Position numbers and translations under genes: made by a program | The notes under the pieces: model-generated | Database searches by the model: none | What the model saw: the letters and a program-made list of their open reading frames with translations, nothing else | Told to the model about the DNA's origin: nothing | From: Pristiophorus japonicus | Lineage: Eukaryota | Length of the DNA stretch: 64,000 bases | NCBI RefSeq assembly: GCF_044704955.1 | Contig: NC_091999.1 | Span: forward strand, 3,472,001 to 3,536,000 | Direction: 5' to 3' | In this document: piece by piece, positions 1 through 64,000 of the stretch | Position numbering within the stretch: the stretch's first letter is position 1 | Layout of the letters: each line of letters opens with the position of its first letter

Positions 1-454
1 GCAGTGCGTAGCGGCCTTCCCCAAACTGCATCCAGAGACTCCAGTTATTAGAAGAGAGACTAGGGGAGCTTTTCTTTGGGACACAGGCGGTCGGTCTGAT
101 GGAGGGGTTCAAAATCATGAGGGGGCTTCGATGAGGGAAATCAGGAAATATTATTCCCCCACCTCCCCGTGGGTGAGTGGGCAACGAGAGGCCATCAATT
201 TAAGGTCAGCACCAAAAGGACGAGGGAGAGGGTGGGGGGGGGGGGGGTTGTTCGGACAGGGAATGAGCGGCCAGAAACAGCGGGGGTAAGCGGAATCAAG
301 GATCCCTTTAGAAGGGGCGGGGGGAGAAATATTTTAGGCAAGAGAAAGGTGAGCGGGTTCTGGCGAACGGGACGGAGAGGAGAGTCCCAAAATGGCTCCG
401 GCCACTTCGCTCCCGAAATGGTGTCGGGCCCGGCTCAATGTTAACAACCTTGCA

Positions 455-770
455 CCTGGAGTCAAAAGGTCGCGGGTTCAAGACCCCACACCGGAGACTC
501 GCCCCCCACAATTCAGGGCTGAGGGAGCGCCGCATTGTCGGAGGTGACGTCGCTAGGATGAGACGTTAAACCGAGGGCCCCGTCTGTCCTCTCGGGTGGA
601 CGTAAAAGATCCCACGGTCACGACTGAAAGAAGAGCGGGGGGAGGGGTGGGGGGGAATGATCCACTCGCTGTCCTGGGGCCAATATTTATCCCTCAAAAG
701 AACCAAATGATCTGGTCATTATCACGTTGCCGTTTGTGGGATCCTGCTGTGTGAAAATCGGCTGCCACAT
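455..770 (+). mobile_element. SacSINE1/AmnSINE1-like DeuSINE fragment
   Basis: gatgagacgttaaaccgagg..gtaaaagatccc..ccaatatttatccctc core that recurs throughout the window. Confidence 0.7.
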
Positions 771-772
771 TT

Positions 773-3350
773 TATAAGAACATAAGAAATAGGAGCTGGA
801 GTCGACCATTCGGCCCCTCGAGCCTGCTCCGCCATTTAATAAGATCATGGCTGATCTGATCATGGACTCAGCTCCACTTCCCTGCACGCTCCACATAACC
901 CCTTATTCCCTTATCGGTTAAGAAACTGTCTATCTCTGTCTTAAATATACTCAATGACCCAGCCTCCACAGCTCTCTGAGGCAGCAAATTCCACAGATTT
1001 ACAACCCTCGGAGAGAAGAAATTCCTCCTCATCTCAGTTTTAAATGGGCGGCCCCTTATTCTAAGATTATGTCCCCTCGTTCTAGTCTTCCCAATGAGTG
1101 GAAACATCCTCTATGCATCCACCTTGTCAAGCCCCCTCATAATCTTATACGTTTCATAGAAACAAACATAGAAAATAGGTGCAGGAGTAAGCCATTCGGC
1201 CCTTCGAGCCTGCACCACCATTCAATAAAATCATGGCTGATCATTCCCTCAGTACTCCTTTCCTGCTTTCTCTCCATACCCCTTGATCCCTTTAGCTGTA
1301 AGGGCCATATCTAACTCCCTCTTGAATATATCCAATGAACTGGCATCAACAACTCTCTGCGGTAGGGAATTCCACAGGTTAACAACTCTCTGAGTGAAGA
1401 AGTTTCTCCTCATCTCAGTCTTAAATGGCCTACCCCTTGTCCCCTGGTTCTGGACTTCCCCAACATCGGGAACATTCTACCCGCATCTAACCTGTCCCGT
1501 CCCGTCAGAATCTTATATGTTTCTATGAGATCCCCTCATCCTTCTGAACTCCAATGTATAAAGGCCCAGTTGATCCAGTCTCTCCTCATATATCAGTCCT
1601 GCCATCCTGGGAAACGTCTGGTGAACCTTCGCTGCACTCCCTCAATAGCAAGAACGTCCTTCCTCAGATTAGGAGACCAAAACTGAACACAATATTCCAG
1701 GTGAGGCCTCATCAAGGCCCTGTACAACTGCAGTAAGACCTCCCTGCTCCTATACTCAAATCCGCTAGCTTTGAAGGCCAATATACCATTTGCTTTCTTC
1801 ACCGTCTGCTGTACCTGTATGCCAACTTTCAATGACTGATGAACCATAACACCCAGGTCTCGTTGCACCTCCCCTTTTCCTAATCTGCCGCCATTCAGAT
1901 AATATTCTGTCTTCGCGTTTTTGCTCCCAAAGTGGATAACCTCACATTTATCCACATTATACTGCATCTGCCATGCATTTGCCCACTCACCTAACCTGTT
2001 CAAGTCACCTTGCAGCCTCCTAGCATCCTCCTCACAGCTCACACCACCACCCAGTTTAGTGTCATCTGCAAACTTGGAGATATTACACTCAATTCCTTCA
2101 TCCAAATCATTGATGTATATTGTAAAGAGCTGGGGTCCCAGCACTGAGCCCTGCGGCACTCCACTAGTCACTGCCTGCCATTCTGATAAAGACCCGTTTA
2201 TCCCGACTCTCTGCTTCCTGTCTGCCAACCAGTTCTCTATCCACATCAGTATATTACCCCCAATACCATGTGCTTTGATTTTGCACACCAATCTCTTGTG
2301 TGGAATCTTTTCAAAAGCCTTTTGAAAGTCCAAATACACCACATCCACTGGTTCTCCCTTGTCCACTTTACTAGTTACATCCTCAAAAAATTCCAGAAGA
2401 TTTGTCAAGCATGATTTCCCTTTCACAAATCCATGTTGACTTGGACCGATCCCGTCACTGCTTTCCAAATGCGCTGCTATTTCATCTTTAATAATTGATT
2501 CCAACATTTTCCCCACCACTGATGTCGGCTAACCGGTCTATAATTAGTAGCTTTCAATAAGATCACCTCTCATTCTTCTGGATTCCAATGAGTAGAGGTC
2601 CAACCTACTCAACCTTTCCTCATAAGTCAACCCCCTTATTCCCGGAATCAACCGAGTGAACCTTCTCTGAACTGCCTCCAGAGCAAGTATGACCTTTCGT
2701 AAATATGGAAACCAAAATGTATGCAGTATTCCAGGTGTGGTCTCACCAATACCTTATATAGTTGTAGCAAGACTTCCCTGCTTTTATACTCCATCCCCTT
2801 TGCAATAAAGGCCAACATTCCATTGGCTTTCCTGATCACTTGCTGTACCTGCATACTAACCTTTTGTGTTTCATGTACCAGGACCTCCAGGTCCCGCTGT
2901 ACTGCAGCATTTTGCAATTTTTCTTCATTTAAATAATAACTTGTTCTTTGATTTTTTTCTGCCAAAGTGTATAACCTCACACTTTCCAACATTATACTCC
3001 ATCTTCAAAATTTTTGCCCACTCACTCAGCCTGTCTATGTCCTTTTGCAGATGTTTTGTGTCCTCCTCACACATTGCTTTTCCTCCCATCAGCAAACTTG
3101 GCTACGTTACACTCGGTCCCTTCTTCCAAGTCATTAATATAGATTGTAAATAGTTGGGGTCCCAGCACTGATCCCTGCGGCACCCCACTAGTTACTGATT
3201 GCTAACCAGAGAATGAGCCATTTATCCCGACTCTCTGTTCTCTGTTAGTTAGCCAATCCTCTATCCATGCTAATATATTACCCCCAACCCTGTGAGCTTT
3301 TATCGTGTGCAGTAACCTTTCATGTGGCACCTTATCGAATGCCTTCTGGA
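773..3350 (-). mobile_element. Three stacked 5'-truncated CR1-clade (HER1-like) LINE copies (about 773-1156, 1157-2545, 2550-3350)
   Basis: RT motifs ([28 protein letters not shown]) in ORF 1593-2519 and shared 3' tails; frameshifted. Confidence 0.92.
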
Positions 3351-3409
3351 AGGCGATGAAGGGCTTTGGGATATCCTGTGGTCGTGAAAGGTTCTGTAGA
3401 AACGCACGT

Positions 3410-3930
3410 CGGGAACAGTAGCGTAGTGATTATGTTACTGGACTAGTAATCCAGAGGCCTGGACTGATGATCCCACCACGGCAGCTGGGGAATTTAAAAT
3501 TCAGTGAATTAAATAAATCTGGTATAAAAAGCTCGCATCAGTAATAGTGACCATGAAATTATCGGATTGTCGTAAAAACCCATCTGGTTCACGAATGTCC
3601 TTTAGGGAAGGAAATCTGCCGTCCTTACCCGGTCTGGCCTATACGTGACTCCAGGCCCACGGCGATGGCTCTTACCTGCCCTCTGAAATGGACTAGCAAG
3701 CCACTCAGTTGTGTACAATCGCTACAAAAAACAATAAGAAGAATAAAACCGGGCGACCACCCGACATTGACCTGGGCACCGACTCTAGCCATGACAGAGG
3801 CACACCCAGCCCAGTCAACCCTGCAAGGTCCTCCTCACTAAACCTTCACCACACGGACTGCAGCGGTTCAAGAAGGCGGCTCACCACCACCTTCTCCAGG
3901 GGCAATTAGGGACGGGCAATAAATGCTGGT
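3410..3930 (+). mobile_element. SINE sharing its 3' tail with the second CR1-like LINE family
   Basis: Tail ..ttcaagaaggcggctcaccaccaccttctccaggggcaattaggg..aataaa is also seen near 33480 and 52140. Another fragment lies at 45910-46050. Confidence 0.65.
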
Positions 3931-4006
3931 GGATGAAAATGGCTGCCCCCCCCCCCCCCCCAAATCTGGCTCATCAGTTGCGGCCACGGTGGGGTTCAGA
4001 TCTTAC

Positions 4007-4094
4007 CCTGTAGTTGCTTTCTAGTCTGCGTTGGACGTCCATCATGTGGGAACTGTCTGTGATGGGTGGGTTTCTGCAGTATCCTCTCTCCATC
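4007..4094 (-). CDS. Candidate 88-nt internal exon of the same minus-strand gene
   Basis: ctttccccctccAG acceptor and AGG/GTAAGA donor. Open in two frames (MERGYCRNPPITDSSHMMDVQRRLESNYR or DGERILQKPTHHRQFPHDGRPTQTRKQLQ). Confidence 0.5.
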
Positions 4095-4504
4095 CTGGAG
4101 GGGGAAAGCAGTGACCGAGTGTGAGAGATGCGCAGAATTACGTTGAATCGTACAGCGCAGAAACAGGCTATTCAGCCTAACAGGCCTGTGCTCCACACGA
4201 GTCTCCTCCCACTCCCCTTCATCTCACCCCATCAACATACTCTTCTATCCCTTTCTCCCTCATGTGTTTATCGAGCTTCTCCTTAAATGTATCTATGCTA
4301 TTCATCTCAACTACTCCTTATGGTAGCAAGTTCCACATTCCCACCACTCTCTGGTTAAAAAGGATATTCCTGAATTCCTTGTTGGATTTATTAATGACTA
4401 TCATATTTATGGCCCCTACAAGTGGAAACATCTTCTCTATGGCTACCCTGTCGAACCCCTTCATAATTTTAAAGACCTCTATCAGGTCACCTCTCAGTCT
4501 CTTT

Positions 4505-5550
4505 TGTGATCAGCATATCCCCTCAGTTCTCATATCATCCTTGTTGCAATGTATACACAGGTGAGTATGCTCACAAGTTTGTACAGCTGTTGAGTTGGGA
4601 GTGGCTTAGCCAGTCACGTGATGTTCGCAAGACTCAATAAAACCCCAGCCAGTTGGGTTTGGGGGATCTACGATGGGGCAGGTAGTTGTGAGCCTGGTGG
4701 ATGAACTGGGAATGTACTGCTCCTGGGCCCTGTCAAGGGGGCCATCAGCCGGTCAAGGCAGCGGGCGGTCGAGGGGGTCGTTCAGCCCGACTGCCTGCCT
4801 CTCTTCCGCGGTTACATCCGCGCCAGGGTGTCCCTGGAGATGGAGCACGCGGTGTCCACCGGTACGCTCGCGGCCTTCCGCCAGAGGTGGGCGCCGGAGG
4901 GACTGGAGTGCATAGTCACCCCCGGCAACCAAATTTTAATTTGATCATTTAAGTTTAAAGTTTAATTTGTTTCATTTGCCGGGTTTAGTGCCCCCCCTCC
5001 CTTTTCGCCAGGGGGCACTTGTATAATTTCTGTTTTTAGTGCCCTCAAAAAAACCCCAAGAAAAAAAAAAGGGGAAAAAAACATTATTTTGGAGTGTGAC
5101 CCCCCCCCCCGTTCAGTAGAGACACTGAAGAAGAGGGGACGAGTGGATCAGAATCACTGGTGTCAACTCTCCTCACAGGCCAACTGCTCCTTTAAACAAG
5201 ATTGCCAAGGTGTGGACTGTGGTACCTTTGAGGCCAAGCGTGTCAAACTGGAGCCCGTCATGGTGTGAAGTATCGGCTTGGGACTTTTTCTACAAATATA
5301 AATGCTTAATTGTAACTTTATATTTAAGTGTTTTACTTTCTGTGCAAGCTGGATTTGGAATCCAAAGTGCAACAAGTCTGGCTCTTTGTGTCTTTCCAGA
5401 CACATTTGTTTAAAGTGCACAACTAAAATAGTTGAACTGGTAATGTGTCGTGTGATTGTTAAACCTTTGCTAATAAATCAACTAGTTCTTAATAGCAATG
5501 TGCTGCTATCAATTCTTAAGCAAAGAACCCATGAAGCAAATACATTACAT
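4505..5550 (+). mobile_element. Probable solo LTR interrupted by the 4716-5432 insertion
   Basis: TG start, TTACA end, AATAAA motifs, and a 14-bp near-duplicate TGAACTGG(G/T)AATGT either side of the insert. Confidence 0.45.
4716..5080 (+). mobile_element. Tx1-clade LINE 3' end (ORF2 C-terminus plus A-rich UTR)
   Basis: AISRSRQRAVEGVVQPDCLPLFRGYIRARVSLEMEHAVSTGTLAAFRQRWAPEGLECIVTPGNQILI* (4741-4944), followed by A tracts. Confidence 0.7.
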
Positions 5551-5619
5551 TTGTAAATCCTTCCTGCACCTTCTACACTGCCTCTATATCCTTTTACTAA
5601 TATGAAGGTCAGAACTAGG

Positions 5620-6208
5620 CATCATCATCATCACAGGCAGTCCCTCGGAATCGAGGAAGACTTGCTTCCACTCTAAAAGTGAGTTCTCAGGTGACTGAAC
5701 AGTCCAATACAGGAATTACAGTCCCTGTCACAGGTGGGACAGACAGTGGTTGAGGGAAGGGGAGGGTGGGACTGGTTTGCCGCATGCTCCTTCCGCTGCC
5801 TGCGTTTGCTTTCTGCGCGCTCTCGGCGACGAGACTCGAGGTGCTCAGCGCCCTCCCGGATGCTCTTCCTCCACTTAGGGGCGGACTGGTCTTTGACCAG
5901 GGACTCCCAGGTGTCGTTGGGGATGTTGCACTTTATCAGGGAGGCTTTGAGGGTGCCCTTGTAAAGTTTCCTCTGCCCACCTTGGACTCGCTTGCTGTGT
6001 AGGAGTTCCGAGTAGAGCGCTTGCTTTGGGAGTCTTGTGTCGGGCATGTGAACGACGTGGCCCGCCCAACGGAGCTGGTCGAGTGTGGTCAGTGCTTCGA
6101 TGCTGGGGATGTTGGCCTGGTCGAGGACGCTAACATTGGTGCGTCTGTCCTCCCAGGGGATTTGCAGGATCTTGTGGCGACATCGTTGGTGGTATTTCTC
6201 CAGCTGCT
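5620..6208 (-). mobile_element. RTE-clade LINE 3' fragment
   Basis: QLRWAGHV..RLPKQALYSEL..CPTCDRDC..GLFSHLRTH zinc finger; (ATG)n tail. Confidence 0.9.
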
Positions 6209-6597
6209 CATATAACCCCTCAGCAGAACTTCTTTTCTTTGTCCTATCTATGTGGTTGGTACCCACGTGGACCACGACAACTGGATCGTCCCCCTCCCAC
6301 TCCAAGTTCGTATATTAGTATATCTTGTATATTAGTCACTTTGGGCCTTAATAAGTCAGAGCCAAGGTCAGACCTCTTGGAGTTCAACAATAATCAGTCC
6401 AACAGTTACTGTACACACAACATATCTAGGGATCTATGCAAGTTCAAGATAATGTCTCTGCTTTTGAATTCCATTCCTCTAGAAATGAACCCGGTGGGAC
6501 CTGTCAGTTTCCCGGGGGATCTCGGACTATGTATAATTGGGTCAGTGTCCCCGGGAATCAGAGACTGTGGGGTCTCACAATAAAACTAGATGTGCAT

Positions 6598-6990
6598 TAT
6601 CATCATAGGCAGTCCCTCGTATCGAGGATGACTTGCTTCCACGCCAAAAAGGGATGAGTTCCTCGGTGTTTCAATGAAGGACCTAATATTCCAGGATCCC
6701 GAACTACATGTTGAAGGGTGGAAGATGCCTGTGCGTGGACTTTTTTAACGTGTGGTGGCCATTGCACACCAGCCACCGCACGGGCTTGACAGAGCTAGGT
6801 CTTGGTCCAGTGGCAAGGGTTAACCAGGACGATTGGAGACCTGCTCTGCTGCACGGACCTAGTGCGCGCACATATCGCAGTGTGGGCCCTGATCACATCC
6901 CTCTACGAACTCTCGCCGCTCCTCCGCCCCGACCTCGCCTCTCCTGCTGTACCTGCCCGCACTGCAATCAACGACCTGTATCTTGGCGAC
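6598..6990 (-). mobile_element. Non-autonomous element with RTE-type tail (related copies about 8920-9245, 25525-26010, 30840-31580)
   Basis: Shares the ggaagcaagtcatcctcga..agggactgcctatgatg tail with RTE and has a non-coding body repeated in the window. Confidence 0.7.
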
Positions 6991-7465
6991 GTTATAATTA
7001 GTAGGTAAAGTATTCTGCATGGCTACATGGCATCGACAGGCAGGCTGAAAATAGTACCACGGTTCAGGTCATGATTATACCTCAGTGACCTGGTCTCCTT
7101 CGGCTCCGGGGTAGATTCAAGCCTCTAGCTCACTCACTGCCACCAGTTCTGTTCCGGGTGGAGTTTGGATTTGCCGAACCCGTTTGGGGAGCTGATTTGA
7201 TTTTACGGGTGGAATGCATTTGCGGGGTCGCTGGGTCAGTTTGGGAAAATTCCATCAGCTCGGGGATTGCTGCATCAATTTACAGTCATTGGGTCAGCTT
7301 AGGATTGCTGGGTCAGTTTGAAATGGCTGGGTCCGTTTGTGATTTATCGGTCATTTCGCAGGCATTGGATCGGATAGGTTATGAAGGATTAATGGGCTGA
7401 AATTCGAAACGGGTCGTACCGACTGCTTTTGTTGTGTTTTCACCGCTGCTGTGGATGAAAGCTGG

Positions 7466-7990
7466 AAGGACCAATGTTAGCGTCCTCGTCCAGACCAACA
7501 TCTCCAGCATTGATGCACTGACCACACTTGATCAGCTCCGATGGGCAGGCCACGTAGTTCGCATGCCAGACACGAGACTCCCAAGGCAAGCGCTCTACTC
7601 GGAACTCGTCCACGGCAAGCGAGCCCCAGGTGGGCAGAGAAATCGTTTCAAGGACACCCTCAAAGCCCTCCCTGATAAAGTGCAACATCCCCACCGACAC
7701 CTGGGAGTCCCTGGCCCAAAGACCAGTCCGCCCCTAAGTGGAGGAAGTGCATCCGGGAGGGCGCTGAGCACCTCGAGTCTCGTCGCCGAGAGCATGCAGA
7801 AAGCAAGCGCAGGCAGCGGAAGGAGCGTGCGGCAAACCAGTCCCACCCTCCCCTTCCCTCAACCACCTTCTGTCCCACCTGTGACAGGGACTGTGGTTCT
7901 CGTATTGGACTGTTCGGTCACCTAAGAACTCATGCTAAGAGTGGAAGCAAGTCTTCCTCGATTCCGAGGGACTGCCTATGATGATGATGG
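7466..7990 (+). mobile_element. RTE LINE 3' fragment
   Basis: Same family as 5620-6208; ends gggactgcctatgatgatgatg. Confidence 0.9.
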
Positions 7991-7993
7991 ATG

Positions 7994-8722
7994 AGGTGGC
8001 CTCTTGCGCAAAGTTCTGCTCTTTTGTAATTTTTTTCCGAGCGGACAGGAAGTGGGTCATAACGGGAGCGGAAGTGGGGCGGAGAGCAGAAGATTGGTCT
8101 CAAGAGGGACGGAAGTGGAGGCAGGAGGGAGCCTCCACCGCTGTCAGTCATCAGCGTGCGTGTCACCATGTCTCTCCCCTTCACTTAAAGGGGAGAGCCA
8201 CTGCCAGCTCTGCGATTAGTTTAGTTCGGTCCACTGGGCCACCAGGGAGGGTTTCGGCCGGGCCAGCGGCCTGGCACCCAAGAGAGGGTGCTTGGCTGCC
8301 TGTTGGTGGCTCGGTCGAACCCGGGGGGGGGGGGGGGGGGGCGGGCATAATTGTCCGCCGACTGAAAAAAAAATGGCGGCCGCGGCAGTGCGCCCTCGCC
8401 TTGAATGGCCACCGTACAGCCATGTTGCACACACAGCCAACACAGTGCACCGACAGAAAAAAACTGTCGGGGGGGGCACCGCTCGGTGGCCCAAAGATTT
8501 TTTCCCCTGAATTTAGCTCGAGGTGCGGGAGATTGGTGGTGCGCGCTTTGATGGCGCGCTTAGGAGGGGGCAGCAGCGGGGCGGAAGTGGCGACTGCCGG
8601 AAAAAGCACCGAGGAGAATTTCGCGAGCGCTGTCCATTCGACTCCAAATCGGCGGCCATTTTGGCTCTGCCGCTTGGCGGCTGTAAGAGGCATTTTCGGG
8701 AGGCTGAATTTGGGCCCCTATA
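7994..8722. mobile_element. GC-rich probable non-autonomous DNA transposon (MITE-like)
   Basis: CpG-rich and non-coding; ends GAATTTGGGCCCC, similar to GG..GAAATT termini at about 7394 and 14814. Confidence 0.4.
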
Positions 8723-9899
8723 ACTAGCACTTCTGCAAATTCCTCACCAACTTATTTTAATATCCTGGTGGTGGAAACCATCAGGTCCTGGTGATTTATC
8801 TCTCTTAAGTCCCACTATTTTCTCCACCACCATTTTGTTACTAATATTGAATCCAGTAAGTTCATCCCCTTGATTTACTTTGAGTTTCTCTTCTATCAAT
8901 GGTATTTTATCCTCTTCTTCTAGTATAGTATTAGGCAGTCCCTCGTATTTCATCCTCTTCTTCTAGTATAGTATTAGGCAGTCCCTCGTATTTCATCCTC
9001 TTTTTCTAGTATAGTATTAGACAGTCCCTCGCTTCCACACCAAAAAAAACAATTCTCAGATGTTTCCATGAGGGACCTGACATTCCGGATCCCGAACTAC
9101 ATGTTGAAGGGTGGAAGATGCCTGTGTGTGGATTTTTTTAACGTGTGGTGGCAACTCAAGAGAGCTAGGTCTTGGTTCAGTAGCAAGGATTAACCAATGC
9201 GACTGGAGACCTGCTCTGCTGCACGGACCTAGTGCGCACACATATCCCTCAACAACTCTCTTACTGTTAATATATTGAGACTTTTAAAAAAAACTTATTA
9301 GTATTTGCATTATTTGCAAGGTTTTTTTTGTATTTTGTTTTTTGCAGCTTCGAGATTAGAAGAAATAGAATGAGAGGTGATCTCACTGAAATGTGTAAAA
9401 TTCTTCGAATGCCTGACAGAATTGATGCTGTGAGGTGGCTTACGCTGGGTGGAGAGTATCGCACTAGGGTTCGCAGTCTCAAGGTAAGGGGTCGGCCATT
9501 TAGGACAGAGATGAGGAGAAATTTCTTACTCAAATGGTTGTGAATCTGAGGAATTCTCTGCCCCAGACGGCTGTGGTTGCTCAGTCGTTGAGTATATTCA
9601 AGATGCAGATCGACAGATCTCTGGACTCCAAAGGAATCACGGGATATGGGGAACAGGCAGGAAAGTGGAGTTGAGGTAAAAGATCAGCCGTGATCTCATT
9701 GAATGGCGGAGCAGGCTCGAGGGGCCGAATGGCCCGCTCCTGCTCACATTTCGTAAGTCCTCCTGCAGCTCTTAATATTTCTTTTGTGTTCCTTTCTGGT
9801 TTTCTATATTTCTTCCAGTCCTCTGGATTACCACTTTTCTTGGCATTTATGCAATTCACTTCCTATAGCATCATGCTGCATCAAACCTCATCTCCTGAC

Positions 9900-10625
9900 C
9901 TCTAGACTTGACTATTCCAACGCTCTCCTGCCCCGCCTCCCATCTTCCACCCTCCATAAACTTTCTTCCCCATGTCCTAACTCGCACCGAGTCCCGTTCA
10001 CCCATCACCCCCTGTGCTCACTGCCCCGTGTCCTAACTCGCACCGAGTCGCGCTCACCCATCACCCCCTGTGCTCACTGTCCCGTGTCCTAACTCGCACC
10101 GAGTCCCGTTCACCCATCACCCACTGTGCTCGCTGCTCCGTGTCCTAACTCGCACCAAGCCCCGCTCACCCATCACCCCCGTGCTCGCTGCCCCGTGTCC
10201 TAACTCGCACCATGTCCCGCTCACCCATCACCCCCTGTGCTCACTGCCCTGTGTCCTAACTCGCACCAAGTCCCGCTCACCCATCATCCCCTGTGCTCGC
10301 TGCCCCGTGTCCTAACTCGCACCGAGTCGCGCTCACCCATCACCCCCTGTGCTCACTGTCCCGTGTCCTAACTCGCACCGAGTCCCGTTCACCCATCACC
10401 CACTGTGCTCGCTGCTCCGTGTCCTAACTCGCACCAAGTCCCGCTCACCCATCACCCCCGTGCTCGCTGCCCCGTGTCCTAACTCGCACCATGTCCCGCT
10501 CACCCATCACCCCCTGTGCTCACTGCCCTGTGTCCTAACTCGCACCAAGTCCCGCTCACCCATCATCCCCTGTGCTCGCTGACCGACATTGGCTTCCGTT
10601 CTGGCAACACCTTAATTTTAAAGTT
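9900..10625 (+). repeat. L2 LINE fragment with 56-bp tandem expansion
   Basis: Unit gccccgtgtcctaactcgcaccgagtcccgctcacccatcaccccctgtgctcgct; L2 SRLDYSNALL motif upstream. Confidence 0.9.
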
Positions 10626-11229
10626 CTGAATTCTTCTTTGAATACCTCCTGCTGTTTCCCTCTAGGGTTTACCTATTAATAGCTCAGTCCAGTTTAACAT
10701 GTTCTGCCTATGCCTCATTCCTTCGAAGTCAGCCTTACTTAAGTTTAAAGCCTTGGTTTGTGTGTGACCTCTCTCCTTCTCAAACTTAATGTCAAACTCT
10801 ACCAAGTTATGGTCACTGTTCGCAAGATACTCCCATACTGTCAAATTATTCATTCTGGCTCATTCCTCATTACTAAGTCGAGTTCCCTTGTTGATTCTAA
10901 TGCTAGAAATTCGTGTCGTGCAGTGACTAATTTCTACACCACTATTTCAGAAAACTGCCCTGGATATAGTCTAGAAATTCATTGCCTTTACAACGTGAGC
11001 TACATTGCATCTCGCAGTCGATGTGAATATTAAAATCTCCCATCATAGCCACTTTGCCTTTGCTACATGCTTCTCTGATCTCCATATTTATGTATCCTGT
11101 TACTGCACCACTGCCGTAGATAACTTCCACCACAGTCTTGCATCCTTTGCTCTTCATACATCTCTCTGTCTCTCTCCCTGTGTCTCTCTCTGTCACTGTG
11201 TCCTCTCTCTCTCTCTCTCTTCTAAGGTA

Positions 11230-13680
11230 GATTGGGAAACTACATTAAATGGTATGATGGTAGACAAGCAATGACTAGCATTTAAAGAATTAGTACATAA
11301 TTTACAACGAAGGATACATTCCTTTAAAGAGACAAAAAACCCACAGGAAAAGTGGTCCAATCGTGCCTAACGAGAGAAGTTAAAGATACTTTTAGATCAA
11401 AGGAAGAGGTTTTTATGTTACCAAAAAGAGCTGTAAGCCTGAGGATTGGGAGGATTTTAGAATTCAGCAAAGGAGGACCGAGAAATTGATAAACAAAGGA
11501 AAAAGAGAATGAGAGTAAACTAGTGAGAGGCATAAAAACAGATTGTAAAAGCTTCTCTAGGTATGTAAAAAGGAAATGATTAGGGAAAGTAAATGTGGGT
11601 CCCTTACAGGCTGAGACAGGAGAAATTATAATGGGGAATAAGGAAATGGCAGAGAAATTAAACAAATACTGTGTGTCTGTCTTCACGGAAGAAGACGCAT
11701 CAGTATCAGGGGTCTAGCAAGAATGAGGAACTTAAGGAAATTAGTATTAGTAAAAAAAAATAGTACTGGAGAAATTAATGGGACTAAAAGCCGATAGATC
11801 CCCTGGACCTGAGGCCTACATCCTAGGGTTTTGAAAGAGGTGGCTATAGAGATAGTGGATGCATTGGTTGTCATCTTCCAAAATTCCATAGATTCTACAA
11901 CCGCAGATTGGAAGGTAGCAAATTTAACATCACTATTTAAGAAAGGAGGGAGAGAGAAAACGAGGAAATATAGACCAGTTAGCCTGACATCAGTCGCAGG
12001 GAAAATGCTAAAATCTATTATTAAGGACGTGGTAACAGGGCACTTAGCGAATAATAATAGGATTGGGCAGAGTCAACATGGATTTATGAAAGGGAAATCA
12101 TGTTTGACAAATCTTTGAGTTTTGAGGTTGTAACTAGCAAAATAGAAAAGGGGGAAGCAGTGGAGTTTGAAAATCTATTTGGATTTTCAGAAGGCATTCG
12201 ATAAGATGCCACACAAAAGGTTATTCAACAAAATTAGGGCTCGTGGGATTGGAAGTAATGTACTACCATGGATTGAGAACATAAGAACATAAGAAATAGG
12301 AGCAGGAGTCGGCCATTCGGCCCCTCGAGCCTGCTCCACCATTCAATAAGATCATGGCTGATCTGATCATGGACTCAACTCCACTTCCCTGCCCGCTCCC
12401 CATAACCCTTGATTCCCTTATCGTTCAAAAATCTGCCTATCTCCGCCTTAAATATATTCAATGACCCAGTCTCCACAGCTCTCTGGGACAGAGAATTCCA
12501 CAGATTTACAACCCTCTGAGAGAAGAAATTCCTCCTTATTTCTGTTTTAAATGGGTGGCCCCTTATTCTGAAACTGTGCCCCCTAGTTCTAGATTCCCCC
12601 ACGAGGGGATTGAGGTTTGGTTAACGGACAGAAAAGAGAGTAGGAATAAACGGGTCATTTTCAGGTGGGCAGGCTGTAACTAGTGGGGTACCGCAAGGAT
12701 CAGTGCTGGGGCCCCAGCTATTCACAATCTATATCAATGATTTGGATGAGGGGACCAAGTGTAATGTATCCAAGTTTGCTGATGATACAAAGCTCGGTGG
12801 GAATGTAAGTTATGAGGAGGATGCAAAGAGATTTCAAGGGGATATAGACAGGGTAAGTGAGTGGGCAAGAACATGGCAAATGGAATATAATGTGGAGAGA
12901 TGTGAAATTATCCACTTTGGTAGGAAAAATAGAAAAGCAGAGTATTTTTAAATGGTGAGAGATTGGGAAATGTTGGTGTTCGGAGGGACCTGTGTGTCCT
13001 TGTGCACCAATCACTGAACGTTAACACGCAGGTACAGCAAGTGATTATGAAAGCAAATGGTATGTTGGCCTTTATTACAGGAGGATTTGAGTCTAAGAGT
13101 AAAGATGTCTTACTGCGATTATATCGGGCCCTGGTGGGACCACACCTGGAGTATTGTGCACAGTTTGGGTCTCCTTACCTAAGGAAGGATATACTTGCCA
13201 GAGAGGGAGTGCAGCGAAGGTTCACCAGACTGATTCCTGGGATGGGGGGATTGTCCTATGGGGAGAGATTGAGCAGACTGGGCCGATATTCTCGAGAGGT
13301 TAGAATAATAAGAAGTGATCTCATTGAAACATACAAAATTCTTACAGGGTAGATGCAGGGAGGATGTTTCCTCTGGCTGGGGAGTCTAGAACCAGGGGTC
13401 ACAGTCTCAGGATAAGGGGTCGGCCATTTAGGACTGAGATGAGGAGAAATTTCTTCACTCAGGGTGGTGAATCGTTGGAATTCTCTGCCCCAGAGGGCTG
13501 TGGAGGCTCAGTTGTTGAGACAGAGAGCGATAGATTTTTGGATATTAAGGGAATCAAGGGATATGTGGACAGTGCAGGAAAGTGGAGTTGAGGTAGAAGA
13601 TCAGCCATGATCTCATTGAATGGCGGAGCAGGCTCGAGGCGGGTGTATGGTCGACTCCTGCTCCTATTTCTTATGTTCTT
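11230..13680 (+). mobile_element. Degenerate CR1 LINE with nested antisense CR1 3' end (about 12278-12606)
   Basis: RT fragments in ORFs at 11831, 12703, 12963 and 13364. Confidence 0.9.
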
Positions 13681-14099
13681 ACCATTTTTCTTTCTGTCCC
13701 TGTTTCTCTCTTTCTCAACTCACTCTCTCTCTCTCTCTCTCTCTCAACTGTCTCCCGTATCTGTGTGTATCACTCTTGCTGTGACGGAGCTTCACGCAGT
13801 GTGCTGTGCGCAACTGTTGCAGTCAATATGATCAGCGATGTGGGATCCTCCTCTCTCTATTTAAATACGCCACCAATACTGCCTACTGCACCCTGGGAAC
13901 AGCTGGGGCTAGAACCCCCACTTTTGAGCTTATCGCCCAAAAATGGCCACTTTTCTTGGCATTTGTGCATTTCACCTCCGATAACTTTATACTGCATCTA
14001 ACTTCGCCTCTTGACCTTTTTACTTGACAATTTGAACGTTCCCCTGCTCAGCCTCCCATCTTCCACCCTACATAAAGCAGAGCTCTTCCAAAACCCTCC

Positions 14100-14498
14100 T
14101 GCCCCGTGTCCTAACTCGCACCAAGTCCCACTCACCCATCACACCCTGTGTTCGCTGCCCCCGTGTCCTAACTCGCACCAAGTCCCACTCACCCATCACA
14201 CCCTGTGTTCGCTGCCCCCATGTCCTAACTCGCACCAAGTCCCACTCACCCATCACCCCCTGTGTTCGCTGCCCCCGTGTCCTAACTCGCACCCAGTCCC
14301 GCTCACCCATCACCCCCTGTGCTCGCTGACCCCGTGTCCTAACTCGCACCGAGTCCCGCTCATCCATCACCCACTGTGCTCGCTGCCCCGTCTCCTAACT
14401 TGCATCAAGTCCCACTCACCCATCACTTCCTGTGCTCACTGCTCCGTGTCCTAACTCGCACAAAGTCCCACTCACCCATCACCCCCTGTGCTCGCTGA
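14100..14498 (+). repeat. 56-57-bp L2-derived minisatellite
   Basis: Same unit as 9900-10625. Confidence 0.9.
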
Positions 14499-15164
14499 CC
14501 TACATTGGCTCCCGGTCCCACAACGCCTCGATTTTACAAATTCTAAATCCTTCTTTGAATACCTCCTGTTGTTTCCCTCTAGGGTTACCTATTAATAGCT
14601 CAGCCCGGTTTAACGTGTTCTGCCAACACCTCATTCCTTCGAAGTCAGCCTTACTTAAGTTTAAAGCTTTGGTTCGTGTGTGACCTCTCTCCTTCTCAAA
14701 CTTAATGTCAAACTCTACCATGTTGTGGTCACTGTTTGCAAGATACTCCCGTACTGTCACATTATTCATTCCTCATTACTAAGTCAAGTTGCCTTGTTGC
14801 TTCTAAATTATATTGGCCCAGAAATTCGTGTTGTGTGGTGGCTGAAAGCGGGCAGTATCGGCTCGGCTGCCAATTATATGCAGGCCCTGATAAATAATTC
14901 AATCGCAGTCAATGGAGCTGAATATCAGACTCTGTGTATAACGGGCGGCTGGTCCGATAGCACCTGTTTTATGCCACTGTCCGAGTCCAATTTCTACACC
15001 ACTGTTTCAGAAAACTGCCCTGGATATACTCTAGACATTTACTGCATTTACAACTTGAGCTATGTTGCACCTCGCAGTCGATGTGAATATTAAAATCTCC
15101 CATCATAGCCACTTTGCCGTTGCTACATGCTTCTCTGATCTCCATATTTATGTATCCTGTAACT

Positions 15165-15890
15165 CATCATCCTGATCATAGGCAGTCCCTCGGAATCGAG
15201 GAAGACTTGCTTCCACTCTAAAAGTGAGTTCTCAGGTGGCTGAACAGTCCAATACGGGAACCACAGTCTCTGTCACAGGTGGGACAGACAGTGGTTGAGG
15301 GAAAGGGTGGGTGGGGAGTCTGGTTTGCTGCACGCTCCTTCCGCTGCCTGCGCTTGCTTTCTGCGCGCTCTCGGCGACGAGACTCGAGGTGCTCAGAGCC
15401 CTCCCGGATGCACTTCCTCCACTTAGGGGCGGTCTGCTCTTTGGGCCGGGGATTCCCAGGTGCCTATGGGGATGTTGCATTTTATCAGGGAGGCTTTGAG
15501 GGTGGTCCTTGTAACGTTTCCTCTGCCCACCTTCAATCGCCTGAGGAAGAGAGAGTGTTTGAAGACGAGGACTTCAAATCTGGCACCAAGCTTATGGTCT
15601 ACAGGGCAGTAATGATACCCATCCTCCTATATGGCTCAGAGACGTGGAACATATACAGTAGGACACCTCAAATCACTGGAGAAATACCACCAACACTGCC
15701 TCCACCAGATCCTGCAAATCCACTGGGAGGACAGATGCACCAACGTCACTGTTCTCGCTCAGGCCAACATCCCCAGTATGGAAGCACTGACCACACTCGG
15801 CCAGCTCCGCTGGACGGGCCACATCGTCCTCATGGCCAACACGAGACTCCCAAAGCAAGCGCTCTACTCGGAACTCCTCCACGGCAAGCG
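15165..15890 (-). mobile_element. RTE LINE with 5' inversion
   Basis: 15165-15530 is the antisense 3' part; about 15535-15890 is the sense upstream part, ending at cacggcaagcga. Confidence 0.8.
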
Positions 15891-16990
15891 ATCTTGCTGC
15901 TGTACCACTCCTGTCAGGATATCTGTAAATATTTCCTGTATCCTTTCCTCTTGCTGTCTGTCTCTCTGTCTCTCTCTCCCTCCCTGTGTTTGTCTCTCTA
16001 TCCTCCAGGGGTGTTACCCCCGGTGTCCTGGGGCCAATATTTATCCCTCAATCAACATAACAGAAAATAAGATTATCTGGTCATTATCACATTGCTGTGT
16101 GTGGGAGCTTGCTGTGCGCAAATTGGCGTTTCCCACATTACAACAGTGACTACACTCAGAAAGTACTTCATTGGCTGAAAATTACTGAGATGTTGGGTGC
16201 TCGTTAAAGGCACTATATAAATCCAAGTCGTTCTTTTTCTCTCTCTCTGTATCTCCCTCTCTTTGTTTGTCTCTCTCTCTCTCTCTGTCCGTTTCTCTCT
16301 TTCTCAACTGTCACTTTCTCTCTCCCTATGTCCTCTCTCTTTCTGTCCTTCTCTTTCTCAACCGTCTCTCACTCTCCGTCTATCTCTCTCTCCCTGTCCT
16401 CTCTCTTTCCGTCCCTCTTTCTCAACTGGCTCCCTCTCTTAACTGACTCCCTCTCTTAACTGGCTCTTTTGTCTGTGTGTATCTCTCTTACTGTGTCCGT
16501 CTCTCTATCCCTCTCTCAATATCGTTGGTACGCAAATCATTTTCAAAAACACCAACTGAAAGCAGATTAACAGGGTCGCGAGTCGGGGCAAAAACAGCAC
16601 GTCTGTACCCAGGCTTTTGGGGAGAGGCTGAGGCCCTCAAGCAAAAACTTTAACGAGGCTATCAACAGATATAAAAGATAATTCAATGGGTAAATTTAAT
16701 CAAGTTGTTGTGAAAGAGGGAATTTTTTTGAGGTTGTTTATTTTGTGTAAAACCCTGCAGCCTAGAAATTGGTCTTGGGTGTCCGATATTCAGTTCCATT
16801 GCAATCAAATTGATGGGAGGGATAAATATTAGCCCCAGGACACCGAGGAGAACTCCCCTGCTCTTCATTAACCTTTAACCTGAGAGGGCAAACGGGACCC
16901 CGGAGTGTCACCCTAGATTTTTGTGCTCGAGTCGCTGGAGAGGGGTACTTGCAAGGGGGTTGGAGTATTAGAGTCAGGAAGATTTGCTAC

Positions 16991-17238
16991 TGTCATGTAT
17001 CTTACATTATTATATATAACTGTATCCTAACATGCTATACATGACTGTAACAAGATATGACCTGTAACCACCAGCATACCTTACCACCAGGGGTGCACTT
17101 GCAAGAGACAGGTATATAAGGACAGGTCTCAGGCAAGTGCAGCATTCCAGAGCTGTGAAATAAAGGTGCAGGTCCAGAGTGACCTTGAATTCACTACATG
17201 CCTTGTGTGAATCTGTACTGAGGGGACAGGACTTTACA
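16991..17238 (+). mobile_element. Solo LTR with 5-bp TSD GCTAC, inserted in a CR1 fragment (about 16950-17810)
   Basis: TG...CA ends, TATATAA, AATAAA, and GCTAC at 16986-16990 and 17239-17243. Confidence 0.85.
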
Positions 17239-17894
17239 GCTACAATCGTACAGGGCCTTGGTGAGACCACACCTCGAGTACTGTGCACAGTTTCTACCTC
17301 TTTATCTGAGGAAGGATATACTTGCCATGGAGGTTCACTACGTTGGAGGTGCAATGGAGGTTTACTACGTTGATTCCTGGGACGAGAGGGCTGCCCTATG
17401 ATGAGAGATTGTGTAGAATGGACCGACATTCTCTGGAGTTTAGAAGAGTGAGAGGTGATCTCATTGAAACATACAAGATCCTGAAGGGGATTGACAGGGT
17501 AGATGCTGAGAGGTTGTTTCCCCCGGGCTGGAGTATCTAGAACCAGGGGGTCACAGTCTCAGGATAAGGGGTCGGCCATTTCAGACAGAGATGAGGAGGA
17601 ATTTCTTCACTCAGAGGGTGGTGAATCTTTGGAATTCTCTGCCCCAGAGGGCTGTGGATGCTGAGTCTCTGAATATATTCAAGGCTGAGATAGAGAGCGT
17701 TTTGGAGTCTGGGGGGATCAAGGGATATGGAGATTGGGCGGGAAAGTGGAGTTGAGGGAGATGATCAGCCGTGATCTTATTGAATGGCGGAGCAGGCTCG
17801 AAGGGGCCGTTCTTGAACCCACAACCTGCTCTCTCAAGTGGACATGCTACACCAATAGATTCTGCTTCCCCACACCTAACTGTCTGCTGCTTAC

Positions 17895-17916
17895 TCGAAG
17901 TGTGTTGCTGTAAGCC
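17895..17916 (-). CDS. Candidate 22-nt microexon (..RAYSNTLR)
   Basis: ctccttccctccAG/GGCTTACAGCAACACACTTCGA/GTAAGC in a short unique island between TEs; open when joined to the exon at 19632-19660. Confidence 0.4.
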
Positions 17917-18119
17917 CTGGAGGGAAGGAGGTAGACACAGCTGCTCCCCCTCCAAGGCTAATATATCCCTCCTGAGGTACGGTGCCCAGAACTGAACGCA
18001 ATTCTCCAGATAGGGTCCAACCAGAGCTGCAACTGCAGCGTAACCGGCACCCCTTTGTATTCCAGCCCTCGCCACAAGTTTACTTGCTTTTGTGTCCCAG
18101 TCTAATGGCTTTTAACGTT

Positions 18120-18450
18120 ACAAGGACACCCTCAAAGCCTTTCTGGTCAAGTGCGACATCACCACTGACACCTGGGAGGCCCTGGCCGCAGACCGCCCGA
18201 GGTGGAGAAAGTCCATCCGGGAGGGCGTTGAGCTCTTCCGAGTCTCGACGCAAGGAGCACGAAGAGGCCAGGCGCAGGCAGCGGAAGGTGCCCGCGGCAA
18301 ACCAGCCCCACCCACCCACCCACCCCGACGAATGTCTGTCCCACCCGTAACAGGGTCTGTGGCTCTCGTATCGGACTGTTCGGCCATCAAAGAACTCACT
18401 TTGGGAGTGGAAGCAAGTCCGCCTCGATTCCGAGGGACTGCCTGCGATGA
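18120..18450 (+). mobile_element. Diverged RTE 3' fragment
   Basis: Similar to 7650-7985. Confidence 0.75.
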
Positions 18451-18929
18451 GGAACGATTTGCATACTTGGACTCCCTAAACTCTCTGCTCCTCTGCAGTT
18501 CAAACTATCTCGCCACTTAGAAAACACTCCGATTTATCCTTCTTGGCTCCAAAGTGGATTACCTCACAGTTGCGTACATTGAACTCCATCTGCTAAGTTT
18601 TGTCCACTCATCTAATCTGACGATGTCCCTTTGTAACTTCCAGCTCCCATCCGTCCCTCCTGATGGAGTGTCATCTGCAAACTTGGGTATGCAACTCTCT
18701 ATTCCTTTAGCCAAGGCATTAAGATGGTGAAATGTTGAGGCCCTGGAACAGATCCGTGGGGGAACACCACTTGTTACATCCCACCAAGGTGCCAGGTTTG
18801 GGTGCTTATAGGGGAGGGAGACACACACCATTTGAGGCTCCTATCAGCCTGAGTTTCATTAATTTTTAATTGCTTTGTGAGGTGTGCAGGGAAGCTCTCT
18901 CCGAGTTAATGGTGCCGGGGTTAGGTGCC

Positions 18930-19550
18930 AAGCTCGTCTTTGATTGCTGTGGGACACCCTTGGGTGCCAAGCCCATATGAAGACTGGTCTATAGGAACAA
19001 GTGTAGACCATTCGGCCCTTCGAGCTTCTTCTGCCACTCAATTAGATTGCGGCTGATCTGTATCAAGCCGTTAGGTGTTAAGCCCATATTGTGTTGTTGT
19101 GGGGCACCCTTGGGGGCCAAGCCCCTGTTTGGGAGCGCTGTGGTACACCCTTGGGTGCCGAGCCCTTTTATTGGATGCTGTGGGGCACCCTTGGGTGCAA
19201 AACCCACCACTGATTGCTGTGGGGCACCCTTGGGTGCCAAGCCCTTTTGTTGGATGCTATGGGGGCACCGTTGGGTGCCAAACCCATCTTTGATAGCTGT
19301 CGGCCACGCTTGGGTGTCAAACACTTGTTGCTTGCTGTGGGGAACCCTTGGGTGCCAAACCCTTTTTTGGTTGCTATGGGGCACCCTTGGGTGCCAAACC
19401 CATCTTTGATAGCTGTAGGCCACCCTTGGGTACCAAACCCTTTTGCTTGCTGTGGGGCACCCTTGGGTGCCAAACCCTTTTGCTTGCTGTGGGGCACCCT
19501 TGGGTGCCAAACCCCTTTTTGCTGGTTGCTGTGGGGCACCCTTAGGGTGC
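18930..19550. repeat. Minisatellite (about 31-33-bp unit) with palindromic core GGCACCC-TT-GGGTGCC
   Basis: Repeated ttgctgtggggcacccttgggtgccaaaccc. Confidence 0.85.
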
Positions 19551-19631
19551 AGCTATTGCCCTTGCATTGTGCTGTGGGGGCGGGGGGTGTTTGGCCAAAT
19601 TCCCCACCCCCCACCCTTGGGTGAGCCTTAC

Positions 19632-19660
19632 CTGTAGCTGGGTGGCCTTCTCCCTGCCAT
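19632..19660 (-). CDS. Candidate first coding exon of an unidentified minus-strand gene (MAGRRPPSY..)
   Basis: gaaATGG start at the CpG-island edge and consensus donor CAG/GTAAGG; ends in phase 2. Confidence 0.5.
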
Positions 19661-20940
19661 TTCCAGTCAGCCAGCTTCCCCTCCAATCTCCATGGCAACC
19701 GCGTCGCCTCCCCAAGGGGAGGCCGCGCCGAGCGACGCTCAACGTGCCGGCGGCGTCCCCGCCCACCGCGGCGGCCTCGGCCAATCGGGCCGCGCTGCCC
19801 GGCGTTGATTGACAGCCCCGCGTGCCGTCGCCGTGGAGATGAGGCTGGTTGGCGGCGGCCGGCCCCCTTGCCCCGCCCCCATTCTCCTCGCGCCGCCCCC
19901 TTTCTCCTCGCGCCCACCAACCACAACGCCGCGCGGCGCCTGCCTTTGAACGGCGTCGCCATGGAAACAGGCGCGAGGAAGGCACACGTCTTCGTTGAAC
20001 TGCCGACCGGTCATGGAAACGCACGATGCGTTCCTCGCCCTCTCCTCCCCACAGTTTCATTCAGGTGCAGCGGACGCCCACCCGCCTCCATTCGGAAACT
20101 TCACTTCCTCCCGCCCGCCTTGTAAATTTTTTAGGCCGCAGACTCACCCGCCCGCCTCCTCGGACGGCTTCAGGAAATGCGACTGGCTGAGGGAGCCGTC
20201 AATCAGGTCAGCGTTCCGCGCCGATTGGTTCGCGTCCTGCGATCGCCGCCGGGTGGTTGACATCGTGAGCGAGCGGGGGGGGCGGGACGTTCCCCACGTG
20301 ACTCACGGCAGTCACCGCGCTCTTCTCCATTGGACGGTCTCCATGTCAATCAGATCAGAGCGCCCCCCCCCCCCATCGCGCCGATTGGTTGGCGTGAGCG
20401 GGGGAGGGACGTTCCCAACGTGACTGAAGGCCGTCACCGCGCTCTTCTCCATTGGACGGTCTCCACGTCAATCTGGTCAGAGCGCCCCCCTCCCCCTATT
20501 GCGCCGATCGGTTGGCCTGAGGGGGAGGGACGTGACCCACGGCAGTCCCAATTGGACGGCCTCCACGTCAATCAGGTCAGAGCGCCCCCCCCCCATCCCT
20601 CCGATTGGTTGACGTGAGGGGGGGAGCGACGTTCCTCACGTGACTCACGGCAGTCACTACGCTCTTCCCCATTGGACGGCCTCAACGTCAATCAGGTCAG
20701 AACCCCACCCCCTCCACCACATCGCGCCGGTTGGTTGACGTCGTGAGAGGCGGGCGGGCGGGCGGGCGTGACACGGCAGTCACCGCGCTCTTTCCTATTG
20801 GACGGCGCCCACGTCACTCAAGTCGGACACGCCGCGCCCGTTGCTTCCAGCCGAAGTTTCCCGAAGCATCCGCTCCTCCCCCTCGGCCTGAACCGCCCGG
20901 GCGGGCAATCCGATTGGCCAGCCGCGCTGTCAATCACACC
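19640..20940. promoter_or_regulatory. CpG-island promoter with RFX X-box motifs and a repeated CCAAT/TGACGT module
   Basis: CpG-rich. X-box-like motifs at 19686-19699, 19955-19968 and 20008-20020. Many ATTGG/CCAAT boxes occur in about 110-120-bp repeats at 20180-20830. Confidence 0.8.
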
Positions 20941-21429
20941 TCCATCAGCCCCACTGGCTTCAGCTCACTACAACAACAACAGCTTGTATTTATGTAGCGC
21001 CTTCAACGTAGTAAAATGTCCCAAGGTGCTTCACAGGAGTATTATGAGATAAAAATTTGACCCCGGGCCACATGAGAAATTAGGGCAGGTGACCAAAACT
21101 TGTATTTATATAAAGAAAGACTTGCATTTATATAGCGCCTTTCACGACCACCCAATGCACTTTACAGCCAATGAAGTACTTTTGGAGTGCAGTCACTGTT
21201 GTATTGTGGGAAACGCCAATTTGCGCACAGTAAGCTCCCACACACAGCGATGTGATAATGACCCAGATAATCTGTTTTTTTGGTTATGTTGATTGAGGGA
21301 TAAATATTGGCCCCAGGACACCGGGGATAACTCCCCCGCTCCTCGAGGTGTAACGGGAAACCGGGCTGGGTGCCCAAGGAGAAGTTAGCACGGGTTGAGA
21401 GGTCGCCTGCACGGAGCATGTCCAGACAC

Positions 21430-22075
21430 TGACCTTTCACCCTCTGGGACCTGGAGTCAAACCCTGGCCCAGACAGAGGGGAATGAAGGTCCTCTCTCCC
21501 TCTGATGGGGGAATTGAGTGGGGCAGTGGGTCAGACACCAACCTTTCAACCTCTGGAACCTGAGGTCAAACCCTGGCCCAGACAGATGGGGAATGAAGGT
21601 CCTCTCTCCCTCTGATGGGGGAATTGAGTGGGGCAGTGGGTCAGACACCGACCTTTCACCCTCTGGCACCTGGGGTCAAACCCTGGCCCAGACAGAGGGG
21701 GATGAAAGTCCTCTCATCCTCTGATGGGGGGGTTGAGTGGGTCAGACACCGACCTTTCAACCTCTGGAACCTGAGGTCAAACCCTGGCCCAGACAGAGGG
21801 GGATGAAAGTCCTCTCATCCTCTGATGGGGGGGTTGAGTGGGTCAGACACCGACCTTTCAACCTCTGGAACCTGAGGTCAAACCCTGGCCCAGACAGAGG
21901 GGGATGAAGGTCCTCTCTCCCTCTGATGGGGGGGTTGAGTGGGGCAGTGGGTCAGACACCGACCTTTCACCCTCTGGCACCTGGGGTCAAACCCTGGCCC
22001 AGACAAAGGGGGAATGAAGGTCCTCTCTCTCTCTCTCTCCCTCTGATGGGGGATTGAGTGGGGCAGTGGGGCACA
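21430..22075. repeat. About 100-110-bp tandem repeat
   Basis: Repeated ggtcaaaccctggcccagacagaggggg..tcctctc..ctgatggggg..gggtcagacaccgacctttca. Confidence 0.85.
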
Positions 22076-22353
22076 CACTGACCTATTTGACACTGAGTGT
22101 AAGGTGCTCATCGACACCGGTGATTTCCCCCAAGTCCCTCGGCTGAGGGAGAGGGTCGGACAGGAGGACGGATTTGCCGGGGTGGGGGTGGGGGTGGGGG
22201 GGGGAAAGGCATTGGAAGCCAGGCTGACACACTCTGAACCGTAGCGTCCTGGTTACACCGGGTCACCGGGTCACTGTGCTCCACGTGAAATCGCCCGCTC
22301 CCACCTCTAACCCAAGCTCTCTCTCTCTCTTTCTCTCTCTCCCTCTTGGGCAG

Positions 22354-22498
22354 GGCAAGTGTCGAGTACAATCAGGAGTCGATGAAGAGCGCGCTGGAGA
22401 AGCTGAAGGGCATCGAGGCGGACATGGGCGGGACCGAGATCCTCCAGCCCCTCACCGCCATTTACAGCAGGCCGTGTAAACCTGGGCACCTGCGGCAG
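22354..22498 (+). CDS. VWA5A: Single VWA5A-like internal exon (vWA domain), apparently orphan
   Basis: Polypyrimidine/CAG acceptor, ASVEYNQESMKSALEKLKGIEADMGGTEILQPLTAIYSRPCKPGHLRQ, donor GTAACG. Matches the recalled VWA5A ADLGGTEILxPL...PGHPxQ segment. Neighbouring exons were not found. Confidence 0.8.
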
Positions 22499-22649
22499 GT
22501 AACGGCTCAGGTGGAATGTGTGCCGGGAGGTAACCGCTGTAAGATTAGGGTCACAGGTCACACACACATACCCAAAGGGTCTTGGGAGTTTTATAAGGCA
22601 TTTTATTAAGGGAGCGGTAGTTCAGATACAGTCAATCACAACACACAAT

Positions 22650-24160
22650 CAGGATGCATTGGTGATCATTTTCCAACAGTCTTATCGACTCTGGATCAGT
22701 TCCTATGGTCTGGAGGGTAGCTAATGTAACACCACTTTTTATAAAAGGAGGGAGAGAGAAAACGGGTAATTATAGACCGGTGAGCCTGACATCAGTAGTG
22801 GGGAGAATGTTGGAATCAATTATTAAAGATGAAATAGCAGCACATTTGGAAAGCAGTGACATGATCGGTCCAAGTCAGCATGGATTTATGAAAGGGAACC
22901 CATGCTTGACAAATCTTCTAGAAATTTTTGAGGATGTAACCGGTAGAGTGGACAAGGGAGAACCAGTGGATGTGGTGTATTTGGACTTTCAAAAGGCTTT
23001 TGACAAGGTCCCACACAAGAGATTGGTGTGCAAAATTAAAGCACATGGTATTGGGGGTAATGTACTGACATGGATAGAGAACTGGTTGGCAGACAGGAAG
23101 CAGAGAGTCGGGATAAACGGGTCCTTTTTAGAATGGCAGGCAGTGACTAGTGGAGTGCCGCAGGGCTCAGTGCTGGGATCCCAGCTATTTACAATATACA
23201 TTAATGATTTGGATGAAGGAATTGAGTGTAATATCTCCAAGTTTGCAGATGGGTGGCGGTGTGAGCTGTGAGGAGGATGCTAAGAGGCTGCAGGGTGACT
23301 TGGACAGGTTAGGTGAGTGGGTAAACGCATGGCAGATGCAGTATAATGTGGATAAATGTGAGGTTATCCACTTTGGTGGCAAAAACATAAAGGCAGAATA
23401 TTATCTGAATGGCGGCAGATTAGGAAAAGGGGTGCAACGAGACCTGGGTGTCATGGTACATCAGTCACTGAAAGTTGGCATGCAGGTACAACAGGCGGTG
23501 AAGAAGGCAAATGGCATGTTGGCCTTCATAGCTAGGGGATTTGAGTATAGGAGCAGGGAGGTCTTACTGCAGTTGTACAGGGCCTTAGTGAGGCCTCACC
23601 TGGAATATTGTGTTCAGTTTTGGTCTCCTAATCTGAGAAAGGACGTTCTTGCTATTGAGGGAGTGCAGCGAAGGTTCACCAGACTGATTCCTGGGATGGC
23701 AGGACTGACATATAAGGAGAGACTGGATCAACTGGGCCTGTATTCACTGGAGTTTAGAAGGATGAGAGGGGATCTCATAGAAACATATAAAATTCTGACG
23801 GGACTGGACAGGTTAGATGCAGGAAGAATGTTCCCGATGTTGGGGAAGTCCAGAACCAGGGGACACAGTCTAAGGATAAGGGGTAAGTCATTTAGGACTG
23901 AGATGAGGAGAAACTTCTTCACTCAGAGAGTTGTTAACCTGTGGAATTCCCAACTGCAGAGAGTTGTTGATGCCAGCTCATTGGATATATTCAAGAGGAA
24001 GTTAGATGTGGCCCTTCGGGCTAAAGGGATCAAGGGGTATGGAGAGAAAGCAGGAAAGGGGTACTGAAGGAATGATCAGCCATGATCTTATTGAATGGTG
24101 GTGCAGGCTCGAAGGGCCGAATGGCCTACTCCTGCACCTATTTTCTATGTTTCTATGATA
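22650..24160 (+). mobile_element. Young 5'-truncated CR1 LINE (frameshifted RT)
   Basis: ORFs 22705-23271 and 23150-24067, with a deletion near FADD; ttctatg tail. Confidence 0.95.
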
Positions 24161-24369
24161 AACATGGTAGGCATACAACCATGACAAGTAGTTGGTACTA
24201 GTCCCAATATTTATCCCTCGACCAAAATCACTAAAAACAGATTATCTGGTCATTCCTCACAGTGATATTTGTGGGATCGTTGTGTGTGTGCGTGCCTCCC
24301 CCCAGGTCCTAGAGCGTGAAAGGTCAGTGTTTGATCCCCAGCCCCATCTCTCAGACCCCCACCGCCCTC

Positions 24370-24930
24370 TGGATTAGGAAATGTTTCCTTTTACCAACTG
24401 CTTTCAATCTATGGCCCCTGCTTGTTGATCCCTCTGTTAAGGAAAATAGGTCTCTATCTAGGCCCTTCATAATTTTACAACCCTCAATTAGGTCTCCCCT
24501 CTGATCCAAGAAAAACAACCCCAGCCTATCCAATCTGTCCTCATAGCTACAATTCTCCAGTCCAGGCAACATCCTGGTAAATCTGTACCCTCTCCAGTGC
24601 AATCACATCTTTCCTGTAATGTGGTGACCAGAACTGTGCACGCAGTACTCCAGCTGTGGCCTAACCAGTGTTTTATACAGTTCAAGCATAACCTCCCTGC
24701 TCTTGTATTCTGTGCCTCGGCTAATAAAGGCAAGTATTCCGTGTACCTTCTTAACCACCTTATCCACCTGGCCTGCTACCTTCAGGGATCTGTGGATGTG
24801 CACTCCCAGGTCCCTCTGTTCCTCTACACCTCTCAGTGTCCTACCATTTAATGTGTATTCCCTCGCCTTGTTAGCCCTCCCCAAATGCATGACCTCAAAC
24901 TTCTCCGGATCGAACTCCATTTGCCACAGT
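24370..24930 (-). mobile_element. CR1 LINE fragment
   Basis: WQMEF...LYKTLVRPQLEYCV. Confidence 0.85.
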
Positions 24931-26009
24931 TGTAACCGATCGGCCCCTCTTTCCCCCCCCCCCCTTCCCCCCCCCCGCTGAGTGTCGTCCCCAACCCCCG
25001 GGGTCCAGCTGCCTCTACTTCGACCCCCACTATGTCCCGACGAGATTGCCCCCTCTCTGGGCTCGCCTCCAGCTGTTGGAAGGCGGTTTGAATCCCACTC
25101 GAAGGGCTGCCATCCCCTGGGAAACATGTTCACCCGTACAGGGTCTGAACCACCCCACCCCAAAACCCTCACATCGACCGGCCACAGCCCTGTCCCGACT
25201 GACGGTCAGAGGCGGGAGCCCCTCGGTCCCCATGGGGGGGGGGGGGTGGGGCGTGATTGACTGCTGAGGGAGCCCCACTCCGAGCTGGTGATGACTGCAG
25301 GTATTCAACTGCAATACGGCGGGGGAGCGGAGGGGGGGGGGGGCGGAATTGGACCCTGGAATAAAAGATGGGGGTCCCTTGAAGCTTCCCGCAAGGAAGA
25401 GCGAAGTGTTGGACATTTTCACCGTGGGGGAATCTATCTGCTACCTGTCTGTGGATGTTGCCTTCTGTCACCTGGAGTACTGCGTACAGTTTTGGTCTCC
25501 GTATTTAAGGAGGGATCATCATATCATCATCATAGGCAGTCCCTCGTGTCGAGGATGACTTGTTTCCACGCCAAAAAGGGATGAGTTCCTAGGTGTTTCA
25601 ATGAAGGGTGGACCACATGTTGAAGGGTGGAAGATGCCTGTGGGTGGATTTGTTTAACGTGGGGTGACCGTTGCACACCAGCCACCACACGGGGCTTGAC
25701 AGAGCGAGGTCTTGGTCCAGGGGCAAGGGTTAACCAGTTCGACTGGAGATCTGCTCTGCTGCACGGACCCACTGCGTACACACATATCGCAGTGTGGGCT
25801 GGGCCCATGCTGCCCCTGGGCCCTCGCCCCTTCTGGGCCCTAGACTCACGTCTCTCCTGGGCCCCGGTCACTTCCCCTTACAAACACTCGCCGCTCCTTC
25901 CCCCCTCCTGCTGTGCCTGCTCGCACTGTAACCAGCGAGCTGGCTTCCCAGCCATCGCCCTCCTGTAGTGGTATCCCACCGCACACTGTTCCCTCTGATG
26001 GCCCCGGCC

Positions 26010-26530
26010 TGCTAAGGAGGGATATACTTGCATTGAAGGCTGTCACGAGGTTGATTCCAGAGGTGAGGGGGTTGACTTTATGAAGGTAGGTTGAGTAGGT
26101 TGGGCCTATACACATTGGAGTTCAGAAGAATAAGAGGTGATCTTATTGAAACTTATAAGATAATGAGGGGGCTCGACAAGGTGGATGCAGAGAGGATGTT
26201 TCCACTGATGGGGGAGACTAGAACTAGGGGGCATGATCTTAGAATAAGGGGCCGCCCATTTAAAACTGAGATGAGGAGGAATTTCTTCTCTCAGAGGTTT
26301 GTAAATCTGTGGAATTCTCTGCCCCAGAGAGCTGTGGAGGCTGGGTCATTGAATATATTTAAGGTGGAGATAGACAGATTTTTGAGCGATAAGGGAGTGA
26401 AGGGATATGGGGAGCGGGCGGGGAAGTGGAGCTGAGTCCATGATCAGATCAGCCATAATCTTATTGAATGGCGGAGCAGGCTCGAGGGGCCGAATGGCCG
26501 ACTCCTGCTCCTATTTCTAACGTTCTGATG
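26010..26530 (+). mobile_element. CR1 LINE 3' end
   Basis: ORF 26091-26435 plus tail. Confidence 0.9.
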
Positions 26531-27119
26531 TTCTGCAGCTGGCCCCCTGCCCCTGGGCCTCCAACCCACCCTCCCCTCTCTGCCCCGTCTCTCCCGGTCT
26601 CTGTATCTCACACCTGCCCGATCCCCCTCCCAACATTCCCCCTCATCCCGCCGTACAATCTGAAAGAGGTAACCATGCTTTCTGTCCCAATATACATTTT
26701 GCTTTTAAAAGAAAGAAACAATCTCCGGGCGGGTTTTAAGCCGCGGAGACGTGGTTGGGGCCTGAGCCACGGAAGGCCGGGAGTGGGTTTAATGAGGAGG
26801 CTGTGCTGGGCCAAGCTAGACCGGCAGTAGAATGCAGCCTGTACGTTTTCTAGACTTCTTTCATATTGTATCAGTACTGTTGGGCTAATTAAACATTTGA
26901 GGAATATTAAATAAAAACCTCGCTGCTCTTTATTGGCATCTCATCGCTCTGCCTCGGGTCCACCTCCGATCGCTGGCAGGAGAGAGGGAACTCAAAAAGG
27001 GGGCCCTGAGTGGGGGGGGGGGGGGGGGGGGGGTCGGGTCAGTGGGTCAGGTGCTGACCTGACCTTTCATCCTCGAGGGACCTGGGGTCAGATCCGGTTC
27101 CGGACACACAAGAGATTCA

Positions 27120-29010
27120 ACAACAACAACTTGTATTTATATAGTGCCTTTAACGTAGTGAAACATCGTCACAGGAGTATTGATAGATAAAAATGTTGAC
27201 ATCGAGCCCCATAAGTAGAAATTAGGGCAGGTGACCAAAAGCTTGGCCAAAGAGGTCGGTTTTAAGGAGCATCTTGCTGGAGGAAAGAGAGGTAGAGAGG
27301 CGGAGAGGTTTAGGGAGGGAGTTCCAGAGCTTGGGGTCCAGGCAACAGAAGGCACGGCCACCGATGGTGGAGCGATTATAACCAGGGATGCTCAAGAGGG
27401 CAGAATTAGAGGAGCGCAGACATCTCGGGGGGTTGTGGGGCTGGAGGAGATAACAGAGATAGGGAGGGGCGAGGGCCATGGAGAGATTTGTAAACAAGGA
27501 TGAGAATTTTGAAATCGATGTGTTGCCTAAACGGGAGCCAATGTAGGTCAGCGAGCACAGAGGGTGATGGGTGAGCGGGACTTGGTGTGAGTTCGGACAC
27601 GGGGCAGTGAGCACAGGGGGTGATGGGTGAGTGGGACTTGGTGCGAGTTAGGACACGGGGCAGTGAGCACAGGGGGTGATGGGTGAGCGGGGCTTGGTGC
27701 GAGTTAGGACACGGGGCAGTGAGCACAGCGGGTGATGGGTGAGCGGGGCTTGGTGCGAGTTAGGACATGGGGCAGCGAGCACAGGGGGTGATGGGTGAGC
27801 GGGGCTTGGTGCGAGTTAGGACACGGGGCAGTGAGCACAGGGGGTGATGGGTGAGCGGGACTTGGTGCGAGTTAGGACACGGGGCAGTGAGCACAGGGGA
27901 TGATGGGTGAGCGGGACTCGGTGCGAGTTAGGACATGGGGCAGCGAGCACAGGGGGTGATGGGTGAGCGGGGCTTGGTGCGAGTTAGGACACGGGGCAGT
28001 GAGCACAGGGGGTGATGGGTGAGCGGGACTTGGTGCGAGTTAGGACACGGGGCAGTGAGCACAGGGGATGATGGGTGAGCGGGACTTGGTGCGAGTTAGG
28101 ACACGGGGCAGTGAGCACAGGGGGTGATGGGTGAGTGGGGCTTGGTGCGAGTTAGGACACGGGGCAGTGAGCACAGGGGGTGATGGGTGACCGGGACTCG
28201 GTGCGAGTTAGGACACGGGGCAGTGAGCACAGGGGGTGATGGGTGAGTGGGACTGGGTGCGAGTTAGGACACGGGGCAGCGAGCACAGTGGGTGATGGGT
28301 GAATGGGACTTGGTGCGAGTTAGGACACGGGGCAGTGAGCACAGGGGGTGATGGGTGAGCGGGACTCGGTGCGAGTTAGGACACGGGGCAGCGAGCACAG
28401 GGGGTGATGGGTGAGTGGGACTCGGTGCGAGTTAGGACACGGGGCAGCGAGCACAGGGGGTGATGGGTGAGCGGGACTTGGTGCGAGTTAGGACACGGGG
28501 CAGCGAGCACAGGGGGTGATGGGTGAGTGGGACTCGGTGCGAGTTAGGACACGGGGCAGCGAGCACAGGGGGTGATGGGTGAGCGGGACTTGGTGCGAGT
28601 TAGGACACGGGGCAGCAAGCACAGGGGGTGATGGGTGAGCGGGACTCGGTGCGAGTTAGGACACGGGGCAGCGAGCACAGGGGGTGATGGATGAGCGGGA
28701 CTCGGTGCGAGTTAGGACACGGGGGCAGCGAGCAAAGGGGGGTGATGGGTGAGCGGGACTCGGTGCGAGTTAGGACACGGGGCAGTGAGCACAGGAGGCG
28801 ATGGGTGAGCGGGACTGGGTGCGAGTTAGGACACGGGGCAGCCGAGTTTTGGATCACCTCTAGTTTACGTCAGGTAGAATGTGGGAGGCCGGCCAGGAGT
28901 GTGTTGGGATAGTCAAGTCTAGAGATAACAAAGGCATGGGTGAGGGCTTGAGCAGCAGATGAGCTGAGGCAGGGGTGGAGACGGGTGATGTTACGGAGGC
29001 GGTCTTAGTT
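27120..29010 (-). mobile_element. L2 LINE 3' part with 56-bp tandem array (about 27550-28842)
   Basis: LHWLP, GGRAF..PKLWNSLP motifs and (TTG)n tail. Confidence 0.9.
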
Positions 29011-29457
29011 ACGTCGGAAGCTTTATGGTCGATATAAAAAATCAGCAAGCTGTTGAATCGTGGGGTTTTTAATTGAAAAGTGCACCCGAAACAGCACTCG
29101 ACACAGCGAGTGAGCTGGGCCACTGTCTAACACTTGGGTTACCATGGAGACACTGAGGCCTCCCAGAAAAGGCTGCCCCACCTGCAACGCTGGAATTGCA
29201 GTGGGTTGAGTCATGCTGACCGCTCAAAAATCGAAGGCCGACACGCCAGTACCGAGGGAGCTCTGCGCCGTCAGAGGCACCGTCTTTCAGGTGAGATGTT
29301 AAAGCGAGGCCCCGCCTGCCCTCTTGGGCGGACGTAAAAGATTCCACGGCCAATATTGGAAGAAGAGCGGGGGTAGTTCTGCCCCAGTGTCCTGGGGCCC
29401 GATATTTATCGCTCAACCAACATCACTCAAAACAGTCGATCTGGTCAATTTATCACA

Positions 29458-30745
29458 GTGCTGTGTGCGGGAGCGTGCTGTGTGCGGGAGCGTGCTGTGT
29501 GCGGGAGCTTGCTGTGTGCGGGAGCGTGCTGTGTGCGGGAGCTTGCTGTGTGCGGGAGTGTGCGGGAGCGTGCTGTGTGCGGGAGCGTGCTGTGTGCGGG
29601 AGCGTGCTGTGTGCGGGAGCGTGCTGTGTGCGGGAGCGTGCTGTGTGCGGGAGCGTGCTGTGTGCGGGAGCTTGCTGTGTGCGGGAGCGTGCTGTGTGCG
29701 GGAGCTTGCTGTGTGCGGGAGTGTGCGGGAGCATGCTGTGTGCGGGAGCTTGCTGTGTGCGGGAGTGTGCGGGAGCGTGCTGTGTGCGGGAGCTTGCTGT
29801 GTGCGGGAGCTTGCTGTGTGCGGGAGTGTGCGGGAGCGTGCTGTGTGCGGGAGCGTGCTGTGTGCGGGAGCGTGCTGTGTGCGGGAGCGTGCTGTGTGCG
29901 GGAGCGTGCTGTGTGCGGGAGCGTGCTGTGTGCGGGAGCTTGCTGTGTGCGGGAGCTTGCTGTGTGCGGGAGCGTGCTGTGTGCGGGAGCTTGCTGTGTG
30001 CGGGAGTGTGCTGTGTGCGGGAGCGTGCTGTGTGCGGGAGTGTGCGGGAGCGTGCTGTGTGCGGGAGCGTGCTGTGTGCGGGAGCGTGCTGTGTGCGGGA
30101 GCGTGCTGTGTGCGGGAGCGTGCTGTGTGCGGGAGCGTGCTGTGTGCGGGTGTGTGCGGGAGCGTGCTGTGTGCGGGAGCGTGCTGTGTGCGGGAGCGTG
30201 CTGTGTGCGGGAGTGTGCGGGAGCGTGCTGTGTGCGGGAGCGTGCTGTGTGCGGGAGCGTGCTGTGTGCGGGAGCGTGCTGTGTGCGGGAGCTTGCTGTG
30301 TGCGGGAGCGTGCTGTGTGCGGGAGCGTGCTGTGTGCGGGAGCGTGCTGTGTGCGGGAGCGTGCTGTGTGCGGGAGCGTGCTGTGTGCGGGAGCTTGCTG
30401 TGTGCGGGAGCGTGCTGTGTGCGGGAGCGTGCTGTGTGCGGGAGCGTGCTGTGTGCGGGAGCGTGCTGTGTGCGGGAGCGTGCTGTGTGCGGGAGCGTGC
30501 TGTGTGCGGGAGCGTGCTGTGTGCGGGAGCGCGGGAGCGTGCTGTGTGCGGGAGCGTGCTGTGTGCGGGAGCGTGCTGTGTGCGGGAGCGTGCTGTGTGC
30601 GGGAGCGTGCTGTGTGCGGGAGCGTGCTGTGTGCGGGAGCTTGCTGTGTGCGGGAGCGTGCTGTGTGCGGGAGTGTGCGGGAGCGTGCTGTGTGCGAGAG
30701 CTTGCTGTGTGCGGGAGTTTGCTGTGTGCAGGAGCTTGCTGTGAG
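29458..30745 (+). repeat. 17-bp minisatellite (gggagcgtgctgtgtgc) expanded inside a DeuSINE (about 29245-30790)
   Basis: SINE sequence resumes on both sides of the array. Confidence 0.92.
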
Positions 30746-31119
30746 CAAATTGGCTGCTGCCTCTACTAGTTAACGACAGTGACTATACAAAATCCTCCAT
30801 TTAAAGCTCCTGAGGCGGTGATCGTCACAGGCGGGCCCTCGAACCAGGATGACTTGCTTCCACATGTGTTCACAGATATTTCGATGAAGGACCCGATGTT
30901 CCAGCCCTGAACTCCAGTTGAGGGGGTGGAAGATGCCTGTGCGTGGACTTTTTAAAATCAGCCACCACACGGGCGCGACAGAGCTCGGCCTTTATCCAGT
31001 GGCAACGGTTGAACCAGGACAACTGGAGACCGGCCCTGCTGCACGGACCCAGTGCGCACACATATCGCACAGTGTGGGCTGGGCCCTTGCTGCCCCTGGG
31101 CCCTCGGCTCTTCAAGGCC

Positions 31120-31453
31120 AATCTTTCCAATTCTTTGTCAAATCACAAACGCCAGAGGTCACCTTGCACACATCAAGGATCACTCTGCGCCAATGCTCTT
31201 AGCCAAAAGGCCGAGAGCCACTGCACCGTTCCTGGAAGTACTGCAATACCAGGTTCGTGCCATGGAGGTGGATGGGTCAGGCCCCCCACACACCTCCGTG
31301 GAGGTGGATGGGTCAATCCACCCCACCCACCTCCTATTTCCAAAAAGCATAGGAGAACCACCTTCCTGATCCAGGGAGAACCACTTTGGGGTCATGGTTA
31401 CTCCCCTGTCAGGTCAGTTACGCATGATCTTAGCCAAAAGGCCGAGAAGCGAT
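31120..31453 (-). mobile_element. U2/U1 snRNA-chimeric retroposon (SINEU-like) with 11-bp TSD
   Basis: Starts at U2 nt 1 (ATCGCTTCTCGGCCTTTTGGCTAAGATCA). It continues with a U1-like 5' part, U2 Sm-site and 3' stem-loop parts, a second U2 5' copy and a unique tail. TSD TCTTCAAGGCC at 31109-31119 and 31454-31464. Confidence 0.88.
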
Positions 31454-32639
31454 TCTTCAAGGCCCCCGTACCCTCATTCGCCGCACCTTCACCCACAGTG
31501 TTCCGGGGCCCAGCGCTCCAGCTCTATTTATAGCCCCGACCTGCCGTGGTGTTCTCACACAGGTCGGGGCGGCCCACTCAAACTAAGTGACAACTGAAAC
31601 ACACCAGTAAGTTGACATCAAAAAGATGTCCTGAGTAACAAGGAACAACGCATTTTAATAATGTTTATTAAAAGTAGGTTCACACAGCTACAGCAAGCAA
31701 TTTTAAATGGTGCATTCATACTGTGCATCTCATTACTGCAGAGTCGGTTCCCTGGTATAATTACAACGTGAGTTTGGAATTTTTTGCTGGGTGTGAGACA
31801 ATCTGCAGGAAATAGTCTTGTGCTACTGCAGCTTCACAACCAGCTTGATGCAATATTTTTTAAAATTTAAGTTTGAAACAAATTGGGGCAGTCAGTCCAT
31901 TGAAAGACACTGCTGAAATACAAGTTCTTTCTTTCGATCGGTGCAGTCAGTCAGGTGAAGGATCTATCAATGAGGATATGGGAAGGCAACATTCAATCCC
32001 AGCAGGAAGCAGGAATAGAGCTAGAAACATAGAAAATAGGAGCAGGAGTCGGCCATTCGGCCCCTCGAGCCTGCACCGGCATTTAATACGATCATGGCTG
32101 ATCTTCGACCTCAACTCCACTTTCCCGCTCGAGGGGGAGTAACTGGTTCTCCGCAGGGAACAAGGATAGAGTTCGAGGTGGGGGGGGGGGGGGTAAATGG
32201 GTCCCAGCAGGGAACAGGAATAGAACATGAGCAATAGGTGCAGGTGCAGGCCATTCGGCCCCTCGAGCCTGCTCCGCCATTTAATACGATCATGGCTGAT
32301 CTTCGACCTCAACTCCACTTTCCCGCACTATCCCCATATCCCTTCATTACCTTAACGGCCAAAAATCTATCCATCTCGGTCTTGAATATATTCAAAGACT
32401 TGAGCCTCCACAGCCCTCTGGGGCAGAGAATTCCAAAGAAGCACAACTCTGAGTGAAGGCATTTCTCCTCATCTCAGTCCTAAATAGCTGACCTCTTATC
32501 CTAAGACTGTGACCCCTCCAGACTCCAGAGAATATAGGCCCATTCTACTCAATAAAGCTGTGGTTATGTTTGTGGGGGCGGGGGGGGGGGTCGGGAAGGA
32601 AGCACAAAGGGAAATGGGTGTGGGTCTGGGCCTGTGATG

Positions 32640-33570
32640 ATTGGTCTCCAACAACCACAACCATCTGCCTTTGTGACATGGGTGTCCTTGGTGCTCCATC
32701 ACTGCAGGCGTTCCTCAGGGCAGTGTCCTCGGCCCAACCAGCTTCAGCTGCTTCATCAATGACCTTCCCTCCATCATAGGGTCAGAAGTGGGGATGTTCG
32801 CTGCACAGTGTTCAGTTCCATTCTCAACGCCTCCGATAATGGAGCGGTCCGTGCCCACATGCAGCAAGACCTGGACAACATTCAGGCTTGGGCTGATAAG
32901 TGGCAAGTAACATCCGCGCCACACAAGTGCCAGGCAATGACCATCTCCAACAAGCGAGAGTCTTACCACCGCCACTTGACATTCAACGGCATTCCCATCG
33001 CCGAATCCCCCACCGTCAACATCCTGGGGGTCACCATTGACCAGAAACTTAACTGGACCAGCCATAAATACTGTGGCTACAGGAGCGGATCAGAGGCTGG
33101 GTATTCTGCGGTGAGTGTCTCTCCTCCCGACTCCCCAAAGCCTTTCCACCATCTACAAGACGCAAGTCAGGAGTGTGATGGAACACTCCCCACTTGCCTG
33201 GATGAGTTCAGCTCCAACAACACTCGAGAAGCTCGACACCATCCAGGACAAAGCAGGCCGCTCGATCGACACGCTCCCCACCACCTTCAACACTCACTCC
33301 CTCCACCACCGGCGCACCGTGGCTGCAGTGTGCACCGTCTACAAGATGCACTGCAGCAACTCGCCAAGGCTTCTTCGGCAGCACCTCCCAAACCCGCGAC
33401 CTCTACCACCTAGAAAATCCTGGAACTCCCTCCCTAACAGCACTGTGGGAGCACCTTCACCACACGGACTGCAGCGGTTCAAGAAGGCGGATCACCACCA
33501 CCTTCTCCAGGGGCAATTAGGGATGGCCAATAAATTCCGGCCTTGCCAGCGGCGCCCACATCCCCAGGAC
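32640..33570 (+). mobile_element. Second CR1-like LINE family, 3' part
   Basis: [10 protein letters not shown]-like DNA, QQDLDNIQAWADKWQV, YKTQVRSVMEHSPLAW. Confidence 0.85.
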
Positions 33571-33584
33571 AATTTTTACGGTAA

Positions 33585-33855
33585 AGCAGAGTAAAGCTCC
33601 CATAACACTGTCCCATCAAACACTCCCAGGGCAGGTACAGCACGGGTTAGATACAGAGTAAAGCTCCCTCTACACTGTCCCATCAAACACTCCCAGGGCA
33701 GGTACAGCACGGGTTAGATACAGAGTAAAGCTCCCTCTACACTGTCCCATCAAACACTCCCGGGGCAGGTACAGCACGGGGTTAGATACAGAGTAAAGCT
33801 CCCTCTGCACTGTCCCATCAAACACTCCCAGGGCAGGTACAGCACGGGTTAGACA
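33585..33855. repeat. About 67-bp tandem repeat, 4 copies
   Basis: acagagtaaagctccctctacactgtcccatcaaacactcccagggcaggtacagcacgggttagat. Confidence 0.9.
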
Positions 33856-34069
33856 GATAAAGATAGACACAGATGCAGGGAGAGAGAGAAGGAGGGAGTG
33901 GATGGTAGACACAGAGGAAGTAATATTTGGAGACAAAGAGACAGACAGAAGGAGACAGCAAGAAAGAACAGAGTGGATATAATGGAGCTAGTAAAATAAG
34001 ATGAGACAGAAGAAAAACAGAAAGTGCTGGAGAGGATTTACTGACGAAGAAACAGTTCATTTTTCAGGT

Positions 34070-35410
34070 CGAGGGGAAGAGAGAGGAGTAGACAGAAGGA
34101 GAGACAGAAACGAGGGATGGACAGAAGGAGACAGATAGAAGGAGAGAGAGAGATCAAAGGAGAGAGACAGAAACGAGGGATTGACGGGAGGGAGGTAGTC
34201 AGACAGGGGAGAGACAGACAGACAGGAGAGAGAGAGGTAGACAGGAGAGAGACAGAAACGAGGGATTGACAGAAGGGGAGAGAGAGAGAGGAGACAGACA
34301 GACAGAAGGAGAGAGAGAGAGAGAGACGAGACAGATAGGAGAGAGGGAGACAGACAGACAGAAGGAGAGAGAGGGAGACAGGAGACAGACAGACAGAAGG
34401 AGAGAGAGAGAGAGAGAGACGAGACAGATAGAAGGAGAGAGGGAGACAGACAGACAGAAGGAGAGAGAGGGAGACAGGAGACAGACAGACAGAAGGAGAG
34501 AGAGAGAGAGACGAGACAGAAGGAGAGTGAGGGAGACAGGAGACAGACAGAAGGAGAGTGAGGGAGACAGGAGACAGACAGACAGAAGGAGAGTGAGGGA
34601 GACAGGAGACAGACAGACAGAAGGAGAGTGAGGGAGACAGGAGACAGACAGACAGAAGGAGAGTGAGGGAGACAGGAGACAGACAGACAGAAGGAGAGTG
34701 AGGGAGACAGGAGACAGACAGACAGAAGGAGAGTGAGGGAGACAGGAGACAGACAGACAGAAGGAGAGAGAGGGAGACAGGAGACAGACAGACAGAAGGA
34801 GAGTGAGGGAGACAGGAGACAGACAGACAGAAGGAGAGAGAGGGAGACAGGAGACAGACAGACAGAAGGAGAGTGAGGGAGACAGGAGACAGACAGACAG
34901 AAGGAGAGTGAGGGAGACAGGAGACAGACAGACAGAAGGAGAGTGAGGGAGACAGGAGACAGACAGACAGAAGGAGAGAGAGAGAGAGACGAGACAGAAG
35001 GAGAGAGGGAGACAGACAGAAGGAGAGAGAGGGAGACAGGAGACAGACAGACAGAAGGAGAGAGGGAGACAGACAGACAGAAGGAGAGTGAGGGAGACAG
35101 GAGACAGACAGACAGAAGGAGAGTGAGGGAGACAGGAGACAGACAGACAGAAGGAGAGTGAGGGAGACAGGAGACAGACAGACAGAAGGAGAGAGGGAGA
35201 CAGACAGACAGAAGGAGAGTGAGGGAGACAGGAGACAGACAGACAGAAGGAGAGTGAGGGAGACAGGAGACAGACAGACAGAAGGAGAGTGAGGGAGACA
35301 GGAGACAGACAGACAGAAGAAGAGTGAGGGAGACAGGAGACAGACAGACAGAAGGAGAGAGAGAGAAATGAGGGATTGACCGAAGGAGAGAGAAATGGAG
35401 CGAGAGGGAG
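34070..35410. repeat. Purine-rich minisatellite (about 35-bp unit)
   Basis: gagacaggagacagacagacagaaggagagtgagg repeats. Confidence 0.92.
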
Positions 35411-36009
35411 AGTTGAATGTTTTAAGAGGGAGAGTGGGACATGGAGACTGCTGGGACTGTGATTCTCTTTCGTGGTTCAGTGACGGTCGAATTGTGGTGG
35501 AATATCCCCGAGATGACGGGTGACGAGAGAGGCACATGTTGCAGGATGGAAGGATTTGGAACAACGAAGCGTGAGTTAGATTCCTGCCCTATTTCACTCG
35601 GGCCTCCAGCCCACCTGCCCCCCGGGTTATTGACTTCATTCCTGCTCCGTCGCACCACAGAATGACTGCTGCCTCTCTGGAGGCTGTCAGTGTGTCGCTG
35701 TCAGTGATGTGCCCGGTGCTGCCCGCTGGTGAATGTGTTTGCTGCTGCTGTCACTGCAGTCCGTCACCACCCCCACTCTCGATAAGGGTTATATTTGGAG
35801 CTCGAAGTAAAGCAGGTGCTTCCCGTAGTTTGAAAATAGTCCTGCTGTTTCCCTTCTGAAAGGTCGAAAATACTCGGCACAGCAGGTGTGGGGGGGAAGT
35901 GAAACCTGAGTCTCCCCCCTCCCTGTTCGTCTACTGCTCTCTCTGACCCTTTCTGTCCCTCTCTCTGAATCTCTCTATCTCTATTTATGCCCCTTTGTTT
36001 TTCTGTCTG

Positions 36010-36240
36010 NNNNNNNNNNNNNNNNNNNNNNNNNNNNNNNNNNNNNNNNNNNNNNNNNNNNNNNNNNNNNNNNNNNNNNNNNNNNNNNNNNNNNNNNNNN
36101 NNNNNNNNNNNNNNNNNNNNNNNNNNNNNNNNNNNNNNNNNNNNNNNNNNNNNNNNNNNNNNNNNNNNNNNNNNNNNNNNNNNNNNNNNNNNNNNNNNNN
36201 NNNNNNNNNNNNNNNNNNNNNNNNNNNNNNNNNNNNNNNN
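36010..36240. other. Assembly gap
   Basis: Run of N inside CT-rich sequence. Confidence 1.
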
Positions 36241-36599
36241 TCTCTCTAACTGTCTGTCTTTCTCTGTCTATGCGTCTCTCTCTATCTCTGTTTTTCTCTG
36301 TCTCTGTCTTTCTCTCTCTTTTTCTCTCTCTCTCTCTGTCTCTGTATTTTTCTCTGTCTCTTATCTCTCTGTCACTCTCTCTCTCTCTCTCTGTCTCTTT
36401 CTCTCTTTGTCTCTATGCGGGGAATTTTAACCCCCAGGAACCGGGTGGGTTGGTGTCTGGTGGGAATTAAAAAACTGCAGAAATGTGAAGTGTGATCGCA
36501 AACCGGCTCCAGCGCTGGGGTTTAAGGTCGGTGCGTTTGGCCGCGGGCTAGAGTGGGTGAGACCGATAGCACGGGGTAAATGAGGCACTTTGGAATGGA

Positions 36600-39500
36600 A
36601 TTACAGGCATTTGAATTTCACGCCTCCAGCGAGGTTCAGCGGCCTCTGCCGCTTCCCTCCCATCCCCGAGCCCACCGGGCCTAACTTCCCCAAGGTTCCC
36701 CCCTGCCCCTGCCCTGAACTTGCATCTCTCCTCCTGCCCTCTCCGACTTCATCTTTCCCATGAGACCCACCTCCTGCTCCCTGGGCCCTATTCCCACTAA
36801 ACCCCTGACCACACACCTTCCCGACCTGGCCCCCCGTGTTAGCCGACGTTTCCCTCTCCTCAAGTACTGTCCTCCTCAAAACTCCCACCCTTGCCCCCCT
36901 CTGTCCTTGCAAGCTACTGCCCCATCTCCAACCTCCCTTTCCCAAAGTCCTTCAGCGTGTTGTCGTCTCCCAAATCCGTGCCCACCTTTCCCGCAACTCG
37001 ATGTGTGAATCAACTTTCCACACGACCGAAACGCCCCTTATCAAAGTCACAAAAGGCATCCTGTGTAACTAACAGAAAGACTTGCATTTATATAGCGCCT
37101 TTCACAACCACCGGACGTCGCAATGCGCTTTACAGCCAATGCAGTACTTTCGGAGTGTAGTCACTGTTGTAATGTGTGGGAAACGCCAATTTGCGCACAG
37201 CAAGCTCCCACACACACACAGCAATGTGATAATGACCCAGATAATCTGTTTTTGTTATGTTGATTGAGGGATAAATATTGGCCCCAGGACCCCGGGGAGA
37301 ACTCCCCCCTGCTCTTCTTCCAAATAGTGGCCGTGGGATCTTGTACTATCCACCCGAGAGAGCAGACGGGGCCCTCGGTTTAACGTCTCATCCGAAAGAC
37401 GGCACCTCCGACAGTGCAGCACTCCCTCAGCACCGCACTGAAGTGTCGGTCTAGATTTGTTTGCGCTCAGCTATTGCCTCCTGGTCCTTCTCGACTTGTC
37501 TGCAACTTTTAACATGATTAACCACACCATCCCCCTCCAACACCTCTCCTCCACCGTCCAGCTGGATGGGACTGCCCTCGCCTGCTTCCATTCTTATCTA
37601 TCCAGGTATCACCTGCAATGGCTTCTCTTCCCGATCCCGCACCAACACCCCCTCCTATTTCTCATCTCCATGTAGTGCCCCTTGGCGATATCATCCGAAA
37701 ACACAGCGTCAGTTTCCACATGTAGGCTGACAACACCCAGCTCTACCTCACCCCCACCTTCTCTCTACCCCTCCACGGTCCCTAAATTGTCAGACTGCTT
37801 GTCCCACATCCAGTTCTGGATGAGGAGAAATTTCCTCCGTCTAAATATCGGGAAGACCAAAGCCATTGTTTTCGGTCCCTTGCCACAAACTCCGTTCCCT
37901 GGACACTGACTCCATCCCTCGCCCCAACTCCTGTCTGAGGCTGAACCAGACTGTTCGCAACCCAGGTGTCGTATTTGACCACATAACCGTAGCATAACTA
38001 TGACCGCCTATTTCCACCTCCGTAACATCGCCTGTCTCCACCCTTGCCTCAGCTCATCCACTGCTGAAAACCTCATCCATGCCTTTGTTACCTCAAGACT
38101 TAACTATTCCACCGCATCCTGGCCGGCCTTCCACATTCTACCCGACGTAAACTAGAGGTGATCCAAAACTCGGCTGCCCCATGTCCTAACTCGCACCAAG
38201 TCCCGCTCACCCATCACCCCCCTGTGCTCGCTGCCCCCGTGTCCTAACTCGCACCGAGTCCCGCTCACCCATCACCTCCTGTGCTCGCTGCCCCGTGTTC
38301 TAACTCGCACCGAGTCCCGCTCACCCATCACCCCCTGTGCTCGCTGCCCCATGCCCTAACTCACACCGAGTCCCGCTCACCCATCACCCCCTGTGCTCGC
38401 TGCCCCGTGTCCTAACTCGCACCCAGTCCCACTCACCCATCACCCCCTGTGCTCACTGCCCCGTGTCCTAACTCACACCGAGTTCCGCTCACCCATCACC
38501 CCCTGTGCTCACTGCCCCGTGTCCTAACTCACACCCAGTCCCGCTCACCCATCACCCCCTGTGCTCACTGCCCCGTGTCCTAACTCGCACCAAGTCCTGC
38601 TCACCCATCACCCCCTGTACTCGCTGCCCCGTGTCCTAACTCGCACCGAGTCCCGCTCACCCATCGCCCCCTGTGCTCGCTGACCCGTGTCCTAACTCGC
38701 ACCGAGTCCCGCTCACCCATCGCCCCCTGTGCTCGCTGACCCGTGTCCTAACTCGCACCGAGTCCCGCTCACCCATCGCCCCCTGTGCTCGCTGACCCGT
38801 GTCCTAACTCGCACCGAGTCCCGCTCACCCATCACCCCCTGTGCTCACTGCCCCGTGTCCTAACTCGCACCAAGTCCCGCTCACCCATCACCCCCTGTGC
38901 TCGCTGCCCCGTGTCCTAACTCGCACCAAGTCCCGCTCACCCATCGCCCCCTGTGCTCGCTGACCCGTGTCCTAACTCGCACCAAGTCCCGCTCACCCAT
39001 CGCCCCCTGTGCTCACTGATCTACATCGGCTCCCGGTTAAGTAACACTTCGAAATGTTATGTATGCAATAAAGGTTCAAATTGAGTACTGTTTAACTAAG
39101 CAAGGTACACCCTTGGCTCAGCTTTATTTAGACCCAAAGTGCCTGACTCTCAAAATGGCTGGCCTTTTCTACCTGCGCCGCACCATGTGCGTGCTGCTCA
39201 GTGGCCTCCAACAATGCCGCCATCTGGTGGCTACAAACAGAATGTACATACATGACAACTTCGTTTTCAAAATTCTCATCCTTGTTGACAAATCCCTCCA
39301 TGGCCCTCTCCCCTCCCTATCTCTGTAATCTCCTCCAGCCCCACAACCCCCCGAGATGTCTGCGCTCCTCTAATTCTGCCCCCCTGACCATCCCCGATTT
39401 TAATCGCTTAACCAATGGCGGCCGCGCCTTCAGCTGCCTGGGCCCCAAGCTCTGGAACTCCCTCCCTAAACCTCTCCGCCTCTCTACCTCTCTTTCCTCC

Positions 39501-39665
39501 TTCAAGACGCTCCTTAAAACCGACCTCTTTGACCCAGCTTTTGCTCCATGGCCTAATATCCTTTGATGTGGCTCGGGGTCAGATTTTGTTTGAGAATCAC
39601 TCCCGCAAAGCACCTTGGGTAGGTTTTACCACTTAAATGCCGCTATATAAATGCAAGTTGTTATT
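36600..39665 (+). mobile_element. Degenerate L2 LINE with nested antisense DeuSINE (about 37075-37460), 56-bp array (about 38174-39018) and solo LTR
   Basis: LLVLLDLSATF, WMRRNFLRLNIGKT and GGRAFS..PKLWNSLP motifs. Confidence 0.88.
39055..39257. mobile_element. 203-bp solo LTR-like insert carrying a CTCF-like motif
   Basis: Terminal inverted repeats TGTTATGTATG / CATACATGACA; TAGCCACCAGATGGCGGCA on the minus strand at 39215-39233. Confidence 0.7.
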
Positions 39666-40004
39666 GTTGGGTCGAATAACGGGATCAATTCTGAGCAAGT
39701 TTTGCTGAGAGGAGGCCGAGCAGGACAAGGGCAGCAGGCGCATGGAACGCCATCAGCTCCGAGTGCCGACTTGGGAATATATCGGCCGTTCCTTCATCGT
39801 CGCTGGGCCAACATCCTGGAACTCCCTCCCCAGCAGCACTGTGGGAGAATCTTCACTTGTCAAGCCCTCTAGGGAATAAGGGGAGCGGGCGGGGAAGTGG
39901 AGCTGAGTCCATGATCGGATCAGCCATGATCTTATTGAATGGCGGAGCAGGCTCGAGGGGCCGAATGGCCGACTCCTGCTCCTATTTCTTATGTAATGCC
40001 AGAC

Positions 40005-40870
40005 GTTTCAATGAGATCACCTCTCATTCTTCTAAACTCTAGGGAATATTGGCCTAGTCTACTCAATCTCTCCTCATAGGACAATGCCCCCATCCCAGAA
40101 TCAGTCTGGCGAACCTTCGTTGCACTCCCTCTATGGCAAGTATATCCTTCCTTGGGTAAGGAGACCAAAACTGTACACAATACTCCAGGTGTGGTCTCAC
40201 CAGGGCCCGATATAATTGCAGTAAGACCTCTTTACTCTTACATGCCAACCCCTTGCAATAAAGACCAACATATCATTTATTTTCCTAGTTGCTTGCTGTA
40301 CCTGCATGTTAACTTCTTGTGATCCGTATACAAGGACCCCCAGGTCGATCTGAATACCAACATTTACGAGTCAGCTTTTAATGAATATTCTGCTTTTCCA
40401 TTGTTCCTACCAAAATCAATAACCTCAGATTTCCCCACATTAAACGCCATCTGCCACCATCTTGCCCACTCACTTAACGTGTCTATATCCCGTTGCAGCC
40501 TCTTTGTGTCCTCCTCACAGCTTACTTTCCCACCTAGCTTTGTGTCATCAGCAAACTTGGATACATTGCACTCGGTCCCCTCAACCAAGTCATTGATCTA
40601 GATTGTAAATAGCTGGGGCCCCAGCACTGATCCTCGCGGCACCCCACTAGTTACAGCCTGCCAACCTGAAAATGGCTCAATTATTCCTACTTTCTGTTTT
40701 CTGTCCATTAACCAATCCTCAATCCATGCTAGTATATTACCCCCAATCCCATGAGCCCTAATTTTGTGTAATAACCTCTTGTGTGGCTCCTTATCGAATG
40801 CTTTCTGAAAATCCAAATATACCACATCCACTGGTTCCCCCTTATCTACCCTGCTATTTACAACCTCAAA
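40005..40870 (-). mobile_element. CR1 LINE RT fragment
   Basis: ORFs 40063-40248, 40364-40588 and 40598-41134. Confidence 0.9.
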
Positions 40871-41315
40871 AAAAATCTCGAATGAATTTGACATTTTCTG
40901 GTGCCCGAGATGGACCCGCTCCCGCCACTGATGAAGGTGACCATCGAGGTTATAATCAATTAGGAGTTCCACCCTGCTTGATCCCAGGAGGTCTTTCAGG
41001 GGATCAGCAGTGGCGGTTCCTGGTGAGCCAATCCTGGCATTTACGCCGGGATCCGGAGACCAGTGGAATATCAGTCTCGGCTTTTGGGGGAAAAGTTCCA
41101 CATGAGAAGCTTTCGACTGAACTGAAATTTGCAAGCTATCCAGGGCAGAAGTCGGGGTCAGGCGTGAGACTTGGTTGGAAGGTGGCAGGCTGACTGGCCG
41201 TGAGAGGCATCACGTCGGACTGGATCACAGGACGTGACTTGTTCTGCTTTTGCGTTGGTTGGCACCTGGTGTGGCGGGGAGGGGGATTGAGGGGCAGACG
41301 TGGCAGTCAGCACAG

Positions 41316-41377
41316 ATTTGCATACACGAAACCGACGGCACAAAACACCCGAGAGAGCGTGCAGAGCGACTTTAAAA
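41316..41377 (+). promoter_or_regulatory. IgL V promoter: octamer plus TATA-like box
   Basis: ATTTGCAT at 41316-41323 (light-chain orientation) and TTTAAAA at 41371-41377, about 100-160 bp upstream of the ATG. A 7/8 octamer ATTTGCAA lies at 41127-41134. Confidence 0.8.
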
Positions 41378-41473
41378 GCTCGGCTGTCGGAGGGCAGCAG
41401 ACCAAGCAGAGACAACACCTCAACCGTTTGGCACTTTCTCAGTGGGGAGACAGTGAAGGACCTGTGCAGTGCC

Positions 41474-41519
41474 ATGGACTCAGCCCGCCTCCTGTTTGTG
41501 TTCATCCTCCACCTTGCCC
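41474..41519 (+). CDS. Ig light chain leader exon (L1), MDSARLLFVFILHLA, phase-1 end
   Basis: gccATGg Kozak context, hydrophobic signal peptide, donor GTGAGT at 41520. Splices in frame to the acceptor AG at 42001-42002, giving ...LHLARVLA/DPRVTQ. Confidence 0.9.
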
Positions 41520-41585
41520 GTGAGTGCCAGCCTGTTTATACGCAGGGTCCGGGATAGCTGCGGGGGGATCTCAGCAGTGCTGCCA

Positions 41586-41982
41586 TTTCCCTTTTAATTT
41601 ATTTAAGGGGAGGGAGTGGGGTCCGGGAGAGAGTCTCCCCTCGCTCACTGACAGAGTATTTCCCTTTTAATTTATTTAAGGGGGCGATACAGGCTGGGTG
41701 TGGGGTCCGGAGTGAGTCATCTTACCCACTGCCAGAGTATTTCCCTTTTAATTTATTTAAGGGGGCGACACAGACTGGGTGTGGGGTCCGTAGAGTGAGT
41801 CGTCATACCCACTGACAGAGTATTTCCCTTTTAATTTATTTAAGGGGGCGACACAGACTGGGTGTGGGGTCCGTAGAGTGAGTCGTCATACCCACTGACA
41901 GAGTATTTCCCTTTTAATTTATTTAAGGGGGGCGACACAGACTGGGTGTGGGGTCCGTAGAGTGAGTCCCCTCGCCCACTGA
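41586..41982 (+). repeat. About 83-bp tandem repeat (5 copies) filling the L-V intron
   Basis: tttcccttttaatttatttaagggg recurs at about 41587, 41659, 41740, 41823 and 41906. Confidence 0.9.
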
Positions 41983-42002
41983 CCGGTGTCTCTCTTTTCC
42001 AG

Positions 42003-42321
42003 GTGTTTTGGCCGACCCCCGTGTCACTCAGGAGCCCCTCGCTGGGCCGGTCACCGCGGGAGAGACGGTTAAACTGAAGTGCAACCTGCTCGGAGCCAGC
42101 TCCGGCACCTATGGCATCAGCTGGGTACGGCAGTCACCGGGGAGCACACCCCAGGGGGTTTTGTACTACAGCACCGGCAGGAGCATCTACCGTGCCCCGG
42201 GTATCACCGACCGCTTCACCCCCTCGGCCCAGGACTCCAGTTTCACCTACCACCTGACCATCAGCGCTCTGCAGGCCGAGGACTCGGCCATTTACTACTG
42301 CATGGTCAGGGTGAGCGGTCC
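42003..42321 (+). CDS. Ig light chain V segment, germline and unrearranged; most like shark sigma-2 (sigma-cart/type I/NS5) V by recollection
   Basis: DPRVTQEPLAGPVTAGETVKLKC...ISWVRQSPG...DRF...LTISALQAEDSAIYYCMVRVSG. Both canonical Cys, the Trp and DxAxYYC are intact. Pyrimidine-rich acceptor upstream and an RSS immediately after. Confidence 0.95.
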
Positions 42322-42349
42322 CACAGTGACACACAGCGTGACACAAACT
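42322..42349 (+). other. 12-RSS of V
   Basis: Heptamer CACAGTG 42322-42328, 12-bp spacer ACACACAGCGTG, nonamer ACACAAACT 42341-42349 (7/9 match to ACAAAAACC). Confidence 0.93.
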
Positions 42350-42464
42350 TCCTCTGGGGCCCCGAAATGCTTCGCAGTGCAGCAGCCTCAGCCTTGCCCG
42401 CCTCCTTATCGTCCTACGGAGGTCCACCACAGGGCAAGGAGAACTGGCATCGTTTTGCCTCCTT

Positions 42465-44500
42465 TAACAACAACAACAACAACAACAACCACCTGTATTT
42501 ATACAGCGCCTTTAATGTAGTCAAACATCCCAAGGCGCTTCACAGCAGTGTTTGAAGACAAAGCAATACATTTGACCCCGAACCACATAAGAAGAAATGA
42601 CGGCAGGCAACCAAATTCTTGGTCAAAGAGGTAGGTTTTGAGGAGCGTCTTACAGTAGGAAAGCGAGGCGGAGAGGTTCAGGGAGGGAGTTCCAGAGCTC
42701 GGGGCCCAGGCAACAGAAGTCACGGCCACCGATGGTGGAGCGATTATAATCGGGGATGGTCAAGAGGCCAACAAATTGGAGGAGCGCAGAGATCTCAGGG
42801 GGCTGTGGGGCTGGAGGGGAATACAGAGATAGGGAGGGGTGAGACCATGGAGGGATTTGAAAACGAGGATGAGAATTTTTACTGGACCGAGAGCCAATGT
42901 AGGTCAGTGAGCACAGGGGGTGATGGGTGAGTGGGACTGGGTGCGAGTTAGGACACTGGGCAGCGAGCACAGCGGGTGATGGGTGAGCGGGAATCGGTGC
43001 GAGTTAGGACATGGGGCAGCAAGCACAGGGGGTGATGGGTGAACGGGACTCGGTGCGAGTTCGGACACGGGGCAGTGAGCACAGGGGGTGATGGGTGAGC
43101 AGGACTCGGTGCGAGTTAGGACACGGGGCCGTGAGCACAGGGGGTGATGGGTGAGCGGGACTGGGTGCGAGTTAGGACACGGGGCAGTGAGCACAGGGGG
43201 TGATGGGTGAGCGGGACTCGGTGCGAGTTAGGACATGGGGCAGCGAGCACAGGGGGTGATGGGTGAGCGGGACTCGGTGCGAGTTAGCACACGGAGCAGC
43301 GAGCACAGGGGGTGATGGGTGAACAGGACTCGGTGCGAGTTAGGACACGGGGCAGTGAGCACAGGGGGTGATGGGTGAGCGGGACTGGGTGCGAGTTAGG
43401 ACATGGGGCAGTGAGCACAGGGGGTGATGGGTGAGCGGGACTGGGTGCGAGTTAGGACATGGGGCAGCGAGCACAGGGGGTGATGGGTGAATGGGACTCG
43501 GTGCGAGTTAGGACATGGGGCAGCGAGCACAGGGGGTGATGGGTGAGCGGGACTCGGTGCGAGTTAGGACACGGGCAGCGAGCACAGGGGGTGATGGGTG
43601 AGCGGGACTGGGTGCGAGTTAGGACACGGGGCAGTGAGCACAGGGGGTGATGGGTGAGTGGGACTGGGTGCGAGTTAGGACACGGGGCAGTGAGCACAGG
43701 GGGTGATGGGTGAGCGGGACTGGGTGCGAGTTAGGACATGGGGCAGCGAGCACAGGGGGTGATGGGTGAGTGGGACTCGGTGCGAGTTAGGACATGGGGC
43801 AGTGAGCACAGGGGGTGATGGGTGAGTGGGACTCGGTGCGAGTTAGGACACGGGGCAGTGAGCACAGGGGGTGATGGGTGAGCGGGACTCGGTGTGAGTT
43901 AGGGCACGGGCAGCGAGCACAGGGGGTGATGGGTGAGCGGGACTCGGTGCGAGTTAGGACACGGGGCAGTGAGCACAGGGGGTGATGGGTGAGCGGGACT
44001 CGGTGTGAGTTAGGACACGGGCAGCGAGCACAGGGGGTGATGGGTGAGCGGGACTCGGTGCGAGTTAGGACACGGGGCCGTGAGCACAGGGGGTGATGGG
44101 TGAGCGGGACTAGGTGCGAGTTAGGACACGGGGCAGTGAGCACAGGGGGTGATGGGTGAGCGGGACTCGGTGCGAGTTAGGACATGGGGCAGCGAGCACA
44201 GGGGGTGATGGGTGAGTGGGACTGGGTGCGAGTTAGGACACGGGGCAGCGAGCACAGGGGGTGATGGGTGAGCGGGACTCGGTGCGAGTTAGGACACGGG
44301 CAGCGAGCACAGGGGGTGATGGGTGAGCGGGACTCGGTGTGAGTTAGGACACAGGGGCAGCGAGCACAGGGGGTGATGGGTGAGCGGGACTGGATGCGAG
44401 TTAGGACACGGGGCAGCGAGCACAGGGGGTGATGGGTGAGCGGGACTCGGTGCGAGTTAGGACATGGGGCTGCCGAGTTTTGGATGAGCTGAAGTTTACG
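42465..44500 (-). mobile_element. L2 LINE 3' end with 56-bp array (about 42905-44472) inside the V-J interval
   Basis: (TTG)n tail and same family as 27120-29010. Confidence 0.9.
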
Positions 44501-44669
44501 GAGGAGGGTGGAAGATGGGAGGGAGCAAAGGGGGGCACTGGAATACTCAGCGTTCCTTCATTCCACGCGGATAACTGGAAGAGGGGTGGGGGGGTCGGGT
44601 GGGTCAGACTCTGACCTTTCACCCACTGGGTCCTGATTTTAACCCTAACTGCATTCTGTAACTCTCACG

Positions 44670-45302
44670 GGTTGTGGTTTCGCTGCCAAGGCCGGCATTT
44701 ATTGCCCGTCCCCTAACTGCCCCTTGAGAAGGAGGTGGTGAGCCGCCTTCTTGAACCGCTGCAGTCCGTGTGGTGAAGGTGCTCCCACAGTGCTGTTCGG
44801 GAGGGAGTTCCAGGATTGTGACCCAGCGACGATGGAGGAACGGCCGATATATTCCCAAGTCGGGATGGTGTGTGACTGGGAGGGGAACGTGGAGGTGGTG
44901 GTGTTCCCATGGACCTGCTGCCCTTGTCCTTCTAGCGGGTAGAGGTGGCGGGTTTGGGAGGTGTTGCCGAAGAAGCCTTGGCGAGTTGCCGCGGTGCATC
45001 TTGTAGACGGTGCACACTGCAGCCAGGGGGCGCCGGTGGTGGAGGGAGTGAGTGTTGAAGGTGGTGGGTAGTGTGGCCCATCGAGCGGGGCTGCTTTGTC
45101 CTGGATGGTGTCGAGCTTCTCGAGTGTCGTTGGAGCTGCAACTCATCCAGGCAAAGTGGGGAGTGTTCCATCACACTCCTGACTTGTGTCTTGTGGATGG
45201 CGGGAAGGCTTTGGGGAGTCGGGAGGTGAGACACTCGCCGCAGAATACCCAGCCTCTGGCCCGCTCTCCTTGCCGCAGTGTATATGTGGCTGGTCCGGTT
45301 AA
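44670..45302 (-). mobile_element. Second CR1-like family fragment inside the V-J interval
   Basis: HKTQVRSVMEHSPL, homologous to 33050-33570. Confidence 0.85.
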
Positions 45303-45360
45303 GTCGCCAGTATAGAGACAGTTTGTGATCCCTCTGTTCTGCGCCTCTCTCGCAGGTTGA

Positions 45361-45400
45361 AGTTTTTGTACAGTGTCCTCCCTTCCCCTGAGGCACTGTG
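45361..45400 (-). other. 23-type RSS of J (spacer counted as 24 bp)
   Basis: On the + strand: AGTTTTTGT 45361-45369 (8/9 match to GGTTTTTGT), spacer 45370-45393, CACTGTG 45394-45400. Confidence 0.85.
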
Positions 45401-45439
45401 GGTATGTCAGCGGTAATGGAACGCCCCTGGACGTCAAGA
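45401..45439 (+). CDS. Ig light chain J segment YVSGNGTPLDVK (F of FGxGT replaced by S)
   Basis: Directly follows the heptamer; GxGT-x-L-x-V pattern; phase-1 donor GTGAGT at 45440, in frame with the C exon. Confidence 0.85.
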
Positions 45440-46409
45440 GTGAGTAATCTTTTTTTTAATCCTTCACTGGCCTCAGAGGCTTCGATCAGTTCTTGTTGCA
45501 AATGTTGCTTGTTGCTGCTTTGTTGGGGGTGGGCTCGGGAGAGGGGGCCAGGGGGAGGGCGGGTGAGTGTTCAGTATTGATTACCCCTTTCAGATGCTAA
45601 TCTGTGTTGGAACCGTTAAGTGGGGCTGTGGGGGGGGACGGGGGGGCGTGGTGTGTCGGCCAGGACTGTCGTTCTTTGCGGGTCTCGAAATTTCTCTTTA
45701 AGGAGGTACGTGCATTTCTATAGCACCTTCCACGACCTCAGGACATCCAAGGAGGTATTTTTTTTTCTCCCCCCAAAGTGCAGCCGCCGCCGTAACGTAG
45801 GAAACGCGGCAGCCGATCTGCGCACAGCAAGATCCCACAGACGACACTGCGAGAAACGGCCAGATCGTCTGTGGGATCTTGCTGTGCGCAGCTGGGGGGG
45901 GGGGGTGGGGGGCCGGTGGGAATTAAAAATTCAATGAATTAAATAAACCTGGAATTTAAAAAGCTAGTCAGGGCGAGCATGAAACTACCAAATTGTCGTT
46001 TAAAAAACACCCATCTGGCTCACCAATGTCCCTTAGGGAAGGAAAACCTGTCCTTCTCACCCGCTCCAGATTCCCACTACCTTTTGTGTGAAGAAATGCT
46101 TCCTGCTTTTCCTCCTGAATGGTCCCGCTCCAATTTTAAGATGGTGCCCCCCTTGTCCGAATTCCCGCCCGACCGGGGGAAATAAGCTTCCCCATGTCTA
46201 CCCGAGCAAATCCTTTTAACACTTTCAACACCTCCAGCAGACCAGCCTCAATCTTCTGTCCTACAGGGGATCCGAGCCAAGTTTATGCTGTGCTTGTCTC
46301 ATAATTGGCTCGGTCTGTCTCACTCTCACCTCTGAGTCAGTGGGTCGGGGGTTCGAGACCCCCCGCTCCAGAGACTCGAGCCATGTAATCCAGGGGCAAC
46401 ACCCCCGGT

Positions 46410-47560
46410 GCCAGTACTGAGGGAGCGCCGCACTGTCGGAGGGGCAGTACTGAGGGAGCGCCGCACTGTCGGAGGGGCAGTACTGAGGGAGCGCCGCACT
46501 GTCGGAGGGGCAGTACTGAGGGAGCGCCGCACTGTCGGAGGGGCAGTACTGAGGGAGCGCCGCACTGTCGGAGGGGCCGTACTGAGGGAGCGCCGCACTG
46601 TCGGAGGGGCAGTACTGAGGGAGCGCCGCACTGTCGGAGGGGCAGTACTGAGGGAGCGCCGCACTGTCGGAGGGGCAGTACTGAGGGAGCGCCGCACTGT
46701 CGGAGGGGCAGTACTGAGGGAGCGCCGCACTGTCGGAGGGGCAGTACTGAGGGAGCGCCGCACTGTCGGAGGGGCAGTACTGAGGGAGCGCCGCACTGTC
46801 GGAGGGGCAGTACTGAGGGAGCGCCGCACTGTCGGAGGGGCAGTACTGAGGGAGCGCCGCACTGTCGGAGGGGCAGTACTGAGGGAGCGCCGCACTGTCG
46901 GAGGGGCAGTACTGAGGGAGCGCCGCACTGTCGGAGGGGCAGTACTGAGGGAGCGCCGCACTGTCGGAGGGGCAGTACTGAGGGAGCGCCGCACTGTCGG
47001 AGGGGCAGTACTGAGGGAGCGCCGCACTGTCGGAGGGGCAGTACTGAGGGAGCGCCGCACTGTCGGAGGGGCAGTACTGAGGGAGTGCTGCACTGTCGGA
47101 GGGGCAGTACTGAAGGAGCGCCGCACTGTCGGAGGGGCAGTACTGAGGGAGTGCTGCAATGTCGGAGGGGCAGTGCTGAGGGAGCGCTGCACTGTCAGAG
47201 GGACAGTAGTGAGGGTGCACCAGACTGTCGGAGGGGCAGTACTGAGGGAGCGCTGCACTGTCGGAGGGGCAGTACTGAGGGAGCGCCATTCTGTCGCAGG
47301 GGCAGTACTGAGGGAGCGCCGCACTGTCGGAGGGGCAGTACTGAGGGAGCGCCCCACTGTCGGAGGGGCAGTACTGAGGGAGCGCCCCTCTGTCGGAGGG
47401 GCAGTACTGAGGGAGCGCTGCACTGTCGGAGGGGCAGTACTGAGGGAGCGCTGCACTGTCGGAGGGGCAGTACTGAGGGAGCGCTGCACTGTCGGAGGGA
47501 CAGTACTGAGGGAGCGCTGCACTGTCGGAGGGGCAGTACTGAGGGAGCGCTGCACTGTTG
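46410..47560 (+). repeat. 33-bp minisatellite inside a DeuSINE (about 46320-47890)
   Basis: cagtactgagggagcgccgcactgtcggagggg repeats; a shorter antisense array lies at about 50175-50340. Confidence 0.92.
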
Positions 47561-48090
47561 GAGGTGGTATCTTTCGGATGAGACGTTAAATCCAGGCCCC
47601 GTCTGCCCTCTCAGGTGGATGTAAAATATTCCACGGCCACTGCTTTGAAGAAGAGCAGGGGTGTTGTACCCCCGGGGTCCTGCTGCCAATAATTATTCCT
47701 TGACCAACATTACTAAAAAAAGTATTATCTGGTCGTTTACTTCATTGCTATTTGTGGGATCTTGCTGTGCGCAAATTGCCTGTCGCGTTTCCAACATTAC
47801 CACAAGTGACAACACTTCAAAAAGTACCTCATTGGCTGTAAGGCATTATAGGACGTCCTGAGATGGTAAAAGGCACTATATAAATTCAAGTTATTTCTTT
47901 ATTTTTGATTCTAGCCCCCAGGGGAAAGCGTTTCTCTGCAACAATCCTGCCAACAATTTCAACGGCCGTTTTGGTCGTGGTTGGCGAGCCCCTCTCTGCT
48001 GTCACTCCCGGACGAGCCAGTCGCTTGCTAGTTGGCTTTCCTTCCCCGGGAGTTAAAATCGATTCCCTCTCATTCTGACTGGAGAAGCCC

Positions 48091-48241
48091 CTGATCCAAG
48101 TCGTCCTGCTCCGTGTCGGGATTTCCCTCTCACACTCGCCAGAGGAGCTCCAGATCCATCTCCTCGAATACCGTGTCGGGATTTCACTTTCACTCACTCT
48201 GATCCAAGTCGTCCTGCTCCGTGTCGGGATTTCCCTCTCAC
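48091..48241 (+). promoter_or_regulatory. Candidate J-C intronic enhancer with three NF-kB-type sites
   Basis: GGGATTTCCC at 48118 and 48226, GGGATTTCAC at 48178, and TTTCACTTTCACT (IRF/PRDM1-like) at 48182-48194, all in sequence with no recognisable transposon origin. Confidence 0.55.
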
Positions 48242-48709
48242 TCTCTCTCAGACCCAGAGCCAACGATTTTTCTAAATTGGATTAAATTTCCCACATTACA
48301 ACAGTGAATACACTTCAAAGGTACTTCATTGGCTGTAAAGCGCTTTGGGACGTCTGGTGGTCGAGAAAGACCCTGTATTTCGGATGAGACGTTAAACCGA
48401 GGGCCCCGTCTGCTCTCTTGGGTGGATAGTACAAGATCCCACGGCCACTATTTGGAAGAAGAGCAGGGGGGGAGTTATCCCCGGTGTCCTGGGGCCAATA
48501 TTTATCCCTCAATCAACATAACAAAAACAGATTATCTGGGTCATGATCACATCGCTGTGTGTGGGAGCTTGCTGTGCGCAAATTGGCGTTTCCCACATTA
48601 CAACAGTGACTGCACTCCAAAAGTACTTCATTGGCTGTAAAGCGCTTTGAGACGGGCGGTGGTGGTGAACGACGCTATATAAATGCAAGTCTGTCTGTCT
48701 TTATCTCGA

Positions 48710-49705
48710 GGGCTGGACTATAAAGAGGTGGAAGTGATGCCTCAGCTGTACACGCCGCTGGTGAGACCCCACCCGCAGTACTGTGTTCAGTTCTGAGCAC
48801 CACCCCTCAGGAGGGTTATATTGGCCTTGGAGGAAAGCAGCGCAGGTTCACCAGAAAGATACCGGGGCTGAAAGGGGTTTAAATTATGAGGTCAGGCTGC
48901 AGAGAGTGGGCTTGTGTTCCCTCGAGTATAGCAGATTAAGGGGTGATCTAATTGAGGTGTTCAAGATGATTAAAGGATTTCATAGGCTACCTAGAGAGAA
49001 ACTATGGAAATGTGAAACTCTCCTCCCTGTCAGCTGTTGAGGCCGGAGGGCCGGGGGAGTCAATGGAAAATTTCAAAACTGAGATTGATAGAGTTTTGTT
49101 AGGCAAGGGTATTAAAGGTTACGGAACCAAGGCGGGCAGATGGAGTTAACATCAGCCGTGATCTGATTGAATGGTCGAAAAGACTCAAGGGACTGAATGG
49201 CCTCCTCCTGTTCCTATATAACAGGCCCGAGGGGCTGAATGGCCTCCTCCTGTTCCTATATAACAGGCCCGAGGGGCTGAATGGCCTCCTCCTGTTCCTA
49301 TATAACAGGCCCGAGGGGCTGAATGGCCTCCTCCTGTTCCTATATAACAGGCCCGAGGGGCTGAATGGCCTCCTCCTGTTCCTATATAACAGGCCCGAGG
49401 GGCTGAATGGCCTCCTCCTGTTCCTATATAACAGGCCCGAGGGGCTGAATGGCCTCTTCCTGTTCCTATATAACAGGCCCGAGGGGCTGAATGGCCTCCT
49501 CCTGTTCCTGTGTAACAGGCCCGAGGGGCTGAATGGCCTCCTCCTGTTCCTATATAACAGGCCCGAGGGGCTGAATGGCCTCCTCCTGTTTCTATATAAC
49601 AGGCCCGAGGGGCTGAATGGCCTCCTCCTGTTCCTATATAACAGGCCCGAGGGGCTGAATGGCCTCCTCCTGTTCCTCTGTAACAGGCCCGAGGGGCTGA
49701 ATGGA
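48710..49705 (+). mobile_element. Old CR1 3' end whose tail expanded into a 42-bp tandem repeat (about 49190-49705)
   Basis: LRGDLIEVFKMIKG; unit acaggcccgaggggctgaatggcctcctcctgttcctatata. Confidence 0.85.
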
Positions 49706-49816
49706 CCTCCTGCTGATCCAACAATCCTCCTGATCCGTGTCAGGTTTTCCCTCCACTCACTCTGACCTCAGGAGTGGTGTCTGGCTCCATCAATTCCCTG
49801 CGGAGGGAAAAGGAAA

Positions 49817-49847
<31 letters not shown>

Positions 49848-50804
49848 TTGCAATTCCACAGTGCCTTTCACACCCTCAGGGCATCACCAAAGCGCTTCAC
49901 AATCAATTGAATGTTCTTTTTGTAATACAGTCACCGCTGTAATGTAGAAAGGCCATTTGTACACAGCAAGATCCCACAACCAGCCATGTGATAAATGACC
50001 TCGCATCATGGTTTTATTTACTGATGTTGGTTGAGGGATAAATATTGTCCCCCAGGACACCAGGTATAACTCCTCGAAACAGTGGCCATGGGATCTTTTA
50101 CGTCCACCTGAGAGGGCAGACGGCGCCTCGGTTAAACGTCTCATCTGAAAGACAGCACCTCTGACAGTGTTGGGCTCCCTCAGTACTGCTCCTCCCACAG
50201 TGCAGTGCTCCCTCAGTACTGCCCCTCCGACAGTGCGGCGCTCCCTCAGTACTGCCCCTCCGACAGTGCAGCTCTCCCTCAGTACTGCCCCTCCGACAGT
50301 GCGGTGCTCCCTCAGTACTGCCCCTCCGACAGTGCGGTGCTCCCACTGTCTGGCACCTCCTTGTGGATGGATAGAGGGTCCAGTCACTCGCCCGCTCTCA
50401 GACTTGATGGGGGATGGAGTGGGTGCGAGTCAGACTGGTGTCCGCCATCAACCGAGCTCTGGGAGTGAGAGAGAGGACTCACACAGAGAGCCAGACTTCA
50501 CTGCCTCCTCCCTGCTGTGCATTGGCCAGGGAGCAGCTCTGAGGCGTGATGCCTGCTATAGTCCATCAGCATCGGACCCGGCCTCCGTAGAGGTCACGGG
50601 TTGTGGGGCGGGGTGATCATTTTAAAGAAATAGAGCGAGATTCTGAGGGAACCATGCCTGGGCGAGGCTGGAGATTAAAGGCTTGGTTTACAGCTGAGCA
50701 GAAACAAAGACTTGGACCTCAGTTGGCCCTTCCCTTTAAGGAGGTAGCTGCTTTATTTTTTGGCCTGGCGAATAATCCCAGTTTGTCCTGCACTGCTGCC
50801 CTCC

Positions 50805-50889
50805 CAGCACCAGGCGGCGCTGCTGTTCCAGCTGAGGGGGCGTCACCGACATTAGATCGCCTGCAGTGACACCGCCCTCTGGTGGCCAC
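50805..50889. promoter_or_regulatory. Convergent CTCF-like motif pair in J-C intron
   Basis: CAGCACCAGGCGGCGCTG (+, 50805-50822) and TGGCCACCAGAGGGCGGT (-, about 50871-50888). Confidence 0.5.
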
Positions 50890-51039
50890 AAATGGAACAA
50901 AGGTGGGAACCATTCCCGCCCTTACCCCTCCCCTCTCCCCATGGGCGCAGGTTCCCACGGTGTTAGTTCCCAATGTCACCGAGTGGGAATACCCTGGCTT
51001 TCTGCCGCAGTCTCTCAAGACCCCCGAGTTCCTGATCTC

Positions 51040-51705
51040 ATAGAAACATAGAAACATAGAAAATAGGTGCAGGAGTAGGCCATTCGGCCCTTCTAGCCTG
51101 CACCACCATTCAATGAGTTCATGGCTGAACATGCAACTTCAGTACCCCATTCCTGCTTTCTCGCCATACCCCTTGATTCCCCTAGTAGTAAGGACTTCAT
51201 CTAACTCCTTTTTGAATATATTTAGTGAATTGGCCTCAACAACTTTCTGTGGTAGAGAATTCCACAGGTTCACCACTCTCTGGGTGAAGAAATTCCTCCT
51301 CATCTCAGTCCTAAATGGCTTCCCCCTTATCCTTAGACTGTGTCCCCTGGTTCTGGACTTCCCCAACATTGGGAACATTCTTCCTGCATCTAACCTGTCT
51401 AACCCCGTCAGAATTTTAAACGTTTCTATGAGGTCCCCTCTCATTCTTCTGAACTCCAGTGAATACAAGCCCAGTTGATCCAATTTTTCTTGATAGGTCA
51501 GTCCCGCCATCCCGGGAATCAGTCTGGTGAACCTTCGCTGCACTCCCTCAATAGCAAGAATGTCCTTCCTCAGGTTAGGAGACCAAAACTGTACACAATA
51601 CTCCAGGTGTGGCCTCACCAAGGCCCTGTACAACTGTAGCAACACCTCCCTGCCCCTGTACTCAAATCCCCTCGCTATGAAGGCCAACATGCCATTTGCT
51701 TTCTT
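51040..51705 (-). mobile_element. Young CR1 3' end
   Basis: ORF 51139-51690. Confidence 0.93.
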
Positions 51706-51711
51706 AACTCG

Positions 51712-52240
51712 GTCAAGTCAGGAGTGTGATGGAACACTCCCCACTTTCCTGGGTGAGTTGCAGCTCCAACAACACTCGAGAAGCTCGACACCATCCAGGA
51801 CACAGCAGCCGCTCGATCGACACGCTACCCACCACCTTCAACACTCACTCCCTCCACCACCGGCGCCCCCTGGCTGCAGTGTGCACCGTCTACAAGATGC
51901 ACCGCGGCAACTCGCCAAGGCTTCTTCAACAGCACCTCCCAAACCCGCGACCTCTACCCCCTAGAAGGACCAGGGCAGCAGGCGCATGGGAACACCACCA
52001 CCTCCACGTTCCCCTCCCGGTCACACACCATCCCTCGACTTGGGAATATATCGGCCGTTCCTTCATCGTCGCTGGGTCAAACTCCTGGAACTCCCTCCCT
52101 AACAGCACTGTGTGAGCACCTTCACCACACGGACTGCAGCGGTTCAAGAAGGCGGCTCACCACCACCTTCTCCAGGGGCGATTAGGGCTGGGCAATAAAT
52201 TCCGGCCTTGACAGCGACGCCCACATCCCAGGAACTATTA
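51712..52240 (+). mobile_element. Second CR1-like family 3' end
   Basis: Homologous to 33160-33570. Confidence 0.85.
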
Positions 52241-52566
52241 TTTTTTTTTAAAGTGGAGCTTGTTTCAGTGGGGGAGCATTTGGGGAACAGTGATCATATC
52301 ATCAGATATAGAATAGTTATGGAAAAGGACAAGGGCCAATCAAATGTGAAAATACACAACCGGAGGAGGGCTAACCGGAGTTGAAAAGGGATCAGGCCCA
52401 GGCGGGTCAGAATTGACGATCGACAGGTGAAACAGGAATGGAACAATGGGAGGCCTTCAGAGAGGAGGAAAGACAGGGCATCGAAAACTTGAGCTCCCTG
52501 GATGAGCAAAGGTATCGGAATTAAAATGAAAGGGTAAAAGACAGCTTTCGGCAAATGTCAGGTTCA

Positions 52567-52729
52567 TGTAAAAGCCGTCAATAAATTAAAATGGCGCCCG
52601 TGGTTAGACTAGTGGACTACTCCCTCTAGTGGACTGCTGATGTAATAACAATAAAAGGCCATGTGGTCACACAGTTCTGTTAGGAGCCATCTTGTAAGTG
52701 CGTGTGTGCTTGTGTCTCAAGATATCACA
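52567..52729. mobile_element. Short LTR-like element with CTCF-like motif
   Basis: TG...CA ends, AATAAA, and GTCCACTAGAGGGAG on the minus strand at about 52620-52634; no TSD seen. Confidence 0.45.
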
Positions 52730-52819
52730 GCACCCCCACATCCCGAGAGTTAATTTTTAAAAATCTACCTGAGGTGGGGTTCCGGCTAGATCCCGTTTCC
52801 GGGCCTCGGTGTGATCGAA

Positions 52820-53610
52820 AACAAAAGCAAAATACTGCGGATGCCGGAATCTGAAATAAAAACAGAAAATGCTAGCAATCTCAGCGGGCCGGGCAGCATC
52901 TGTGGAGGGAAAAACAGAGTGAACCATTCGGGTCGACAGCCCTTTGTCAGAACTGCCGAACGTTCGAAAAGGTCACATTCTTAAGCACTGAAAGGGGGAG
53001 GGGAAGAACAAAAGGGAAGGTCTGTGATTGGGGGGGGGGAAGGCGGGAGAGATTAGAGAGACAAAAAGGGCCGAACTGAAATGGTAATGGCAGAACTTAG
53101 AAAAAGGTTGATCTGGATCGGGTGTGAATGGCGGGGTAATGACCAGCTGCCATTAGAGACAAAAAGAGAAAAAAAAAAGAGAAACAACATAAGATGGCGG
53201 GGGTGGGGTGAGGGGGAGCCAAAGATGGCCAGAGATTGCGCTCTGAAATTGTCGAACTCGGTGTTTGAGAGCGGGAGGCTGTAAAGTGCCTAAAGGAAAG
53301 GCGAGGCGCTGTTCCTCGAGCTTGCGTTGAGCTCCGTTGGAACAGTGGCGGAGGCCGAGAGACGGAGAGGTCAGAGCGGGAGAGGGGCGGAGAATTAAAG
53401 GGACAGGCGACCGGAAGCTCGGGGGTCACCCATGCGGACTGAACGGAGGTGCTCCACAAAGCGGTCACCCCAGCCTGCGCCTGGTCCCCCCCCAGTGTAG
53501 AGGAGACCACACCGTGAGCAGCGAATACAGTATGCTGCATTGCAAGAAGTTACAAGTAAATCGCTGTTTCACCTGGAAAGGAGTGTCTGGGGCCCTGGAC
53601 AGTGGGAAGG
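52820..53610 (-). mobile_element. Penelope-like element 3' part (degenerate GIY-YIG endonuclease)
   Basis: Minus strand reads FQVKQRFTC..YCIRCSRCGLLYTG..RRRLG..RFVEHLRSV across frameshifts. Confidence 0.75.
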
Positions 53611-53938
53611 GAGGGGCGGGGGGGGGGGGGGGGGGGGGGGTAAAAGGGGCAGGGGGTTGCATCTCCTGCGCTTGCCCGGGAAGGATTATGTGGCCGGAAG
53701 CTCATTTCGGGGCCGCGAACCAAGGTTGCGAACGGTCTGGTTCAGCCTCAGACAGGAGTTGGGGGCGAGGGATGGGGGTTGGTGGCTCGGGAACGCAGTT
53801 TGTGGCAGGGGGGGGGGAGGGTGGGGGGGTGAGGGGGGGAGAAGCGGTGGTGAGGTGGAGCTGGGGGTAAACGTGGAATATGTACATACGTTGTCTAACC
53901 CGTCTCTCGTTCCTTCCCCCCCCCCCCCCTCTCCGCAG

Positions 53939-54282
53939 GTAGCTCGGCCCGGCCCCCTTTGGTCTCCGTCTTCGCCCCCTCCCGAGAGGAACTGGACTCC
54001 CCCTCCCAGGACGCGGCCACCCTCAGCTGCCTGGTGAGCGGCTTCACCCCGGCCTTGGTGGATGTGCAGTGGCTGGCAGACGGCGTCGAGGTGCACGAGG
54101 GCGCCAGCCGTAGCCCGGTGGCGCTGGAGGCGGGATCGGGATCGACCCACCGCCTGGTCAGCTACCTGCGCCTGACCGCCGCCGACTGGAAGGCAGGGAG
54201 GAGGTACGCCTGCCGGGTCCGGCACCAGGCGCAGGACCAGCCCATCGAGCTGAGCCTGAGCAGCCAGGCCTGCGGCCTGTAA
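53939..54282 (+). CDS. Ig light chain constant (C1-set) exon
   Basis: Acceptor ctccgcAG, phase 1. SSARPPLVSVFAPSREEL...ATLSCLVSGFTP...VQW...SYLRL...W...YACRVRH...SSQACGL*. The near-terminal Cys suits an L-H disulfide, and the stop is inside the exon (no TM segment). Confidence 0.95.
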
Positions 54283-54299
54283 GACTCTGCACTTTGTCA

Positions 54300-54892
54300 A
54301 CCAACCCCCCCCGCTCCCCACAACCCCCCCCCCTCACCCCGCTCCCCACAAACCCCCCCCTCACCCTGTTCCCCACAACCCCCCCCCCGCTCCCCACAAC
54401 CCCCCCCCTCACCCCGCTCCCCACAACCCCCCCCTCACCCCGCTCCCCACAACCCCCCCCCCCGCTCCCCACAACCCCCCCCTCACCCCACTCCCCACAA
54501 CCCCCCCCTCACCCCGCTCCCCACAACCCCCCCCCTCACCCCGCTCCCCACAACCCCCCCCCTCACCCCGCTCCCCACAATCCCCCCCCTCACCCCGCTC
54601 CCCACAATCCCCCCCTCACCCCGCTCCCCACAACCCCCCCCCCCGCTCCCCACAACCCCCCCCCTCACCCCGCTCCCCACAATCCCCCCCCTCACCCCGC
54701 TCCCCACAATCCCCCCCTCACCCCGCTCCCCACAATCCCCCCCTCACCCCGCTCCCCCCCCTCACCCCCCGCTCCCCACAACCCCCCCCTCACCCCGCTC
54801 CCCACAACCCCCCCCTCACCCCACTCCCCACAACCCCCCCCCCCGCTCCCCACAACCCCCCCCCCCCCGCTCCCCAAAACCCCCCCCCCCCA
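54300..54892. repeat. C-rich minisatellite (about 27-bp unit) immediately 3' of the C stop codon
   Basis: ccccacaacccccccctcaccccgct repeats. Confidence 0.9.
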
Positions 54893-55894
54893 CGCCCGAG
54901 GAACAGCCCTATCGATTCACCAACCCGCGCGGAAAATCCCAGCTCGTCTCGTCCGTTTGCCGACTCGACCTCCGAACCGTCCTTGCCAGTCGGCGTCGGG
55001 ACTGCTCGACGGCACAAGGCCCTGGACCCATCCAGTTCGCCCTCCACCGGCATCCCTGCTGGTCGCCCGACAACGACGACAACGGAGAGGCGCTGTCTGA
55101 TCGATCTCCGTCAGTGTTAGCGACGGGAGTCCCAGATGCGAGGCGGGGCATGGGGGGGGCAGGGGGAAACCCACCGTAACGTAGGAACGGGGAGCAGGCC
55201 ATTTAGTCCCTCGAACCTGTCCCGTCATTCAATGGGATCGCGACTGATCTGCGGCCTAACTCCACATACCCGCCTTTGCCCCGTATCCCTTAATACGTTT
55301 GCCCCGTATCCCTTAATACGTTTGGCCAATTTATCAATCTTGTCAATCTCAGATTTAAAGTTCACAATTGACTGCACCTCAACTGCTGTTTGCATGCGAG
55401 TTCCAAACTTCTACCTTTGTGTGTAGAAGTGTTTCCGAACGTCGCTCCTGAAATCCTGGCTCTTCATTTTTACACTCTGCCCACCTGCCCTGCTCTCCCC
55501 CCCTCCCCCACCTAGGCTCCCCAACCAGCAGACATAGTTACTCTCTCTCTCTCTCTACCTTATCAGTTCCCCTTTAATATCTTGAAAACTTTAACCAAGT
55601 CACCACTTAACCGCCTAAATTCCAGGGAACACAACCCGAGTTTGTGTAGTCGCTGCTGGTAATTTAACCCTTGGAGTCCGGGTGGCGTTCTGGTCAATCC
55701 ATGCAGCACTCCCTCCAAGGCCAAGATGTCCTTCGGAAGGTGTGCCCCAGAACTGAACAGAGTACTCCAGCTGTCAAGAGCTTTTGGGGAACTGTAGCTC
55801 CATGGTCACCTCTTCCGACTGAACATGCTACACTGACCACAACTCGCGCCTCACGGACTCTACCCCAAACAGTTGTATCCTAAATCTTAACAGT

Positions 55895-56425
55895 GTACAG
55901 TTTGGGTCTCCTTACCTAAGGAAGGATACACTTGCCAGAGAGGGAGTGCAGCGAAGGTTCACCAGACTGATTCCTGGGATGGGGGGGATTGTCCTATGGG
56001 GAGAGATTGAGCAGACTGAGCCGATATTCTCTAGAGTTTAGAAGAATGAGAGGTGATCTCATTGAAACATACAACGTTCTTACAGGGCTTGACAGGGTAG
56101 ATGCAGGGAGAGTGTTTCCCCCCCCGGGGCTGGGGAGTCTAGAACCAGGGGGTCACACAGTCTCAGGATAAGGGGTCGGCCATTTAGGACTGAGATGAGG
56201 AGAGACTTCTTCACTCAGAGGGGGGGTGAATCTTTGGAATTCTCTGCCCCAGAGGGCTGTGGAGGCTCAGTCTTTGAGTATATTCAAGGCTGAGACCGCT
56301 AGATTTTTGGATATTGAGGGAATCGAGGGACATGGGGACAGTGCAGGAAAGTGGTCGAAGGTCAGCCGTGATCTCATTGAATGGCGGAGCGGGCTCGAGG
56401 GGCCGAATGGCCGACTCCTGCTCCG
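55895..56425 (+). mobile_element. CR1 3' end
   Basis: RMRGDLIETY, LWNSLPQ. Confidence 0.88.
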
Positions 56426-56934
56426 AATTCTTACCTAATGAGGTTCCCGTGACGACACCCAGCGCTCGTGCTTTCTGCAGCCCTCCCGGCTTCACAACCA
56501 ACGGACGACCTCTGAACTGCAGTCACTGCTGTTGTGTCAGCAAATGTGTATTTGCGTCGAAGTTCCTCGGGGTGTGCTGTGTGCAATGTGTCTTTGTGTG
56601 TGCAGGTTGCAAATAAACGCCCTGACTCCCAGTGTCCGACTCGGCCTTCATCTTTACCTTGTTCAACCGGCGGGGAGGGGGGTGGGGGGGGTGGGGAGCG
56701 CAGGGATGCGGGGGGCGGGGGGGACCAATATAAGCAGCGGACACCTGCCTTTAGTTTGGCGTATCAGCCACGGTCATCCCCACTGTTAGCAGATCAATAG
56801 CAACGCAATCTATTAACGGGGGAACGTTCCTGAACCGATATTCGCTCAGAGTCTTGATGTCGGAAAGTGCGACTCGCGTCGGCCACCCTGAGCAAGAGTT
56901 AACCCGAGGCAAGTTTAAGTTGTAGGCAGCCTAG

Positions 56935-57630
56935 AATCATCGAACGGGTTACAGCCCAGGAGGCCATTCGGCCCGTCGAGCACCACTGCTGGCTCTCTGC
57001 AGGAGCACCTCAGCCAGTCCCACTCCCCCCGCCCTTTCCCCGGAGCCCGGCACAATTTGTTCCTGCAGGTCCTTATCCAACTCCCTTTTGAAAGCCACGA
57101 TTGAGTCTGCCCCCACCGCCCTCTCAGGCAGAGCATTCCCAGATCCTCACCACTCGCGGCGTAAAAAGGTTTTCCCTCGTGTCGCCTTTGCTTCTTATGC
57201 CAATCGCCTTAAATCTGTGTCCCTCTGGTTCTCGACCCTTCCCGCCAATGGGAACACTTTCTCTCTCTCTCTCTCTACTCTGTCCAGACCCCTCATGATT
57301 CTGAACACCTCGATCAAATCTCCTCTCCAACCTCCTCTGCTCCAAGGAGAACAACCCCGGCTTCTCCCAGTCTATCCCACGTCACTGAAGTTCCCTCATC
57401 CCGGGAACCATTCTCGTAAATCTGTTCTGCGCCCTCTCTCGGGCCTTCACATCCTCCCTAAAGTGCGGTGCCTAGAATTGGACACAATACTCCAGTTGAG
57501 GCCGAACCAGTGTTCTATAAAGGTTCATCATAACGTCCTTGCTTTTGTACTCTGTGCCTCTCTTTATGAAGCCCAGGATCCCGTAAGCTTTGTTAACCCG
57601 CTTTCTCAACCTGCCCTGCCACCTCCAACG
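56935..57630 (-). mobile_element. Old CR1 3' end
   Basis: FSLEQRRL.., FTPRVVRIW. Confidence 0.8.
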
Positions 57631-58391
57631 CTGTTCGAGCACCTTAAGTGGGCTAAAGAAAGGCAGAAAACATAAAGAAGTTGCATTTATATAGCGCCTA
57701 TCACGACCTCAGCAAGTCCCAAAGCGCTTAGCAGCCAATGAGGTACTTTTGGAGTGCAGTCACTGTTGCAATGTGGGAAACGCGGCAGGCAATTTGCGCA
57801 CAGCAAGCTCCCACACACAGCATCTGTGGTCATCTGTTTGATGTTGACTGAGGAGTAATTATTGGCCCCAGGGAGAACTCTCTTGCCCTTCTTCCAAATA
57901 GATCTGAAACACTCACCCAAGAGGCTCGACGGGGCCCTCAGTTTAACGTCTCATCCGAAAGGCGGCACCTCTGACAGTGTGGCGCTCCCTCAGCACTGCA
58001 CTGGAGTGTCAGCCGAGATTTATGTGCCGGAGTCCCTGGAGGAGGACTTGAACCCACAACCTTCTGACCCAGTGCCACTCACTGAGCGACGGCTGAACAG
58101 GAGGATGAGCAGGTCTGCAATGGCGAGTGGGCGCCTCCTGGTGGCTGAATGGGCATGGTACATGTGACTAGGTCCGCGGTAACAGCAAAGGTGAGTGGGC
58201 GCCTCCTGGTGGTATGAGGCAGTAAGTGCGGTCGATTTTCAGTTAGCGGATTAAGTTCATTTACTTTCTCGACGAGAAAACATTGTCCTGAACACATTTG
58301 CGGCCATGTTCTGGGGCGTTACACGAACCCTCCCCATTCAACACCTCAATACCACCCAAAGAGTGAGGGGTTTACGCAGGATTAACGAGGC

Positions 58392-59798
58392 CCCCACACC
58401 CCTCACTGTAACACTGATATAAACCCACACGCCTCAGTGTAACTCTGATATACCCCACACCCCTCAGTGTAACTCTGATATACCCCTCACCCCTCAGTGT
58501 AACTCTGATATACCCCTCACCCCTCAGTGTAACTCTGATATACCCCACACCCCTCAGTGTAACTCTGATATACCCCTCACTGTAACACTGATATACCCCA
58601 CACCCCTCACTGTAACACTGATATACCCCACACCCCTCACTTAACACTGATATACCCCACACCCCTCACTGTAACACTGATATACCCCACACCCCTCACT
58701 GTAACACTGATATACACCACACCCCTCACTGTAACACTGATATACTCCACACCCCTCAGTGTAACACTGATATATCCCACACCCCTCACTGTAACACTGA
58801 TATACCCCACACCCCTCACTGTAACACTGATATATCCCACACCCCTCAGTGTAACACTGATATATCCCACACCCCTCACTGTAACACTGATATATCCCAC
58901 ACCCCTCACTGTAACACTGATATACCCCACATCCCTCAGTGTAACACTGATATACCCCACACCCCTCAGTGTAACACTGATATACCCCCCACCCCTCACA
59001 GTAACACTGATATAACCCACACCCCTCACTGTAACACTGATATACCCCACACCCCTCACTGTAACACTGATATATCCCACACCCCTCAGTGTAACACTGA
59101 TATATCCCACACCCCTCACTGTAACACTGATATACCCCACATCCCTCAGTGTAACACTGATATACCCCACACCCCTCACTGTAACACTGATATACCCCAC
59201 ACCCCTCACTGTAACACTGATATATCCCACACCCCTCAGTGTAACACTGATATATCCCACACCCCTCAGTGTAACACTGATATATCCCACACCCCTCACT
59301 GTAACACTGATATACCCCACACCCCTCACTGTAACACTGATATACCCCACACCCCTCAGTGTAACACTGATATACCCCACACCCCTCAGTGTAACACTGA
59401 TATACCCCCCACCCCTCACAGTAACACTGATATAACCCACACCCCTCACTGTAACACTGATATACCCCACACCCCTCACTGTAACACTGATATACCCCAC
59501 AACCCTCACTGTAACACTGATATACTCCACACCCCTCAGTGTAACACTGATATATCCCACACCCCTCACTGTAACACTGATATACCCCACACCCCTCACT
59601 GTAACACTGATATATCCCACACCCCTCAGTGTAACACTGATATACCCCACACCCCTCACAGTAACACTGATATAACCCCCATTGTAACACTGATATACCC
59701 CACACGCCTCACTGTAACACTGATATACCCCACACCCCTCACTGTAACACTGATATACCCCTCATTGTAACACTGATATACCCCACACCCCTCAGTGT
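58392..59798. repeat. 30-bp minisatellite, left part
   Basis: cccctcactgtaacactgatataccccaca. Confidence 0.95.
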
Positions 59799-59799
59799 A

Positions 59800-61856
59800 A
59801 AAATAAAACAGGGAAGGTGGCTCAACCGTGGCTAACAAGGGAAATTAAGGATAGTGTTAAATCTAAGGAAGAGGCATATAAATTGGCCAGAAAAAGCAGC
59901 AAACCTGAGGACTGGGAGAAATTTAGAATTCAGCAGAGGAAGACAAAGGATTTAATTAAGAGGGGGGAAATAGAGTATGAGAGGAAGCTTGCCAGGAACA
60001 TAAAAACTGACTGCAAAAGCTTCTATAGATATGTGAAGAGAAAAAGATTAGTGAAGACAAACGCAGGTCCCTTGCAGTCAGATTCAGGTGAATTTATAAT
60101 GGGGAATAAAGAAATGACAGACCAAATGAACAAATACTTTGGTTCTGTCTTCACGAAGGAAGACACAAATAACCTTCCGGATGTACTAGGGGACCGAGGG
60201 TCTAGTGAGAAGGAGGAACTGAAGGATATCCTTATTAGGCGGGAAATTGTGTTAGGGAAATTGATGGGATTGAAGGCCGATAAATCCCCGCGGCCTGATA
60301 GTCTACATCCCAGAGTACTTAAGGAAGTGGCCCTAGAAATAGTGGACGCATTGGTGGTCATTTTCCAACAGTCTATTGACTCTGGATCAGTTCCTATGGA
60401 CTGGAGGGTAGCTAATGTAACACCACTTTTTAAAAAAGGAGGGAGAGAGAAAATGGGTAATTATAGACCGGTTAGCCTGACCTCAGTAGTGGGGAAAATG
60501 TTGGAATCAATTATTAAGGATGAAATAGCAGCGCATTTGGAAAGCAGTGACAGGATCAGTCCAAGTCAGCATGGATTTATGAAAGGGAAATCATGCTTCA
60601 CAAACCTTATGGAATTTTTTGAGGATGTAACAAGGGAGAACCAGTGGATGTGGTGTATTTGGACTTTCAAAAGGCTTTTGACAAGGTCCCACACAAGAGA
60701 TTGGTGTGCAAAATGAAAGCAAATGTTATTGTGGGTAATGTACTGACGTGGATAGAGAACTGGTTGGCAGACAGGAAGCAGAGAGTTGAGATAAACGGGG
60801 CCTTTTCAGAATGGCAGGCAGTGACAAGTGGGGTGCCGCAGGGCTCAGTGCTGGGACCCCAGCTATATATAATGTACATTAATGATTTGGATGAAGGAAT
60901 TGAGTGTAATATCTCCAAGTTTGCAGATGACACTAAGCTGGGTGGCGGTGTGAGCTGTGAGGGGGACGCTAAGAGGCTGCAGGGTGATTTGGACAGGTTA
61001 GGTGAGTGGGCAAATGTATGGCAGATGCAGTATAATGAGGATAAATGTGAGGTTATCCACTTTGGGGGCAAAAACACGAAGGCAGAATATTATCTGAATG
61101 GCGGCAGATTAGGAAAAGGGGAGGTGCAGCGAGACCTGGGTGTCATGGTTCATCAGTCATTGAAAGTTGGCATGCAGTTACAGCAGGTGGTGAAGAAGGC
61201 AACTGGTATGTTGGCCTTCATAGCGAGGGGATTTAAGTATAGGAGCAGGGAGGTCTTACTGCAGTTGTACAGGGCCTTAGTGAGACATCACCTGGAATAT
61301 TGTGTTCAGTTTTGGTCTCCTAATCTGAGGAAGGACGTTCTTCCTATTGAGGGAGTGCAGCGAAGGTTCACCAGACTGATTCCCAGGATGGCAGGACTGA
61401 CATATGAGGAGAGACTGGATCGACTGGGCCTGTATTCACTGGAGTTTAGAAGGATGAGAGGGGATCTCAGAGAAACATATAAAATTCTGACGGGACGGGA
61501 CAGTTTAGATGCGGGAAGAATGTTCCCGATGTTGGGGAAGTCCAGAATCAGGGGTCACAGTCTTAGGATAAGGGGTAGGCCATTTAGGACCGAGATGAGG
61601 AGAAATTTCTTCACTCAGAGAGTTGTGAACCTGTGGAATTCCCTACCGCAGAGAGTTGATGCCAGTTCATTGGATATATTCGAGAGGGAGTTAGATATGG
61701 CCCTTACGGCTAAAGGGATCAAGGGGTATGGAGAGAAAGCAGGAAAGGGGTACTGAAGGAATGATCAGCCATGATCTTATTGAATGGTGGTGCAGGCTCG
61801 AAGGGCCGAATGGCCTACTCCTGCACCTATTTTCGATGTTTCTATGCTTCTATGTT
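59800..61856 (+). mobile_element. 2-kb 5'-truncated CR1 LINE inserted in the 30-bp array
   Basis: ORFs 59817-60716 and 60644-61756, with a frameshifting deletion at about 60630. Confidence 0.95.
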
Positions 61857-61859
61857 TCA

Positions 61860-63650
61860 CACACCACACTGCAACACTGATCTACCTCACACACCTCACT
61901 GTAATACTGATATACCCACAACCCTCACTGCAACACTGATATACCCCACACCCCTCACTGTAACACTGATATACCCCACACCCCTTACTGTAACACTCTG
62001 ATATACCCCACACTCCTCACTGTATCAATGATATACTCCACACCCCTCACTCTAACACTGATATACCCCACACCCCTCACTGTAACACTGATATATCCCA
62101 TACCCCTCACTGTAACACTGATATACCCCACACCCCTCACTGTAACACTGATATATCCCACACCCCTCACCGCAACACTGATGTACCCCACACTCCTCAC
62201 TGTAACACTGATATACCACACACCCCTCACTATAACACTGATATACCCCACACCCCTCACTGTAACACTGATATACCGCACACCCCTCTCTGTAACACTG
62301 ATATACCCCACACCCCTCACTGTAACACTCTAATAAACCCCACAACCCTCACTGTAACACTGATATACCCCACACCCCTCACTGTAACACTGATATACCC
62401 CACACCCCTCACTGTAACACAGATATACCTTACACCCCTCACTGTAACATTGATATACCCCACATCCCTCACTGGAGCACTGATATATCCCACAACCCTC
62501 ACTGTAGCACTGATATACCCCACACCCCTCACTGTAACACTGATAGACCCCACACCCCTCACTATAACACTGATATACCCCACACCCCTCACTGTAACAC
62601 TGATATACCGCACACCCCTCACTGTAACACTGATAGACCCCACACCCCTCACTGTAACACTCTAATAAACCCCACAACCCTCACTGTAACACTGATATAC
62701 CCCACACCCCTCACTGTAACACTGATATACCCCACACCCCTCACTGTAACACTGATAGACCCCACACCCCTCACTGTAACACTGATATACCCCACACCCC
62801 TCACTGTAACATTGATATACCCCACATCCCTCACTGGAGCACTGATATATCCCACAACCCTCACTGTAGCACTGATATATCCCACACCCCTCACTGTAAC
62901 ACCGATATACCCCACACCCCTCACTGTAACACTGATATACCCCACACCCCTCACTGTAACACTGATATATCCCACACCCCTATCTGTACAACATGATATA
63001 CCCCACACCCCTCACTGTAACACTGATATACCACACACGCCTCACTGTAACACTGATATATCCCACACCCCTACCTGTGCAACATGATATACCCCACACC
63101 CCTCACTGTAACACTGATATACCACACACCCCTCCCTGTAACACTGATATACCCCACACCCCTCACTGTAACACTGATATATCCCACACCCCTATCTGTA
63201 CAACATGATATACCCCACACCCCTCACTGTAACACTGATATACCACACACGCCTCACTGTAACACTGATATATCCCACACCCCTACCTGTGCAACATGAT
63301 ATACCCCACACCCCTCACTGTAACACTGATATACCACACACGCCTCACTGTAACACTGATATACCCCACATCCCTCACTGTAGCACTGATATACTCCACA
63401 ACCCTCACTGTAGCACTGATATATCCCACACCCCTCACTGTAACACTGATATATCCCACACCCCTACCTGTACAACATGATATACCCAACAACCCTCACT
63501 GTAACACTGATATACCCCACACCCCTCACTGTAACACTGATATATCCCACACCCCTACCTGTACAACATGATATACCCCACACCCCTCACTGTAACACTG
63601 ATATACCCCACACCCCTCACTGTAACACCGATATACCCCACACCCCTCAC
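61860..63650. repeat. 30-bp minisatellite, right part
   Basis: Same unit, more diverged, with higher-order variants. Confidence 0.95.
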
Positions 63651-64000
63651 CTCTCATACAATCGTGGAATAACAGCACAGAGGGAGGCTATTCGGCCTGT
63701 CGAGCCTGCACCGGCTCTTTCGAAGAGTGATCCAGTCAGTCCCAGTGCCTCGCTCTGTCCCCATATCCCAGCAACATTTTGTCCAAGTATTCTAAACTCC
63801 ATTTAGAAGGCTGCGATTGAGTCTGCCCCCCCCCCCACGCCCCCCTCCCCCCCCTTTCAGGCAGCGCATCCCAGATGCTAACCACTCGCTGCCTCAAAAA
63901 TGCTCCGGTCGCCTCTGGTTCTTTTGCCAAACACCTCAGCGGCCGGCTTTGCGGTTGCTCTGCGCTCTTCACCCCAGAACGGCGTCCGTGGTGGGGGGGG

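Follow-up and report, generated by a model that had tools for sequence, protein, structure and literature searches.

The closest described system to the insert reported here is SINEU of crocodilians, in which pieces of U1 and U2 were recurrently added at the 5′ end and a partial duplication is seen within the U1 pieces (Kojima 2015; PMC4494074). For instance, SINEU-2 is a fusion of a 5′ U1 part and a 3′ U2 part, and its 5′ extensions, whose ends differ by as much as 22 nt, arose many times independently and were attributed to template switching. In addition, the SINEU elements have target site duplications (TSDs) of about 10 bp and were mobilized by Tx1-Mar. All SINEU groups are poly(A)-tailed, and they have been found in crocodilians only. 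Upstream or flanking promoters were proposed for their transcription, and this question was left open (PMC4494074).

Meanwhile, U2 also meets foreign sequence at Keno (Tx1 clade) and Utopia. U2 resumes at nt 39 behind Utopia, Keno has the same 3′ flank, and the 5′ junctions vary (PMC4640811). In mammals, 3′-truncated snRNA copies end in single-stranded segments without gene targeting (PMC4476161; PMC5322556). For cartilaginous fish, no snRNA-headed SINE was found in the literature, most subscription papers and Repbase lying outside the search, and there was none in the accessible parts of PMC5786205, PMC7245038, PMC11838501, and PMC2912911.

Here, we describe an insert composed of U2 and U1 pieces in a 64-kb stretch of shark DNA (the window; positions are counted from its first letter). 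We propose, with a probability of about 0.55, that this insert is a copy of a SINEU-like retroposon that lengthened its head through template jumps, depended on an L1/Tx1-type LINE for mobility in trans, and was transcribed from a flanking promoter.

Modules, ends, and genomic context of the insert

The window consists of vertebrate DNA rich in repeats and contains immunoglobulin V and C1 exons. The insert, its modules, and its flanks are as follows:

31120-31453, minus strand: complete retroposed element of 334 bp, starting at U2 nt 1 and ending with the tail, without poly(A), its ends set by an exact TSD
31454-31464, unstranded: TSD copy on the 5′ side of the element, TCTTCAAGGCC on the plus strand
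31109-31119, unstranded: TSD copy on the 3′ side of the element, host-derived
31425-31453, minus strand: outer U2 5′ piece, U2 nt 1-29 by Rfam alignment, stem I intact
31419-31424, minus strand: junction after the outer U2 piece, differing at two positions from U2 nt 30-35, with which it aligns; the region that pairs with the branch point is lost
31371-31420, minus strand: U1 5′ piece, about nt 1-50, from profile match and fold
31350-31371, minus strand: partial second copy of the loop and 3′ stem strand of U1, having a 10-nt exact core in common with the U1 piece
31221-31349, minus strand: 3′ half of U2, from the region of the Sm site as far as the natural end of the RNA, with stem III twice and stem IV kept
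31193-31219, minus strand: inner U2 5′ piece, core 31197-31216 equal to U2 7-26, flank changes lengthening the hairpin
31120-31196, minus strand: 77-nt tail, origin not traced in Rfam or among the LINE ends of the window, with a predicted stem at 31162-31178 and no poly(A)
31465-31560, minus strand: 5′ part of the host repeat, which resumes past the insert, with a TATA-like motif and a hairpin
30821-31119, minus strand: 3′ part of the host repeat, non-coding and terminated by an RTE-like LINE 3′ tail, in the same orientation as the insert

Both ends of the element are known because an exact 11-bp TSD, absent from the preliminary description, brackets it. When 63,098 window positions were compared, the TSD pair was the sole exact 11-mer repeated at this spacing. 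From 5′ to 3′, the modules are a U2 5′ piece, a partly duplicated U1 5′ piece, the U2 3′ half with stem III doubled, a second U2 5′ piece, and the tail.

The Rfam U2 match covers 31216-31453 (61.7 bits, E = 9e-10), and position 31453 corresponds to position 1 of the U2 model. The two U2 5′ pieces of the preliminary description are both present on the minus strand, and the inner one is indeed U2 7-26. However, the outer piece, which had been called undiverged to about nt 35, keeps its close match only to nt 29: it agrees with the Rfam consensus at 28 of 29 nt, the lone difference being a weak consensus position, and then departs from it at nt 30 and 32, both well conserved. For the U1 piece, the E value was 6e-4 in a 91-nt search and only 0.075 in the search of the whole window. 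All stem I pairs of this piece but one are kept, with one change in the 5′-splice-site arm and several in the loop. The two copies of U2 stem III lie at about 31297-31334 and 31259-31296 (32 matching columns), and the A preceding the U-run of the Sm site has been replaced.

The inner modules had been described as decayed. This is true of the U1 and U2 3′ modules, which have diverged in sequence and retained their stems, but not of the inner U2 core, which is identical to the outer one at 20 of 20 positions (nt 7-26) and at 23 of 24 across a longer stretch. In addition, the fold of the whole element is strong (z = −3.97; 0 of 100 shuffles as good), as expected because of its snRNA origin. One copy by itself cannot prove selection on the stems.

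Two further observations concern the junctions. The sequences after the outer (31408-31427) and inner (31175-31196) U2 cores are alike, and both leave U2 at nt 30 and 32, a likeness not significant against shuffles that hints that the outer head was derived from the element's own lineage. The U1/U2 junction at 31350-31351 (minus strand) reads TA, and a similar junction TA was noted for SINEU-2A and SINEU-2B (PMC4494074); this may be a chance agreement. Meanwhile, on the plus strand, the strand of the nearby exons, the antisense U1 arm at 31405-31425 yields the splice-donor-like CAG/GTCAGT, which, judged by its sequence, might serve as a cryptic donor were the insert located in an intron.

The insert resembles SINEU-1 and SINEU-2 in that it is shorter than 500 bp and non-coding, has a TSD near 10 bp, carries U1/U2 heads added at the 5′ side with a partial U1 duplication, contains internal oligo-T and no internal Pol III promoter, and lies in another repeat. 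Furthermore, it shares the fusion of 5′ U1 with 3′ U2 with SINEU-2, and the short U2 5′ piece followed by a unique 3′ part with SINEU-1J. It should be noted that this likeness is one of architecture as described in PMC4494074. However, unlike crocodilian SINEU, the insert has no A-run between its last base and the TSD, and it may represent the tailless form of a longer element. It also differs from SINEU in its shark host, in its host repeat, which is RTE-tailed and not Mariner-N4_AMi, and in the joining of a SINEU-2-like and a SINEU-1J-like unit in one element, known here from one copy. We class the element as a SINEU-like variant and not as a SINEU member, because the poly(A) tail is missing and one copy was seen.

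The insertion site is inside an RTE-tailed repeat and outside any U2 gene. The 3′ part of this repeat shows 75-77% identity with copies at 6599-6887, 9053-9246, and 25625-25839 of the window, and its tail is also found at the LINE ends 5627-5671, 7941-7985, and 15176-15216. The protein relatives of the LINEs carrying this tail are endonuclease-RT proteins of ~1,050 aa, and we take their clade to be RTE. On the other side of the insert, 31465-31560 resembles the host copy near 25835-26030 (2 of 300 shuffles as good), and its similarity to the host copy near 6880-7060 is not significant (136 of 300). The 20-nt target at the insertion site differs from the host copy at 25820 by 4 mismatches; it is GC-rich, unlike the TTTT/AA site of L1. 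Three homologous host copies elsewhere in the window are without the insert. Within the 5′ part of the repeat, the window positions 31520-31575 (minus strand) hold a strong hairpin (−29 kcal/mol) and then the TATA-like motif, which starts at 31532, 79 nt upstream of the element. This arrangement is possibly an RTE-type leader or promoter.

A more specific form of the SINEU-like explanation follows from this context, namely that a target-specific Tx1 family aims at the RTE-tailed repeat and that the element is co-transcribed from the promoter of its host. The insert lies in sense inside the repeat, the TATA-like motif is upstream in the host 5′ part, and there is a precedent in crocodilians, where SINEU-3 was aimed at Mariner-N4_AMi (PMC4494074). 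However, only one insertion is seen and the three other host copies are empty. In addition, transcripts started from a TATA box at −79 should be extended at the 5′ end, and this copy shows no such extension. We regard such targeting as quite improbable.

Elsewhere in the window, immunoglobulin V-set and C1-set exons lie at 41966-42400 and 53899-54279 (plus strand), about 12 kb apart, like a locus of an immunoglobulin light chain or a surrogate chain. The exon at 22289-22606, which had no Pfam match, presumably encodes a VWA5A-type protein by its look. Weak Rfam matches to miRNA and prion families in the window were dismissed as chance.

Tail, promoter signals, and the Tx1-type LINE fragment

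In the preliminary description, the tail was the part that a Tx1/Keno-type LINE would recognize, possibly through a CCTTG..CAAGG stem. The predicted fold does contain this stem, but when the tail was folded by itself, its stability was within the range of chance (z = −0.89; matched by 38 of 200 shuffles). The tail gave only the U2 core and two weak matches (E = 0.9 and 3) in Rfam. Furthermore, its alignment to the LINE ends of the window gave no match (best score 26; shuffled mean 24.5 and maximum 29 in 40 shuffles). By eye, the tail is suggestive of a decayed second U2-U1-U2 unit, that is, an old dimer. This resemblance was not significant: 64 to 865 of 1000 shuffles were as good across 12 settings, as were 172-220 of 2000 random genomic stretches.

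The Tx1-type fragment reported earlier for this window was confirmed:

4711-5082, plus strand: 5′-truncated end of a Tx1/L1-type LINE, with the ORF2 C-terminus at 4711-4941, a 3′ UTR, and an A-rich tail

The region 4711-4941 aligns over 75 aa, with 45% identity, to the end of an alligator protein of 1308 aa that contains endonuclease, RT, and zf-RVT. There were 57 relatives at E ≤ 0.001; among the 17 that were scanned, zf-RVT was found in 2, RVT_1 in 2, and zf-CCHC in 1, and 12 had no family at E ≤ 0.01. Pfam gave 0 families on the fragment itself. By its relatives and A-rich tail, the fragment appears to fit the ORF2 class with APE endonuclease, RT, and zf-RVT, and we take it to be Tx1 rather than L1. 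No TSD of 6 nt or more was found around it, and its surroundings (4590-4715 and 5300-5500) look LTR-like by eye and contain AATAAA motifs. The matches of the LINE fragments of the window include predicted proteins of sawshark and whale shark. In public shark and alligator gene models, exonized or whole LINE ORF2s stand under unrelated names; the 1308-aa ORF2, for example, is called "rhombotin-1".

A mobilizer of L1/Tx1 type is plausible, given the 11-bp TSD and the presence of a Tx1-type fragment. However, the tail is unlike the 3′ end of the local Tx1-type fragment (score 13; 463 of 500 shuffles as high). No U2 sequence flanks this copy, as would be expected of Keno. The fragment is neither Keno-like by target nor matched to the element as a partner. 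That the tail has no counterpart among the LINE ends of the window counts against the SINEU-like reading. In metagenomes, the one candidate Tx1 locus for a 3′-UTR comparison was rejected as a bacterial chance match, and none of 52 candidates in viral contigs was a Tx1 locus.

The element has no internal Pol III promoter, as the preliminary description had stated for the head. We found no exact A or B box, one match with 1 mismatch to each, and three oligo-T runs, at nt 15, 108, and 246 of the element, which would stop Pol III. Transcripts of the snRNA type carry no poly(A). For this copy, no octamer within 1 mismatch was found upstream and no PSE-like match near −60, the sole one being ~340 nt away with 3 mismatches. 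In the tail or downstream of it, the best 3′-box-like motif had 4 mismatches, the commonest value among 995 random stretches.

Proposed growth of the head

The successive 5′ additions of snRNA pieces suggested earlier are supported by our results. Under the SINEU-like explanation, the reverse transcriptase of a LINE would jump from the 5′ end of the element onto U2, U1, or element RNAs and produce a longer head. The jump points would be single-stranded, just past U2 stem I and past U1 stem I, and other joins would be made end to end, such as that of the U2 3′ end with the inner head. Earlier rounds of transposition would have preceded the present copy. With stems retained and splice-pairing motifs lost, the RNA would be folded yet inert in splicing. 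By analogy with crocodilian SINEU, an L1/Tx1-type LINE may move the element in trans, and a flanking or upstream promoter may transcribe it.

The addition of heads has also been explained in another way, by the promoter-hijack model of the preliminary description. This model places a source copy inside a true U2 gene, where it would be transcribed through the PSE/DSE and mobilized by a Keno/Tx1-type LINE, its heads coming from insertions into snRNA genes. Several features agree with it, including the start exactly at U2 nt 1 without extra 5′ bases, the lack of an internal Pol III promoter, the absence of poly(A) as in snRNA-type transcripts, and the presence of Tx1-type LINEs in the genome. 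The start at nt 1 counts against the SINEU-like reading to the extent that a U2 promoter predicts it equally. Like Keno and Utopia, moreover, the insert shows U2 5′ sequence and then foreign sequence near the branch-point region. The 5′ junctions of Utopia vary and can delete part of U2 (PMC4640811), so that a U2 piece ending before nt 38 does not by itself defeat the model.

However, the sequence follows U2 only to nt 29, or to nt 35 if two differences are allowed, and not to nt 38. A head fresh from a U2 gene should show no differences, and these two are at well-conserved positions. Keno and Utopia are inserted ahead of U2 nt 39, with the rest of U2 on their 3′ side (PMC4640811); in contrast, the insert is non-coding, its match ends at nt 29-35, and its flanks are the RTE-tailed repeat with no U2 remainder. 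Targets of three kinds (U2 near nt 30, U1 near nt 50, and the U2 3′ end) would also be required to supply the four modules, which is unlike an endonuclease with a single site. In addition, the tail is unrelated to the local Tx1 3′ end, the local Tx1 copy is not in U2, and the crocodilian SINEU-2 extensions were independent events and not products of one master (PMC4494074). On the whole, promoter hijacking is unlikely rather than refuted. The model amounts to a special case of the published proposal of flanking promoters, and little in the present copy speaks for it.

We prefer template jumps because one mechanism then covers both the U1 join and the join at the natural U2 3′ end, which would otherwise need other targets. 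The four different breakpoints of the four snRNA modules also speak for such jumps. On the other side, template switching in mammals involves mostly U6 and rarely U1 or U2 (PMC4476161), which counts against this reading.

Copy number and possible lineage of the element

No second copy of the element was found in the window, and an exact 20-nt pattern gave 0 matches in metagenome contigs, where sharks are hardly represented. In other samples of the same organism, 3 runs share 0.62-0.76 of 37 sampled words, which indicates presence only and perhaps this very locus. Another 4 runs, all of one sample, share 0.92-0.95 of the words, and they are possibly the assembly's own source and not independent. 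The remaining 17 of the 24 runs in the index, with a share of 0.08 or less, are no evidence either way. We infer the family from one copy. A lineage with earlier rounds is suggested because the inner modules are diverged and duplicated inside a perfect TSD and the head is near-perfect.

The insert could also be a one-off chimeric retrocopy or belong to a very small lineage. In that case, a LINE reverse transcriptase copied a short RNA and jumped through transcripts of snRNAs or snRNA pseudogenes, and the product does not propagate itself. The single copy seen in the window and the metagenome contigs fits this, as does the absence of poly(A), known from tailless retropseudogenes. Tailless or chimeric snRNA retropseudogenes of mammals are like the insert in having 5′-complete and 3′-truncated pieces, a TSD, and no poly(A) (PMC4476161; PMC5322556; PMC2912911; PMC11838501); snRNA chimeras, tripartite ones included, arise by template switching and do not go on to propagate. 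However, these mammalian copies have one gene-like module, whereas the insert combines four modules that have diverged to different extents with two internal duplications and a unique tail. Diverged and duplicated inner modules together with an exact TSD and a near-perfect head are also unlike a single event on real snRNAs, and the stems have survived many changes. We consider the one-off origin fairly unlikely.

Finally, we considered a tailless SINEU of sharks, independent of that of crocodilians, whose master would be a chimeric U2/U1 snRNA-like gene with a genuine snRNA promoter and snRNA 3′-end cutting, its stems kept and its splice-pairing motifs disabled. This proposal is doubtful. Such a promoter together with the snRNA 3′-end machinery would give both the exact start at nt 1 and the lack of poly(A). 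If it is true, a chimeric snRNA-like master would settle how SINEs with snRNA heads are transcribed, the question that Kojima left open. The presence in a shark of a young U2/U1 composite bounded by a TSD would represent a second vertebrate origin of such elements, with a strikingly parallel fusion of U1 5′ and U2 3′ parts. Furthermore, if the family was recently active, its promoter and its partner LINE would be traceable from the flanks of its copies.

What the first reader, a model, noticed from the sequence alone, without database searches (positions are those of the whole stretch)
31120..31453. Retroposon assembled from U2 and U1 snRNA modules: a candidate shark SINEU-like family
Seen on the minus strand, in order: (a) 31453-31425 reads ATCGCTTCTCGGCCTTTTGGCTAAGATCA, identical to recalled vertebrate U2 nt 1-29; similarity runs to about nt 35, into the branch-point pairing region. 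(b) 31420-31371 is U1-like (ACTGACCTGACAGGGGAGTAACCATGA..GTGGTTCTCCCTGG versus U1 ACTTACCTGGCAGGGGAGATACCATGA..GTGGTTTTCCCAGG). (c) 31371-31352 is a second U1 stem-loop I piece, GATCAGGAAGGTGGTTCTCC. (d) 31350-31327 resembles the U2 Sm-site region (ATGCTTTTTGGAAATAGGAG). (e) A duplicated CCATCCACCTCCA is followed by the U2 3' stem-loop IV CCTGGTATTGCAGTACTTCCAGGAACGGTGCA, ending at 31222. (f) A second U2 5' piece TCTCGGCCTTTTGGCTAAGA lies at about 31216-31197. (g) About 76 nt of unique, non-polyA tail follows. A perfect 11-bp TSD (TCTTCAAGGCC) brackets the element inside an RTE-tailed repeat, and the 5' end is exactly U2 +1. Established: U1/U2-headed SINEs (SINEU) are described from crocodilians, with recurrent 5' addition of snRNA pieces and proposed Tx1 mobilisation. 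Inference: this is an independently evolved SINEU-like family in sharks, which I do not recall being described. The transcript would carry U1-70K-, Sm- and U2B''-like binding modules.
Basis: partly seen in the sequence, partly recalled or inferred. Interest (0 to 1): 0.92.

Follow-up and report, generated by a model that had tools for sequence, protein, structure and literature searches.

The report
Retroposon built from U2/U1 snRNA pieces
A 334-base mobile-element copy stitched together from pieces of the spliceosomal U2 and U1 RNAs has inserted into another repeat; it looks like a fish counterpart of the SINEU elements known only from crocodilians, but I could not count its copies.

Summary
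On the minus strand, 31453-31120 is a 334-nt insertion. It is bracketed by a perfect 11-bp target-site duplication (0.08 expected by chance) and starts exactly at U2 +1. Rfam scores 31453-31216 as a full-length but rearranged U2 (61.7 bits, gathering 46). U2 stem-loops IIa/IIb are replaced by the U1 5' end plus stem-loop I. U2 stem-loop III carries a 36-nt tandem duplication. A second U2 piece (nt 7-26, 20/20) and a 73-nt unassigned tail without poly(A) follow. The flanks rejoin into a sequence that aligns straight through the junction with an uninterrupted paralogue.

The duplication is perfect and the U2 head is 29/29, yet the U1 module is about 76% canonical and the two halves of the internal duplication agree at 88%. 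The source RNA was therefore already an evolved composite, not fresh snRNAs. That fits a SINEU-type master element.

Seven unchecked first-reader notes describe similar elements elsewhere in this genome. "Shark", independent origin and absence from Repbase/Dfam are unverified.

Verdict: partly supported; a new member of a known kind; interest moderate.

The parts
31454..31464 (-). Upstream copy of the 11-bp target-site duplication, GGCCTTGAAGA
   Evidence: only two exact occurrences in the window, both abutting the element; 0.08 expected.
31419..31453 (-). U2 snRNA nt 1 to about 35. Stem-loop I is intact. The branch-point recognition sequence GUAGUA is cut after GUA.
   Evidence: the first 29 nt match exactly. 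Rfam alignment, posterior probability near 1; stem-loop I folds.
31371..31420 (-). U1 snRNA 5' end (ACUGACCUG against the canonical ACUUACCUG) plus stem-loop I. It stands where U2 stem-loops IIa/IIb should be.
   Evidence: Rfam U1 positions 1-49 aligned, 23.4 bits, E 9e-4; canonical 23-mer with 3 mismatches, 0 expected; the hairpin folds.
31352..31371 (-). Second, partial U1 stem-loop I: the loop and the 3' strand, GATCAGGAAGGTGGTTCTCC
   Evidence: 18/20 to the canonical U1 string (from memory), a single hit in the window, 0 expected.
31331..31350 (-). U2 Sm-site region, with GCUUUUUGG in place of the canonical GAUUUUUGG
   Evidence: aligned to U2 model positions about 95-115 with high posterior probability.
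31263..31334 (-). U2 stem-loop III region carrying a 36-nt tandem duplication. Each copy can form its own hairpin.
   Evidence: period 36, 2.0 copies, 88% matches; two hairpins. Rfam shows a 45-nt insert in stem-loop III.
31216..31262 (-). U2 stem-loop IV and 3' end.
31197..31216 (-). Second U2 5' piece (U2 nt 7-26). It directly abuts the U2 3' end. Similarity runs to 31193.
   Evidence: U2 positions 7-26, 20/20; 24-nt self-match at 96%; stem-loop I folds.
31120..31192 (-). Tail of 73 nt with no known origin. It has no poly(A) and contains a predicted hairpin. It is the presumed recognition end for the mobilising LINE.
   Evidence: no Rfam family at E<=10; fold z = -2.4; no similarity to any other window sequence or to the CR1-like 3' ends.
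31109..31119 (-). Downstream copy of the 11-bp target-site duplication
30747..31108 (-). Host interspersed repeat downstream of the insertion. It continues upstream of 31464.
   Evidence: copies at about 25.6-25.9 kb, 6.6-6.9 kb and 9.0-9.2 kb, 74-77% identical; the rebuilt empty site aligns through the junction.

Best explanation
This is one retroposed copy of a non-autonomous, snRNA-headed retroposon of the SINEU type.

Its RNA was a composite:
- U2 nt 1-35
- U1 nt 1-48, with part of stem-loop I repeated
- U2 nt about 93-188, with a 36-nt duplication in stem-loop III
- U2 nt about 2-30
- a 73-nt tail

Shown: the RNA started at U2 +1, was reverse-transcribed, and was integrated into an interspersed repeat with an 11-bp target-site duplication. 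Shown indirectly: the composite already existed and had diverged before this insertion, so it came from a source (master) locus and not from bona fide snRNAs.

Inferred:
- The composite grew by reverse-transcriptase template switches. Two joins sit at RNA ends: the U2 3' end joined to the U2 5' end, and the U1 piece starting at about U1 +1.
- The master is transcribed by RNA polymerase II, from an snRNA-type or other upstream promoter outside the element. Runs of four and five T inside the element would stop polymerase III.
- A LINE that recognises the hairpin-bearing tail without poly(A) supplied the endonuclease and reverse transcriptase.
- The element belongs to a multi-copy family in this genome.
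For: Retroposition:
- Perfect 11-bp duplication abutting U2 +1 and the end of the tail.
- The rebuilt empty site aligns without a break across the junction with a paralogue that lacks the insertion.

snRNA origin:
- Rfam U2 at 61.7 bits, above the gathering score, full model.
- Second U2 piece 20/20.
- U1 positions 1-49, and two canonical U1 strings that occur only here.

Evolved source. The duplicated target site is 11/11, the U2 head 29/29 and the second U2 piece 20/20. Yet the U1 module is about 39/51 to canonical U1 (my own alignment, from memory of human U1), and the two halves of the 36-nt duplication agree at only 88%. If the 24% divergence of the U1 module had arisen after insertion, 71 unchanged bases would have a chance of about 3e-9; at 6% per base it would be about 0.01.

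Other points:
- Stems are kept: fold z = -3.9 for 31256-31453.
- Polymerase III is unlikely: TTTTT at the Sm site and TTTT in both copies of U2 stem-loop I. Kojima used the same argument for SINEU.
- The architecture parallels SINEU-3 (5' 32 bp of U2, an internal deletion, more U2, then a unique 3' end) and the 5' additions of SINEU-1.
- SINEU target-site duplications are about 10 bp.

Leads only: seven unchecked first-reader notes on similar chimeric U2/U1 retroposons elsewhere in this genome.
Against: - There is one copy in 64 kb, and no other snRNA-like fragment down to E 0.5.
- I retrieved no second copy by any route.
- There is no poly(A) tail, whereas all crocodilian SINEU have one.
- No LINE in the window shares the tail, so the partner is unknown.
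- No promoter or transcript evidence was obtained.
- The U1 covariance score is far below Rfam's gathering score.
Confidence: 0.72

Rival explanations
1. It is a one-off chimeric retro-pseudogene. In a single LINE reverse-transcription event the enzyme jumped between an unrelated RNA (the tail), U2, U1 and U2 again, as in the L1-made U6/U3/snRNA chimeras of mammals. No family exists.
For: - Single copy in the window.
- Some joins sit at RNA termini, as template switching predicts.
- The 3' end has no poly(A), like 'tailless' snRNA retropseudogenes (cites Schmitz 2004 and Buzdin 2002).
Against: - A fresh chimera of bona fide snRNAs should be near-identical to them. Here the duplicated target site is still 11/11, yet the U1 module is about 76% canonical, U1 stem-loop I is partly repeated, and stem-loop III holds a duplication whose halves differ by 12%.
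- The U1 piece sits inside U2 and needs two internal switches.
- Unchecked notes report the same U2-U1-U2 order at other loci.
Confidence: 0.1
2. It is a retrocopy of a low-copy composite locus, such as a rearranged snRNA pseudogene read through by polymerase II. That locus was picked up only a handful of times and is not a proliferating SINE with a dedicated LINE partner.
For: - The source had diverged before insertion.
- No internal promoter is known for U1 or U2, so copies should be dead on arrival.
- No partner LINE tail was found.
Against: - Seven notes in about 117 annotated windows would imply roughly one copy per Mb. These notes are unchecked, and several may describe one locus.
- Crocodilian SINEU families reached a substantial share of all SINE sequence despite having no internal promoter.
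Confidence: 0.15
3. It is a functional variant snRNA gene, or a chance or assembly artefact.
For: Stems I, III and IV, and an Sm-like site, are preserved.
Against: - The target-site duplication lies inside an interspersed repeat, so the upstream DNA belongs to the host repeat and no snRNA promoter came with the element.
- The U2 branch-point recognition sequence and stem-loops IIa/IIb are gone.
- The matches are far beyond chance.
Confidence: 0.03

Closest known systems
SINEU-3 of crocodilians (Kojima 2015, PMC4494074)
   Same: Both have a U2 head of about 32-35 nt starting at the U2 5' end, an internal deletion of the U2 stem-loop II region, the U2 3' part retained, and then a short 3' sequence unrelated to U2. 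Both are non-autonomous, contain oligo-T runs and have no known internal promoter.
   Different: Here the deleted U2 region is filled by U1 nt 1-48. Stem-loop III is duplicated, a second U2 5' piece follows the U2 3' end, and the tail has no poly(A). SINEU-3 inserts almost only into Mariner-N4_AMi; this copy lies in an unrelated interspersed repeat. Sequence-level kinship could not be tested because no Repbase sequences were available.
SINEU-1 and SINEU-2 of crocodilians
   Same: These are mosaics of U1 and U2 pieces, with repeated addition of snRNA sequence at the 5' end that is attributed to template switching. Their target-site duplications are about 10 bp.
   Different: SINEU-2 is U1 at the 5' end and U2 at the 3' end; here the order is U2-U1-U2-U2. 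All have poly(A) tails and a proposed Tx1-Mar partner. Neither feature is shown here.
Chimeric and tailless snRNA retropseudogenes made by L1 (Buzdin 2002, Garcia-Perez 2007, Schmitz 2004, as cited in PMC4494074)
   Same: snRNA sequence is joined to other RNA by template switching and flanked by target-site duplications; some lack poly(A).
   Different: Those are independent one-off events that use contemporary snRNA sequence. This copy derives from an already diverged composite source.
U2-targeting LINEs Keno (Tx1 clade) and Utopia (PMC4640811)
   Same: They insert at U2 nt 38|39. A transcript driven by the U2 promoter would therefore carry a U2 head of about 38 nt or less, close to the roughly 35-nt and 30-nt U2 heads seen here. 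An unchecked note reports a Tx1 poly(A) tail next to U2 fragments in this genome.
   Different: No LINE coding sequence or Keno-like end is present in or beside this element. The link is a hypothesis only.

Membership tests
SINEU (snRNA-headed SINEs) | The 5' head derives from the U1 or U2 snRNA gene | tested here: met
   Rfam U2 at 61.7 bits, above the gathering score of 46. The element starts at U2 +1 with 29/29 identity. U1 pieces.
SINEU (snRNA-headed SINEs) | Short, non-coding and retroposed, with target-site duplications | tested here: met
   334 nt. Perfect 11-bp duplication. The empty site is contiguous in a paralogue.
SINEU (snRNA-headed SINEs) | A multi-copy family with shared joins and independent insertions | not testable with these tools
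Searches were blank. Only unchecked notes remain.
SINEU (snRNA-headed SINEs) | A 3' poly(A) tail, present in all crocodilian SINEU | tested here: not met
   The element ends ...TTGGAAAGATT directly before the duplicated target site. [quoted passage not shown] This describes the known families; it is not part of the class definition.
SINEU (snRNA-headed SINEs) | Mobilised by Tx1-clade LINEs, with a shared target preference | not tested
   The RT-bearing LINE copies examined in the window share CR1-type 3' ends; their clade was not formally classified. The target repeat has three uninterrupted copies in the window. Tx1 in this genome is known only from unchecked notes.
SINEU (snRNA-headed SINEs) | Sequence descent from the crocodilian SINEU consensus, as opposed to an independent origin | not testable with these tools
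   No Repbase or Dfam library was available.
Functional U2 snRNA gene | Branch-point recognition sequence GUAGUA and stem-loops IIa/IIb | tested here: not met
   a 3-nt gap in GUAGUA, and the stem-loop IIa position replaced by a 30-nt U1-like insert.
Functional U1 snRNA gene | A full four-stem U1 that reaches the Rfam gathering score | tested here: not met
   23.4 bits against 69.5. Only positions 1-49 align with confidence.
One-off template-switch chimera (L1-type snRNA chimeric retrogene) | Modules near-identical to the contemporary source RNAs at the time of insertion | tested here: not met
   The duplicated target site is perfect, but the U1 module is about 76% canonical and the halves of the internal duplication agree at 88%.

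The most novel reading that the evidence does not exclude
A second, independently assembled lineage of snRNA-headed SINEs exists in a cartilaginous fish. It would be recently active (perfect target-site duplication, nine CpGs retained). It would have been built by serial template switching from U2 and U1 RNAs onto a tail without poly(A) that a stringent LINE recognises. If so, polymerase II snRNA transcripts have become SINE heads at least twice in vertebrates, and the U2 heads of about 30-35 nt may trace back to co-transcripts of U2-targeting Keno-like Tx1 elements.
Probability: 0.5. Interest if true: 0.6.

Novelty: new member of a known kind. Interest (0 to 1): 0.45.

Why it matters
In the literature I could search, SINEs whose heads come from polymerase II snRNA genes have been described from one lineage only, the crocodilians. 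How they are transcribed without an internal promoter is still open.

A young family in a distant vertebrate would show that this route to a SINE recurs. With its perfect target-site duplication and its start exactly at U2 +1, it would offer fresher copies for three tasks: mapping the master locus and its promoter, identifying the partner LINE, and testing whether Sm-site and stem-loop IV biogenesis signals help such RNAs reach LINE machinery.

It also matters for annotation. Covariance scans will call such copies U2 genes, as Rfam did here above its gathering score.

Tried and rejected
One exception was unintended: I asked for 31256-31453, but the findings tool widened the stretch itself to 29756-32953. 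It returned nothing.

2. The look-up of sequencing runs gave only coded DNA-type runs of 'organism A' and no RNA holder. Three very small runs hold 19-27% of the words. That could be the element or the host repeat, and I could not tell which.

3. A protein-word search with the 66-aa antisense reading of 31258-31455, meant to catch ORFs called on paralogous copies, found no candidates.

4. Exact-pattern scans of metagenome contigs with the U2/U1 junction and with the U1 module gave 0 hits. This was expected, and it says nothing about the genome.

5. Findings look-ups by place (near), by sequence and by relatives were blank.

6. Partner LINE: the tail has no match in the window. It does not resemble the abundant CR1-like 3' ends...CTCCTGCTCCTATTTCTTATGTTCT....

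7. Origin of the tail: by eye, short patches recall U6 (AATTGGAAAGAT, TGTGCAAGGTGAC). This rests on memory only. Rfam finds no U6 or any other family at E<=10, so I rejected it as unsupported.

8. The Prion_pknot hit at 31260-31311 on the plus strand (31.2 bits, below 39) is a by-product of the 36-nt duplication.

9. The host repeat as a LINE 5' UTR: the 0.7-7 kb region is a mosaic of repeats, not one clean full-length LINE. Left open.

10. The organism ('shark') was not verified.

Full report
**What is there.** Read on the minus strand, window 31453-31120 is a 334-nt block. It is bracketed by GGCCTTGAAGA at 31464-31454 and 31119-31109. These are the only two exact occurrences of that 11-mer in 64 kb, against 0.08 expected.

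I joined the upstream flank, keeping one copy of the 11-mer, to the downstream flank. The joined sequence aligns straight through the junction with a paralogous copy of the same interspersed repeat at about 25.7-25.9 kb, and with a second copy at about 6.7-7.0 kb. So this is a true insertion with a target-site duplication (TSD) into a repeat. That repeat has at least three uninterrupted copies in the window, 74-77% identical.

**Origin of the modules.**
- At curated thresholds, Rfam gives a single hit in the whole window: U2 (RF00004), 31453-31216 minus strand, model positions 1-192, 61.7 bits against a gathering score of 46.
- The first 29 nt equal the U2 5' end exactly.
- The Sm-site region and stem-loop IV align with posterior probability near 1.
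- The branch-point recognition sequence is cut (GUA---ACUG). The stem-loop IIa position holds a 30-nt insert, and stem-loop III holds a 45-nt insert.
- That 45-nt insert is part of a 36-nt tandem duplication at 31263-31334, 2.0 copies, 88% matches.
- The sequence that replaces U2 stem-loop II is U1. Rfam U1 aligns model positions 1-49 to 31420-31372 with confidence. Because only a third of U1 is present, the score is just 23.4 bits, with E 9e-4 in 801 nt and 0.039 in 32.7 kb.
- As an independent check I searched the window for two canonical U1 strings, typed from my own memory of human U1. Each occurs once, inside the element, with 3 and 2 mismatches, against 0 expected. The second string marks a partial repeat of the stem-loop I loop and 3' strand at 31371-31352.
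- After the U2 3' end comes a second U2 5' piece, positions 7-26, 20/20. A 24-nt self-match at 96% confirms it.
- A 73-nt tail follows. It matches no Rfam family at E<=10 and nothing else in the window. It has no poly(A) and contains a predicted hairpin.
- The U2 and U1 stem-loops I and both stem-loop III copies fold as expected (z = -3.9).

**A fresh chimera or a copy of an evolved element?** The divergence is very uneven.
- Unchanged: the TSD (11/11), the U2 head (29/29), the second U2 piece (20/20) and the loop of stem-loop IV.
- Diverged: the U1 module, about 39/51 to canonical U1 by my own alignment from memory; the repeated part of stem-loop I; and the two halves of the 36-nt duplication, which differ by 12%.

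If the changes in the U1 module had arisen after insertion, about 71 untouched bases elsewhere would be vanishingly unlikely. The chance is about 3e-9 at 24% divergence and about 0.01 even at 6%. So the RNA that was reverse-transcribed was already a rearranged, diverged composite. There was a source locus distinct from the real snRNA genes. This argues against a single-event template-switch chimera of bona fide snRNAs and fits a SINE master lineage.

**How it probably works.**

Shown:
- The RNA began at U2 +1.
- It was copied and inserted with an 11-bp TSD at a site that is not A-rich.

Inferred:
1. Assembly was by template switching. The U2 3' end joins directly to a U2 5' end, and the U1 piece begins at about U1 +1. 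Kojima proposed the same mechanism for the recurrent 5' additions in SINEU-1.
2. Transcription is by polymerase II from a promoter outside the element. U1 and U2 genes have only upstream promoters, and the element contains TTTTT and TTTT runs that would terminate polymerase III. Kojima made the same argument for SINEU.
3. Mobilisation is by a LINE that recognises a specific 3' tail rather than poly(A). That LINE is not in the window. The abundant LINE 3' ends here are CR1-like, ending in ...TATTTCTTATGTTCT..., and are unrelated to the tail.
4. The two U2 heads stop at about nt 35 and about nt 30. Keno (Tx1 clade) and Utopia LINEs insert at U2 nt 38|39. A U2-promoter co-transcript of such an insertion would begin with a U2 head of about that length. 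This is a lead, not a finding.

**Family status: the weak point.**
- The window holds one copy, and no other snRNA-like fragment down to E 0.5.
- The look-up of sequencing runs returned seven coded runs of one organism, none on record as RNA.
I therefore have no depth or copy-number data.
In one search the findings tool itself widened my 31256-31453 request to 29756-32953. That was unintended, and it returned nothing.
- A protein-word search with an antisense reading of 31258-31455 was blank. So were two metagenome pattern scans.
- The scan's own notebook lists seven unchecked first-reader notes on chimeric U2/U1 (one also 'U6-like') retroposons on other pieces of this genome, one of them 1.98 Mb beyond this window. 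It also lists several notes on Tx1 elements.
- These notes are leads, not evidence. Some may describe the same locus, and none has been followed up. If real, they imply roughly one copy per Mb.

**Comparison with what is known.** SINEU (Kojima 2015, PMC4494074) is the only described class of snRNA-headed SINEs. That paper states that none were detected outside crocodilians, that all have poly(A) tails, that TSDs of about 10 bp occur, and that Tx1-Mar LINEs are the likely partners.

SINEU-3 is the closest in design: 32 bp of the U2 5' end, an internal deletion, 83 bp of U2, then about 40 bp of unique 3' sequence.

This element differs in four ways:
- a U1 module fills the deleted region;
- stem-loop III is duplicated;
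- a second U2 head is present;
- the tail has no poly(A).

Later reviews and searches in the held library give no snRNA-headed SINE in cartilaginous fishes. Repbase and Dfam could not be queried.

**Verdict.** I rate it a new member of a known kind, of moderate interest.

Noticed in passing
window 29458-30743: A 1.3-kb tandem array of a 17-bp unit (GTGCTGTGTGCGGGAGC, about 80 copies, 88% matches) begins within a few bases of where the host repeat carrying the insertion ends.
   Followed up: no
window 9968-10581, 14102-14497, 27549-28841, 38173-39018, 42905-44470: The same 56-57-bp satellite unit occurs in five separate arrays, in both orientations, across the window.
   Followed up: no
window 58392-59800 and 61858-63650: Two long arrays of one 30-bp unit (CACACCCCTCACTGTAACACTGATATACCC) flank a CR1-like reverse-transcriptase region at 59817-61756.
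   Followed up: no
window, e.g. 61700-61860, 13540-13700, 26390-26540, 12430-12270(-), 32170-31990(-): At least 13 copies of a CR1-like LINE 3' end...GGCCGAATGGCCGACTCCTGCTCCTATTTCTTATGTTCT... It is the most abundant repeat in the window, and one copy lies about 0.6 kb upstream of the element.
   Followed up: partly
window 31527-31576 (minus strand), 70-120 bp upstream of the insertion: Within the sequence just upstream of the insertion, a 12-bp perfect inverted repeat (CCCCGACCTGTG...CAGGTCGGGG) is followed by CTATAAATAG, in the same orientation as the inserted element. Read-through from such a site could transcribe this copy. This is speculative.
   Followed up: no
window 31120-31192 (minus strand): By eye, and from memory of U6, the tail has short U6-like patches (AATTGGAAAGAT, TGTGCAAGGTGAC). 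Another window's unchecked note also says 'U6-like'. Rfam finds no U6 match at E<=10.
   Followed up: partly
window 53803-53938 (+): A hairpin-like stretch draws weak matches to three microRNA precursor families, all far below their gathering scores. It is probably a repeat artefact.
   Followed up: no
window 46261-47589: A 33-bp tandem array (35 copies, 95% matches) produces long ORFs on both strands. One draws spurious 'Mucin-like' and 'Colipase-like' Pfam hits.
   Followed up: no
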